A stretch of DNA of 64,000 bases from Raillietiella orientalis (lineage: Eukaryota). A program made the translations under genes and the position numbers. The notes beneath the pieces are model-generated. The model saw nothing but the letters and a program-made list of their open reading frames with translations. It searched no databases and was not told where the DNA came from. Shown here one piece after another: positions 1 through 64,000 of this stretch. The stretch lies in assembly GCA_036172245.1 (NCBI GenBank), contig JAYWIR010000003.1, positions 1 through 64,000 of the forward strand, in the 5' to 3' direction. Each line of letters opens with the position of its first letter. The stretch's first letter is position 1.

Positions 1-24
1 TGCCCCGGCGTGACCGGGTGAGAA
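1..24 (+). mobile_element. 3' terminus of a further copy of the L1/Tx1-like element (rest lies upstream of the window)
   Basis: TGCCCCGG-CGTGA-CCGGG-TGAGAA matches the 3' terminal hairpin read on the minus strand at 10429-10452 (TGCCCCGG-CACAT-CCGGG-TGTGAA). Similarity to the copy at 5582+ only begins at about position 25. Confidence 0.65.
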
Positions 25-1973
25 ATCTCTTGCGCTTGTTCTGCAGAGATCACGTGGATCTCCTGCAGCAGCGCAAGGTCGTAGAACTCCAGAAGGGTGG
101 CCATGTCTCGTCTCCTGCCGGCGTCTGTCATGCCGTTCACGTTCCAAACGGCGATGCGCAGACGACGGCGGGAGGAGATTCCCGGCATTACTGCTGGGAA
201 GATTAAGGTGTGGGGGAGCCCTCCTCTTGCGAGGCGGGCGGGATGTCCATGGGGGTTTCGGCCTTCTCAGGCAACTGAGGCACCTGTTCGGCCTCCACTT
301 CCTCCATCCCCTCCGTGTCCGTGCGTGGGAGTCTCTCGGGCGACGGGTCCCGACAGTTTCCCACGCTCATGGCACCCTCGCTTGCCGAAGCCATCTCTTC
401 CCCTTCGACGGGGGAGACGAGCTTCCTTGGCTTTGTGGACTAACGTCCAGCCTTCTTGCGCGGTGCCGTGGAAACGGAGGCTGCGCTTCCGGCCTCCACC
501 TCGTGGTCGGAAGTGGGGAACTCCTGAGGGGAGGCCGGACGCCTTACGGCATTCTTGCCAGCCTTGCAGGGTTCTGGCTGCAACGAGGCTGCCAGCTCCT
601 CCGCGGCTCGCGCGAAGGCTACGTCATCGATGGTGGTGTCGATGACGGACGCCGCCGCCGGCTCGCTCCCCTCGCTGTTGACAGTGTCAACGGAAGGGAG
701 GTCGTCGGTAGCGGCGAGTTCTTTCCGGCAGCGTTCGGCAACATCGAGAACGCGTTCGACAACGACGCTGCACTCTTTAATTATCGCGCTACCCTGCTCT
801 TTCTTCTTCTGTTGGTAGGCGATTTTCTTTTCCATCCACCTCTCCTTCTTTGATTTTTTGGCCGTTGCCACTTCCCACCCAGTCTCCTGGCCGGCTCCTT
901 CAACTTTTTCGGCTTTGGTCGCCGGGGTCTCGGGTGCGGCCTGGGTCTTGGGCGCGGGTGGCACAGCCTTCGCGGCAGCTTTCGCCACCAGCCTTTTCTG
1001 CAGAATCCGGGCGCGTTTTTTAAGGTTACTCTTGGAAACCACCCGCACTGCTGCTTTTGGGCACACCTCCCTCGTGTGGATCATTGTGCCGCATACTTGG
1101 CACCGCACATTGGGACACCTCTTTTTGAGGTGGCCCGACGTATTGCAGAAGCCACAGTATTTCGGCTTTCCCACATACCAGAGGTCGACGGTTTCGCCTT
1201 CGACCACCAGTTTGTGGGGAAATGTGCAGCCCTCCCGAACGGTCACGCGCGCAGCAGTGAGGCCGTGTTGCAGCCCCGTGTAGTTTTCGAAAGGACTAAC
1301 CTTCGTCCACTGTGCGTGGACCGTTCCGTATTCCTCCAACGCGGAGCGAACCTGTTCTTTGCGCATTCGCGCGGTAACACCTAACAGGTGGACCACCATG
1401 CTGCGGTCCGCCGTAATAGGGAGGAGCCTGCGCGTCCCCATCACCACGGGGTTTTAAGCAGTCGTTGGGCCAGCTCTGCTTGTTTGCAGATGACCTCAAC
1501 GTACTGACCCCCGCTGCGGATGGTCATAGCGCTGAGCTCCTCCTCTTTCACATCGAAAGCGCGCATGCCCTTCGAGAAGGCGCGCGCGCTCTCTAAAGAA
1601 TAAAGGTTGCCTACCTTGTAGAACAATGAGAAGTTGTACCTCTCCTCTACATAGGCCGACAATTCCGCCGCGGCTGCAGGCGATGGCGCCGACACAACGG
1701 CGCTCCACGCCCGCGCTGCAGCGGGGACCGATTCTGTGGGGGCGCATGCCTTCACCTTCATCGCCTCCGGGGGCGACGTTGCCGCCGCCCCCTGACTCTC
1801 CATCGCCTCTAGTGACGGCGTTGCCGCTGCCCTCTGGCCATCCCTGGTGGTCGCGTCAGGCATCGCTGCCTGATCGACCACCGAACCACACGACGCTTGC
1901 ACTGGGGGAGACTTCCTGGCACGAGGAGCACCGAGAAAACACGTCCACCCTGGAGCACGCAAGGCGTTCGATT
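25..1973 (-). mobile_element. L1/Tx1-group non-LTR retrotransposon, copy 1 (5' UTR + ORF1 + start of APE; 3'-truncated)
   Basis: Near-identical to 5606-7554 (offset about 5581). Contains ORF1 with zinc knuckles, and the ORF2 start (ATG at 188) MPGISSRRRLRIAVWNVNG...LLQEIH, which is the APE N-terminus. Confidence 0.9.
203..1863 (-). pseudogene. ORF1 (gag-like nucleic-acid-binding protein), frameshifted
   Basis: ATG at 1863 (MPDATTRDG). Split over track ORFs 1441-1962, 440-1447 and 203-394. Knuckles CGFCNTSGHLKKRC and CQVCGTMIHTREVC; basic/low-complexity C-terminus. Confidence 0.85.
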
Positions 1974-2188
1974 TTCACCCGGATTTCGCCGGGGGGTTCA
2001 TTGTAAAATAAACTTTTACAAAGACGTGCAGTGGCTGGACCATTGCTCCAGCCACGCACGAAGAAACACAGAGCCTGCCGGGTCACCGGTTCGCAGACCG
2101 GTACGGTCCACCACGCAGCAGGGGGAAGGGGGAAAAACAAAAAACAAAACAAAAAAGAAAAGAAAAGTTGCGAGGGTAAGGGAAGGGA

Positions 2189-5100
2189 TCACAGTTGCTG
2201 GTGGGACCGTTGCATCCTTTGCAGGATGCCGGAAAGCTTCTTCTGTATTCCTGGATCCAGGTGGGGCCATCGGGACGCCCTCCTCAGAAACTGGGAGGCT
2301 GGCTGGATGGCACCCTGGTCGCGTTGTCCTCCCGTAGCCTTGCTCCAAGCTGTGACGATCTCGCGTAGGCAGCACAAAGCTGCTAACGAGGCCGCTGGCG
2401 GAAGGGCGTCGGCAACGAAGAGGGCTTTCAGTGCGTCCCTGGGGTTGCCGCAGGGGATTCCGATGGCCGCGGCACAGCCAAAATAAAGGGGCCGAAGGGC
2501 AACACAATCCACTAGCAGGTGGGGGAGGGACTCCCGTTCCCCACACCTGACGCAATTAAGGTCCACCGCTCCCCAGGTCCAGTGGTGTCGGCGGGCGTTG
2601 CAGGGGAGTCCTTAGTGCTGCAACAGTAGAGCCGACTCCTGCCATTTTAAGGGGAGGGCGGAAGTGTTAATGAGCGCTGGGGGCCACTTCAGATGTTCAA
2701 TGGGAACATCGAGCAGCGCGCCTCAGCGCAGAAGTCCATTGGGAGGCGTACTCGGAGTCGCAGCGTCTGTTAACTGGCCCGTCTTTCACTCTCCTATCTT
2801 CTTCTCCTTTCCAGATATTGTTACTGTAACCTTCCACTTTGCCGCAACATCGCTGTCCAGATCTTCCATCATTGAAAGCAGCGCAGCAGCGAGGGGGGTT
2901 CTTCCTGCCCACGCTCTCTTCTTTGGATCCTCCAGGATCTCGCGGAGCGTGCAACTTCTGTAACCCCCAAACAGGAACCTTCGTTCCTGTTGGGAGCGTT
3001 GCATGCCGAACTGTCCCCACGTTCGAACGGTTTCCTGCAACCAGGCACCACCGTTCAACGGGCGACAGGTGAGCAATCCTGGGTTTTTCCGATACAGCGC
3101 AGCCACCCTCCGTAGCTGGAGTCCGCATCGGTTGACGCGGCGACGGAGTGCAAGAAACGACGTCAGTCCCGTCTTGCCGGTGGCTTGCTGAAGTAGGAGA
3201 CGTGCAGATACGCACCAACAGGTGCACCACAACTCTGGAACGAGTGCCGACAAGCGGAACTGGAGCTCAAGCTCCAGCCGCCCCAGCGTCAGGAGGCCCA
3301 GACCACCATCCCGACGAGGAGCGCACAAGTCCTTTATGCGGACTCGGGCACTCCCGTTGCCCCAAAGGGCGATACGGAGGAGGTCCTTCGTCCGCTTTTT
3401 GATCCTCTCTGTGGGGGGGCAAACAAAAAGCAAGGAGCGGAGGAGAAGAGCCGCGAACGTGTTCCAAACCGCGGCCCGTTCAGGAAGGAAAAACCTGTCG
3501 CCATGGAACAAGCCGATAGCCGTCTCTACTTTTTGGAGGCAGCCGGACCACGCTTCCGCAGGGGAGTGGTCCCCCAACGGCACACCAAGGTACTTGAAGT
3601 ACCTCACCGTGGGAATCCCTAAACGGACCCAGCACTGCTGCCCTGCCCACGCCGCACCAACTGGCATCACTGACGACTTCGCCCTGTTCACCGTAAGTCC
3701 GGTTCCCCGATGCAGCAGGTCGAAGAACTCTTCGACCGCCGCAGCCGAGGTGGACATAGGGAGCAGCAGCAGAAGGTCGCCCGCGTATGCTGAAACGGCC
3801 GGCGTATCGGCACAGTCGTGCGGCAGGTGCGTCAGAGTTCCCCTGTACGCTCCCAGTACCAACTCAAAGTAGGTACTGAAGAGCAAGGGGCTCAGGCTCT
3901 CTCCCTGCCGGATCCCACGCCGCACCGGCACGCCGTGCACGGTCTTCCCGCTGAAAGTAACATTGATAAGCGCGTCGAGCCAGCAGGAGCGCAGATAAAC
4001 CACTAATGAGGCCGGGAAGCCCAAGCGTTCCAGAATTTCCAGAAGGACATTCTGGTCGACGCAATCGAATGCTTTTCGCAAGTCGTTTGCGACCGCAAGG
4101 GCTCCCTCCCCCACCCGACCATTCAACCCCTTGCCGGCGCACGCACCGGAATTCCGGCTGCGCAACAAGCTCCTTTCATGTTGGAGCTCTAGCCAGGTGG
4201 AAGCGTGGAACAGGTTCGCCTCCATGCTTTGCCCGGGAACAGCATATGTCTGTTCCGGGCTAATGAAGATGTTGGCAACCCGTCCCAGACTCTCTGCCCA
4301 AACCTTAGCCAGCAAGTTGACGTCCGCATTCACCATTGTGATGGGACTCCAGATGTTCATGCTCCTCAGATCTCCTCCCTTAGGGAGGAGCCGCACCTTT
4401 GCCGAACGAAACGAGGCGGGAACGTCACCTGTTTCGCGTATAAGCAAGGTGAGTTGCTGTACCAGGGGGGTAAGCTCAGCCGCGAAAGTTTGATAAAACT
4501 CCGCGGGCAGGCCGTCCTCCCCTGGAGCCTTTCGCCTCTTGAGCTTTCCGATGGCCGAGAGGATCTCGTCCATCGTGAAAGGCTCGTCGAGGGTCCTACT
4601 CTGCTCCTCCCCGATCGCTGGATTGCCTTCCGGAAGCAGGACTCGCGAGACGTTCCCCTCCAGAGGTGCCCTGGCATACAGGGAGAAGAAGTAACTCCGC
4701 AGCAGGCCGCGGATTTCGGCAGGTGCCGAGTGCTCCTGGCCCTGATCGTCCAGTAAGCTGGCCGATCCAGACTTCCAGGCTTGCCTCTCGGCTGCCGCTT
4801 TGTATTCCGCCAGCCTGCGGATGTCGGCGGTCCTGGCGTAACGACGGCCTGCAGGTAGGCTCGTTCGTTACGGACCCCGGTCCCAAAACCCGTAGGTAGG
4901 CGGTGCAGAGGGAACTGGTCGCAGAACTCCTGGACCGACCGCTTGAAGCGGTCTCAATCCTAGAGTGTCAGCAGCCGGAAGCTCCGTATGAACGTGCGGA
5001 GATGTTCCGCCGCGTCCGTGAACTTCAGCCAGTCCCCTGGGAGACGCTACGCTTACGAGGGGGGGCCCCTGTCGCGCGGATGGATCTCGAGGACTAGCGG

Positions 5101-5769
5101 GCGATGGTCGGACAGCTCCCACGGTAACTTGCCGCGCCTGCCCACGCGAGGGCACAGGTGCTCGTCAAGAAACACGTGGTCAATGCTGACTTCCATCCCC
5201 GGTGCACTGGCCAACAAATCACAGGTGCGCACCGCCATGCACACCTCGTTGACCAGGTCACGCTCGGGAGTCTGCCCATCTGGTTTCAGGCGAACGTTGA
5301 AATCGCTTGCAACCAGATGGTCATTCCGCACGCCTGCTTCGGTCAGCCATTCTCGCCGGAGGGCAAGGAAAAACTCTTTCCTCGCACTCCTGTTCATCAG
5401 GTCCGCGCAGCTCGGTGCGTACACGTTCGTGACGATCAGATCGATCGAGTCGGACCACCTGAGAGTCAGCTGGCCGACACGACCGTGATCGTCGAACCGT
5501 ACGCCCCGAGCCGCGGCCTCGACGGCTAACCGGAGCAGGTAGGCGACACCGCAACTTTTCGCTCTCCCAAACCTGTATTATAGCCGCCCTTTGGAGATCC
5601 GTTCGATCTCTTGCGCTTGTTCTGCAGAGATCACGTGGATCTCCTGCAGCAGCGCAAGGTCGTAGGACTTCAGAAGGGCGGCCATGTCTCGTCTCCTGCC
5701 GGCGTCTGTCATGCCGTTCACGTTCCAATCGGCGATGCGCAGACGACGGCGGGAGGAGATTCCCGGCAT
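2189..5769 (-). pseudogene. ORF2: APE endonuclease + reverse transcriptase + C-terminal Cys/His finger, disrupted
   Basis: APE motifs WNVNG, LLQE, NVYAP, SDFN, IDHV, SDHRP. RT motifs KAPGEDGLPAEFY, KAFDCVD, GIRQGESLSPLLF, YAGD (YADD in the other copies), FKYLG. Also LCAPRRDGGLG and CVRCGERESLPHLLVDC. Several frameshifts and stops. Confidence 0.92.
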
Positions 5770-5783
5770 TACTGCTGGGAAGA

Positions 5784-7444
5784 TTAAGGTGTGGGGGAGC
5801 CCTCCTCTTGCGAGGCGGGCGGGATGTCCATGGGGGTTTCGGCCTTTCAGGCACCTGAGGCACCTGTTCCGCCTCCACCCCTTCCATCCCCTCCGTGTCC
5901 GCGCGTGGGAGTCTCTCTGGCGACGGGTCCCGACAGTTTCCCACGCTCATGGCACCCTCGCTTGCCGAAGCCATCTCTTCCCCTTCGACGGGGGAGACGA
6001 GCTTCCTTGGCTTTGTGGACTTACGTCCAGCCTTCTTGCGCGGTGCCGTGGAAACGGAGGCTGCACTTCCGGCCTCCATCTCGGGGTTGGAAGTGGGGGT
6101 CTCCTTAGGGGAGGCCGGACGCCTTACGGCCTTCTTGCCAGCCTTGGAGGGTTCTGGCTGCAACGAGGCTGCCAGCTCCTCCGCGGCTCGCGCGAAGGCT
6201 ACGTCATCGATGGTGGTGTCGATGACGGACGCCGCCGCCGGCTCGCTCCCCTCGCTGTTGACAGTGTCAACGGAAGGGAGGTCGTCGGTAGCGGCGAGTT
6301 CTTTCCGGCAGCGTTCGGCAACATCGAGAACGCGTTCGACAACGACGCTCCACTCTTTAATAATCGCGCTACCCTGCTCTTTCTTCTTCTGTTGGTAGGC
6401 GATTTTCTTTTCCATCCTCCTCTCCTTCTTTGATTTTTTGGCCGTTGCCACTTGCCACCCAGTCTCCTAGCCGGCTCCCTCAACTTTTTCGGCGTTGGTC
6501 GCCGGGGTCTCGGGTGCGGCCTAGGTCTTGGGCGCGGGTGGCACAGCCTTCGCGGCAGCTTTCGCCGCCAGCCTTTTCTGCAGAAGCCGGGCGCGTTTTT
6601 TAAGGTTTCTCTTGGAAACCACCCGCACTGCTGCTTTTGGGCACACCTCCCTCGTGTGGCCCATTGTGCCGCATACTTGGCACTGCACATTGGGACACCT
6701 CTTTTTGAGGTGGCCCGACGTATTGCAGAAGCCACAGTATTTCGGCTTCCCCACATACCAGAGGTCGACGGTTTCGCCTTCGACCACCAGTTTGTGGGGA
6801 AGAGTGCAGCCCTCCCGAACGGTCACGCGCGCAGCAGTGAGGCCGTGTTGCAGCCCCTTGTAGTCCTCGAGAGGACTTACTTTCGTCCACTGCGCGTGGA
6901 CCGATCCGAACTGTTCCAAAGCGGCGCGAACCTGTTCTTTGCGCATTTGCGCGGTGACGCCTAACAGGTGGACCACCATTCTGCGGTCCGCCGTAGTGGG
7001 GAGGAGCCCTCGCGTCCCCATCACAACGGGGGTTTTAAGCCGTCTTTGGGCCAGCTCTGCATGTTTGCAGATGACCTCAACGTACTGACCCTTGCTGCGG
7101 ATGGTCATAGCGCTGAGCTCCTCCTCTTTCACATCGGGAGCGCGCATGCCCTTCGAGAAGGCGCGCGCTCTTTCTAAAGAATATAAATTGCCTACCTTGT
7201 AGAACAATGAGGGATTGTACCCCTCCTCTACATAGGCCGACAATTCCGCCGCGGCTGCAGGCGATGGCGCCGACACAACGGCGCTCCACGCCCGCGCTGC
7301 AGCGGGGACCGATTCTGTGGGGGCGGATGCCCCCACCTCCATCGCCTCTGGAGGCGACGTTGCCACCGCCCCCTGGCTCTCCATCGCCTCTGGGGGCGGC
7401 GTTGCCGCTGCTTCCTGGCCATCCCTTGTGTTCGCGTCAGGTAT
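5784..7444 (-). pseudogene. ORF1 of copy 2, frameshifted; the ATG of copy 1 reads ATA here
   Basis: Track ORFs 6521-7594 and 5321-6451; two CX2CX4HX4C knuckles; colinear with copy 1 ORF1. Confidence 0.85.
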
Positions 7445-7551
7445 CGCTGCCTGATCGACCACCGAACCACACGACGCTTGCACTGGGGGAGACTTCCTGG
7501 CACGAGGAGCACCGAGAAAACACGTCCGCCCTAGAGAGCACAAGGCGGTCG

Positions 7552-9495
7552 ACTGTGTAGACCAGGAACTCCTCTTGGAGCTCCTTGGTCGCATGGGCTT
7601 CCCACTCTCCCTGATTTCCTACCTGCGCTCTTGCTGGCGGAATGCGTTGAATACGGTCTCTTTCAGTGGTCACAAGGTGTATGGCGTGCCGGTGCGGCGG
7701 GGTATAAGGCAGGGAGATAGCCTCAGCCCCCTGCTCTTCAGCACCTACTTTGAGTTGGTGCTGAGAGCGTACAGGGTGACTTTGGCCCCATTGCCGAGCT
7801 CGTTCCCCGGCACGCCCGCCGTAGCAGCTTACGCCGACGATCTTCTGCTCTTGTTGCCAATGTCCACCCCGGCAAAGGCGGTCGGAGACTTCTTCGATCT
7901 GCTTAGCCGCGGGACAGGCCTCCATGTGAACAGGACGAAGTCGTCGTTGCTTTTCACCGACTCGACGAGGGCCGGACGGTCGGACTGGTTCCGCTTGGGG
8001 ATCCCCACGGGCAGGTACATCAAGTACATTGGCGTTCCGTTGAGGGACTTCTGCTCTGCAGAAGCCTGGTCCGACCGTCTACAAAAGGTAGAGCTGGCGA
8101 TCGGCCCGTTCCGGGACGGCAAGTTTCACTTGCAGAAACGGGCCACGGTATGGAACGCTTTCGCGGCTCCCCTCCTTCACCCCCTACTTTTTGTGTGCCC
8201 TACCCCGTATCAAATTAGGACACGGACTAGGGTCCTTATACGGAAAGCCCTCTGGGGCAACCGGAGGCCTCGCGTCCGGCTCAAAGACTTGTGCGTTCCA
8301 CGCAGGGACGGTGGACTTGGTCTCCTGACGTTGGTGCGCATGGAGCGACAGCTCCAATTCAGAAAACTTGCCCTTGTGGCAAAGTTTTGGACAGCACCCT
8401 GGTGTGCACCAGCAAGACTCCTTGCTCACAGGGCAACCGGCTGCTTCGGATTGACTTCAATCCTGGTAGCCAACGAACGCAGTCTGAACCATTGTGGTTA
8501 TTAGCTGCGGGATTTGGTTGCTCTGATGAGAGACAACCCTTGGATCTCTTGCATCCCAGCGGACTGGACTACCTGGCTTCAGGAGTCCGTATCCGCATGG
8601 GCGAAGATCAATGGCACCAGCGATGAGGACTTCTCCTGCCTCCGCAGAGGGAGGCACGCTGGTCAGCCACTCCAGGAGATCGTTTCCAACCCACGGAAAC
8701 TTCTGTGGGCTTCCTTCACCCCCCTTGCCCCAGTGCTGCCCTCCCTCAGGGAAGTTCGGGACAACCACCAACAGGCATCGTGGGAAGTGTCCTGCCTCAT
8801 TGGAGGCAGGAAAAAATCACTGAAGGCGTGGACGCCGAGGGAACTAGCGGACGCTAGTACCCCGAGTGTCCCGATGAACGGACTTTTACGCTGGGGCGCG
8901 CTGCTCGGTATACCTGCGGAGGAGGTGAAGTGGCCCCCAGCGTCATGGGACAACGGCACCCTTCCCCTGCAGTGGCAGGAGACGGCGTTGCTTCTGCTCC
9001 ACTGGGGACTTTTAAGCAGAGCACGCCTGTCTCGCTGGACATCGGGGAATGTGGATGCTAGTTGTGCAGAGTGCGGGGAAAGGGAGACCTTCCCCCACTT
9101 GATTCTGGAGTGTGTTGCCCTCCACGAAATGTGGGACAGACTCTCGTCGATCCTCAACATTCCGGAGGGTGACCCGAAAAATTTATTCAGACGCCTTCTG
9201 ACGCGAGACGGCTTGCCAGCCTCCGGGAGCGTAGCAGTGCTCTGCTGCATACGCGGTATCCTGGAGAAGTGGACCGCGTCTACAAGAGGAAGAACCAGCC
9301 GGAATGCCATCCATTGGGCAGCGATCTCCTTGGAGAAAGCGTGCCGTTGGCGCCGACTTCAAAAACATTTACCGGCACTTGTTCGCATCCGAAACCGGAT
9401 GCAAAGCCCTGCTCACGGCGCACCGTGATCCCCTCCCTCCCTCCCGCTCCCCAAAAACATTGCCCTCCAGACATTTTTCCTTTTTTGTTTTGTTG
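7552..9495 (+). mobile_element. 5'-truncated copy 3 (RT to start of 3' UTR), a second ORF2 subfamily
   Basis: Begins at (F)DCVDQELL. Has GIRQGDSLSPLLF, YADD, KYIG, GGLG and CAECGERETFPHLILEC. One in-frame TAG at 8502-8504; stop at 9428 followed by a TCCC/T-rich UTR. Right end approximate. Confidence 0.9.
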
Positions 9496-10431
9496 GCTTC
9501 GGTCCTTTTCCTTCGGCGTCTCATCCTTTCTCGCGCCTGACGGAACGGAAATTTTTGGTTCGGGCACATCCGCCTGATGTGCCCCTTCTCCCCACAGCCC
9601 AAGCACACGATGTTGAAGCATTTCTTTTTTAAATGCCCCGACACCTGGCAAAAGCCGCAGTAAACGAGTTTCCCCACATACCACAGGTCGATCTCCTCCT
9701 TTCCGACCTGCAGTCTGTGGGGTAGCTCACCCTCGGCTCGGACGGTCAAGCGGGCAGCGGCATAACCATTGAATGCTTTAATGTAACCCAATATATTGGG
9801 TTTTGCCCACAACGCGTGGACCGTCCCGAACTTCTCCAAACTTTTGCGAACGGCGGTCTTAGCCATTCTCATCGTAATACCGGTGAGGTGGACAACGATG
9901 GAGTTGTCCGCCGTGAACGGGAAGATCCTTCGACCGTTCACGGTCACCGGCAGGCGGAACAGCTGCTGAGCCATCCCTGCAGACTTGCAGTTCAGCTCAA
10001 CCAGCTGCCCGCCACTCCTAACCGAAAGTCCGAGGACTTCGTCCTCCGGGACTTTAAATTTTTTGAACTCGGCCGCGAAAGACCGTAATAACGCGGGGGA
10101 GTACAGGCCACCTACCTTGTATAACAAGGCCGGGTTATACCCGTCGGCCATGTAAGCCCGCTGTTCCTCTGCAGGGGGCGGCGCAGGCGCCGCCACCACC
10201 GCGCTCCAAGCCCTCGCCGGGGCGGGGGACGATTCCGTGGGGGAGATGGCCCCCACATCCATGGGCTGGGGAGACGAGGCTCGCTCGCCCCCCTCCGCCG
10301 TCTTTGCGGCGTCCTCGGGCATCTCTGCCCAGGAACAACCGCTCACAGCTGAAAACCCCGAAAACACTCGCGAGAAAAACGCGGAGCACCACAAAAGCAC
10401 GTCCACCCTCTCAAGAGCGCCGTCGCAATTC
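9496..10431 (-). mobile_element. Copy 4: 5' UTR + N-terminal ORF1 (diverged subfamily), 3'-truncated
   Basis: ATG at 10322 (MPEDAAK), RAWSAVVAAP, GYNPALLYKVG, knuckles CGFCQVSGHLKKKC and CLGCGEKGHIRRMC. GGACGTG at 10398-10404. Confidence 0.88.
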
Positions 10432-12783
10432 ACACCCGGATGTGCCGGGGCATTTATTTGTTGGAAATAAAAATACATGAAATATCGCGTGGCGAACTCG
10501 AAGGTTCACCACTCCAAAACAGCTTGCTGGTTACCGGCTCCATGCCGGAGAGGTCCTTCCGATGCGCGGGGATGGGAAATAAAGAAAAACAAAAAGAAAC
10601 AAAAAGTTCAAATGTGGGCAGGGAACAAATGTTGTAGGGGTGGGAGGGCCGGGAAGGGATCACGGTGCGCGTGGAAAGGTCCTCTAGATCCTATTCAGGA
10701 TCCGCACAAGCTGAGTCCTTTCAGCGCCCAAGTGGCGCCACTTGCAGACACTGCGCGCGAAAAGGCGAGTCCAGTGTAAGGCGTTGCCGGTTGGCTAGCG
10801 CCTTCTTCTGGTGGCGTTCCAAGCCGCCACTATTCCTCTGATGCAGCAGAGGACTGCTACACTAGCGGGCGGGGACAAGGCGTCACTACAGAAGAGGCGC
10901 CTGAAAACGTCCTTTGGGCCGCATCCGCGCAAGTCCAGGATCGCCGCGAGACGATCCCACAAAGGGCGGAGGGCGCTACACTCAAGGAGAAGGTGGGGGA
11001 ATGTTTCTTTTTCCCCACACCGGTCACAATTGGGATCCACAGCCCCCCGGGTGGTGTGGTGCAGGCGTGCTTTGAATGGTAATCCCCAGAGTACCACAAG
11101 CAACGCCACATCCTGCCATTTCAGGGGGAGGGATGCACTGTTCCAGGACGCTGGGGGCCACTTCATCTCCTCCGGAGATAGTCCGAGTAGCTCACCCCAG
11201 CGTCGAAATCCGTTGGGCGGGACGCTCGGCGTCGCAGCGTGAGCTAGCTGCCGAGATGTCCACGCCTTTATCGATTGTGTCCTACCGCCTATAGTGCAGG
11301 ACACGGTCCATTTCCCCTGCTCGCTACTGTCCCTGGCATTCACAAAGAAGGGCAGCACTGGGGCAAGGGGGGTTATCAAGGCCCACAGAAGCTTGTCGTG
11401 GGACTGCACGATCTCCTGCAGCGTCCAGCGGGCGTGCCTTTTCATACAAGTGTTCCTTGTGCCCGCCGGAACGTGGATCTTTTCCCAGGTGGAGACTGAC
11501 TCGTGCAACCAGGCGGAGTAGTTCCCTGGGAGGCAGGAGATCCAGGCGTTCTCCCGGACCGCAACGAAGATGCGTCGCAGCATAGAGCCACAGTATGGTC
11601 TTCTGCAGACGCGCGCAGACAGAAACGACAAAAGTCCGCCGATTCCGCAGGCTCGTTTGGCCAGGAGGCGTGCTGGAACGCACCAAGGCGTGTCCCACAA
11701 TTCCGCCACAAGGGCAAGAGTCCTGAATCCCAGCTGTAGTTCCATGCGCTCCAGCGTAAGTACGCCAAGTCCACCGTCCTTACGTGGAGCGCACAAGTCT
11801 TTGAGCCTCACACGGGACCTCCCTTTGCCCCAAAGGACTGTCCTCAGGAGGCCCGCTGCTCGTTTCCGAATAAAATAAGGGGCGGGGCAAACAAAAAGTA
11901 GGGGGCGAAGGAGGGGAGCCGCAAACGCGTTCCGCACCGCGGCCCGTTCCTGCAAGTAGAACTTGCCTTCTTGGAACGGTCCGATCGCCAACGCTGCCTT
12001 TTGGAGACGGTCGGACCAGGCTTCTGCTGCGCAGAAGTCCCCCAACGGTACGCCGAGGTACTTGAAGCACCTGCCCGTGGGGATCCCCAAGCAGAGCGCT
12101 GTCGCGAGTCCGCAAGAGAGGCGCGCGACTTTATCGATCGGATGCGCGCGCCTCCACATCGCGTGCACTGTGGCGAACGCCTCCAGTGCAACAATGATGT
12201 CGCGGTCCGTTATTCTCGGCCGAATTCCCGAGAGCTGGACCACGAACGATTGATCCAGGGCCGAGGGGACGACCTCCTTACCCCTGATTTTCTGGGGGGT
12301 TCGCAGTAGGCGCTGGACGAGGGCTGCATCCTTGGAGTGCACCTCCCAATGGCCTACCGCGCTCACTGGCATAATTGCCAGGAGATCGTCCTCTCGGACC
12401 CCTACGCGTTCCAGCTCGCTCCAGAGCTGGTTGCCCGTCCCATCCCGGTACGCGGCACTGACCTTGTAGGCCAGAGGGGGGTTGTAGCCGCTCTCGGCGT
12501 ACGCCCGCAGCTCTGCCTCGTCGGGTGGGGCTCCGTGAGCCGCCGCTGCCTTAGCAACGGCGGCAAAACTTCTCGCTGGAGGCGAAGAACGATCGGTGGA
12601 GGCTTCCACTCCTCCCGAAGAAGGTCCTGCGACGCAGGGGGATTCCTCCACCTCCATTTCTGCGGGCACTAGCTTCATTTTCCTTTGAAAATTGATACCA
12701 CACCCAGAAAACACAACCGCAAAGAAGCACCAAAGACGGAGCGCAAGAATGCACGTCCGAACAATAGAGGGGGGCGTCTAATG
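10432..12783 (-). mobile_element. Copy 5: internally deleted element retaining both ends
   Basis: 5' leader with GGACGTG (12752-12758), ORF1 N-half joined at ~12097 to post-YADD ORF2, and a complete structured 3' UTR (10432-10662). Confidence 0.85.
10795..12678 (-). CDS. Chimeric open frame: ORF1 N-terminal domain fused in frame to the ORF2 thumb/C-terminal finger region
   Basis: ATG at 12678 (MKLVPAEM). ORF1-like GYNPPLAYKV...GLATA is followed directly by LCLGIPTGRCFKYLG...GGLG...CDRCGEKETFPHLLLEC. No knuckles, APE or YADD. Expression unknown. Confidence 0.5.
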   Translation of the reverse strand: MKLVPAEMEVEESPCVAGPSSGGVEASTDRSSPPARSFAAVAKAAAAHGAPPDEAELRAYAESGYNPPLAYKVSAAYRDGTGNQLWSELERVGVREDDLLAIMPVSAVGHWEVHSKDAALVQRLLRTPQKIRGKEVVPSALDQSFVVQLSGIRPRITDRDIIVALEAFATVHAMWRRAHPIDKVARLSCGLATALCLGIPTGRCFKYLGVPLGDFCAAEAWSDRLQKAALAIGPFQEGKFYLQERAAVRNAFAAPLLRPLLFVCPAPYFIRKRAAGLLRTVLWGKGRSRVRLKDLCAPRKDGGLGVLTLERMELQLGFRTLALVAELWDTPWCVPARLLAKRACGIGGLLSFLSARVCRRPYCGSMLRRIFVAVRENAWISCLPGNYSAWLHESVSTWEKIHVPAGTRNTCMKRHARWTLQEIVQSHDKLLWALITPLAPVLPFFVNARDSSEQGKWTVSCTIGGRTQSIKAWTSRQLAHAATPSVPPNGFRRWGELLGLSPEEMKWPPASWNSASLPLKWQDVALLVVLWGLPFKARLHHTTRGAVDPNCDRCGEKETFPHLLLECSALRPLWDRLAAILDLRGCGPKDVFRRLFCSDALSPPASVAVLCCIRGIVAAWNATRRRR

Positions 12784-13227
12784 GTCAGACAGCTCCGACG
12801 CAACTTTTCCCCGTTTGCCGACCCGTGAACACAGGTCGACATCCAGGAAGACGTGGTCGATGCTCCTGACCATTTCCGAAGGATCCTCTAACAAGTTGTG
12901 CGTGCGCATGGCAGCGCACAACTCGTTAGCCGTCCGTTCCTGTGCGTGTGGCTCACCTGATAGCAGGCGGAGATTAAAGTACCTCAGAGCCGGTCGCGTG
13001 CCTCGCGGCGCACGTGGCTGTTTTTTTTTTTAAACATTAAACACTATTTTGTTTCCACGCCCCTCCGCCCGCGGCAACCCGCAGGGGGACGTGTAATTCT
13101 TCAGGATAGGGGGCAACCCGGGATGGGGGTCCGCCCTATGAATCCAGGAAGGGCTCGGAGTCCGTTCCTCTCACGCTTGAGGAGGGATTCCCCCGGACGG
13201 GGGGAATCGCACCTCCCACCCTGGTTG

Positions 13228-13460
13228 TCTCCGAAGGGGAACCCCGAAGGGAATCTCCTTCCTCATTCTCTCCGGAGGGACACCCCCCACCAATGGGGAG
13301 GGGCTGTCCTCTCCATTTCAACTTCATTTCAACTTCTCCGAAGGGAACCCGGAAAGGATCCGCTTGTAGGAATTTCTTCTCCTGAGGGAACCCGCAAGGG
13401 AACCGCTCCTTTATTCACTCCTCTGAAGAGAACCCCGAAGGGACGCTTCCGAAACTCAGA
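13228..13460 (+). repeat. Degenerate ~41-43 bp tandem repeat of small hairpins
   Basis: Units like TCTCCGAAGGGAACCCCGAAGGGA start at ~13228, 13269, 13335, 13378 and 13419. Confidence 0.65.
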
Positions 13461-13754
13461 AGGGGCGCTGCAGCTTCCCGCAGGAAATCGCTCTCGCTTC
13501 CTTGTGCACTCTGTGAAGAGGTGACGACTCGGAGGGTCCCCCGGTGGGGGGGGGTCCGCTCTCCGTTGCAGGACAGGAGGGGGGGACTCCCCACTCCTTG
13601 ATTCCTGGGAGGACCCAAAGGTCGACTCCCATTGTTCCGGCCTCATCGGGGGCCTCCGGCTTAATCCACCTCCGGTGCCACGCCCGAATGTCTCGGCCAA
13701 CTAGCGCCATTGCAGGAGAAACTCGGAACTCAACAACGCAGTGGCGTCAGAGTT

Positions 13755-13826
13755 TCTGCCGAAGTATTCGAACCCGCGACGCATGGTGCCACACGCGGAA
13801 GCCTTAACCACAAGGCCTCCGACGCG
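13755..13826 (-). other. tRNA-derived (SINE-head-like) sequence, not a functional tRNA
   Basis: A-box/D-arm GGCCTTGTGGTTAAGGC (GCCT/AGGC pair) and B-box GGTTCGAATAC at tRNA-like spacing; anticodon and acceptor stems do not pair. Confidence 0.55.
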
Positions 13827-16286
13827 GGAGCCGCCGCTGCCTTAGCAACGGAGATTAAAGTCTCCCGCTATCAGGTGAGCCACGCGCACGTTCGCTTCCA
13901 CCAGCCAGTCGCGCTTCAGAGTTTCCAGGAACGCCTTACGTTTTTGGTACCTGGTAGGACCGCTCGGAGCGTACACATTTGTTACGACGAGGTCGATCGT
14001 GTCGGACCACCTGAGAGTCAGCTGGCCGACACGACCGGCTTCGTCGAAGCGCACGCCCTTCACGGCTGCGTCGACTGCCGGCTTCATAAAAAACGGGACG
14101 CCGAAGGTGTATCGGGTGCCGCATTGTCACATTAGCCGTCCCCCTGCGATCCTTTCGATCTCCTGGGCGTTCTCCCCGGTGATCACGTGGATCTCCTGCA
14201 GGAGTGCCAGGTCGAAGTCACGCAGGGTGGCTGCCGTGTCCCGTCTGTTGCTGTCGTCGCGCAGCCCGTGGACGTTCCAACATGCCACACGCAATCGACG
14301 GCGACAGGCGAGCCCAGGTGTTATTCCCGGGAAAGTGGCAATGGGGCTCCCGCCACCTGGTCGGGCGGGACGGATGGAGGAATGGGATCACCGCGCACCG
14401 GTTCTCCCTCCTCCATGGGGGCCGATTCCTCGGCGGACCGAAACGGTTGAAGGGGGCGGGTTTCACGCACCTGCTCCCCCTATTCCATGGGGGCTGATTC
14501 GTCGGCTGCGCTGGACGGCAGGAAGGAGCGGTTGTCAGCTGTCTGCTACCCCTCCTCCATGGCTATCTCCTGAGCAGGTTCCACCGTTGGGTGGGGGCGG
14601 CAATCACTCACCTTATCCCCCTCCTCCATGGGGGTCGCCAGCTGCTCGGTAGCAAAGGGTGGGAAAATCCCTCCCTCCGTTCCCACGCTGCCGGCTTCCC
14701 CCTCGGATGCCGGTGCGTCCCCCTCCTTCTTTGTCGGGATGCGCCTCTTTGGATTTTTGGACTTCCGTCCAGTCTTCTTCGGAGGCGCCTCCGCGGAGGA
14801 GGACGCACTTCCGGCATCCGGTTCGTGGTCACCTGTCGGAGGTGCCTTGCTCGCGGCCGGCCTTCGCAAGGCCTTTCGCGCGCCGTTCTCACGCTCCGCG
14901 AGTTCGGCCGCGAGCTCTTCCGCCGCCTGCTGGAAGGCGGCGTCCTCGATTGCGGCGAGCGCGTCGCTCGGCTCCTTCTCTGTTTGCACAGAAGGTTCGC
15001 CTTCCTCGATCGCGGCTTCGGCGTCAACGAGGCGGGAGATATCTCCCCCGGTGGAGGTCTCGGGGATCTCCACGCGCTCCAAAGCGACCGAACATTCGCG
15101 GAGCAAAGCGCGGCGTTGTCTTCTTTTTAAAGAAGTTGTCGCGGGTTCCGCTGTCGGTTCTTCGGTTTTTCTGCTTTTTTTACTTTTCGGCTTCGCTGTC
15201 CGCCAGTCCTCGTTGTCACCAGCGTCGTCGGGAGTTTTCTCGACCGCCGTTTGCTGGGAGCATTCGGACTCTGGCTTTTTGCTTGGCCATTCCTTTGCTT
15301 CTTTTGGCTTGCTTGTTTTCTCCAAGCGTTTCCCCTTACCTTTTTCCAAGGCAGAGGGCGCTGGAGGTTCCCGCTTTGGGCACACTTTTCGGAGGTAGCC
15401 CTTCTCTCCGCAGTGGAAACACTGGATGTGAGGGCACCGTTTTTTCAGGTGCCCTGTGGCATCACAGTGTCCACAGTACTTGGGCTTGCCCACGTACCAG
15501 ACGTCGACGACCTCGTTGCCTACGTCGAGTTTGTGGGGCAGCCCACCGTTTTTGTGGACCGTCACACGCGCTGCAGCCATGCCACTGAACAGTCTTCCGT
15601 ATGTTTGGAAGACGTTGGGCTTGGTCCAGAGCGCGTGCACCGTACCATGTTTTTGCAATTCTTCCTGCACGCCAGCTTTTGTCATGCGCAGAGTTACACC
15701 GGTTAGGTGTGCAACAATGGAGCGGTCCTCCGTTACAGGGAAGACCTTTCGGCCTTCCAGAGTGATGAGAGTGTTCAGCAGGCGTTGAGCCAGACTTGCA
15801 ATTTTTCAAGTCAGCTCCACCCGCTGGCCCCCACTCATCACGGAGAGACCTTCCAGGTCTTCCTCTTTCACATCCAACCGCTGTAACTCTCTTTCAAAGT
15901 TACGAGCGGTGTTCCCCACAAACAGATTTCCTACCTTGTAAATCAAGGACGGCTTGTATCCTTGTTCAAGGTAGGCGCGCTGTTCTGCTAAGGCTGCAGG
16001 AGATGGCGCTGCAGCCACTGAGCTCCAGGTCTTCGTCGTTGCCGAGGAAGGATCCAAAGACGCGGTTGCCCCCTTTTTCAAGAGGGCGGTTGCTCTCTCC
16101 TCCATGGGGACGGTTGCCCCCACCTCAATAGGTTGGGGAGAGGAGCAATCCTCTCCCCCGCCGACTTCCATCGCGGTGTCCTCAGGCATTTCTGCCATTG
16201 GACACCGCAGATGCTCCACACACAAACACTACCGAAAAAGAACGCTTTACAACAGGCGCAGAGGAGCGCGGAAAAAACACGTCCGC

Positions 16287-18625
16287 ACGCCAAGTTGATA
16301 GCTAAGGTTTGGGCTGAGCGTTTGGGACGGGTTGCAAACGCCTTCCTCAGCCCGGAACAGACGTATGCTGTTCCGGGGCGAAGCATGGAGGCGAATCTGT
16401 TCCACGCTTCCACCTGGCTAGAACTCCAACACGAAAGGGGCTTGGTGTGCAGCCGGAATTCCGGTGCGTGCGCCGGCAAGGTGTGGGATGGTCGGGTGGG
16501 GAAGGGAGCCCTTGCGGTCGCAATCGACTTGCGGAAAGCATTCGACAGCGTCGACCAGAATCCCCTGCTGGAGCTTTTGGAACGCTTGGGCTTCACGGCC
16601 TCATTATTGTCCTATCTGCGCTCCAGCTGGCGCGATTCGCTAATCAATCTTACTTTCAGCGGGCAGACTGTTCACGGCGTGCCGGTCCGACGTGGGATAC
16701 GGCAGGGAGACAGTCTGAGCCCCTTGCTGTTCAGTACCTACTTCGAGTTGGTACTGAGAGCGTACAAGGAAACTCTGGCGCACCTGCCGCACGAATGCGC
16801 CGGAACGCCTGCGGTTTCAGCATATGCGGACGACCTTCTGCTGCTGCTCCCTATGTCCACCCCGGCTTCGGCGGTCGAGAAGTTCTTCGACCTGCTGAAT
16901 CGAGGAACCGGACTTACGGTGAACAGGGCGAAGTCGTCCGTGATGCCAGTTGTTGCGGCGCGGGCAGGGCAGCAGGACTGGGTCCGTTTGGGGATCTCCA
17001 CGGTGAGGTACTTCAAGTACCTTGGTGTGCCGTTGGGGGACTGCTTCCCTGCGGAAGCTTGGTCCGGCTGCCTCCAAAAAGTAGTGACAGCTATCGGCCC
17101 GTTCCGAGGCGGCAGGTTTTTCCTGCCTGAACGGGCCGCGGTTTGGAACATGTTCGCGGCTCCTCTCCTCCGTTCACTGCTTTTTGTTTGCACCCTTACA
17201 AATAGGATAAAAAAGCTGACGAAGGACCTCCTCCGTATCGCCCTTTGGGGCAAAGGGAGGGCCCGAGTCCGCTTAAAGGACTTGTGCGCTCCGCGTCGGG
17301 ACGGTGGTCTCGGCCTCCTGACATTGGAGCGGCTGGAGCTGCAGCTCCAGTTCCGGATTTTGACACTTGTGCCGGAGTTGTGGTGCACCTGTTGGTGCGT
17401 CCCTGCACGTCTCCTCCTTTAGCAAGCCACCGGCAAGACGGAACTTACGTCCTTTCTTGCACTTCGTCGCCGCGTCAACCGATGCGGACTCCAGCTACGG
17501 AGGGTGGCTGCGCTGACACGGAAAAACTACGGATTGATCACCTTTCGCCCTGCGAACGGTAGTTTCTGGTTGCAGGAAACCGTCCGCACGTGGGGACAGT
17601 TCGGCATGCAACGCTCCCAACAGGAACGAAGGTTCTTGTTTGGGGGTTACAGAAGTTGCACGCTCCGTGAGATCCTGGAGGATCCAAAGAAGAGAGCGTG
17701 GTCAGGAAGAACCCCCCTCGCTGCTGCGCTGGACTCCCTAGTGGAACATCAGGACAGCGATGTTGCGGCGAAGTGGGAGGTTACAGTGACAATCTCCGGG
17801 AAGGAGAAGAAGATAGGAGAGTGGAAGATGGGTCAGCTGACTGACGCTGCCAGCCCGAGTACGCCTCCCCATGGACTTCTCCGCTGGGGCGCGCTGCTCG
17901 ACGTTCCCATTGAACGTCTGAAGTGGCCCCCGGTACTTATGAACACCTCCACCCTCCCCTTAAAATGGAAGGAGTCCGCTCTCCTGTTGCAGCACTGGGG
18001 ACTCCCCTGCAACGCCCGCCGACACCACTGTACCTGGGGAGCGGTGGATCCCAATTGTGTTAGGTTTGGGGAACGGGAGTCCCTCCCCCACCTGCTTGTG
18101 GATTGTGTTGCCCTTAGGACCCTTTGGTTCCGCTTTGCAGCGGCCATCGTAATCCCCTGCGGCAATCCCAGGGACGCTCTCAAAGCCCTCTTCGTTGCCG
18201 ACGCCCTTCGGCCAGCGGCCTCGTTAGCAGCCCTGTGCTGCCTACGCGGAATCGTCGCCGCCTGGAGCAAGGCTACGGGAGGACCACGCGACAAGGGTGC
18301 CATCCAGCCAGCCTCCGAATTCTTGAGGAGGGCGTTGAGATGGCCCCACATGGATCCCGGAATGCAGAAAGAGCTTGCCGGCATCCTGCGAAGGATGCAA
18401 CGGCCCCACCAGCTACAGTGATCCCTTCCCGCACCATTCCACGTTTTCTTTTGTTTTTTGTTTTATTTGTTCCCCTTCCCCCTGCTGCCGTGGTGGACCG
18501 TACCGGTCTGAGAACCGGTGACCCAGCAGGCTCTGTGTTGTTTCTTTGGGCGTGGCTGGATCAATGGTCCAGCCATAGTGCATGTAAAGAGTTTACTTTT
18601 AAATAAATTCCCCAGCGACCAAGGT
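16287..18625 (+). mobile_element. 5'-truncated copy 7 (RT to 3' end), close to the copy 2 ORF2
   Basis: AKLIAKVWAERL, KAFDSVD, GIRQGDSLSPLLF, YADD, FKYLG, GGLG. TAG at 17420-17422, stop at 18421, then 3' UTR hairpins and AATAAA at 18602. Confidence 0.92.
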
Positions 18626-18969
18626 CAATAACGAAAACCTTTTGCAGTCGACTTGGACAGCGAGAGTCCTTTGTCGGATAGAATTTATCACAACTATCCT
18701 AACATGTCTTCATGAAGTTCCTTATTATTATTCTTGTTAATTTTCCGTAATCGCTTTCTAATGATTTTAGAAATAAAGTGAATAGAAGGTAATAAATGCT
18801 TCCTTGGATAAGCAACCGCAAAATAGATCCGTGTGTGACAATCTATTTTGCGGTTTTGTTCATGCTTGGTTATCCGCAACCCATTACTCAGATTTTTTGA
18901 GGTTTGCAATTTTATATATGGCTACATTAATTTGTTGGGGATTTACACAACAAATATTTTCTTAAAATC

Positions 18970-19480
18970 CTTCGGCGTTGCGGTACGGAGGACGAAAAAC
19001 TATCCCACGTACTAAATAGATGCAAGAAGCACGTCCCTTTGACGATGCAGCGCCATGATGCCATTCTAGAAATCATCAGAAAGGCTGCAGCGGAGGAAGT
19101 GGAATCTTGTGTCAAGCAATCGCAGAGTACCAGGAACCACGTCAACTCTAAAACCGGACCTGGTTATAGGAAAAAGAGACCGAATAGGTGTGCTGGATAT
19201 CTGCTGCCCATTCGAAAATGGAAAGGAGACGTTCACCACAGAGAGGGGGGTCAAAGAAGCAAGATACCAAGATATCGCCATGCAACTCGGAAACAGTGGA
19301 AAACACACAAAAGTGCATGCGATCATTGTCGGCTCACTGGGAGCATAGGATCCTGGAAATGAAGAGGTACTACAATACCTAGGAATACCATAAAAGAAGC
19401 TTGTGAGGCTAATACAACGGATGGTAGCCACCTGCATCCGGTATTGAAGTAGCATATATGCAAGCCACGTAAGAAGGAAA
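18970..19480 (+). pseudogene. C-terminal relic of a restriction-like-endonuclease (R2/NeSL/Utopia-type) non-LTR retrotransposon
   Basis: LRRCGTEDEKLSHVLNRC, RHDAIL, LKPDLV...LDICCPFE, KEARY, IIVGSLGA; one frameshift and several stops. Confidence 0.85.
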
Positions 19481-20470
19481 AGCGCAGCCCAACCCGATGA
19501 TCTGGATAATGATCTCCCTCCAGAAGGATTCGAGGAAAGCAGCGAAGACCCATGAAGAACAGGGACAAAACAACAATCGCGGAAGATTCTGCAGAGCCAT
19601 TCCAAGAGTAGCTTTATATAATCAAGGACTGTCGTGTTTAAAGCATGTGCACAAACATATTTGCAACACATGGATTATGTAAGTCTAGAAGTAAGCACAC
19701 AAACTATTGGAACCACACAATAAAAACCGCATAAAATTGTCAGTAAAGATTACATTTACGCAAGGGAAACAAAAACACAACAGCATTATCACTTCCATTA
19801 TTCAATTATCAGCAAAACAAGTCATAGTAGTCAAATGAAAGTATTCTGCAGAATTTGCGTTCTGAAGGAAAACTTAGTGCTTCCTGGGATGAGTAATTAT
19901 CATGAAAGCACAGCCTCTTCCCATGTAATCTCTCTTAGACTATAAGTATCAAGTTTCTATGGTTGCTAACTAGATTTCTGAGTACCTTGAAATAAATCAA
20001 TGTTGCCCGTAAGGATAATTCACTGTATCAAATTGAATTTACTTTCTTGATTGCCAGTAGGTTTCATTTAGCTGAATTATTTAAATAGAATTACATGAGA
20101 AATTAGCTATTTTTGTTTTTGTTCCTAATTGAGGGATGTATTCCCTGATGAGAAAATGAAAAATTCTTTGCAACCATTACGATCATTTTTTTTTGACAGA
20201 TATTTGCAATTTGATAAATTCTCCAAAGTTCTTAAACAAATATACAACACCTGTCCAAGGACTAATTTTTTTCCCTCAGGTATTTATGAATTTGAATTGT
20301 CATGAATAATGAGTTCCCTTAAAAACAAACAATGGAACAAAAACACTAAAGAGAATAACTACGGAAATGCATCAGACTTTCTGGGAAATTTATTTAGCAT
20401 TTTGGATTAATACAAAAACTGTTGCTGGAATGGATCTGGAGAATCTTTCGTGAATGATGTTGCATATATC

Positions 20471-23400
20471 TTAGGAGATTGGAGACGAAGTTTGCCTCGT
20501 ATTGCCAAACTTGACAAATTTGTCATGTAGATGCATCAAATGCTCCACGATTATTTCATCAATTTCCTTTCCTCGAGTCTGACTTTCCGAATTTAACTTA
20601 AGCCATTTTAAACCTACATCAGATATTAATAAAACTTCTGTGTATCTATGTTGGAGAAGATTGCCAATAACCACCTAAAAAAACATAAGTGAATTTAGTG
20701 GATACTCATTAAAAGCACATAATCACCTGTGGTCTGTATTTTGCCAATGCATCTTTGCATTTGCATTCAAGTTTATTACGATCTGTCTCCAACTTAAATG
20801 ACACTACAAAAGCTTTTGGTGTCCACAAGGAACTCAGCATGCCCAGCATTTTTGGAACAGGTTGCAAAATTAATTGCAAGGTATTTTCCTTAGAGTGAAG
20901 CTTGTGTTCAGACTAAATCAAACGAATTGATTTACATGTTCACTAAAACACACCAGCTGATGCAGAGGAATATAGAAATCTGACACTGCAGCAGCCAAGT
21001 ACCACAGTACCCACGGGCTGTTCGCTTCCGGACGTTCTGCTACCAGTTTTAAGAGCCAGAGGTAATCCGTTACAGTGACAAAAGTTATTGTGAGGAGTAA
21101 ATTGACTTGTTCTATAGCATCAATCTCTTGGGCTACACATATGGCATCCTTCTGACCTGAATTTTGATATTGAGTATTTTATTGAATAAACATTTTCAAC
21201 TACTTATGATATCCTAAAAGCAAATCCCACTTTACAAACTTTCTATTTTAGAACAAGATATCTAATTTCCTAAGGAAAAAAGTTGGCCTTGTATTTCATG
21301 ACTCATTTTCCCAATAGGAAATATGCTTCAAATCTTGAGATTTTGGGGGCCGAGGGATCAGAGTTAAGTCGAGAGTCTGTCTCTCTGTTATTCCAATCAC
21401 AAAAAAGGAGCCAGCTATGGAGCAATACTGATAGACAGTGTGACGCAGTTTTGTGTTACTTGTATATTCCCAACAACACAATAGGCACTGAAAGGACTGC
21501 ACTTAGTGCCTACTTAGTATCTTGTGAATGGATGTTGTAAAGTGTTTTCTAAAAGTCCTACAGCCATGCCGAAAATATCTCACATCCCAAGTTTCAAAAG
21601 TCTGGTTCTTTTAGAAAAGAGATGATATCTTTTCATGTACCTCGTAGTTCCCAAAAGAATTAATCCCTACCAATTCTTGTTTTCCAGATCAGTAGAAATT
21701 TATTTGATTGATCTATTATTAGATCAATGCAAATAAATTTTGTTTGTCTTTCGGGAACCAGTAAGATCCATAACAAAAATATGGATTCTTCATACTTTAT
21801 TTTGAAAGTGGAAATATTATGCTACACTTGATTTCACAGATGTTACAGATGATTGCTTCCAGCAAATGACTGCAAATTCTTTTGATTTTTAAAACTATGG
21901 AGACAATGTATTGTTTTTCTTTCAAAATAAGTTTCAAATTTCGATTCAATTTCGTTTCAAATTGCATTTTTTGCATATTCACTTTCATGTTTTCATGTGT
22001 TTAATTTCATGAAGTTGTGGTCAGAAACTATTTCTTAACCCATTGCCAATTCGACAGTGTGGAATTAAGAATGCATCACGGAGAGATGATCCGATAACTT
22101 CATTAAATCCTGCATTTTTCATGTGACATTACTCCTTTTAATTATTTTACATTTTAAAACTTGTCTTTCACAATTCACATGTTCTCACATCACAAAAAAG
22201 TACACTGTGATAAAGGCACATTGCAGACTGAATAAAAGTCATTATTTCCTAATACCAAATATATCATTAAGCTACCTACATCAATGTTGCAATAAATCAA
22301 TGTAAACATTTCAGGTGACTGAAAGTCAGCTAACTTTAGTTTATTTCCAACTTGCAAGATAACACAGTCTCCTAAATTGACAAAAACAAACAAAACATGA
22401 GTAGTTGACAGAACTCAGGATTGTTTGCCAGCATCCATTATTACTAGAAAAAAGATTGGACTAATAATAGAACTATATTGCAAAAATTCGCAGTCTAGTA
22501 AAGCTAATGAGATATCAGTTGACTATGCAAACAAAAACTTTCTTTCTAAAGATTTCTGTTCAAGCATCTGTGAAGTACATACTCTTATTCATCACTCTGG
22601 TGCAAATAAAAGTGATGAGACTAAAGAAACTTTCTGGCAGAAACTATTGAGTTTCTGCCAGAAAGCGCTTCTGAAATACATAGAAACAGTTTCTGTACAA
22701 GTACTTTTAAATCTTCCACATATATTACAAGTGTTGCATGCATGCTTTCCAAGAGATAAGTGAGTAGAATAAAAGTAGACTTCATAGATAGCTCACTTTT
22801 CACAGGAATCATGCAAAACCAAATGGAAAATTCACGGAAATGTAAATTATCAGCAACATTACTAGATTCTTATCAGCAACTGATTTCATTAATGCAATCA
22901 TACTGGAATCTGTGGAACTACTTTTTTTACGCTTATTTTGGACTGAACACTTAGTAGGTTATTATCTTGGAATATCTGAAAGGAGTTCCATAAGATTCTA
23001 ATTGGCACTATTCATAAGCAGTATGAATCTTTAATCAGATATAGGTACTTTAAACAGAATAAATGACTAACCAGTACTAAGAGATTCCTTCTCTTGTTTT
23101 CTCAATAAAAAAGGCAATAACTGTTCCACCTGCAACTTCCGCACAAAGGGCTTTTGACTTCCTTCTTTGTAAAGGTACAGCACTGCATAATTATTTTTTA
23201 AAAAGTATTCTGCAGATGCAGCTCCTCTTCTCCCAGTACTAAAGTTGACTAAAAAATGCACAGGATTCTTCTCCAATGGAACTGAAGTACCTCCAGACTA
23301 TTACATTAACATATAAGAACCCCACAGAATTTAAAGCATCAAATTATGTGATCAGTATGCATTTCAAATTGATCTTTCATTCCATAAGATACGATAATGC

Positions 23401-24265
23401 GAAAGAAAAATTTAATAAGAGTACTCTTTTATGTGACATTTTAAAATTGCAAAAGTTATCAAGGCACCGTTACCACTTTAAAAAAAATTTTGATTTGTTC
23501 ACGATAAAAATTAATAAATCGTTTAAGCTCTTAACTGCAACTAGATGAAACTAACTAAAAGTGACAAAAAGTTAAAATGTACTCGTTAAAACAAACCAGA
23601 AATAACGTAATCATGGCAATACATTTATCTGCTTGAAAACAATTTCAGTATTTTCTTTCTACCATCCAAGATCAAGAGGTAAAAAAGGGCAAACTGGAAT
23701 AGAAAACACGATTCATGCTTTCAAACGACTGGAGAATAATATCAGCAAAACATGCATACAATCCTAACTGCAATGTCAAAGGGCACTGTTCCTGCAAAAC
23801 GAACTTCCAAAATGCCATCGGTACTTTTTTAGACCTATGAAAACATTAATTACCTTCGCATAATTTCTAAATTGTAATACGTGCTTTATTTGCATACCCG
23901 TGCACAAAGTTAACGAGTTTCCAACAGATCTGTAATAATGCTAATCAGAAAAAAAGTTAATTTCGGTATCTTACATTTGCAAAAGATACATCAAAGATAC
24001 TAAGAATAACTGCGTTTTGTGCCGTTTGCCATCACAGAATTCAGATCAAAACACTCAAATAAGCATACATACGGTGATAATGACAAGTTTCCTTTTTTGA
24101 TAATGAAATTCAAGAAATCTTTTAATTTTTTCCATGCTGCCTTCATGAATGTTAAGAGTTGTATTTGCAAAGAACTGGTCACATTCTCGTTCCTTAGATA
24201 GGTGTTCCTACTCCAAAAAAAAAAATATAAACGCTAAATAAACGAAGAAAAAAAACAACCTCCAT
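20471..24265 (-). CDS. PPCS: Phosphopantothenate-cysteine ligase, 6 coding exons, 319 aa
   Basis: Exons 24265-24260, 24207-24073, 23297-23072, 21156-20954, 20912-20727, 20674-20471; all GT-AG and phase-consistent. Motifs [56 protein letters not shown]. The 6-nt first exon is the least certain part. Confidence 0.92.
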
Positions 24266-24649
24266 GAAACTGTGGGACTTCAGGGAGACACAAAAGACAG
24301 ATTTCTTGCACTCAGCGCTAGACGAAAACTTTCCGTCACCTAACATTCATTACCAAAACACGAGAGATTTTTTCTTTCCTGGTCCAGCCAGTGAACACCA
24401 AACATCAACAGACCAAACATCCATTCAGAGATAAGACCAATTTCGTAGAATTCAAGTGTATTTGATGTGCATAATGTCACGCAAACGTCCTGCAATTTCA
24501 ACGCTCCAATTGTTTTGCAGTCCAACTTTTACCACTACTGTCCGAGGTGGGGTAAAGTGTCGGGAAATTGGAACAAACGGGAAACACAAGCAAAAGAGCG
24601 TTGCTCACCTCCGTGTTCGTCGCACGGGTTCTTTCGTGTCGCAGCACAC

Positions 24650-25560
24650 GAGGTTTCCTATCAGGAATTTGTCTTAGAGGGGATTGGGCATGGGCGGACA
24701 GATTCCTGGATCTTTCTCAGGATGTAGTGGTAGGTCCACGAGGGCACTCTCCCACATCTGTGAATGCCGATCTCCTTTTCTAAAAACCCCATCAGGATGT
24801 AGATGGCGACCGCTGATATTATTCTCCGAAGAGTAGCCCTCCTTACGAGAACAACTGAGGGCACAACTGAGGGGTGGAACTTTGGCTTGTTTCCTCTCTT
24901 TCCATGAGTTCTCCCAGCTATTCGAACTTGGTAGTGCTTTGCAAGTCGGTCGCTTGCCTTGGCATTCTCTGGTCGCTGGTGAGGACTGGCAGTGAAGATG
25001 TGGTGGATGTTCTCCGAATCTGCACACTCTGCACAAAGCTCATCACTGTGATTACCTCACCAGTGCACCTTCCTGGTACCACAAAGAAGCCCTCTGTGAT
25101 AACACATGAGGAGTTTATCTTGGACCTCTGGGGATAGGCCAGATCTCCTCAGTGTGATCTTTATAGAAGGAAGATTGAGCCCAGGATTTTGTAGAATGCT
25201 ATTCCAGATGCTATTCCAAAGCTCGTAGGTTGACCTCGATGTAGTTCGAGTTGCGTCTTTGCATAGCTCATACACAGCCCATGGACTGGGTGAAGTACTG
25301 GTATACTCATCCTACATGAGCAATCGCATCGCGATGCGGTTTCCGGGCATCATCTCTGCAAGATACGAAGCGAAGAGAAAACGCAACAGTAAGGAATCCA
25401 TTGACTTCGCAGTATGCTTTCTGCTGATCGCAACGAGATGGACCCACCTGGGACCACATCAGGAGTAGCTTACTGACGTCCTGCATAGGCTGCAGAGGAC
25501 CCATGGACGAAACGGATAATGATCTCTTCCGTTGCTCCCTAGCCACAAGAACACTTGTTC
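24650..25560 (-). mobile_element. Decayed LINE ORF2 C-terminal fragment
   Basis: CYHRGLLCG...LCAECADSENIHHIF resembles the C-terminal finger of the young copies; many stops; boundaries approximate. Confidence 0.55.
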
Positions 25561-25589
25561 TTATGGCTTGGAGGAATAGATGGGATGGA

Positions 25590-26750
25590 AAGTGTTTGTT
25601 TGTTTGTTTGTTTGTCTTCTTTCCCTATTCCCCTTCGTTCCGTTTGAGGACCTTGTTGGCACCTTCTAAAGAATTATTCGACTCAGAGGAATGTAATATC
25701 CTAACATTTTTTCTTGCATGTTTGTTTTTAAAATAAACTCTGACGTGACCGAGTAAAAGTCTTCTCTGAGGTCAGCAAGATGGTGACTGCATCTCACTAG
25801 AGAGAAACAGGCCAAAATTAGCAATGTCCTGATGCGCTCCGTGGGAGATACTGTCGCGGCGACACTTCCTACTCCGAGCTAAAACCGGAAAGTCCAATGG
25901 CTCACGCAGCAACCCAGAGAACTATTGCCAGACTGCAGAAAGCGGAGACCAGATGCCGAGGATATCAACGAGATAGAAATGCCCCATCTTCGGATACCGG
26001 AATGATTCAGGTGGGTCCTCGGGAATCGTCGACTGAGAGGATCCTCTCCTTCGGGCTAAGAACCAAGGTGAAAGCGGGCGACAAGAGAGTCCATCCGCCC
26101 CCTTTTTTCCCCTTTCCACCCATGAGTCTCCCACCTGACCCTCGAGAGGAGTTGAGAGGTCTTCCTTCCAGAATAACTGCGGGAAATCGGCATTTGGCAT
26201 CGCCTGCACGTGGTCTGCGTGAATATCAACGGGCTACGCAACAACGTTAGGAAGACGAGATGTAAGCATCGCCTTCCGATCCTTCAAGCTGGTGCTCCTC
26301 CAAGATGTCCACAGGATCCCTACGGTAGAGCTTTCCGAGATCTATCACCCAGCCACTCTAGGACGTTCATTCTTGAGAGCAAAGAGTTGTCAATGAAAAA
26401 CCTTCAAGGGTACGTACTTCAAAACCTTCATTCAAGTCGGTCTTTTCTAAGATCCGGGAAGGGTGGAATGGAATAATAAAAGACAGGAGAGCAAAACAGA
26501 GATCTTTGTTTTCACTTGGTCCCACGCGTAATTGCGATCCTCCACGAGCCAGCTCTGGCGAGAGGAATGTTCTCTTCGACGAAGCAGATCCAGTAGCACA
26601 ACTTGTTGTTAAGTCGTCCGAATCCGTCGACGTCGTCGTCACGAAGATAATCGCGAAGTTGATTGACATGGACCACTTGAAAACATGCTGACTCACCCGA
26701 CAGTTCCTATAAAAGCGAACGCTCACCACTGCGTCCGCGATCTGGGGTCA
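25590..26750 (+). mobile_element. Decayed LINE 3' UTR/terminus followed by a decayed APE fragment
   Basis: (GTTT)n/T-rich tract, AATAAA at 25732, then CGTGACCGAGTAAAA resembling the terminus at 9-24. Further on, LHVVCVNINGL and VLFDEADPVAQLVVKSSESVDVVVTKI align with the APE of copies 2 and 6. Confidence 0.6.
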
Positions 26751-26914
26751 TTCCAGTAATGCGCTTTAGCAGGAGCGTACCAAACTGCTGCATGTCAAAG
26801 CAATTGTTTTCTTAAATACTGTTTTAATTCATTAAAAAAGATTGAAATCATTTACAGACATTCTGAGGTTGTGGTTGTTGTTGGTGGTCAACGAAAGAGT
26901 GTTCTTGACAAAGC

Positions 26915-27271
26915 ATGGCTCGTACAAAGCAGACGGCTCGCAAGAGTGCTCCAGCCACAGGAGGCGTGAAGAAGCCTCACTGCTACCGGCCAGGTACTGT
27001 CGCCTTGCGAGAGATCCGTCGTTACCAGAAGAGCACCGAGCTGCTGATCCGCAAGCTGCCTTTCCATCGTTTGATACGCGAGATAGCTCAAGATTTCAAG
27101 ACGGACTTGCGGTTCCAAAGCTCGGCCGTGTGGGCTATGCAAGAGGCTAGAGAGGCTCACTTGGTCGACCTCTTCGAAGACACAAACCTTTGTGCCATCC
27201 ACGCCAAGTGCGTGACCATCATGCCGAAAGACGTCCAGCTGGCTCGTCGCATCCGCGGTGAGCGTGCTTAA
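26915..27271 (+). CDS. H3: Divergent intronless histone H3 with an 18-aa N-tail deletion (variant or young pseudogene)
   Basis: [22 protein letters not shown]...IRGERA, 118 aa, open frame; ten substitutions relative to canonical H3. Confidence 0.8.
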
Positions 27272-27904
27272 GCCTGAGCAGAAGTGAACCGACGAAGCTA
27301 GAGTTGGGATAGAAACAAAACCAATAATAGAAATAAAACAAACTTAAAGAATTCTCAAGAGTAACATTCACTTACTGTTACTTCTTTCTTATTTTTAAGT
27401 TCACTTACAAGGCAACTGTTTTGAAAACTTCTTTTGTCAAGATAGCTGCAACTGTATGTTTCCATTCACCCACTTGTATCTTGAATTGGCTTACTTATTT
27501 ATTCTACTAAACCATTGGATCATAATATTATTCGCTTTTGGTTCTATTACAAGTAAAAGTAACATTATTCTACTAATGGAAAAAATATTCATCATATTCT
27601 ACTAATTTTGTTTGATGAGAAAACAATTTTCATCATTGAAAGAACTTTGAAATGCTAACATTCCTAATTTGACTTATTTTTAAATGAGTAGACAGAGACA
27701 TCCATAGCATTAATAGTTACATTTACTATCTGAAAAGCTTTGAATACGATTTCTTACTTATGCTTGTTTCAAAAAGCTTTGAGAAGTTGACCAAAACTTC
27801 CTCTTCCCTTGTTTGGAGCACATTACAAGAAGTAGTAATATCACTTTTCTGCTTTATGCAGCAATATATTCACTTGTACCTCTAGTTGCTCGAGAAAGTT
27901 GTTG

Positions 27905-27964
27905 AATGAGAGACGGAAGTTCAGAGGTGCTTGCCGTCAGAGAGGGATTGTCATCATCGTAAGC
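27905..27964 (+). promoter_or_regulatory. Possible promoter / non-coding first exon for the TMEM134-like gene
   Basis: ETS-type CGGAAGT at ~27914 in a locally GC-richer patch ending in a donor-like GTAAGC at ~27959; inference only. Confidence 0.3.
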
Positions 27965-28983
27965 ATGATTTATATTTCTAGAAAATTAGTTGGAATTTTT
28001 TATGTGCACAATTCTTTAGCAATATGCATATTTGAGAAGAGAGAATAAGCTAAATTTTTCATAAAAGGTTTTTTTACATTATCGTAGCACTTTGGTATAT
28101 TATCGTAGCAATTTAGTGACTTCCCGAAATAAAGAAGATGCAGGTTATGTATATCAAGAAAACTTTTGGTGGATGCTAGTAGTATAATTTCAAACAGTAT
28201 GAACTTTTGCATACTCACAACAAGAAAAAGAAATGAAAGAAAAGCAAAAGAAGTGAGTAAAAGGAATGTTTTGAGAATTTACAACTATCTGGTGCATCAT
28301 AGCAATCAGAAACATATTCTTCAAAACCTTTGTTGATTAACTCAATAGAAATGTAAACTGTTAAAAGATCTTTTCTTATTTTTGAAGATGCCTACAATGC
28401 CATCCTAAGCACCCCGGAAACATTGCAAAGCATTATCAACGTCCGTAATACTAATCCTATACGAATAATTTTATTGATTTTAGGCCTGGTAAGCCTTACT
28501 TTTCATTAATTGAATTGTGTAGCAGCAAATAGCGTTTGTTTCGTTTTGTGCTTTTTTTTCATGAAATTAGAACGTAGTAATTTTGGTTCTTTCGTGTTTA
28601 CTTGTTTAGCAATTTGAAATCCTCCAGCCAAAGAAAAAATACCTGTTGAGCCAAAAGAGTAGCTGTTATTCAACGTTACAAAATTGAATTAATTATAAAC
28701 AAACAGAAGTCGGTGGCTTTTATGAAAATCAGAATAGAGTATAAATCATAGCTTAAAGAATGTGAATATAATTTGAAAAAAAAAAAAAAAAATTACAACT
28801 ATGATCAATCTTGTAGCAATTGAGACTTTTATCTTCTTGGTGTGTGGTAAGTAATTGCCACAGAAATAATCAGAGAGGTGTTTTGTTTTTCAAGTCATGT
28901 TATTGAAGTGTATTTTGTAGAAATTTTATATAATTTGGAGGCACTGAAATTTGACGTGCTTAATATGATTTCTTTGAAGAAAC

Positions 28984-29902
28984 ATGTGCTTTATTAAAAG
29001 GAGTATTTTGGTGAATGATATAATGGTGGATGGAAATTTAAGTTGTATTGATGAGCCATGTGAAGATAATTCTGATGATTTAATTAGTACATCACGAAGT
29101 ACAGTTGATAAACTGTCATCCTTGCCTCCCATTTACACTGTAATGCAGAGCAATCACCCATCTCATGAACAGAGCACTGAATCATCAATTGTCAAAGTAT
29201 CTGAAGAGGTGAAAGATCTTTTCCTATGAATATTATTAAATTGTTTTACTTTTTTCGTGTAACATATCTTGTTGTTTTAAGTAAATAATGGCGCATAAAA
29301 AGTTATAAACACTATCGGATTCTGCAATAAATTTACTAGTAAAGTACATTCATTATGTTTATTTTTTTTTAAAATAAGTCTTTTAGCTGCTTAACTACAC
29401 TTAACTTTTGCTTGTACTCTAGTGCTCCTTAGTAATGTTTGCATGTTTTATTCAAGGTTATCCATAACTAAACAGTTGTATAGCATTACTTATGCAATTT
29501 TGAAACAATTCAATTAATAACAACTCAATTCATGTGCAGACTGGGTCCAGAGATAATGATTCATTACTTCAGACAGAAAGATGCCAGGTTAAAAATCTTC
29601 ACACAAGTTGGTGGCATCATCCCAAGGTGCAAGACAACTGGAAAGTTGTACTAGCGGCATTTATTCTTCTCATTATAGGAACAGGTTTAATATTTGTAAT
29701 ATTGAAAGCCTTAGCTTTGCTTTAAGGGCTCTTAGTGACTGGAGTGGTGGTTGCTGCAACCTCAGGAGGACTGCAGAGTTTTGTTTTTCTAATAGCTGGG
29801 GCAATATGCTTCATACCAGGTGCATATCATGTTGTATACATCTATCTAGCAGTCAAAGGAAGAAGAGGATATGATTTTTATAATTTGCCAGTTTTTAACT
29901 AA
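28984..29902 (+). CDS. TMEM134: Transmembrane protein 134-like
   Basis: Exons 28984 (or 29023)-29208, 29540-29684, 29727-29902. WWHHPKVQDNWKVVLAAFILL, two hydrophobic segments, FIPGAYHVVYIYLAVKGRRGYDFYNLPVFN. Start codon uncertain. Confidence 0.85.
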
Positions 29903-32587
29903 TTCTGTATTTTCGTACAAAATTTATCTGTGATCTATTATTTGTCTTAGCTTTAAGAGCAAATCAAATTCTGCATCAATATGGAATATTAGTTTTGCAG
30001 TTTTATTCATGTCCGAATTAGGAATGGCGTTCACAGATCTCATGATTGTTACAATGAAAGCTGCAATTGATCATACCATTACCAGGTTTCCACATGCCTG
30101 TAATGCTATCATCTTCTAGTAGATCAGTTTTCGATAACTGGCTGTCAGAGGCAATCTTGAAAAATTCAAATAGCAGCATTCCTGTGGGGAGGCTCACAAA
30201 GATGATGTATCTGCAAAAGAGCTTACCAACAAATAAATTATTTTCCAAATGTCAGCATTTACAATCTTGAACACTTGATACATTTATTTGCAGTAGACAA
30301 CAAAGGTTATGCTCAGAACTGGTTCAAGTTTTTATTATTGATTGGCAGCAAACATAGTATTTGCTTATCACATTGGAACCATGGAACCAAAGAAAATCTC
30401 ATCATTGGAAAATCAGATGTTAGTAGGACCACCTAGGCACCAGTAATTTTTGAAGTTACAAACAACCATTCGTGTATATACACCAGTTTCATCTCAGCAT
30501 TAAGTTGCAATATGTACAACTATCAGATCCACTTTCAAAATATTGTGTTTCCATCACAGTTCAAGACAGTTTTTATCAGAATGAATAAGTGGTTGACTTA
30601 CGTGCAAGTCTATTTCTTATCATGAAACATCTCTTCCATGTTGGATTCGGTAAATCTGTTCGTTTTTTACGGACATTTACCCAGAAAGCAGTAACCCAGG
30701 GCATGAGTTAAAGTTCCTTATTCTCATCCAAGTTCAAATAGATTCTTATTGGATTGGACTTTGCTATTCTTACCATACCAAAGTCGTTTTGCTTTTGATT
30801 TACATTGTGCTTCAAGGTTTAGTTCATGAACCTAACTTGCATCCTGATCTTTATAATGGTTTTTCCATTAGGAATAAGAAGCATAAGTCAAGAAAGAGTG
30901 TACTACTATTTTAGAGAGCTACCGAAAATTGGAGCAGTTCTCCTCAATTTGATTGACAGTATGTAAAGCAATGCTCTTAGACAGCCACATTGCAGATGAT
31001 CACTGTTGGCAACCACGTGCCTTTTCCCTTGTGTGAGTGGCCTTTGAAGAACTCATGCTTCGTCGATCCATGCCCATCCGAATCCTTGTCGCATTGCAGC
31101 GTTCCAATTCTTCACGTTGTAAAGTCTTTTTTCAAGCTGTCTATTCATTTGACTGGATGATTCACGATTCCAGCCCTCACTACAAGTAGATGGGACCAAG
31201 ATGGGGCTAGCTATTTAGGAGTTGATTTACGAGGAGCAGTGTGAGGGGAAACGTAAAAACTGTGACGTGAGGCAATGTGAGGGGAGACGTAAACATAGTA
31301 CACCATGACAACGTTGCTGTCATGGTGTACGATGTGGGTCTTATTATCGAATTACAGTTCTAGACGGTGTCAGTTACAACATTAAGGCTGGAAAGGCCGA
31401 ATTCGAGAGTGCCTTCATGTTTCATTTTTAAAGAATTCATTCATTAGAGAATGCACCAGATAACAAATTAATTTGGGGGCACTCGATTACATGAACCAAT
31501 ATTGCAGCGAGAAATGAGGAAAAAAAATCTGATCAGGCAAAATGTGAAAGAATCATGCTGTTGCCAGCTCTCAAACAAACCTATTGAAATAGAAACCCAG
31601 ACAAAGGCAGTGTAAGATTCTAGTTGCATATTTCAGTTTTTACGCAAACCTATAATAAGAGAGCAGTAACTAACTAGATTGAGCGATAAACATGAATTAG
31701 GGAATCGTACTCGTCTTACGTGGAGTGTAAATGGGGTTGAATGAAATTTCGTTCAAAAGCTGGTTTGAAAGGGACAATAATGACAGAAATCTCCAGGTAC
31801 AAATGACTTTGGAGGTGCTAAGTTGTAATAAAACAGTGTTTTCTCACTCAGAAGAGAGCATGAAGTAATCATTGGCTGAAAGCTTCAAATAAAGCGTTTA
31901 ATAGAGAACGTCTTCCTATATGCTCGCAAACAATCACAATGCAAGGGTATCCCGAAATTAGGGGCGATGAAACTTCCTAATTCATATGAGGCTTGAATCA
32001 GCGTATGCATTCTTCAATGAAAAAAGAGGGCAAAAAGAAATACTTATTCCATGATTGGTTTCTGATCAAAAAACTCTTTGAAATCCAGTGGACAAATCAG
32101 CTCGAAAGGAATAACGGGCGGTTAATGGCAATCGATAAAGACCAAGCACATTCCTGTCAGGATCTTACTATTCGTTTTCATGGATAGGAGCAATGCGATA
32201 ATTCAATTTAATTTCCCTTAAGTGCATGTGAAATTTTAAACAGCAAATATCTAGGAGTCCTGATCGTTCAACCTAACTCGATTTAAGCTCGGGCACTTAA
32301 ACCTTCCGGAGCACCGAGAGTAAAACAGCACGCAACAAGGTCCTCCAGTGCTTCAGAGGTTCAGAAAATGCTTTAGGGCATCTCGGAAAGTGGGAAGCCT
32401 GAGTTTGGTGTCCTGGCTGTTGGGTGTGTGGACCCAGCGTGGATATGGCGTGTCGGGACTTGCGTGGAGCGAGTTGTGGTGTGTGGAAAGGCAAGAGGAA
32501 AGGCACCATGGAATCTTCAAAAGTCCACTTGGCTTGGCCAGTTTGAAAACTCATTCCATTCCGTGTTGATGCGGTGCCGGATCAGCC

Positions 32588-35500
32588 ATGAGTAAGAGTC
32601 GAAGACCGGAATACCAGGCACCTCCTGACATGGTAATATGCTTTATGCTCTCCCAAAAGAGACTCCCTGTTCTTAGGAGTCAAATTTTGCAAATTTTATC
32701 GTCATGCTGTGATTTCAATCCATTATCCTTCGCGCGGAGCTTGCATAGTTATCCTTTTTTGTAAATGAATGTATCTAAAGTCGGAGGATCCATAAACAGA
32801 AGTGTAATTTGATGGGTGTGAGCCTTGTTCCCTCTGAGTATGTTTGCTTATCTCAATGTTTCTTATGAATTTCAATTAAAATAATTGCAAGTTTCCCACA
32901 CCGTCTTATGTAATGTATGATTCAAATCCCATTGCCATATTGAAAACTCTGTTGAATATGGGTTCTCAAGTTTAAAAAAAGTGTTAAAATTTGATAGGAC
33001 GAAAAGTGATGCATGATACAATTCAAAAGGTTCCATTAGAGTTCTGAACTTTCAACCTGATGTCCATAGTCCACGCATTTCAAGTCATTTTGTAAATGAG
33101 TGTTGATGCGAACTGCAAATTAATTAATTTACTTTTTAATGGCGTCTTTTTCTTATGGTAATAATAATATAGTATTTACTATATTATTATAAACTTTTGT
33201 AATTAAAATATTACAAAAAGATTGCAAGATATTATGTATTAATCATTGATCTGGTAATTCTTTACGGTTGCTATCGAATGCATCGTGGTTGCAGTTTTTG
33301 CTAACTTGTAACTGACTGCTTGTTTTGTACTATTTTTACTTGGAGCATTAAATACAAGTTGGTATGTGTTTTAGTTTTACAGTGAAGAAGAAGCCTTGAA
33401 GTATACAAAAAAGTAAGTTTTTATAAATAGTAGCAAATAACTTCCAACAGTTTAATATAACTCTCTGTTTTCATATTTTTTGTCATAACTTCTCCCGTTA
33501 TTAATCACTGAGGTATGGTGAAATCTTAAATTATTTTGCAAATGTGTAGCATTATCATACTAATATGGTATTTATTTGTAATGTTGATTTCTAAGTAAAG
33601 GTGAAACATTAGGATTCCTTTCGATGATCCAAAAATTTCCCTTAAAGAGTCTCCTGTTATAATCTTTCCTTGTTTTTCATTTGTGTACTTCATTTTGAGA
33701 TCTTGTTTCTGTTCTTTATAGTGCTTATTTCATTTTTTCCTTAAAAAGTTTTTTTGGGGATAGATAATCATTTAAAAAAGGGCTTCTAGTATTTGAATCC
33801 ATGGTTCCAGCAGTATTGATAATGTAACAGATTGTAGTTATGCAAAAAATTCAAGTGCTTTGGAATTGTGAATTCGAATTCAGGAATATAAGAACTGCAC
33901 TTGTGAAATATAGCTAGCACTCTAGTATTTTTTGATTTACTTATTCTATCTTGCAAATATACCCAAAAATGGTTTACTCTAGGTCTGCCCTTACTAAACA
34001 TCAAGTTGTAATTTGAATATATCGAACTGTATGATCATGGTGGCAGCTGCTATATTGCTATTTGTTGCCAATTTTGTAGGAACAAGTTTCAGGAAAGATT
34101 TGTTTATAATTTGTAAAATATCCATCTTATTTTAATGGTTGATAAGAACATGTGTTGAAATTGGTTTTCCTTTGTAAGAAAACAGAATTTTTTGTTTCCA
34201 TTATACTGCAAAGGAAATTTTTGTTACATAGAAGGATTTTCAGTAGACATGTTGCAGAGAACATGAAACTACACTTCATAAATTCTTGAAGCATCTAAAG
34301 TGATATGGATAATCAATGTCATCATCAGTAATAGTGCAGTTTTTTTTATGGTTATTATCGTACAGTTTAACAATCATTTCAATACTGTCGATATGTAATA
34401 AATAATGTAGTTGATGAGAATTCTTATCTATTGTATTCGTTTTTATGGTTGCATATAATTTGTACTTCAAGATTTTAATCAGAAATGCTTATTGACTGAC
34501 TACATTAACAGTTGAACTGAACATTATGTGTTTGCATGTGTGTCGCTCAAATACAGTAAAATTCTTGTTGCATTCTTAAAACTAGCGAGGTAAATATAAG
34601 TATGAATAAGATTGTTTCATTTTCAAAGGCTTATAAAATCCTGTAATCGCATTTTGTTTCACAGTATCATTTTCTTTGTTAAAATTACCTAAGATATAAG
34701 TTTCTATGCATGCATTGATAGTTTATTTTTGTTAAAAAAAAAAATGATCATTTTAGTTCTCGAATAATTGATATACAAATATCTTTGTCTGAACGTGCTA
34801 TAGAGCTGTTGGCTTTACCTGATGAACACTCTTGTTTAATATTGGATCTGGGTTGTGGATCTGGATTATCTGGTGATACTTTATTTGAGCATGGACACTT
34901 TTGGGTAGGAATGGACATCTCACAAGCCATGCTGAGTATGTCTAATTTTATTTTGATTAGTAAAATTGAAATTTTGTGCAGAAGTGGCTAAAGACAGAGA
35001 AGTGGATGGAGATTTATTGCTCTCTGATTTAGGAGATGGTGTTCCCTTTCGTGCAGGTGCATTTGATGGTGCTATTAGCATATCTGCATTGCAGTGGCTT
35101 TGCAATGCCGATAAGTTTTCACACAATCCTGTCAAAAGACTGTATAAATTTTTTAGCAGTCTTTATGCTTCTTTGGTAAGCTACTTTTCATTTTGCATGA
35201 AACACTGATTCCCTTAGGCAAGAGGAAGCAGAGCTGTGTTACAATTTTATCCTGAGAATTCAGAACAGGTTGAACTGATTACTCAGCAGGCTATGAGGGC
35301 CGGTTTTGGTGGTGGCCTGGTCATCGATTATCCTAATTCCGCTAAAGCAAAAAAAGTTTTTCTTGTGCTTCTGACAGGTGGACCTGAGGAGCTTCCCAAA
35401 GCTCTTGGAAGTGAAACCACCACCTCCAATATTAAGAAAATGAAATCGAAAAGGTAGTTTTATTTTTGTTTGAATTAATTAATAATTATACATTGCTAGA

Positions 35501-35647
35501 GAAAAAATGAGAACTGCGAGAAATAAACCTTTAAAGAAGAGTAGAGAGTGGATTTTGGAAAAAAAAGAGCGGAGAAGAAGACAGGGTAAGGAAGTAAGAC
35601 CTGACTCACAGTACACTGGAAGAAGAAGAAGTGGCAAATTTTGGTGA
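32588..35647 (+). CDS. BUD23: 18S rRNA guanine-N7 methyltransferase (BUD23/WBSCR22), 6 exons, 279 aa
   Basis: Exons 32588-32632, 33375-33412, 34757-34935, 34982-35175, 35218-35453, 35500-35647; GT-AG and phase-consistent. [12 protein letters not shown] motif [40 protein letters not shown]. Confidence 0.95.
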
Positions 35648-38600
35648 TGAAGTCATGTTGTGTATAGTAAAGACATTGGTACACTGGATTCAGGAAGTGC
35701 TATTTTCATTTAAATGGTTTATATAATGACTTGTTTTGCCGCATGCTCTTGAGTTTTCGAAAAAACTGATGATTTTTGATACCGTAGATTTGCCATGTTT
35801 AAAGCATTTGTTCAAAGGTGTTGCTCGTGTTCTTTTTTACAAAGCAAAATTTGCTTTGCTCCCATTTGTAATTGGCTGAATTTATTTTTCGGTATATGCT
35901 GATTAGGATTCTGCGTGGTTTGAGACTATTTGGTGTAAACAGATTTTACACTCAGGATGAATACCGTACACAGCTTTCCTAGGAAAGTTCGTTCTCTCGA
36001 AAACAAACGCCTGCCTGTCCAAGACATGAAAACCTCACTAGAGGTTTCATCTTGGGTCTTCGTCAAAATTAAAGAAAATTTCCCAGTTAATCTCGTTTCG
36101 GGGAGGCGAGGGAAAGTGCCAGAAAAGCCTTTTGTATGCCTTAAGCTTTGCACTACGAAAACGCAGTTGGATGTTGCTCGAAATGGGGGACTGTCCACCT
36201 GAAACTGAAACTGTATATAGTTGTCGCTTTTGATTCAGTGTGTGGGTGCACCTGCAGCACAAACAGAACCTCTGGATGTGATGAAGTTGATACAGCGCTC
36301 TGGTCAACACAATCCTTCCAGGACATGATGAGATAGAGGGCAGCTGGCACTAGATGACCGTACAGAATCGGGCAAGAGGTGCCTCTCTGCCTTTCCACTT
36401 GACAGTGCAAATTCCCAAGTTCCGATCTCCCCTTTGCTTTCAGAAGGGTAGAGGACTAACGTGTTCTCCGTTGATGGGATGGCAGAATGGCACGCCTTCG
36501 GCAGAATTTTTGTTTTCAACGGGAATGATTTCCCGCGGCGACGTAAACCAGGTAGCTGTAAAAGGCAGGGGAAAATCTGTTTTCGGCAGTTCCCGTTGCC
36601 TGGGAAACACGCTTTCCGAATAGCCATTGGGAAAGAGTGTCTGTCCGCTCATCGTCCCATCCAGAAGTCTCTCTCTTACTCGCAGCTGCCCGTGGCACGA
36701 TGGGGAGTCACAGCTTGTGCTTTTGCGCATCCGGGGGAGCAGCTATTCCCAGATACTCATGAAATAGTGGGGAAAAAACTTACCTGGATAAATAAGGGAT
36801 GCCAAGCTGCTTGGGAAGGAGCCTTTTTGTGGGCTGTTCCGGCCTTATGCAGAAAACTGATCGTGGTAACGCACAGACTCTTAGTTCAAGGATAAAGGAC
36901 TGGTCCATCAGAGGAACTCCCGCTACTCCCGTCATCTCAGCAGAAGAGAATAAGCATCAGAAGGGGAAACTGGGTCTCCCTCGAGTACAGTGGGACTCTT
37001 TCAGGTGTCCTCACTTTCGCCTCTGCCATGACGCGAGCGTGTTTACACGAGGTTCATGTTCGCGACTTCATCACGTCGCTGCGTTTCCGCGGTGTTCCGG
37101 ACTCGGGCTGACTCTTGAGTGCGCCTGTTCCTTCCTCCGCAATGTTCGCCGCTCACCCGGGGGTCGTAAGAGCCGCATGCGCTGCTGTGTTGCTTGCGCC
37201 GACGGGAACCGGAAATGGTGCGGACGCAGAGACGAATTCCGTGACACCCACCTCCCAATTCCGGACGCGACGGCGTCTCCCGCCGGGAACGGTGCGCCTC
37301 CTGTCATTCACGACCATGCCTCGCTCGCCTGCCAGCACTCACATGCTGGATTTTGGTCAGAAACACTCTTGAAGGTTCAACACCCGGTTGCTCGGCTGCT
37401 AACCCGGCTCGGAAGGGCGAGGTCGCGTGGAGGCGCCTGAAAACTTCTCGCCCCCTAAAAGACGCAAGGTTCTCCCGTGTCTGCAGCCCACCGCCCCTTT
37501 TTACCCGCAAACTCGCCAACGACGCTCTCCAGCGGAGCGTCCGCGAGGCTATGCACCCCTGTCTGGCGGCCTCTGCAAAAGTGCTCCGGTCCCTCGGTGC
37601 CATGCTCTCGAGTTGAGGAAGAGAGGCGGAATAAACAGTCCTTCCAGGCGCCTTCGAGAGAAGGTCGAGGAAAAAGGAAAAGATGCTCTCCGGCGAGCTC
37701 GGATCATTTGCTGTTTGCACCCGATGACTCAGACGTCTGCTGCTCAAAATCATCGTTCATGTAAACATTCCGATGGCAAAGTGACCTGAAAGTGAATGAA
37801 TGTAGTGGAACTCCAGGTCCCACTATACTAGAAGGACACCTGGGGGAGATTTTGGAAACCAGCAGACTGCACAGCGAGGTTTCCTTGAGGAAAGGTGGGG
37901 AGAGGAAAGGAGAAAGAATGAATAAAAATCCATATGCGTTGGAAGGATCTTGGGTGGGGATGACAACTAGTCCTTGGGAGTTCACACATCCTGTGGGGGA
38001 TTCTCACAATCTCCTTTTGCCGATCCCAGAGTTAAGCAATAGCGTGCCATCCCTCAAGAAAGAAACTCACGATCGGGATGACGTCATCACCGTCTCGTCC
38101 TTTTCCGGGGGCGTTGCATGCCGCCACTATGAAGTGTGGACAGTAGAGAATCTCACGGATGCAATACCCTCGGCATCGCATCCGTGGAGTTGTGAATAGG
38201 AGTGACGTCACAAAACCTTTTCACACGTGCCGGGGGCAGCACAGTCCAGTTAGAGGTGCGGGGAGGATTCGGCTCCCCTTTACCCGGCATGGTTCGTCGC
38301 CAGATTTCCTCTCGTGCAATGGATCGTGGATTCCTTGCGCAGGCAGGCAGGAAGCGCACGAAGACCGCACGCCAATGGCCTCCTCGCAGATGAGGGATGG
38401 GATGAGATGACCTCACCTGCAGAGAATAGCAAATGCTACAGAAGACGACGAGGTGGGTCTAACTGAAAACTTCCTTCCCTTATTTATTTATTGCCCGTTC
38501 CCCTTAACGCTTCCGCGCTTTCTTGTTTCGCCGACCTGTGAGTCAGGGGTGCACTTTCCCGCTTCGAACCCTCAGCATTCTCGCAAGGCTGGTTCCCTAC

Positions 38601-40407
38601 TCTGCTTATCCCTCTATTCATTAGGGGAAGGAAGCGGACGGTCTGCTGTGGCCCCGGGTCATCGTGGTGCCGGCGAGCGCTGAGCGGGATTACCCAATGC
38701 AACAGCAACATCGTTTAGTGTTGCCACCTCGCAGGGATCCCCAGGTCTTCCGAGGAAATTGCAAGATCTACCCAGAGGAGCGTCCTTCCTTCGCACGGGG
38801 TTGCGGCGTCGGCCATATTGTTCCCAAGGCAATTGCGCCGACCACCCGCCGAGGGGCTTCCTTGTCCTTGCGATTCCGTAGGTCAGTTCCCACCCTGCCA
38901 TTATCCTCCCGTAGGGAAAGAGAGGCCCTGTGCGCATCTCCCACCCACCCCAGGCTTCAGCGGCTGCCACCAACCGTTTGCCAGCTTCGCTCGACGGCAA
39001 TGCCCTGAAATTACGCACCACCTGCTTTGCGAAGAATGGGGTATTAACCCATTCCTGACATGATGATCGCGGCCCGCCGCTACCCTGTTTACTGTCCTTA
39101 TGCCTGAGAGGAAAGGGAGGGAGGGGAAACGGCCAAAAAAAAAACATCCTACAGATTTTCGAGCTTTTCACGACCCTCCTCGCTCATGCACTGCCACTCC
39201 CACGCAAAAGCTTGCCCACCTTGTCTACTTCGAGTAGCCCTATGAGCAGTCTCGAAGCAGTCTTGTGACCTGGTCTTTGATTAGTGCTACCTCCGTCCTC
39301 TTTGGACGTTCACGGCTAACGTGCACGTTCTCTGGCGAGTCTTCGATCTGGTGTGGTCGGCTCGCGCTACTTCTGCCCAGTCCTTGGCTAAAGGCCGCTT
39401 CTGAGAACCGGAAAGCGACACAGAAGGGAAGGCAACGCTGATGGGAGCAAATCCTGGAAGCTGGACCGATGAAGGTGAGAAAAAGACAGTTGCATCTCTT
39501 TCCTATGGCATGCCTCCAAGCACACAACGGGTCGCGCGCCTTTCGTTTCCGACCACCCCCGACGGCCACTCCAAGAAGCCATACCCCGGTAACACTCCAT
39601 AAAGTTCGCAGCCTCCTGTTGTTGGAGCAACCACCACCGTACGAGGCCACCGACACCTCCTGTCCTGCAGCGCCTCCATACAGACCTGGCACATCCTACA
39701 AACATGGGGGACGACACCACCATGCCCCAACCTTTCCCTCCCTCCCCGCAGGTGCCCGACCACGGCGCTCTTGCAAAAGACAAACGCAGATGGCGCTCGC
39801 CTGCCCGTCCCTGATTCCAGGACCACCGATGAATGGCTCACAAACGATCCTCCCCAGTCTCTTCTCAGGTGTATGTTCACTCGTGTAATAGACGACGCCG
39901 AGTGGAGAATTCGGTGGCGAAGGGTGCGAGTGGGGATGAGACAGCGGATCCGTGGTAGCGATGGACACATCTCGTTTTCGTCCACGCCTCTGCTGGAGCT
40001 GCGCAGCGCCCTTCGAGGGAACCTGCGCATCCGACTTCACTGGTCCGCACTGCCGTGTAGCCTCCGTGGTAGACACCCGTAGTTCCGGAGCTCATGTCGC
40101 TTCCTCGCGGCGCGCGCGCGCAAAGCCTCCTCTTCCCTCCCTCCCTCTCCCCCAGCAACTCTTCCGGAACAGCTTCGCTTCGGGACGGGACACGCTCTGC
40201 CACTGGATGAATGCAGAGGCGCTCTGCCGGAAGTCGCCTGGAGTGGTGAACGCGGAGGAGCTGTGGGAGACGCGGGTAGGGGCTCTTGAGTGGCAGCGGC
40301 TTCCCTGAGCAAAGAAGGGAAAAAGAAGGACATCTCGTGGTGTCTAACCGCATCGCGGACCTGTACGGTGACAAGGCCCTAGCTTGGGCGGGGGTGTGAG
40401 CACTGCT

Positions 40408-40535
40408 CTTCCTCCTCCTCCTACTGCCCTTCGTCCTTCTGTTTGTATTCTTTTCCTTCCTCCTCCCCTTCTCCTCCACCTTCTCCTTTCTTCCTCCTTT
40501 TCCTCCTCTTCCTTTTCTTCTTCCTTCCATCTCTG
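40408..40535. repeat. CCT/CTT-rich low-complexity tract
   Basis: Directly visible polypyrimidine trinucleotide runs. Confidence 0.8.
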
Positions 40536-42349
40536 CCCAAGAAGCTTGGGAAGGGAGCGTTATGCGCGCCGGAATCGAGGCGCAGAGTGAGCATAACCAT
40601 GGTGATCCAACGACGCGGTTCTCACCGTGGGCTCAAGGAGGGGGGCAGACCGCTCGTGAGAGGGAGGAGGGAGCACGGGGAAGCGTACGTGGAAAAGGGC
40701 TTCTCCTCCCCTTCAAGATTCGCGCAGCTCCTCAGCAGTGCTTCCTGGCAAGCTCCCCTCGGAGCCCCACATCTCTTCCTTCGGCCCCTCCTCTTCTCCT
40801 TCAAGAGTGGCTGCGTTTTTCTCAGCACCGACGACTTGGAAGACTCGGAAGGAGCCGAAGGAGGGGACTGCCCGAGAATCCCTGATCTCTCCCCATCCCC
40901 ATCCCTCTTTCGGAGTCTCGTCGTGACTCTCCAGAGGGACCGGATCCCTTCCTACTGCCCTCCCTTCCCCATATTCTTGCCTGTTCTTGGTCGGCGGAGG
41001 AAGGGATATGACAGGAAGGGGAGCAAAGCACCCGGCCTGCAGAATGGGGGACATTCGCTCCGGTCGCAAGGTGTATCCTAGCGGAAACACGATGGAGATT
41101 CGCGCGTGCGGGTCAAAGGTTGGCCACTGGCACCGAGAGGGGCGTGCCTTTGCCTTTGCGAAGCAGAGGGAGGGGAGGAGGGGATTCGTCTCGTTATGGC
41201 CTCCACCTCAAAGAGTGCGGGCGTTTCTATTGGCTTCGGCGCCCGACTCGGACACGGGTGTTCTGGGCCTCCTCCCCCTCCAGCTCCAGGGCGCAGAGGC
41301 GCCGGTCCCGGAAGTGCTGCAGTCCAGGACTCGCTGCCTGAGTCGCGAAGGCAGTTCTACCTTCTGGCCGCCAGATGGGAGTGGCGCGTCGGTCGTCTAT
41401 CCATCGAGAGAGGCTTCGAGAGGCCGGGGAGGAAACGACAGTCGAGGCGACGACGAAGGCGGCTCTCCGCAGCCCCGAGGGTGAACCCTTCCCGAGCCAC
41501 CAGGCTGTCTCGTGGCGAAGAACTCGCATACGGCAGAGAACTCGCGGCAGCTCCAGTTCCCAGGCGGACCGGCGTCTTTTCGCTCTTCACCTCCCCTCCC
41601 CCTCCCTCTCCGATCCACCTTTCTGCCGAAGTCTTCGTGCTGCTTGCCGAAACGACCTCCTTCCGGTTCGGACGAAGGGATTGAGGCGCCATCTTCCGGC
41701 GGACGTCCCAAGCGATGCTTCCAAGGAATGCCACAGAGGCAGAGGACCGTGGCCGTCCGGCACCCTCGCAAGACATCGTGAAAGACACCGGGATTCAAGG
41801 AGCTGCATCTTCCGAGGATTCGGCTTCTGCGGCGCAGTTCTTCACCAGCCACCTCCCGAGGACAGTTGCCGTCCAGCTTTCGTCTCTTCGTTCTGTCCGG
41901 CAGTCCTGGAGGCTCTCCATCCATTTTCAGATGAACAAGCAGCCACATCCAGGACCACCAGGACTTTGCTTCTCCTTTGCAGGAAGAGGTCAGGCGGGAC
42001 GTAGGGGGAACACACTGACGAACAGACATGCTGATCTCCGTCTTTCCGCCGTCGCATTCTCAAACCGCTTCCCAATGGCATCGTGCCGGAATGCGCATAG
42101 GCGGAGCACCCAGACAGTGATAGGAGAGGATGAGAATCAGGGCCTCGTTTCGTGTGTCACCTCGCCGACGACTCCGCGGTAGGTCCTTCGTGCTCCTTTG
42201 CTGAGCAGTCCGTACCTCACGGCGAGGATGAAGAGGTGACTCGACAATGGGATGGCTCCTCCTCCCTTCCTCCTAATAGCTTTTCCCTCTTCCTTCTTTT
42301 TGTCTTCCTTTTTCTTGCTTCTTTCCTTTTCTACTCCCTTCCTCCTCCA

Positions 42350-44560
42350 CCGAGTCTGGGGAAAACGGACGCCTTGAGTTCATTCACCTTTTTCCAGGTG
42401 GAAAGACCACTGATTCATGATCAGCTCGGTCTTGGTCAACGTATCCTTCTTCCTTGGATGGATATCGAAGAGCTCAGTACTAAACGGCATTCCAAGATAC
42501 TTACGGGCCTCTGGTAGGCCTATGGCCGATGGGTCTGACCTCCAAGGTATGGACCTCCAAGGGTCTATGCTGAATAATGAAGAGTGGAACATTCCCAGTG
42601 GTGGAAGGCGGACTCGATCTTGGGCGTAGTTCTTCGAGCATGAGCAGCCGAGCGTCCATGTCCTCCTCTGAGTCAAGCAAGGATGACCAAGTTAGTCAAT
42701 TGGCGCAAGGAGCGCGTCTTCCTTGACTCCCGTAGCAAAGACTCTGCCACGGCAACGAAGTGCTAACGCAGGATGGGGTCCTGCTTCACTCCACTGAACG
42801 GATTGAAACGCCTCATGATGGAGCTGCCCGGCTGGACATGGATCGCAGCGTCCGTATGAACGCCCTTGACCATAGAGGCCAAGCGAGATCCCACATTGCA
42901 TTCCTCAGGTGTGACCTGAAGCGATCGACGAGAGGATGAGCCAACTGCACAGGAGTGATTTGTGAAAATGATCCCCAGATCTCTCGACCTCCTCCTGACG
43001 GAGTCGTGCTTGGTCTGTAAAAAAAAAAAAAAAATCCATACTAACACTCCATGGAAGGGCCAGGATTTCTGCTGGGCAGCGTAACTTTCACTTTCCAACG
43101 ACCCAATACAGGAATCTCGAGGACGATTGTTCGTCAGGAGACAGAACTCCAGTCACCGGTGTCCCAGGGCGCCGGAGAGGAAGTCTCCGGAGTCAGGATG
43201 GCTTTTCGTACATCTCCACCCTTCAGGGACTTTTCTGTGCTGCAACTAGATGTTGAATGTAGCGATAAGGGTTTTCCGCCCCGAGATCAGACATTCTCCA
43301 TCCAGAGGAGGACATCCCTGCGGAGGAAAGCTCCATCAGCAGCGGGATGATGGAGCTTTCTTCGAGAGCTGGAGGAGTCATCTCCGTAAGAGAGAGGAGA
43401 TTTCTTGAAGGAGTCCTTGATTCTCCCTAGGAGGATATTCCTGAAGGGGGGGGGAGGGATAAGTGACTCTACTCCGGCGTGACTCTTCGCCCACGTGTTC
43501 GAAGAGCTCTGACCGAGACGCGAAATTCCTCTCGCATTCCTTGGTTCCAGCCTCGCATCGGACATGTGTTCCAGACGTTCGGCGGCTGGGAGGGCTGGTC
43601 CAGGGTTGATGCATGATGCCTAGGGGGTGTATTCGCAGGAGTCGTCCTTCGTCAGGAAAAAGGGAGGAAAGAGGATGGGCGCGACCGAGCGTCTGCATCA
43701 GTCATCTGTGCCTCCGTGCTGCACCAGCAGAAGCGCGGCAGCCCCCTAGTAGAAAGGAACCTGAGGCTTGCCGAGACACTCCCTCGTGATACATCCGCCA
43801 ATGGACTGGAAAGGAGAACCTCCGACGGTTAGCAAAGAGGTGCGGAAGGCGCCGGGCGATCGGACGCCACAGGAAATCTCGTGACTGCGCAGCAACAATG
43901 GAAGAGACGAGACAGAGGCTTCCGGTCATCATCACAAGAATGCTTAGACACTCCAACAAAGTAGACGTCGGTGGAGCCAACAATGAGACGCGGATACCGC
44001 AACAATGAGAGGCGGAACGGTAGTGAGCTCACGCGGCGATGGTGGATCAGGTGCGAAAGCAGGTGCCTCGGGGCGATGCCCTACGGGGACCCGATTTCCG
44101 GCGAGTTGTGGCTGCTCCTCCCCCAAGGACAAAGCGTGCGTGGAGAGGGAGCGTAGGGTGGAGGGAGAGATCCCGCGATCCGCGCTGTGCGGAACGCTCT
44201 TGTTCCCTGGAAAGTCTGCTTCGCGCCTTCCCTGCTGGGGTTGCGGCCTTCCGGACGAGGATGCGTGGGGTTGCTGCATTCCCATCTTCCCCGTCCAAGA
44301 GCATCCCTCCTGCCACCTCCCTTTTCCCCCGGATAGAGAATCTCCGACGGCACGGCGGCTCACGTGGCGGAACCGCGGGGCTGACTGCAATCGCCATCCT
44401 CCTCCCATGACCTCGGAAACTCTCGAGTGGTCGGAGCAGCTTCCGGGAAGAAGGGTCGTAGACCCTCGGACGCGATGGCCGAACCTGTGGGGAATGAGGG
44501 GTGGCTTCTTTGTAGTTGATGCTGTCGCTCTTCCGGGAGACGCCGCATAGCTTCACGGAG
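42350..44560 (-). mobile_element. Heavily decayed LINE ORF2 (APE + RT)
   Basis: Colinear relic motifs across frames: STDVYFV..PVASDR (SDH-like) at ~43860-43980, HWRM, LKGGDVRK at ~43210, SMVKGVHTDAAIHV...FSGVKQ at ~42780-42880, RKYLGMPF at ~42490. Boundaries approximate. Confidence 0.55.
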
Positions 44561-47500
44561 CTCCCCGTTCATCACCGGAGGGAAGAACCCTCTCACTGTG
44601 AAGGCGGCTGCTGCTGCTCCCCCCCACACCCTCGGACTCTTCTCCTTTCCGTCGACTGAGGCGAGGAGTCGAAGGACTCCCCCAGTGGGTCGCCTCCTGC
44701 TGGAGGGAGGAAATACCACGAGCTCCCTGCGGCTTTCCGGACTTCGTCCACGCCACCTCGCGGGGTTCCTGCAACTCACCCGCATCCCCACTCCTGGCCA
44801 CTCTCTAGGGAGACTCGAAAAAGGCGGGAAGCTCGCTGGAAGGCGCGCGCTGTCGCGCCTTCATGGATACGGACACGCGTTCACGAGGATGTGCGCCCAC
44901 ACGTGCTCCCAGACACGCGTGCGAATATGTTCGTCCTCATATGTACACATCTGAGCGACGGACGAATCCCGGAGCTGGTAAACGTGCGCACGGTTTGCAT
45001 GTACGCGCGGATATGTACACATGCTGTGTATACATGCGAACATGGAGACATGTGGGCCTCCGCGTGCCCCAGCAATGACCCACCTTAGTCTGTGCTGAAC
45101 TGCTGGCATGTCTCCATGGACCACCTTCCAATGCCCGGGGAGCGGGCGTGACCCACGACAGCTGCACTTCCCTACTGCAGTGAGCGGAGTTCCGAGGAGA
45201 GGGCGCTGACTTGAGGATCCCCCTCGTGTGCGTGCTCACGCAGTCTCCACGCGTGCAGGAATCGCGTGGATGCTTCGGACGGGCTCCTCGTCAGTGACCT
45301 CGGATCCGGCGCCTCCGCAGGCCAGGCAGAGCCGATCCCGCCCGAGTTCCGGGTCCGCTCTGGCACAGCTCACCCGAGAGAACCGAAGCTCCCACAGGGC
45401 AGGACTGGCGGACAGGAACCAGAGAGCCTCCCCGTCTTCCCGCCCAAGGCGACCATTCGGCGACCTTGCGCACGCCGGCTGCTCTGCGAGCTCTCGGAAA
45501 GCAAAAATGGCCGCAGTCGGGGTCACCGCACCTTCCCTGCGCCGGCGGCGGCGCTGCTGGCGCGGGACCTCGGCCCAAGCACGGACACTTGCGCGCAGAG
45601 GCCTCCCCTTCCGGGCCGCGGGCAGGTTCCGGCGCACGCCACGCGCGCTCATCCCGATTGGGACGCGGCCCCCGGCGTCTCCGCGAGCCACGCAGCTCGC
45701 CACGGTCTGCGGGCGGCGCCGGTCGTGGCGAAGGGAGCGGCCAGCGCGCGCGATACACGTCAGCGCAACGCTTCGTTGCGGTGTCATTCGCGAGGTCCAT
45801 TGTCCACGGGGGCTCGCGAGAGTGGACGCCGTGGACACCATTCCTGGTGCGCGCTCGGCCCCACCACATGGACCTCAGTGTCGCGCGGTCGCCAGCGGAG
45901 GGAGCCGTCGGCGCGCCAATCTCGCCACCCCGGTAGTCGGGGCAGAGGTAGTCCGGTGTTCTGGGAGGACGTACAGGATTCCCTACTGGAAAGGGGGAGG
46001 AGCGGCGGGGGCAGCCGCTCTCCCGAGCGCGTTCTCCGTGCTTTGTCGGAGTGGCGTTCATGCCGCGTCTAGGAAGGCTCCAGGGCTGTGCATGATAGGT
46101 GAGGGATGGGGAGGGAAGCCACCGCCCCTGAGCCTACCGCTGACCCCTATGACTCTCGCCCCCCACACACACATCCTGCCTAGTGGCTCTTCCAGCTTCC
46201 CTTTTAGAGAGAGAACGGCGCCACACCAACGGTCGCTTCCCGAGGAGGCGACTGCTGGTGGCCCTGCGTGGGCGAAGACGCGGGGCGGACGGGAGCCTTC
46301 TGGATTGATCCAAAAAGGGATAATACCCCCAGCGGATTGCTCTTCCTCACCCTTTCCTCTCCTTCTTGATCGAAGGGTTCGGCAAAAAGCCTGCCGGATC
46401 GCGATCGAGTCCGTTTTCCCTGGCAACCCCTCCTCTTCCTTACTGTTCTTCCGACCGGCGCTCAGCCAACAGCAGTGCGATCAGTCCGGGCCGAGGTCCT
46501 CGCGCGATGACCCCTAAAGCGGGAGCTGCTGATCTTCTGGGAAAGATGGAGGGAGGGACAAAGCGTGAGAAGGGCAGCCGACACGGGAGGATGGGGTCCC
46601 ATCTCCCGGTTCTCCATCCTCCCTCATTCAGCCCTCGCGGCTCCCTGAAAAAGCGCTGGCGTCCGTCCTTCGCCTCGGGTTGTGCCCGGCTGCTCGAGAG
46701 GGTCCGGAACCGGGTCACCCTCCTCTGGACGAGGACAAGTAGCTGCCGCTGCTCCCTCCCCATCGCGGCTGGTGCTTTCCTGAGACCTTGGAGCGCAATC
46801 CCTCCGGGGCTGCGTTGCCGACGAGGTTGCTTCCTTGGGTCTGGCCCGATCTCGCATGCGAGCTCGTGGCGACACGTTGTCACGAGCAGGGCGCATCCCG
46901 CTGGCTTCGTCCAGACGGGAGGTTGCGGTACTCCCTGGGTTCCTCTCTCGCGTGCACTCCTGGTGCCGAAGTGGGACTTTCCCAACTCTGCTGCCGCCGC
47001 CCGCCCCTGAGGCGGCGGGTGTTCCGCTCCATTCCGTGCGCCGCCAGCTCGGAGGACGGACAGTCGAACCGCGGCCAGCGCCGGGCTGAGGTGGTGCTGC
47101 GACGCCTTCCTTCTGAGGGCGCTTGGTGCCCCCTCACGTCTTTCGCGGGACGACTCCCGGGGGAGTCCTTCGGTCCTCCAGGACGCTGCCTCCTCCTCCA
47201 GAGTCCTCTGCAGGAGAGAGAGCTCAGCTGGGGGGGAAGGTCTTCCCTGCCACCATCGGCAGCCGCGGACTGGGCGGATCAATCCGCCCAGTCCTCGCGA
47301 ACCCCTGGCATCTCTGACCCTTCCTCCCTTCCAGCAGTAAGGGGCTTCTCTTTCCCCTCCTTCTTTCCTTGCGAACTCTCCCGAAAAACCGGTAGCGGCC
47401 TTTCAGCTCGTCTCCCACAGCCCCCCCCCCCCGCGGCAGTGGGTGGCGTTGGGCGAGGGCGCCCTGCGGCGGTCGTCATCGCACGAAGAGTCGCGCGCCG

Positions 47501-50500
47501 TTACCTCGGCGCTTTTCGGCAGCCACTGCTCCTCCTGACTGCCCGTCGCCTCTGGCTGAGCCGGAGCGCCGGTCGGCCGACGGGCGACGCTCCCGCCGCG
47601 GGTCACGCATGCAGCCACGGTCACAGCTGGTCGGCGCTTTCCCAGTTCCTGGCTGCTCTCCTCATCCTCTTTCCTTCTCGTACGCCATCCCTCTTCCTCC
47701 TCTTCCTTCCTTCCATTCTTCGTCCGCTCTTCGCTCCACCAGCCTCCAGCTCATTAGGGGGAGAGGGGAGGTGGAGGAGACGGAAAGGCAGTGCCATCTC
47801 GCGTTGATCGCGAGAGCTTCCTTCTCCGGTCTCGCCCGTCCCAACAGGGCGGAGTTTTGCCGTTCTCGGGAAGTTCCCCCCCCCCCCTTCCGAGGTGCTC
47901 CGTCGGCCAGAGTCTTCAGGAGCGGAATATGTCGCTCTCCGGGAGTGGAAACCCCCCAGGTCATGTAGAAGAGGGCGCTCGTCGAAGGCTCTCCCCAGCC
48001 CGCGGGGAGTACCCCGGAGGGATGGGTTCGTTCCCGCGAATTCCCGCACCTTCCAGAGCTGACGCTGAGGAGGAGCGGGGAGAGGGTAGGGAAGGGGTTG
48101 GAGTGAGAGAAAGCAGGAAAGGAGAGGGGGATCCCGGAGAACATGCAGTCCCTATAGCAGATGTGTGTGGGGAGGACCTTGCAGCGTCTCCTGGGTTACT
48201 CCTCCTCCGGGGAGAGGAGAAGGGAAGCCGGAATTTCGCCCCTCGCCCCCTTTCTCTCCCGAGGTTTCTCACACGCGATCACGCCGCCGTCGTCTGACTC
48301 GAGTGGACCGACTTTCGCGTGGAGCCAGTTCGGAGGCGGCGGCGGTAATCCGCGGGAAAGAGGAAGGGCAGGCGGGAAAGGGCGCGGCCGAAATCTCGCG
48401 GATCTTCCTTGGGAGGCGAGCGAGCGCCTGTCCGGCCGAGGGAACCCTCCGACCTCAAGGAAGGGGAAGGGTGGAGGCGCCTGGCAGTGGATTGCACCCA
48501 GGATCTCCAAGGTCCAGCCAAGGCTCCGCTGACCTCTCCTAGCGAAGGCAGTAGCGACGCGGGGAGGAACACGAGGGAGGAGGAGGCTGCGAGACCCACC
48601 TCGTCCTCGCCATCCCCCGGTGGAGGGGCCACCGCCCCGCCGGGTTCGAGCTCAAGTGGGCAGGTGGTATCGGAAGCTCACGCCCAGTCTGACGCGCACG
48701 TCAGATTCCGAGGTGGCCACCGGGTCACGCCGCCGGGGCGTCTGCTGAAACGAGCAGAAAACTCAAGACAGCCACGGTAGGACGCGCGTGGTCACGTGGA
48801 TGTGCTCCACTGGACAAGGTATTGCCGGTTCGCAGCCAGACGGGTTCGCCTCAGTAGCAGGAAGGAAGGAGGAGAGCGGAGGGTGGAACAAAAAAAATAA
48901 AATAAAAAAATACATAAAAATAAATAGGTAAACTGTGGAGGGCAGGGAAGGGGTCACTGTTTGCTGGAGGGCGTCCTCTGCGTCCTCTCCAGGATGCCGG
49001 CGAGGTCTGTCTGGAGGGCGCCCACGCAGGGCCACCTGCGATCGTGAAAACGGAAAATGGAAAGAGAACTGCACGCTGCATGGCGTCCCTCGCGTTGGGT
49101 TAGCGTCGCTCCAGATCGCCGCAATCCCACAGATGCAGCTGTTGGGGCTGCTGCTGCTGGTGGAAGCCCCCCTCCCTCACGAAGAGGAACTTCAAAGTGC
49201 CCAGGCGATGTTAACCGGGATCCACAGGGTCTTCCCCAAGAGCCCCCACAGGAGCCGATGCGGTCCGCAAGCTGGCGCGGTCTGGACTCCCCAGCATCCA
49301 GTGGCGTCGACGGGTTTCGCAGGGAAGACAGCGCAGCAGCCGAAGTGCCGACTCCTGCCGCTTCGGAGGGAGGGAGCTGCTGTCCGCGAGCACTGGCAGC
49401 CATTCCAGGTCTTCCTTAAGGATGCCGAGCAGCTCTCCTCAGCGTGCAAATCCACGTGAAAGGGCGCTCGGGATCGCAGCGTTCGCCGAGTGCCCCGTAG
49501 TCCACGCACTCAGTTTCCGCCTGCCTGCGATCTCACGGGAGACTCCCCACCTCGGCGGTTGGCTGCTGCCGTTCGCTTTCCTCAAGGACGGCAGCACTGC
49601 GGCAGGGGGGGGGGGGGATTAGGTCAGGTTGGCCCACACGCGCTCACGCTAGGACTCTCCAGGATCTCCCGCAGCGAGCGGCTGGCGTGGATGTCGAGAC
49701 GCAGCCGGCTCTGGGTACTCCTTCAGCCCCGCCCAGGTGGCAGCTGTTTCTTCCGGCTAGGGCGCAGGGATTGGAGGAGGGGGAAGGCAAGACAGCAGGC
49801 CGTCCGGCCATTCCCTCCCCCCCACTCCATTAGTGTGGCCAACGGACCCGGAGGGGGATCCGCTCTTTCCCACCTTTCGACTGCGGCGCGAAGAGTGGGA
49901 CGAGCGATCCTTTGGCTCCGGCGGCGCAAGAAGACCCGGTTCTTCCCGAATCCCCAAAGCAGCTGGATCTCGCTTCGCTCCAGCGTCGGGAGATAGAGGC
50001 CACTGCTCCGAACAAGGGATACACGGATCCTTCAGCTGGACCGGGGACCAATGCCGGTGGCCCAAGGTGGGCGCACCGGAAACCGAGGGGGCTTCCGGTT
50101 GCCAAGATAACGCCGGCTCATGTACCTCCCTGGCGGCACTGCATAGGAACTGACTGGAATGGGCGCGTCGTGAGCGCCCCCTCTAGACGGGGCTCCCGTT
50201 GGGCAGGGTCCTGCAGCCGTGGGCCTCTCCGCCATCTCGTCGTCACGTCCTGAGGGATGCTGTTCGCTGGATCCTGTCCCTCCTTTTCCCCGGAAAAGAG
50301 AGGCACGGCATCCAGGAAAGATGTTGGAATGGGGCGGCGAAATCCAGGCATTCCTTCGCAGGTCCTCCAGGGCGGGCGCCGCGCTGGAGGACCTGCGATT
50401 CGGCTGAGCGCTGTGTTGTGCGCGTCCCAGGAGGTGTGGGAGGAAGAAATGCAGGCAGGGAGGCCCTCAGGCAGGTCATGGAGAGGGGATGCAGAAATGA

Positions 50501-53500
50501 TCCACTGCGCTCTCCCTCGGCTCTCTTGGTCGCTTGTCGTCCCCACAGGAGCGCATACGGGGTGCTCCGGACGTCTCCATGCGGTTTTCCCGGTTTCCCC
50601 AGCGCGAAGGCGGGACCACCACAGGACGCAGTCCCGCCTTCGAGCCGCGCCGGGACCGAGAGGACCCGGAAGACCTCGCGGTGTCCATCGAACTTCCTCC
50701 GGGTGATGGAGAAGAGAAGCCCGTATGCTGCCCCTCGCTCTCTTTCTCTCCCGAGGTTCCCCCTCCCCTGCTTCAATCCTCCTCTTTCCCCTACCCCGCG
50801 CGCCACCACTACGCTGTCGTCTGTTCCCAGCGGACAGGCTGTTGCGCGGAGCCGCTGCTGCCCGAGGCCCGTAGCCCAGAGGCCCGAGGGTCGCAGATGC
50901 GCCTGTCGATCGCCCCAGCCGCCCCTAAGTCTCTCGGGGACTAGGCGGCAAAGGGAGGGAGAGCTGCCCCGCGGCGCTTCCTCCTCTACCCCTTGGACGT
51001 GCCGGGGGGCATGCCAGGGTCGCTCCGTCACCTCCAGTTTCCTGCTCGAACCCGTCCGAGAGGGGCAGCAACCGAGGACGTGGGACTGCTGCACGCGCGC
51101 GCGTCCCGGAAGCGCGGGGTGATCCCGGCAGGGGGGGCATACGCTGAGCGCTCGGAACACTCGAAAACACGGAATGTCCTGGGAGGTGCTGCTCCCTCGC
51201 GACTCGCACGGGAGGCATCCCTGGTGGTTCTCTCCCTCGCTCCTCCTCTGTCCCCTGGTGGGCTGACTGCCCCCATAGAGACCCCACGACAAAAAAACCA
51301 CTCGACCTTCGTTTCGTCTGTGCAGCAGAGGGCGAGTTCCAGCGATGTGGTCGGACCACGTGGAGCGGTCCTTCGTCTGAGGCGGCGGAGCATGGTTCCA
51401 CGTGGTCACGAGGGACGGGAGCAGGGGCAGGGATCCCTTTGAACATCCTTGGGTCCCTGTCTGCAGGGTTTCGGAGTGGATCAGGTGAAAGGAATGCCGC
51501 CTCCGCAGAGCAGTGAGGTCGGTGGGAGGAGAGGCTCTGGAGTGGCTCCGCGTGGTTGCACTCGTGCCCTTTGCCCCTTTCTCCTCCCCTTTAGCACACA
51601 GTCTCCAAGGAGGCAGCAGTCGGCAGGAAATCTCGCTAGTTCTCAGGCAGGTGAGTCCGCAGGGATCTGCACCGCTCCCGACAGAGGCGACAGCATGTTC
51701 CGCGTTGTTCCCGACCTCCGCCCACGTCATGCAGATCCCTGCGTTCTTGGGGTAGTCCTGCTGCCCTGGCGGCGGAGACCGGTGGCGACGCCGACAGTCC
51801 TCTGGAATCGCCGAACCTTCGACGTCCATGCGTTCTTCCCTTGAGCGCGCCCACCGAGTGGCCCGGGTGGAGCAGGCATCGGCTTTGCGCCGCCTCCCCC
51901 CCCCCCTCTCTCTCTTCAAGCGTGGATGCCGTGTGTGAGACGAGTGCACGCCACGAGCGCGCATGCGCCCGCGGCGTGCGGGCGGCTCGGCTCACCGCCT
52001 CGGAGCACGCGCGAGGTGCTCCGAAGCGCTCTGTGTTGGTTGTTCCTCCCCATCCAAGGTGAGAGTCATGAGAATTCAGCTCGTGGGAGCCGCCAATTCT
52101 GAAGAATAGGGAACGCGCAAGGTCGTGGCAGTGGAGGGGAAAGGGGGGAAGGAGAAAGGAAGAGAGGAGGAGGAAAACAGAAACCAAACCTCTTCCTTTC
52201 TAATTTGCTCCCGCTGTAGCACGTCCTCGCCACCGTCCAGTATTAAGCGGGGTTTCAGGAGGGCCAAAAGTTTCCATGGTACGGGCGCTTTTCTCCTGCT
52301 TTCCTCTCTGGCAGCCTCTCCGGGTTACCAGAGAAGCGCCAGGGGCGCCCATGATTCGCTGCGGGCGCGGTCCCCGACGACTGCCGAAGGGACCGTGGAG
52401 GATCTGCTGGCGCGCGGCGGCCTCGCCGCCGCAGTCGGCAGCTGCGGCGCTCCTCACCGCTCACCAACCCGGGTCTTTACAGTATCCGCGAGCTGGCAAG
52501 CGTCTTCACCTGAGAGGCAGCCTCCGCCGCCGCAGGGACAACCATGACCAGCCAGCGGCACCGGGGGGCTCGCTCGGATGCTCCGCTCCTCTCCTTACCG
52601 GTTCGCGGGCAGACTAGACGTCTCTTCCCGCCTTCCCCACGCAGCCCGAGCGACCTTCCCGCAGGACCATCCCGGCTGCGTCTAGAGGACGGACTCGGCG
52701 GAGACACCGGGAGGCTGCGAAAGCGTCTCCGCGACTGCTCCTTGACGAATCCCTCTCGCTCACCCTCCAGGAACGAATTCTCGCCCCCCTCCCCTCTTTT
52801 TTCTGGAAAATTGCGTGAAGCCTGCCGTTACCCTTTCGAGTCCCATCAATCACGAGGACGTCGTCCCGCGACGGTCCCTGGAGAGGAAAAGGGAGGGAGG
52901 GGAGGGGGGGAGGAAACCCGAGGCGAAGGGGAAGGAATGGCGACGGGAACTCTATCCTGGGAGAGCAGGAGATACGAGTGTGAGCGCGCGGGCATTGGCA
53001 TGGCAACTGTCCTAGGAGCGCGGGTGCGTCCTCCGTCGCGGACAGAGCCGGGGCCCCTGAGAAATGAAGGAGCGGGAAGATGTCTTTCCGCGGGTCCCAC
53101 GGGTTCCCAGAGGATCCATTGAAAGGCGAGGAGGGGAAGGGAGGGCTGCGCTCGCCCTTCCGTGCGCATCCGCTAGCTCCCTCCCCCCGCGACCCGGCAG
53201 AGAGGCCCAAAGAGGGGCCAGCGGACTGGTTCAGAGCGACACTTTGGGGGTCTTCCTGGAAGGAGGCTTTGGAAGGTGCCTGGGAAAAGGAGCAAGGCGG
53301 ACGGCAGGAAGCTTTCCCTCCAGGGAACGAGAGGAACTACCTGGAGGGGAGGAAAACCTCCCTCAGCGAGTCCGAAGGAATCGCTGGCGGCAGGGCGCGG
53401 CTTCCGAGGGCATGCCTTCCAAGGTCTTGGCCGACCGCTTCGGGCGGTGGCACCAGCCGAGTTGATTCGGCGGCGGCCGTCCACCAGGGTGCTGTGCGAC

Positions 53501-56094
53501 GGTGCTGGAGGCGCCCCTCTCTGCTACCTCCTCCCCAGGACAGCGGTACAACGACCCAGGTTACGGTGGACGCGCGACCCCATTTCGCAAGTCGCAGGCG
53601 GTTCTTCACGAGATGTCGAGGAGGTCGACCTCTCGGCGACAATGGTGCCAACACCTCGTGGCCAGCGTTGCGCGTGCCCCAGGACGAGACGAGAGGGGAG
53701 AGATCCCAGCATCTTTCCAGCATCCGCCTACCGAAGTTGTCTTCTGGACCGCAGCGGAGGACTGGAGCTGTACGGAGACCCGCACCTGGACGCGTGTGCC
53801 GACGGCTCCCTCAGTCAGGCCTTGGGTCCCATTCAGCCCCACGGGGCTATCCTCAAGAGACTCTCGGCCACTGCTTTCGCATCTCGCGATGGACGGGAAG
53901 GGAGTAGACAAGAAGGGAGCGGAAGGTGTGTCCTGGGTCACGTCCCCCGGGCGGATGAGTAGCGGGGAAACAGATCGGGCAGTTTCCCGGCTTGCTGGAG
54001 GCAACGGGGAGTCCCGGAAGTGCACCCACCGCGATCCTCGGTGATCCTCATGCATTCCTGCCTAGTCCCGATGCTCCTGGGGTCGCAGCTCCCTTTCTCA
54101 GACGGGATGGATGGGGTGAGGGCGCTGAAGTCTCCTTCAGTTCCGATCCCCTCCCCTCCTACCCTGCCGGCCTCTGAGCATCCCCGTTTTCGCCGGGAGA
54201 GCTGACTGGTCGTCTTGGAAGGCGTTCCCGCTTTCCCGATACGTCCAGTGCGGTTGACCGAAGTGATGGCGCCACGAGAGGTCAGCAACGGCTCCCGGCA
54301 AGAACTCAAGTCGCTCGACGGATTTCCTGTTGTGCGCACAGCAGTGGGGGAGGGGATAGAGGTCAAGTTCACTGGGGCGGCGACGACTGTTACCGGGACG
54401 ACCCAAGGATAAAGGCGACATGCGTTTACCCTGGGGCGAAGACAAGGTCCTCATGATACCACCATTCGACGCGTGCTTACACCATTTTTTGATAGCGACA
54501 GGCACGCAGGAGGAGCCTGACCGAGGTCCTCCTGGTCGCTCCTTCCCCCGTGAGGCTCGGGAGGGGGGGGAATCTTCTGGGAAGCGCGTTCCTGAGGTTT
54601 CAGGGGCATGCGGTGCCGTGGGCAACGGAGGGCAGCCCTCGGCGGCAACTGTCGTGCGGAAGAGCTGGATGACTGACGAAGCTGCAGGCCCCCACTGTCC
54701 GCGCCTTCTTCTGCCTCTTTCGGGATTTCGGGATCTTCGGACCAGTACCTCTCGACGCTCCGATCGGGGAAGGGGGGGGCAGGAAGAAGGGCCGCGACGT
54801 GGGGGAATGGGGAGCCCGATGGGGAGACGTGAAAGGTGAGAGCTCGCTTCGTGTAGAAGTTTGGTCTCTTCCACGTTCCAGCGCGGCTGCCTCTGATCAC
54901 TGCATCGGGCACCTCACTAGTCCTTCCAGGAATGACGTTCTACAGGTTCTCCGGGAATGCTCGAACGCGGCTGTTTTGTAATCTCTAGCGTTCCGCGGGA
55001 TGATCGAAGGAAAGAGGTCTATGCAGTTGCCCCCCGTCCCTCCTTTCCTTTCGGATCCCCTTTTCGTGGCGGGTTCCAGGACCAAGCGAGCTCCAGGATC
55101 CGTTGAATACACAGGAGCTCGCAGGCAAGGGGACGGCGTAATCGTAAATCGTACGACACGTGTCCACCGGTGACCTGCCGAACGCACGCACGCACACGTC
55201 CGGAGCTGCTCTCCCAGCACAGGGCGCGAGTTGACCGAGTCCTTTCCGTAGGGCACCACCATGCGGCACGCACGGGTCTTCCCGTTTCGAAAAGTGGGAG
55301 TCGAGTCGACGACGGACGAGGGCTGAATGCAAGAAGCATACGAAGCTGAAAAGCTCCGGAGACTGCTCCAGAGTCTCCCTTTTAAGCACAAGGACAGCTC
55401 TCCTGTCTTCCCTCAGGAATTCACTTTTAGTGCTCGTCACGCCGCTTTTCTTCTCCCTCCTGTCTGTCGTTTCTTTCTTTTCTTTTTTTTTTTACTTTCA
55501 GCTGCGAAAACAAAAAAAAGGTCCTCGTGTTTTTACACTCACTGTTTTTTCTTTCTTTCTTTTTTTTGTGTGTCGATCGGCGGCTCGCTCTCCAAAATGC
55601 TGATCGATAGGCTCGAGCTGATTTTCTTTTCTGAAAATCGGATGCCATGAATCATAGCACACACGTGTACGATGTATGTATATATAAATAAATTCTCTGA
55701 TGTATCTGGAATCCCTCCTTCGCCACAACAACATCACAAAAGGGATGCAGGAGTGTTCTGGTTTTTGCTATGGGCTAAGATCCTAATTGACCGTAAATGC
55801 TTATTAATAACGTACACGTGTGCAAAAGGGATCCAATTTCCACGGTTGCCCTGGCAATTAGCGCAAACTAAAAGACTTCTTCTCGAAACACATTTTTTTC
55901 TTTTCTTTTCTTTAAAAAAAAAAAGAGAAAAAAAAGAGAAGGGAAAAAAAAAAGGCAGACTTCCTGTGTTTACCGATCTTTCCTAAGATAAAATCGGATT
56001 ATCGAAGAACAATTTCCAAGAAACTATCAAGAGCGTTCAGCCACTTGCGATTCACGGTTCGCGGAACTGAATCATTTCACGTGACTGCAATGTT

Positions 56095-56222
56095 AAAAAG
56101 AAGAAAAAAAAGAAAGAAAGGAAAAAAAAGAGAGAGAAAAGAAAGAAAGAAAGAAAAGAAAACGAAGGAGGGGGGGGGGGAGAGAGGAAGAAGAAGAAGA
56201 AGGAGGGAAAAAAAAAAAAAAA
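56095..56222. repeat. A/G-rich polypurine low-complexity tract
   Basis: AAAG/GAA/G runs, directly visible. Confidence 0.8.
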
Positions 56223-56482
56223 TACTCTCTGGTTACTCAATGCAGAAAGCTTCTCCCTCGCGCCGCCAGGGCGGACGGATCTTTACTTAACATTCCTGAG
56301 CGAAGTGCACGGCATTTCAGTGTTCGGCTTGTGAGTGATGGTGGTGTTTCGTGATGGGGATTATAAGCATGCAGCGACTGCCAGCAGCACTCTTGGCTGC
56401 CAAGTGACCGCATAATTTCTTTGCTAGATACCGCTCGCGGATCCAGTCTCCTCCCCAGCTCCCGGCCGACCGTTCTCGCGGA

Positions 56483-56506
56483 GCTGCTGCTGCTGCTGCT
56501 GCTGCT
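56483..56506. repeat. (GCT)8 microsatellite
   Basis: Directly visible. Confidence 0.85.
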
Positions 56507-59500
56507 AGCAGACGTGTGTGCTCCTCTCCTCTTTTCTTTCTTTTTTTTTTTTCCTTCTTCCTTTTTCTGGAAGTTTCTCGTAATCCGATACGAATCTGGT
56601 CTCGATTGTGCTCCTTTCGTTTGCGAGGTGGATGAGGACAGAGAGAACCGCTCGGCCAGTTTTCCTCCCCCGTTTCTTGTCCAGATGTGCGCTGAGAGAG
56701 AAGCCTCGGCAAGAGTGAGTACCCGGGGAAGCTGGGAGCGTGCTCTCGACTTCCGCGATCGCGTCAATTTGTCGTAGGTGAACCTCGGCATGGACTCCTA
56801 ATCGGCTGTGGCCGCAGGGGAGCCGGAGACCAGCAAGTCAGTCGTACTCGAGGCGTCGTGCTGCGTTTCCCTTTGTGCGTACGCACGTTTGGACTTACTT
56901 TCCCTCCCCCCTCTCCCTTTTCCTCCCCACCTGCAGAGAGGAAGGAGGCAGTCCCTATGGATATTGCGGAAGGAGAGGAGATCATCATAGAAGAGGTAAG
57001 GCCACCACCATTTTCGGACCCACCTCGCCGAAGCGGGCGCTGGATCTGCCCGATGCGTCCAAGGAGTGGGTCCTCCTCCCGGCGGGCGCATGCGCGGCGA
57101 CGAGAACGTTCGGGAGGGCTCCTGGCGGGCCCGTTCCGGCTTTCGCAGCGGGAGTCTTTGCGTGTGCCGCCGCTGCTGCTTCCGGCCAGTGCGGTCGTTT
57201 CGCGAACATCCACGGAGGGGGAGGAGGAGTTGGGGAAAGGAAGGGGAGGGCGTTCGCTCCTCCGGGGTCAGCCGGGGACGACGGCGATACGCGGCGTTTC
57301 CCCGGTCCGGACTCGCGCCTTCTCGGGCGATGTTCTGCGTTCCGGCCAGGGGATCCCTGCCAGCACGGGCTTTCCAAGCTTCCCGAGAGGTCCCCCTCTC
57401 CCCCTTCCCCAGGATCGGGTTGCTGTGATTCCCCTTGGAGACCGCGTTGTTTCCCTCGTCTCCCGCCGGTTGGCATGGAGCCGTGAGGTGGCGAGCGCTT
57501 TTTCTACGATGCTCGCATCCTACTCAGCGCCCTGCTCTCCCTTCCCTCACCCGAACCTCTCTGCGGCAGCTCTCGCGTTTCCGTCACAGCAACCTCGATC
57601 TCCTCTCCTCTTCACCTCCCCCCCTCCCCTTCAATTTTTCTGCTTCCTGACTTGTGAACGGGGGAACCGGCGCGCGTGCCAAGCTTCGGGGTGATGACGG
57701 CTTACCACATGCTCCGGGAGCTGCCAAGACGACACCCAAAGAGAACACCAGGTTTTCGCCGGCGCAATCTTCGGCAGAGTGACGTCACTCAGATACTTTC
57801 TTGACGAGCTTCCCTTGTTCTGAGGCGGCAGCTTCCTCCTCCTCCTCCTTTCTCCTGCTTCGCCGGTTACTCCCCCTCCTTCTCTCCACGTCGTCCTCCC
57901 ACTTCCCGCGTGACGACGTCCAGCGCGCTTCTTTGGGAACGGAGAGAGAGCGCGTCGCTGGCGTCTTTTCTTTTTTTTTTTTTTCCATTCTCTTTTTGCC
58001 TGGCTCCACGAAGGAGTCCCCCGTCTGCTGCAGCTGCTGTGCGCGCGCATCCCGAGTGCGCGGGTCTCTTCGACCCACTCCCTCTGTCGCTCTTCTCCCT
58101 GTAACCCTCGCTGCACTCCCGCGCGAGGCGGGCTGGAAGTGTCCGCCCGTCTTCCCAGCTAGGATGCCCGGAAGCCTCAGGGTCGCTTCCTCCCCCCCTT
58201 CCTCTGCTCCCTCGGTTTTTTTCTTCGTTCTTTCTCCCCCACACCTTTCGAGAGCTCGGCTGGCGGGCGGGCGGGAAGGCTGCCGGCCCAACGGCGAGCC
58301 TGTTTCGGAAAGCAGCGCGAGCGCGTGCGCGCGTTGCCCAGAAGCGGCCAGCGTGGGAGAGCACACTGCGGACGCCGTCGGCGGGGAAACCGGCCCGCAT
58401 CTGTTCGTCCAGGATTCGAAGTGGGAGAGGGGAAGGTCTGGGGAGTGCCGAAAGGGGAAACATTCCCGTGGTGACCGTCCGCCTCTCCCTGCTCAGACGC
58501 GCCGTGGAGAGATCGAGGCTGCCGCCGCCGTGACGTCATCCCCTCCTCGAGCGCGCGCCAAGGGATTCCAGACCCTGTCTCCCTCGTCCATCCACCGAAA
58601 ATCACCCGCGGCCTCCCTTCTCTCCCCCCATGGGTGCCTTGGAAGCTGTCCCTCCTCCTTCCTGCCCCCCGGGTGGCACCACTCGCGCGTGCTGGCACGA
58701 GGGCCACGAGTGCCTGTTGGCAGGATGTGGTTGCCCGGCGACGTCCCCTCCTTCCCCTTCTTCGCTCGGCGGGCAAACGTCGCTCGGAAGGGTTGCTGCC
58801 GTTGCAGCTGGAGGTGGCACAGCGGCGCCGGCGCCGGCCTCAAAAAGACAGCGGTCGCGCCGGCGCGTGCTCGGCTGCGTTCTCACTCTCCCTCGCCGCG
58901 CTGCCGGCGCGCGCTTTTGCCGAGGTCCGCCAGGCCTGCCTCAGGCGTCTTCGAGGAGGCGCCAGGCAGCGCGTGCGCGTCCGAGAAGGGCTCGACGCTC
59001 CAATCTCGTTAGGGGTCAGCTCGCGTGTCGAGCTCGCGGACCGCTGGGGGCTCTCGCTTGATTTCGCCCATCCTCCCTCGCGCTGGTGTGTTTTCTCTTC
59101 TTCCCTTCTGCCGACGCAGCGATCCGGGACCCTGCATGAGGCTGCGCCGAAGTTTCCCGGGACAAAGCTCCTCCCGAAGGGGAAGGATGGAGGGAAGAAG
59201 AGAGAAGTCTTCCTCTGCAGGCGCCTGGATGCGGCGGTCTTCGACCTTTGCAACGAGGCACCGGATGCGGGCGCGCTCAGCGGCGCCAGCGAAAGTCTGG
59301 TCTCTTCCTCCCCTTCTTCTCGCCTTGCTCGGAGAGGAAGCGGCTCGGGAGACCTGGCCGACAGCGCCCGCAGCATCATTACCACCGGCGAAGGACAGGA
59401 CTAAAGGGGAGCGAGGGGAGCGAACAGGATGCCGCGCCGCTGCCGTCACCACGGAGCCGAGCGGGAGGTGCTTGAGCCTGCGGGGGTTACCGGGCATCCG

Positions 59501-62500
59501 CGCGCGATTTGTCCGCCACGAACGCGGATGATGCCGGACTCGAAAAGAGTCCGGCAAAAAGCGTCTTCGGGGTGGGGGTGGGGTCGATGCGACGGTTCGC
59601 TGGACCGTGAACGGTGGCGGCGGAGCTGGAAGGCGCAGGCAGCTTTTCTAGACGATCGGCGGCGTCTGTTCGACTCGGTTGCTCCCAAGGTCCGATGCCG
59701 GTGTCCGATGTCCGGTCGAACGAACGTTTTCCCTGGCGCTTGCCGCCGGCCTTAGCCGTGGCAGCGAGGATGTCTTACTCCTGCTCACACGCGGTGCTCG
59801 TACCGCGGCCTCCCTGATCTCACCAGCCGCCATCTCCGACCACCCGCCTCTGACCGTAACTCTGACGCAGCCCGCGGTTTCCAAGATGGAGGTGGTTTAG
59901 GGGACACGGTGGTGGGGGTGATGGCAGCCGTAGCTGAGGGCTGCTGCAGTGCTGTTGAGCGCACGCATTCTCTCTCTCCCTGCGTGCCGATGACCGTGCT
60001 CGAACCGTGTCTTTATGCTTTCGTTGCCTGGGAAACCGACGTAGAAATCGCAAGGGCCGTATTCTGTTTCTACTTGCAGGACAATCGCCTCGTCGCCCCA
60101 CTTGGCTTCAGGGGGGGGAGGGTAGACGGCGGTTGCGCGCAGAGGGTCGTCACAGAGAGGCCGTCTGGCCTGGAGAAGACCCAGTGAGGTCTCTGTGTGC
60201 TTTTTGTTGTTTGAGGCAAAACTTCGACTGCGCTCGTGGTAGCCGGTGGGAGGAGTGGAAAGAAAGGCGCCCAGCCATTGCATTTGTTGCCCGTCGGGTT
60301 ACATCTCCCGGGCACATCACACTTCTGGTCCAGACGGACATCATCTTGCGAGCTGCTCCCTTCCCTCGCTGCGGCCATTTCGCCCTCGGGAAAGAACGGC
60401 TCTCTCTCGTTTTCGGTGTTGTCGCTGGCTCTTGGCGCGTCTGCACGAAATGCATGGTCTACGCTGTGCGGCATCCGAGATTCTTTCAGCAGAGCGGTGG
60501 CTGCCAGCTTAGTCGCGGTACTTTCGTTTGTGCTTCCAAATCTTTTCCGGCGCGCGTCTGCATCGTATTTTCAAACGAATCCCGTCCCGTACCATCGGCA
60601 AGCGTACTCGGTAGTGCGGCTCGCAGCACACGTCTTCCTCGAGCCCATTTTTTTGTACGCATCTTTTCACTATACGTCGCTTCAACCGAATCTGTTTATT
60701 TAGTCGCCTATTTTCTCTCCTGTGTGCTGCTTCGTTCCCGCGCAGCTCCGACTTCCGCGCTTGTCGATTTGTGAATCCGAGGGTGAGGAGAGAGGAAAAA
60801 AAAAATTGCCTTGCAAGAAATTCTTGCAGCCTTTGCAAGGGAAGATTGCCTCCCTCCCCTCCCCCCCTCCATCCTCCCTACGGGAAAGGCAGATTTCAGT
60901 TCGCCCCACCGATAGGGGGAAAAAAAAGTGAAACAAAAAACAAGTGCACGTAGGGCATCATCATCCAGAAGAACGCAAGTAGTCATGGAAGGTTGCAGCA
61001 GCCAACGCGGTTGCCTTGGAAACGTCTGAGTCTTGCAGTCGCAACAATGCAGAAGTCAAGGGTACGGGCGCGAGTTTTTTTTTTTTCTTCTTCTTTTGAG
61101 CCTTTCCAGGTGCCGCATGAGAATTACGTTTTTGTGTTTTCGCTTTTCGAGTGTTTTTTTTTTTTTTTCTTGAAAAAAGGTTGAACACGCAGTGTTGACG
61201 ACACTTTTTCGGCGCGCCGTCTGGAAAGGGGAACCCTGCGTGCCGAGGCTGGTGGTGACAGGCGTTCCTTATCGTAGCCATCCGAACGCTCGATTCCCCT
61301 CGAAGTTTCCCATGGAAGTTTCACGATTTCCAGGAACCGACCGAAACGACTGTCTCGGGATGGGTGGGCAGGGCAACTGCGATCACTGTAGAATGATAAG
61401 TAGCGGCGGTAAGGCCACACTGTCATCTTTCGAACTCGGGGTCACATGGTGGTGCAACGCAGGACCAAAGGGCAAGCGCGCTGGGCGCACCAATCGCACC
61501 GGTCGATACGTGTGGCCTCAGCAGCTTCTCCGAATCTCGGCTGCTCCTCGAGGTTGGCAGGTGAGCCTCCTCCCGGAGTAGAGAGGAAGCCGCGCCAAGA
61601 AGGTTGCAAGCGTGCTGCGTGTGGTAGTCAGGCCGAAACCCCAGCGGACGGAAAGAGTGCTTCTCCGAGCTCGTCGCATGGAAACGCAAGTGGTAATCTT
61701 ATCGGAAGGAGAGCACGATAAAACTCCACCACCTGAATTCAAGGACTGACCAAAGCTCTCCTTCTTTTCGAGCAGCTCAGTTTAAAAGATATATATATAT
61801 ATATAAAGAAGAAGCAGCAGTAAACAGATGAAGGCTAGCATGGCGAATAGTTCCCTTCTGGAAAAGTGCCCACAGACGAAAAGAGCTCCGCGAAGCGCAG
61901 GAGAGCAGGGATTTCCAAAGGGGTGGCCGGTGGGAGGAACTCGAGCTGGTTTGCGGGCGCAGGAAACAAAAGTTTCAAAACACGCAGAATAATTTTCAAG
62001 CACTTAAGCAAAAAAAAAGAAAGAGCAAGAAGAAGATGGAGGCGATAATGCTATCTCTTGATGGGAACATCAGTGATTGTGCGTCGTAAATTCTTGTGGA
62101 TGAGCAAGGCTTGGAAAGAAAGGAAAAAAAATAAAAACGAGCGAAGAAGAAAACATTAATAAACATGTCAAGCGCGGAACTTTTCTGCTCTGGGCAAATC
62201 TATTAAACTTCGTCCGCATTACGCGTGCATCGGTAGGGGCTGGTGGAACGGTAAGAGAGGAAGAAAAGGAAAAAAAAAAAAAAAATGAAATCATTAATTC
62301 CCGAGGATCAACACGGTCTGCGATGGTATAGAAGTCGGCCCACGGGTGCCATGTGAATTAGCATGATCTTGGGAGATGCATGACTTGTCAGGTGTGTCTC
62401 CACCGGCGGGCCAGCGTTTCCTCGTGTTTGCTCTTTCGTAGTAGGGCAGTCATCTATCAGAATGCGGAATGGGGAACCCCGTAAACTTTGCGAGAGAGCC

Positions 62501-63607
62501 GGAGTCGCTCTTCCTTTCTTTCCTCCCGTTCCTTCTTGTTCCCAGGGTGCCGTTCCTCGTCTCGTGAGTCTCGCTCGCTGTTACCAACCGTGAAATCCGC
62601 GTGCAGCGCAGCGGGCGCGCGATCCGCGTCGAACGGGCAACGCAGAACGGAACCGCGGAGGGGAGTTCGTCACGGGTGGGAACGCGGAATCGACGCTTAC
62701 AGAGCGAGCAGACGCCGCGCACCTCGAATTTGCTGCTGCTGACCTCATTCGGTGCGGCGTCGGATGCGCTTATCGGGGGGCGGGGGGGTTCCGTAGCGAA
62801 CCCTTCCAACGCCCACCCACCCTTTGGACTCCCCCCCCCCCTGTACCCGGTTTCTGGACCAGGGCCTCGCGAGTCGGCCGTTCTCCAGCGCCTCCCATAG
62901 CCAGGGGTGATGGTGGTGCGTGACCGCCGTCTTCGCCTTTCGCCTCATCGCGGCGGTGCTTTCCCCCCGCGCCCATTCGCTCGGACTGCGGGTGCAATCG
63001 CGAGAGCACTTTGCAGCCTGGGAGTCGAACGCAGGAGGCTCACTTGAAGTCCCACTCCCGGAGGGACGCCGAAACGTCCGCCGTCAGCTTGTGTGCGCTT
63101 CACCTCGGGGGCAGGTCCACCGCCTCGTCGTTGGCCGACTCGACGGTGGCGCAGGTTAAGCCTGCAGTGCCGCAGGCCCGTAAAGCCCTCGCGTGAGCCG
63201 AGCCGCCCAGTCTCGGCCAGATAGGGATGCAGTCTGTCGGATGTCCCGCAGGCTCGGAGCAGATGCCGGAAGAGGACGAAACCCGCGGGACCGTGCAGGA
63301 GAGGAAGGGTACGCCGAGGTCCCAAGAGAAGCATCCCGATGGCTCCTGCCAGGATGCGCGTAACGATCCATGTTGTGGTCAAGAGTGGACTCGAGATGGG
63401 AAGAGTGTTTGCAGGGGCAGCGTTCGTCTCTTTGGCGGGGACTTGTGACGAGTGCAGCTGCGGAGGAGGAGTTGTTGGCTTCAGCTGACGGCGGAGAAGC
63501 AGGGAAAGATAATTAAGGGACGATGGAAAGGGCTGAAACCTGATGCGGTGGGGTCCTCCAGGATAAGAAGAAGAGAAAGAACAGAAAGAAGCCAGAAGCC
63601 AAAATCA

Positions 63608-64000
63608 TATAGAAAGATAGATGCATAGGTATGCATACATATATGCGTATCTATTTATATGCACATATGTGTGTACATATATGTGCATATATCTATATCT
63701 ATATATGTATGTGTGTATATCTATCTGCATGTATATTATGCATATCTACCTATCTGTACTTACCGATCTATCTATCTATATCCATCTACATGTAGGTATA
63801 TGTCTATATTTACATCTATCTACATCTATCTGTCTACATAGTTGTATAGATATGTGTAATATCTATGCGGATAGATATACATACATACATGTATAAATAT
63901 ATGCATGTATATATATGTATGCAAATGTGAATGTATAGAAACACAGGTTAGGTACATAGAGATAGCAATACATACGTATATCTATCCATATCTCTGTATA
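63608..64000. repeat. Degenerate TA/TG/CA/TATC microsatellite field
   Basis: Directly visible; runs to the window end. Confidence 0.85.

Follow-up and report, generated by a model that had tools for sequence, protein, structure and literature searches.

An intact open reading frame (ORF) for an H3-like protein of 118 amino acids was found on the forward strand of the window, the term used here for the whole 64-kb stretch of DNA that was analysed. The frame runs from ATG to TAA with no internal stop or frameshift, and its product matches the core-histone profile of Pfam (Histone, PF00125) with an E-value of 1.2e-40 and a score of 139 bits. When the product was compared with PDB chains using phmmer, its residues 6–118 could be aligned with residues 24–136 of H3.2 without a gap (E about 1e-63), and its first 11 residues were matched separately to the H3 N-terminus. 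The ORF call, the Pfam match and the alignment agree that the protein is an H3 from which mature residues 11–28 have been lost exactly and in frame (18 residues, 54 nt), as had been proposed in a sequence-only reading of this DNA. At the junction A29-P30 follows directly upon the K9-site ARKS, which is the only ARKS left; the separate K9 and K27 ARKS sites are absent, as are K14, K18 and K23. The junction codons and the alignment thus bear out the same reading's claim that the K9 ARKS is fused to the K27 context with loss of these three lysines. The codon table also shows residues of the canonical type, namely A31, S87, A88 and V89, and the H3.3 signature is missing, with A31, S87, V89 and W90 standing in place of S31 and A87/I89/G90. 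The presence of A31 and of S87-A88-V89, already taken as signs of a canonical H3 origin in the earlier reading, points to an ancestor of the canonical rather than of the H3.3 type. The features of the locus and its surroundings are collected in Table 1.

Table 1. Features of the H3 locus, of its neighbours in the window and of the related metagenome locus (positions in the window unless stated otherwise).
Feature	Position	Strand	Remarks
PPCS exon	23070–23297	-	E 3e-14 to solved PPCS chains
GC-richer upstream block	24450–26790	.	GC 0.41–0.55; decayed LINE ORF2-like fragments in both orientations
TATAAAAG motif, candidate promoter element	26708–26715	+	207 nt upstream of the ATG
Candidate 5'-UTR intron, GTAATG...TTACAG	26756–26857	+	102 nt; speculative, from sequence only
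GC-richer leader, presumed 5' UTR	26858–26914	+	57 nt before the ATG; in-frame TGA at 26906–26908
H3-like ORF	26915–27271	+	ATG to TAA, 118 aa
Deletion junction, GCT CGC AAG AGT / GCT CCA	26936–26953	+	K9-site ARKS joined to A29-P30; alignment and codon table
R40C codon, TGC	26981–26983	+	DNA-contact residue of the alpha-N helix; Cys in 0/260 H3 sequences
Alpha-2 segment with M90W, L92M, S96R, Y99H and G102D	27131–27169	+	Five replacements; alignment and codon table
R116C codon, TGC	27209–27211	+	SIN-mutation DNA contact near the dyad; Cys in 2/262 sequences
Proximal 3' flank, still GC-richer	27272–27309	+	First 25 nt shared, with mismatches, by another H3 copy in run X1
A-rich tract	27310–27349	+	26 A in 40 nt; AATAAA at 27332–27337 inside
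TMEM230/134 exon	29504–29722	+	
BUD23 (18S rRNA guanine-N7 methyltransferase)	about 34750–35641	+	Three introns of about 42–50 nt
Degenerate histone repeat unit, metagenome contig L040	1–2097 (of the contig)		H3-like, H4-like and H2B-like ORFs

Two ordinary animal genes, PPCS and TMEM230/134, flank the H3 copy, which forms the right end of a GC-richer island of about 24.45–27.30 kb. This island lies in the AT-rich part of the window, at 18–36 kb, where GC ranges between 0.31 and 0.46 and the CpG observed/expected ratio between 0.42 and 0.56; the parts at 1–18 kb and 36–64 kb have a GC of 0.52–0.67 and a CpG ratio of 0.93. The LINE ORF2-like fragments of the upstream block (24994–25206 on the reverse and 25346–25504 on the forward strand) are weak matches with E about 3e-5, and no Pfam family was found in the ORFs of the block, which is transposon debris and not a histone partner of the H3 copy. 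When 24000–28000 was compared with the whole window, no repeat came up at E-values up to 1e-3. Searches by tblastn with H3, H4-like and H2B-like queries detected no further gene of these three histones in the 64 kb, which upholds for them the earlier statement that no other histone gene lies nearby.

Several other parts of the window deserve a mention. The best named relatives of the BUD23 exon are spiders in eight of the top 10 rows, followed by mites, with identities of 66–81%, from which the organism was judged to be an animal and probably a chelicerate of a poorly sampled group; introns of about 42–50 nt, as in this gene, are unusual for an animal with spiders and mites as its closest named relatives for BUD23. 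One GC-rich family of non-LTR retroelements (GC about 0.60) is present at positions 1–18600 in four or more copies or fragments, which lie in both orientations. It has zinc-knuckle gag-like ORFs, a zf-RVT tail and ORFs for endonuclease/reverse transcriptase (RT) that reach 693 aa; the domains RVT_1 and zf-RVT were found. The closest relative of the 693-aa RT ORF is one unnamed metagenome protein (67% identity), and the next match is at 27%. The retroelement array is undepleted in CpG (observed/expected 0.93), unlike the AT-rich DNA of the host, and the only visible retroelement 3' end abutting AT-rich DNA, at about 18600, is without a poly(A) tail. The 28 kb at 36000–64000 contain many long open frames on both strands with translations rich in Arg, Pro and Ser, and no Pfam family was recognised in five frames that were tested. 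The sharp switch in GC from 0.34 at about 36 kb could be the border of a repeat island or an assembly join.

The flanks of the H3 copy were examined for the marks of either class of histone gene. A permissive Rfam scan of 25500–29000 (E up to 10) gave no match to the histone 3' stem-loop RF00032, and the same model was found twice, with E about 3e-7, in the metagenome locus L040, which served as a positive control. The lack of a histone stem-loop noticed earlier can thus be maintained. The AATAAA reported in an A-rich tract is present as well, 61 nt past the stop codon. Chance alone would place this hexamer within 100 nt in 14.5% of cases. The richness in A of the tract (26 of 40 nt) was reached by 52 of 14462 background windows, and the tract is not homopolymeric. 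The tract may be a polyadenylation region or, if the locus is a retrocopy, what is left of its poly(A) tail after decay. On the upstream side, the TATAAAAG 8-mer does not occur in the 14.5 kb of AT-rich background, where TATAAA is found 0.62 times per kb per strand. The candidate intron, of 102 nt, is twice as long as the three delimited introns of BUD23. The GC-richer block around the H3 ORF includes 57 nt ahead of the ATG, where it is immediately preceded by TTACAG, and about 38 nt past the stop; a sharp compositional edge is seen about 40 nt after the stop codon. A target-site duplication was not found around this block, the longest shared exact word being 8 nt, a length reached by 150 of 300 shuffles, and the best near-match, of 15 nt with two mismatches, lies in the wrong place, 58 nt past the A tract. 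Two readings fit these flank features, a small polyadenylated gene and a retrocopy made up of leader, coding sequence (CDS), short trailer and decayed A tail, and no single feature settles the choice.

Independent reads were found for the 3' part of the locus. In DNA run X1, one contig of 109 nt with a depth of 2 matches 27245–27353 without a mismatch, and a second contig with a depth of 4.1 matches 27245–27296 with four mismatches. On account of these four mismatches, the second contig is assigned to a sibling H3 copy that has the first 25 nt of the 3' flank in common with the window copy. Two more pieces from this run, of 45 and 37 nt, have 5–7 mismatches and depths of 42 and 19, and were taken as other H3 genes. 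The pieces from run X20 at the locus are only 21–41 nt long and have mismatches; they were taken as spurious. Runs X3 and X6 gave no match here, and the long contigs of X1 lie outside the locus. Half of the locus or more was covered by none of the runs, and none of those recorded as RNA contained 26700–27450, a result that bears on coverage and not on expression. The independent read support spans 27245–27353 only, and the junction lies outside this interval.

Besides the deletion, the protein differs from H3.2 by ten replacements: R40C, Q68H, V71I, M90W, L92M, S96R, Y99H, G102D, R116C and I124V. All ten had been listed in the sequence-only reading, and all were recovered in the alignment and the codon table. 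How unusual these residues are was estimated from a sample of about 266 H3-like proteins. The sample is biased towards canonical H3, since the representative library that fed it gave mostly canonical cores with odd N-terminal extensions. In this sample, seven of the ten replacement residues were unseen, namely C40 (0/260), H68, W90, M92, R96 and H99 (0/266 each) and D102 (0/265). The other three were rare: I71 was found in 2/266, C116 in 2/262 and V124 in 6/261 sequences. Q68, L92 and Y99 are invariant in all 266. With regard to the two DNA contacts, nucleosomes with R40A are described as partly unwrapped, and R40A as lethal together with rsc1-delta, in the accessible text of one study (PMC7308085), and R116H is given as a SIN allele in the accessible text of another (PMC2978337). 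The replacement pattern may well be the product of relaxed constraint, though a radically specialised variant could look alike.

It had also been noticed that five of the changes cluster in residues 90–102. The five are indeed there, but the cluster is marginal, as a scan statistic gave P = 0.049 with a window width chosen post hoc. From a parental Met codon, M90W would take two base substitutions. The open frame itself carries no weight for function: it stayed open in 56% of 20,000 neutral simulations, and a deletion from ARKS to ARKS is in frame by construction. In the same setting, 15 random substitutions lead to about 10 amino-acid changes. The CDS contains 29 CpG with an observed/expected ratio of 1.01, compared with 0.42–0.56 in the AT-rich flanks. 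That so many CpG have been kept in a CpG-depleted neighbourhood suggests that the H3 copy is young, or else unmethylated or otherwise protected. The earlier remark that the two Arg-to-Cys changes are consistent with CpG decay is weakly supported, as both Cys codons are TGC and fit a change from CGC, but there is no general loss of CpG from the CDS. Changes from Arg to Cys affect 2 of the 16 retained Arg positions of tail and core, which is too weak a signal to separate neutral from constrained evolution.

The deletion junction is not unique to this copy. The exact ORF protein was not found among about 15 billion sequences, and there was no self-match at 100%. The best identities, of 91–92%, belong to proteins with the same junction and with none of the ten replacements, and representative sequences reached at most 90%. 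None of the ten replacements occurs in any match of the ORF protein, which is weak evidence on orthologues as the relatives are poorly sampled. In all, four or more further H3 backbones carry the same junction: P0122, which is of the H3.2 type apart from the deletion; P0045 and P0123, of an L90/A96 type; P0044, of a C96 type; and L040. The four database proteins (4 of 409 in the comparison set) have 118 aa, or 147 aa in one with a spurious N-terminal extension, and are otherwise near-canonical H3. Their source contigs are 503–845 nt long and of unknown library type, and they could be real gene copies or by-products of reverse transcription or assembly.

In a further search, a codon-degenerate pattern for K-Q-T-A-R-K-S-A-P gave 53 matches in metagenome contigs. 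Chance explains 49 of them, and three stem from protist H3 genes of full length in which S/T-A-P follows K9 by nature. The remaining one, L040, is an H3 that carries the junction of the window copy. The H3-like ORF of L040 has 123 aa and is heavily diverged but still open; it carries an ARK(S/C)-APATGG junction and is followed by a stem-loop. The H4-like ORF, which is divergently oriented and has lost an internal part, also has a stem-loop after it, and a truncated H2B-like ORF lies beyond. Both stem-loops are of the RF00032 type; they score 32.5 and 32.2 bits and narrowly miss the gathering score of 34. All three ORFs of L040 are open over long stretches despite their heavy divergence.

The recurrence can be understood from the layout of H3 genes. 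In 10 full-length H3 genes from a viral-contig collection, all of which keep both ARK[S/T] sites, the two sites are 54 nt apart (57 in one) with 5–9 nt of exact identity in register; several of these genes are close relatives and none is from an animal, which makes the set a proxy. The two ARKS-coding stretches of an H3 gene would thus act as short in-frame direct repeats with a spacing of 54 nt. An event between such repeats, be it slippage, microhomology-mediated end joining or RT template switching, would lead to the exact loss of residues 11–28. Given that the junction recurs on varied backbones and that the ARKS repeats are spaced by 54 nt, the ARKS-to-ARKS deletion is best seen as a recurrent mutation, probably a microhomology event, and not as a unique design. 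A microhomology deletion between the ARK codons had been suggested before, and both the recurrence and the in-register repeats support it. The possibility that the 54 nt were spliced out of a retrocopied transcript as a cryptic mini-intron was also considered and set aside, as the recurrence favours microhomology.

Taken together, the ORF at 26915–27271 is probably a young orphan copy of a canonical-derived H3, possibly retroposed, that is no longer held by H3-type constraint. A single, dispersed gene of the canonical type would have left the histone cluster and lost its 3' stem-loop, and would now evolve free of the near-absolute constraint on H3 as a young orphan pseudogene that is still open and presumably has no function. 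The sequence-only reading had offered two outcomes, a novel short-tailed variant or a young orphan or retro-pseudogene. The choice has been narrowed towards the second of these without being closed. The replacements at invariant positions and at the DNA contacts R40 and R116 lean this way, and so do the location of the sole genomic relative with the same junction in a decayed cluster and the lack of an orthologue among the proteins searched. The absence of a stem-loop and of H3, H4 or H2B neighbours, and the precedent of truncated H3 genes without detected expression (see below), also speak for an orphan copy.

As to how such a copy would have arisen, retroposition takes up about half of this explanation and duplication or dispersal at the DNA level the other half. 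Retroposition is supported by the mRNA-sized, GC-richer block (57-nt leader, CDS and 38-nt trailer), which is directly followed by the A-rich tract. The decayed LINE fragments directly upstream and the RT ORFs of up to 693 aa in the window provide a LINE context. Against it, no target-site duplication was found, the longest shared word being 8 nt; a copy of an mRNA of the stem-loop type should have kept the stem-loop, which is absent here; and the only visible LINE 3' end in the window is without a poly(A) tail. Other observations count against an orphan copy of either origin. The ORF has no stop or frameshift. Its CpG ratio of 1.01 fits a very young copy or equally a germline-expressed, unmethylated gene. 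The TATAAAAG motif, the possible 5'-UTR intron and the AATAAA could together form a polyadenylated gene of the replacement type, and the cluster in alpha-2 might reflect directional selection on the surface that faces chaperones and H4.

The main alternative, held to be possible but clearly the less probable, is that the locus is an expressed, lineage-specific short-tailed H3 variant, encoded by a polyadenylated, replication-independent gene and carrying a single hybrid ARKS lysine. Its product would have the K9 context upstream and the K27 context downstream of this lysine and would be devoid of K14, K18 and K23. DNA contacts weakened by R40C and R116C, together with a remodelled alpha-2 surface (W90, M92, R96, H99 and D102), would give loose, unstable nucleosomes. 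The intact ORF would be in keeping with such a gene, but an open frame is expected by chance. The same holds for the TATAAAAG motif, the candidate acceptor TTACAG and the AATAAA, which could be read as a promoter element, the end of a 5'-UTR intron and a polyadenylation signal, but such motifs are short and common in AT-rich DNA, as the chance expectation of 14.5% for the AATAAA illustrates, and the candidate intron is twice the length of the delimited introns of the organism. An orphan site and a missing stem-loop are typical of replacement variants, the CpG ratio of 1.01 sets the CDS apart from its depleted flanks, and the clustering of replacements at 90–102 (P = 0.049) would agree with a specialised surface. 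Run X1 contains another H3 copy, at low depth, whose proximal 3' flank is similar, so a small family of such genes may exist. These points have to be weighed against changes at positions that are invariant in 266 of 266 sampled H3 and the seven residues unseen there, against the absence of any orthologue or look-alike with any of the ten changes, and against the occurrence of the same deletion in the dead cluster of L040.

A broader form of this alternative is considered improbable. It holds that the fusion of the K9 and K27 ARKS sites is a recurrent route to a distinct short-tailed class of H3, of which the window copy would be a working, polyadenylated orphan member. Its hybrid lysine could be read or written by the machineries of both K9 and K27, and R40C with R116C would make for open, weakly wrapped nucleosomes, for example in the germline.

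It is very unlikely that the orphan H3 copy is otherwise of full length and that its 54-nt deletion stems from faulty assembly or consensus calling, or represents a rare allele or a somatic change of the sequenced individual: the independent reads do cover 27245–27353 and not the junction, and, of the five other sequences with the junction, four are from contigs of 503–845 nt that are possible template-switch or assembly artefacts, but a clean in-frame loss of 54 nt between repeats of at most about 12 nt would be atypical of assembler collapse, the same deletion is present in L040, a contig of genomic type with a promoter region, stem-loops and neighbour genes, and the ten replacements mark a diverged copy whatever the status of the deletion.

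The locus can thus be regarded as an ordinary by-product of histone gene turnover which calls for no new biology, most likely a histone pseudogene or orphan copy, a known category. The most useful lesson is that the exact ARKS-to-ARKS junction recurs across H3 backbones. H3 forms of 118 aa are to be expected in metagenomes and transcriptomes as by-products of mutation or reverse transcription. Because this deletion recurs on at least four other backbones, both expression and conservation should be demanded before such a sequence is named an H3 variant. Should the locus prove to be a true variant, it would be a natural experiment on a lone lysine with the K9 context upstream and the K27 context downstream, and of interest to chromatin biologists.

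Compared with canonical H3.2 (PDB chains such as 1eqz_C and 1kx3_A), the window copy has the same fold, with residues 1–10 identical and agreement at 97 of 107 positions in the stretch A29–A135, and in both the coding region is without an intron. The copy differs by the lack of residues 11–28 and by the ten replacements, several of which are at invariant positions. Unlike a canonical replication-dependent H3 gene, it has no 3' stem-loop and lies outside a histone cluster. L040 shares with the copy an open ORF and the identical ARK(S/C)-APATGG junction. However, L040 is far more diverged, keeps its stem-loops and adjoins damaged H4-like and H2B-like ORFs. The two have no replacement residue in common; Q68, V71, L92 and S96 are changed in both, to different residues in each.

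Variants of H3, testis-type ones included, are able to destabilise nucleosomes. The window copy resembles H3.3 and the testis-type variants in its orphan location away from a cluster and in its possible polyadenylation signal. It differs from H3.3 in lacking the signature of that variant, given as S31 with A-I-G at positions 87, 89 and 90 in the accessible part of one report (PMC1484599). Dispersal as orphan genes is also described for the replacement variants of Oikopleura dioica in the text available from a second report (PMC3156773).

Shortened products of H3-family genes have been met before. The truncated H3 of Oikopleura dioica (H3sh) is called a likely pseudogene with undetectable expression in the available text (PMC3156773), and for his-69 of C. 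elegans, an N-terminally truncated H3, mRNA was not detected according to the portion of the source at hand (PMC1484599). Both are like the window copy in being H3-family genes with a shortened product, but no fusion from ARKS to ARKS is described for either in the accessible text of these two papers. A full-text literature search likewise returned no description of an ARKS-to-ARKS tail-deleted H3.

The last comparison is with the processed pseudogenes, or retropseudogenes, made by LINEs, which have been reviewed (PMC5470649); the same review describes template switching at chance similarity for LTR-mediated retrocopies. In contrast to processed pseudogenes, the window copy has no detected target-site duplication, no clear homopolymeric tail and no disabling mutation, and the stem-loop of its parent is absent. 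It is nevertheless like them in being a dispersed single copy, made up of an mRNA-sized block followed by an A-rich tract, in a window where LINEs with RT ORFs are present.
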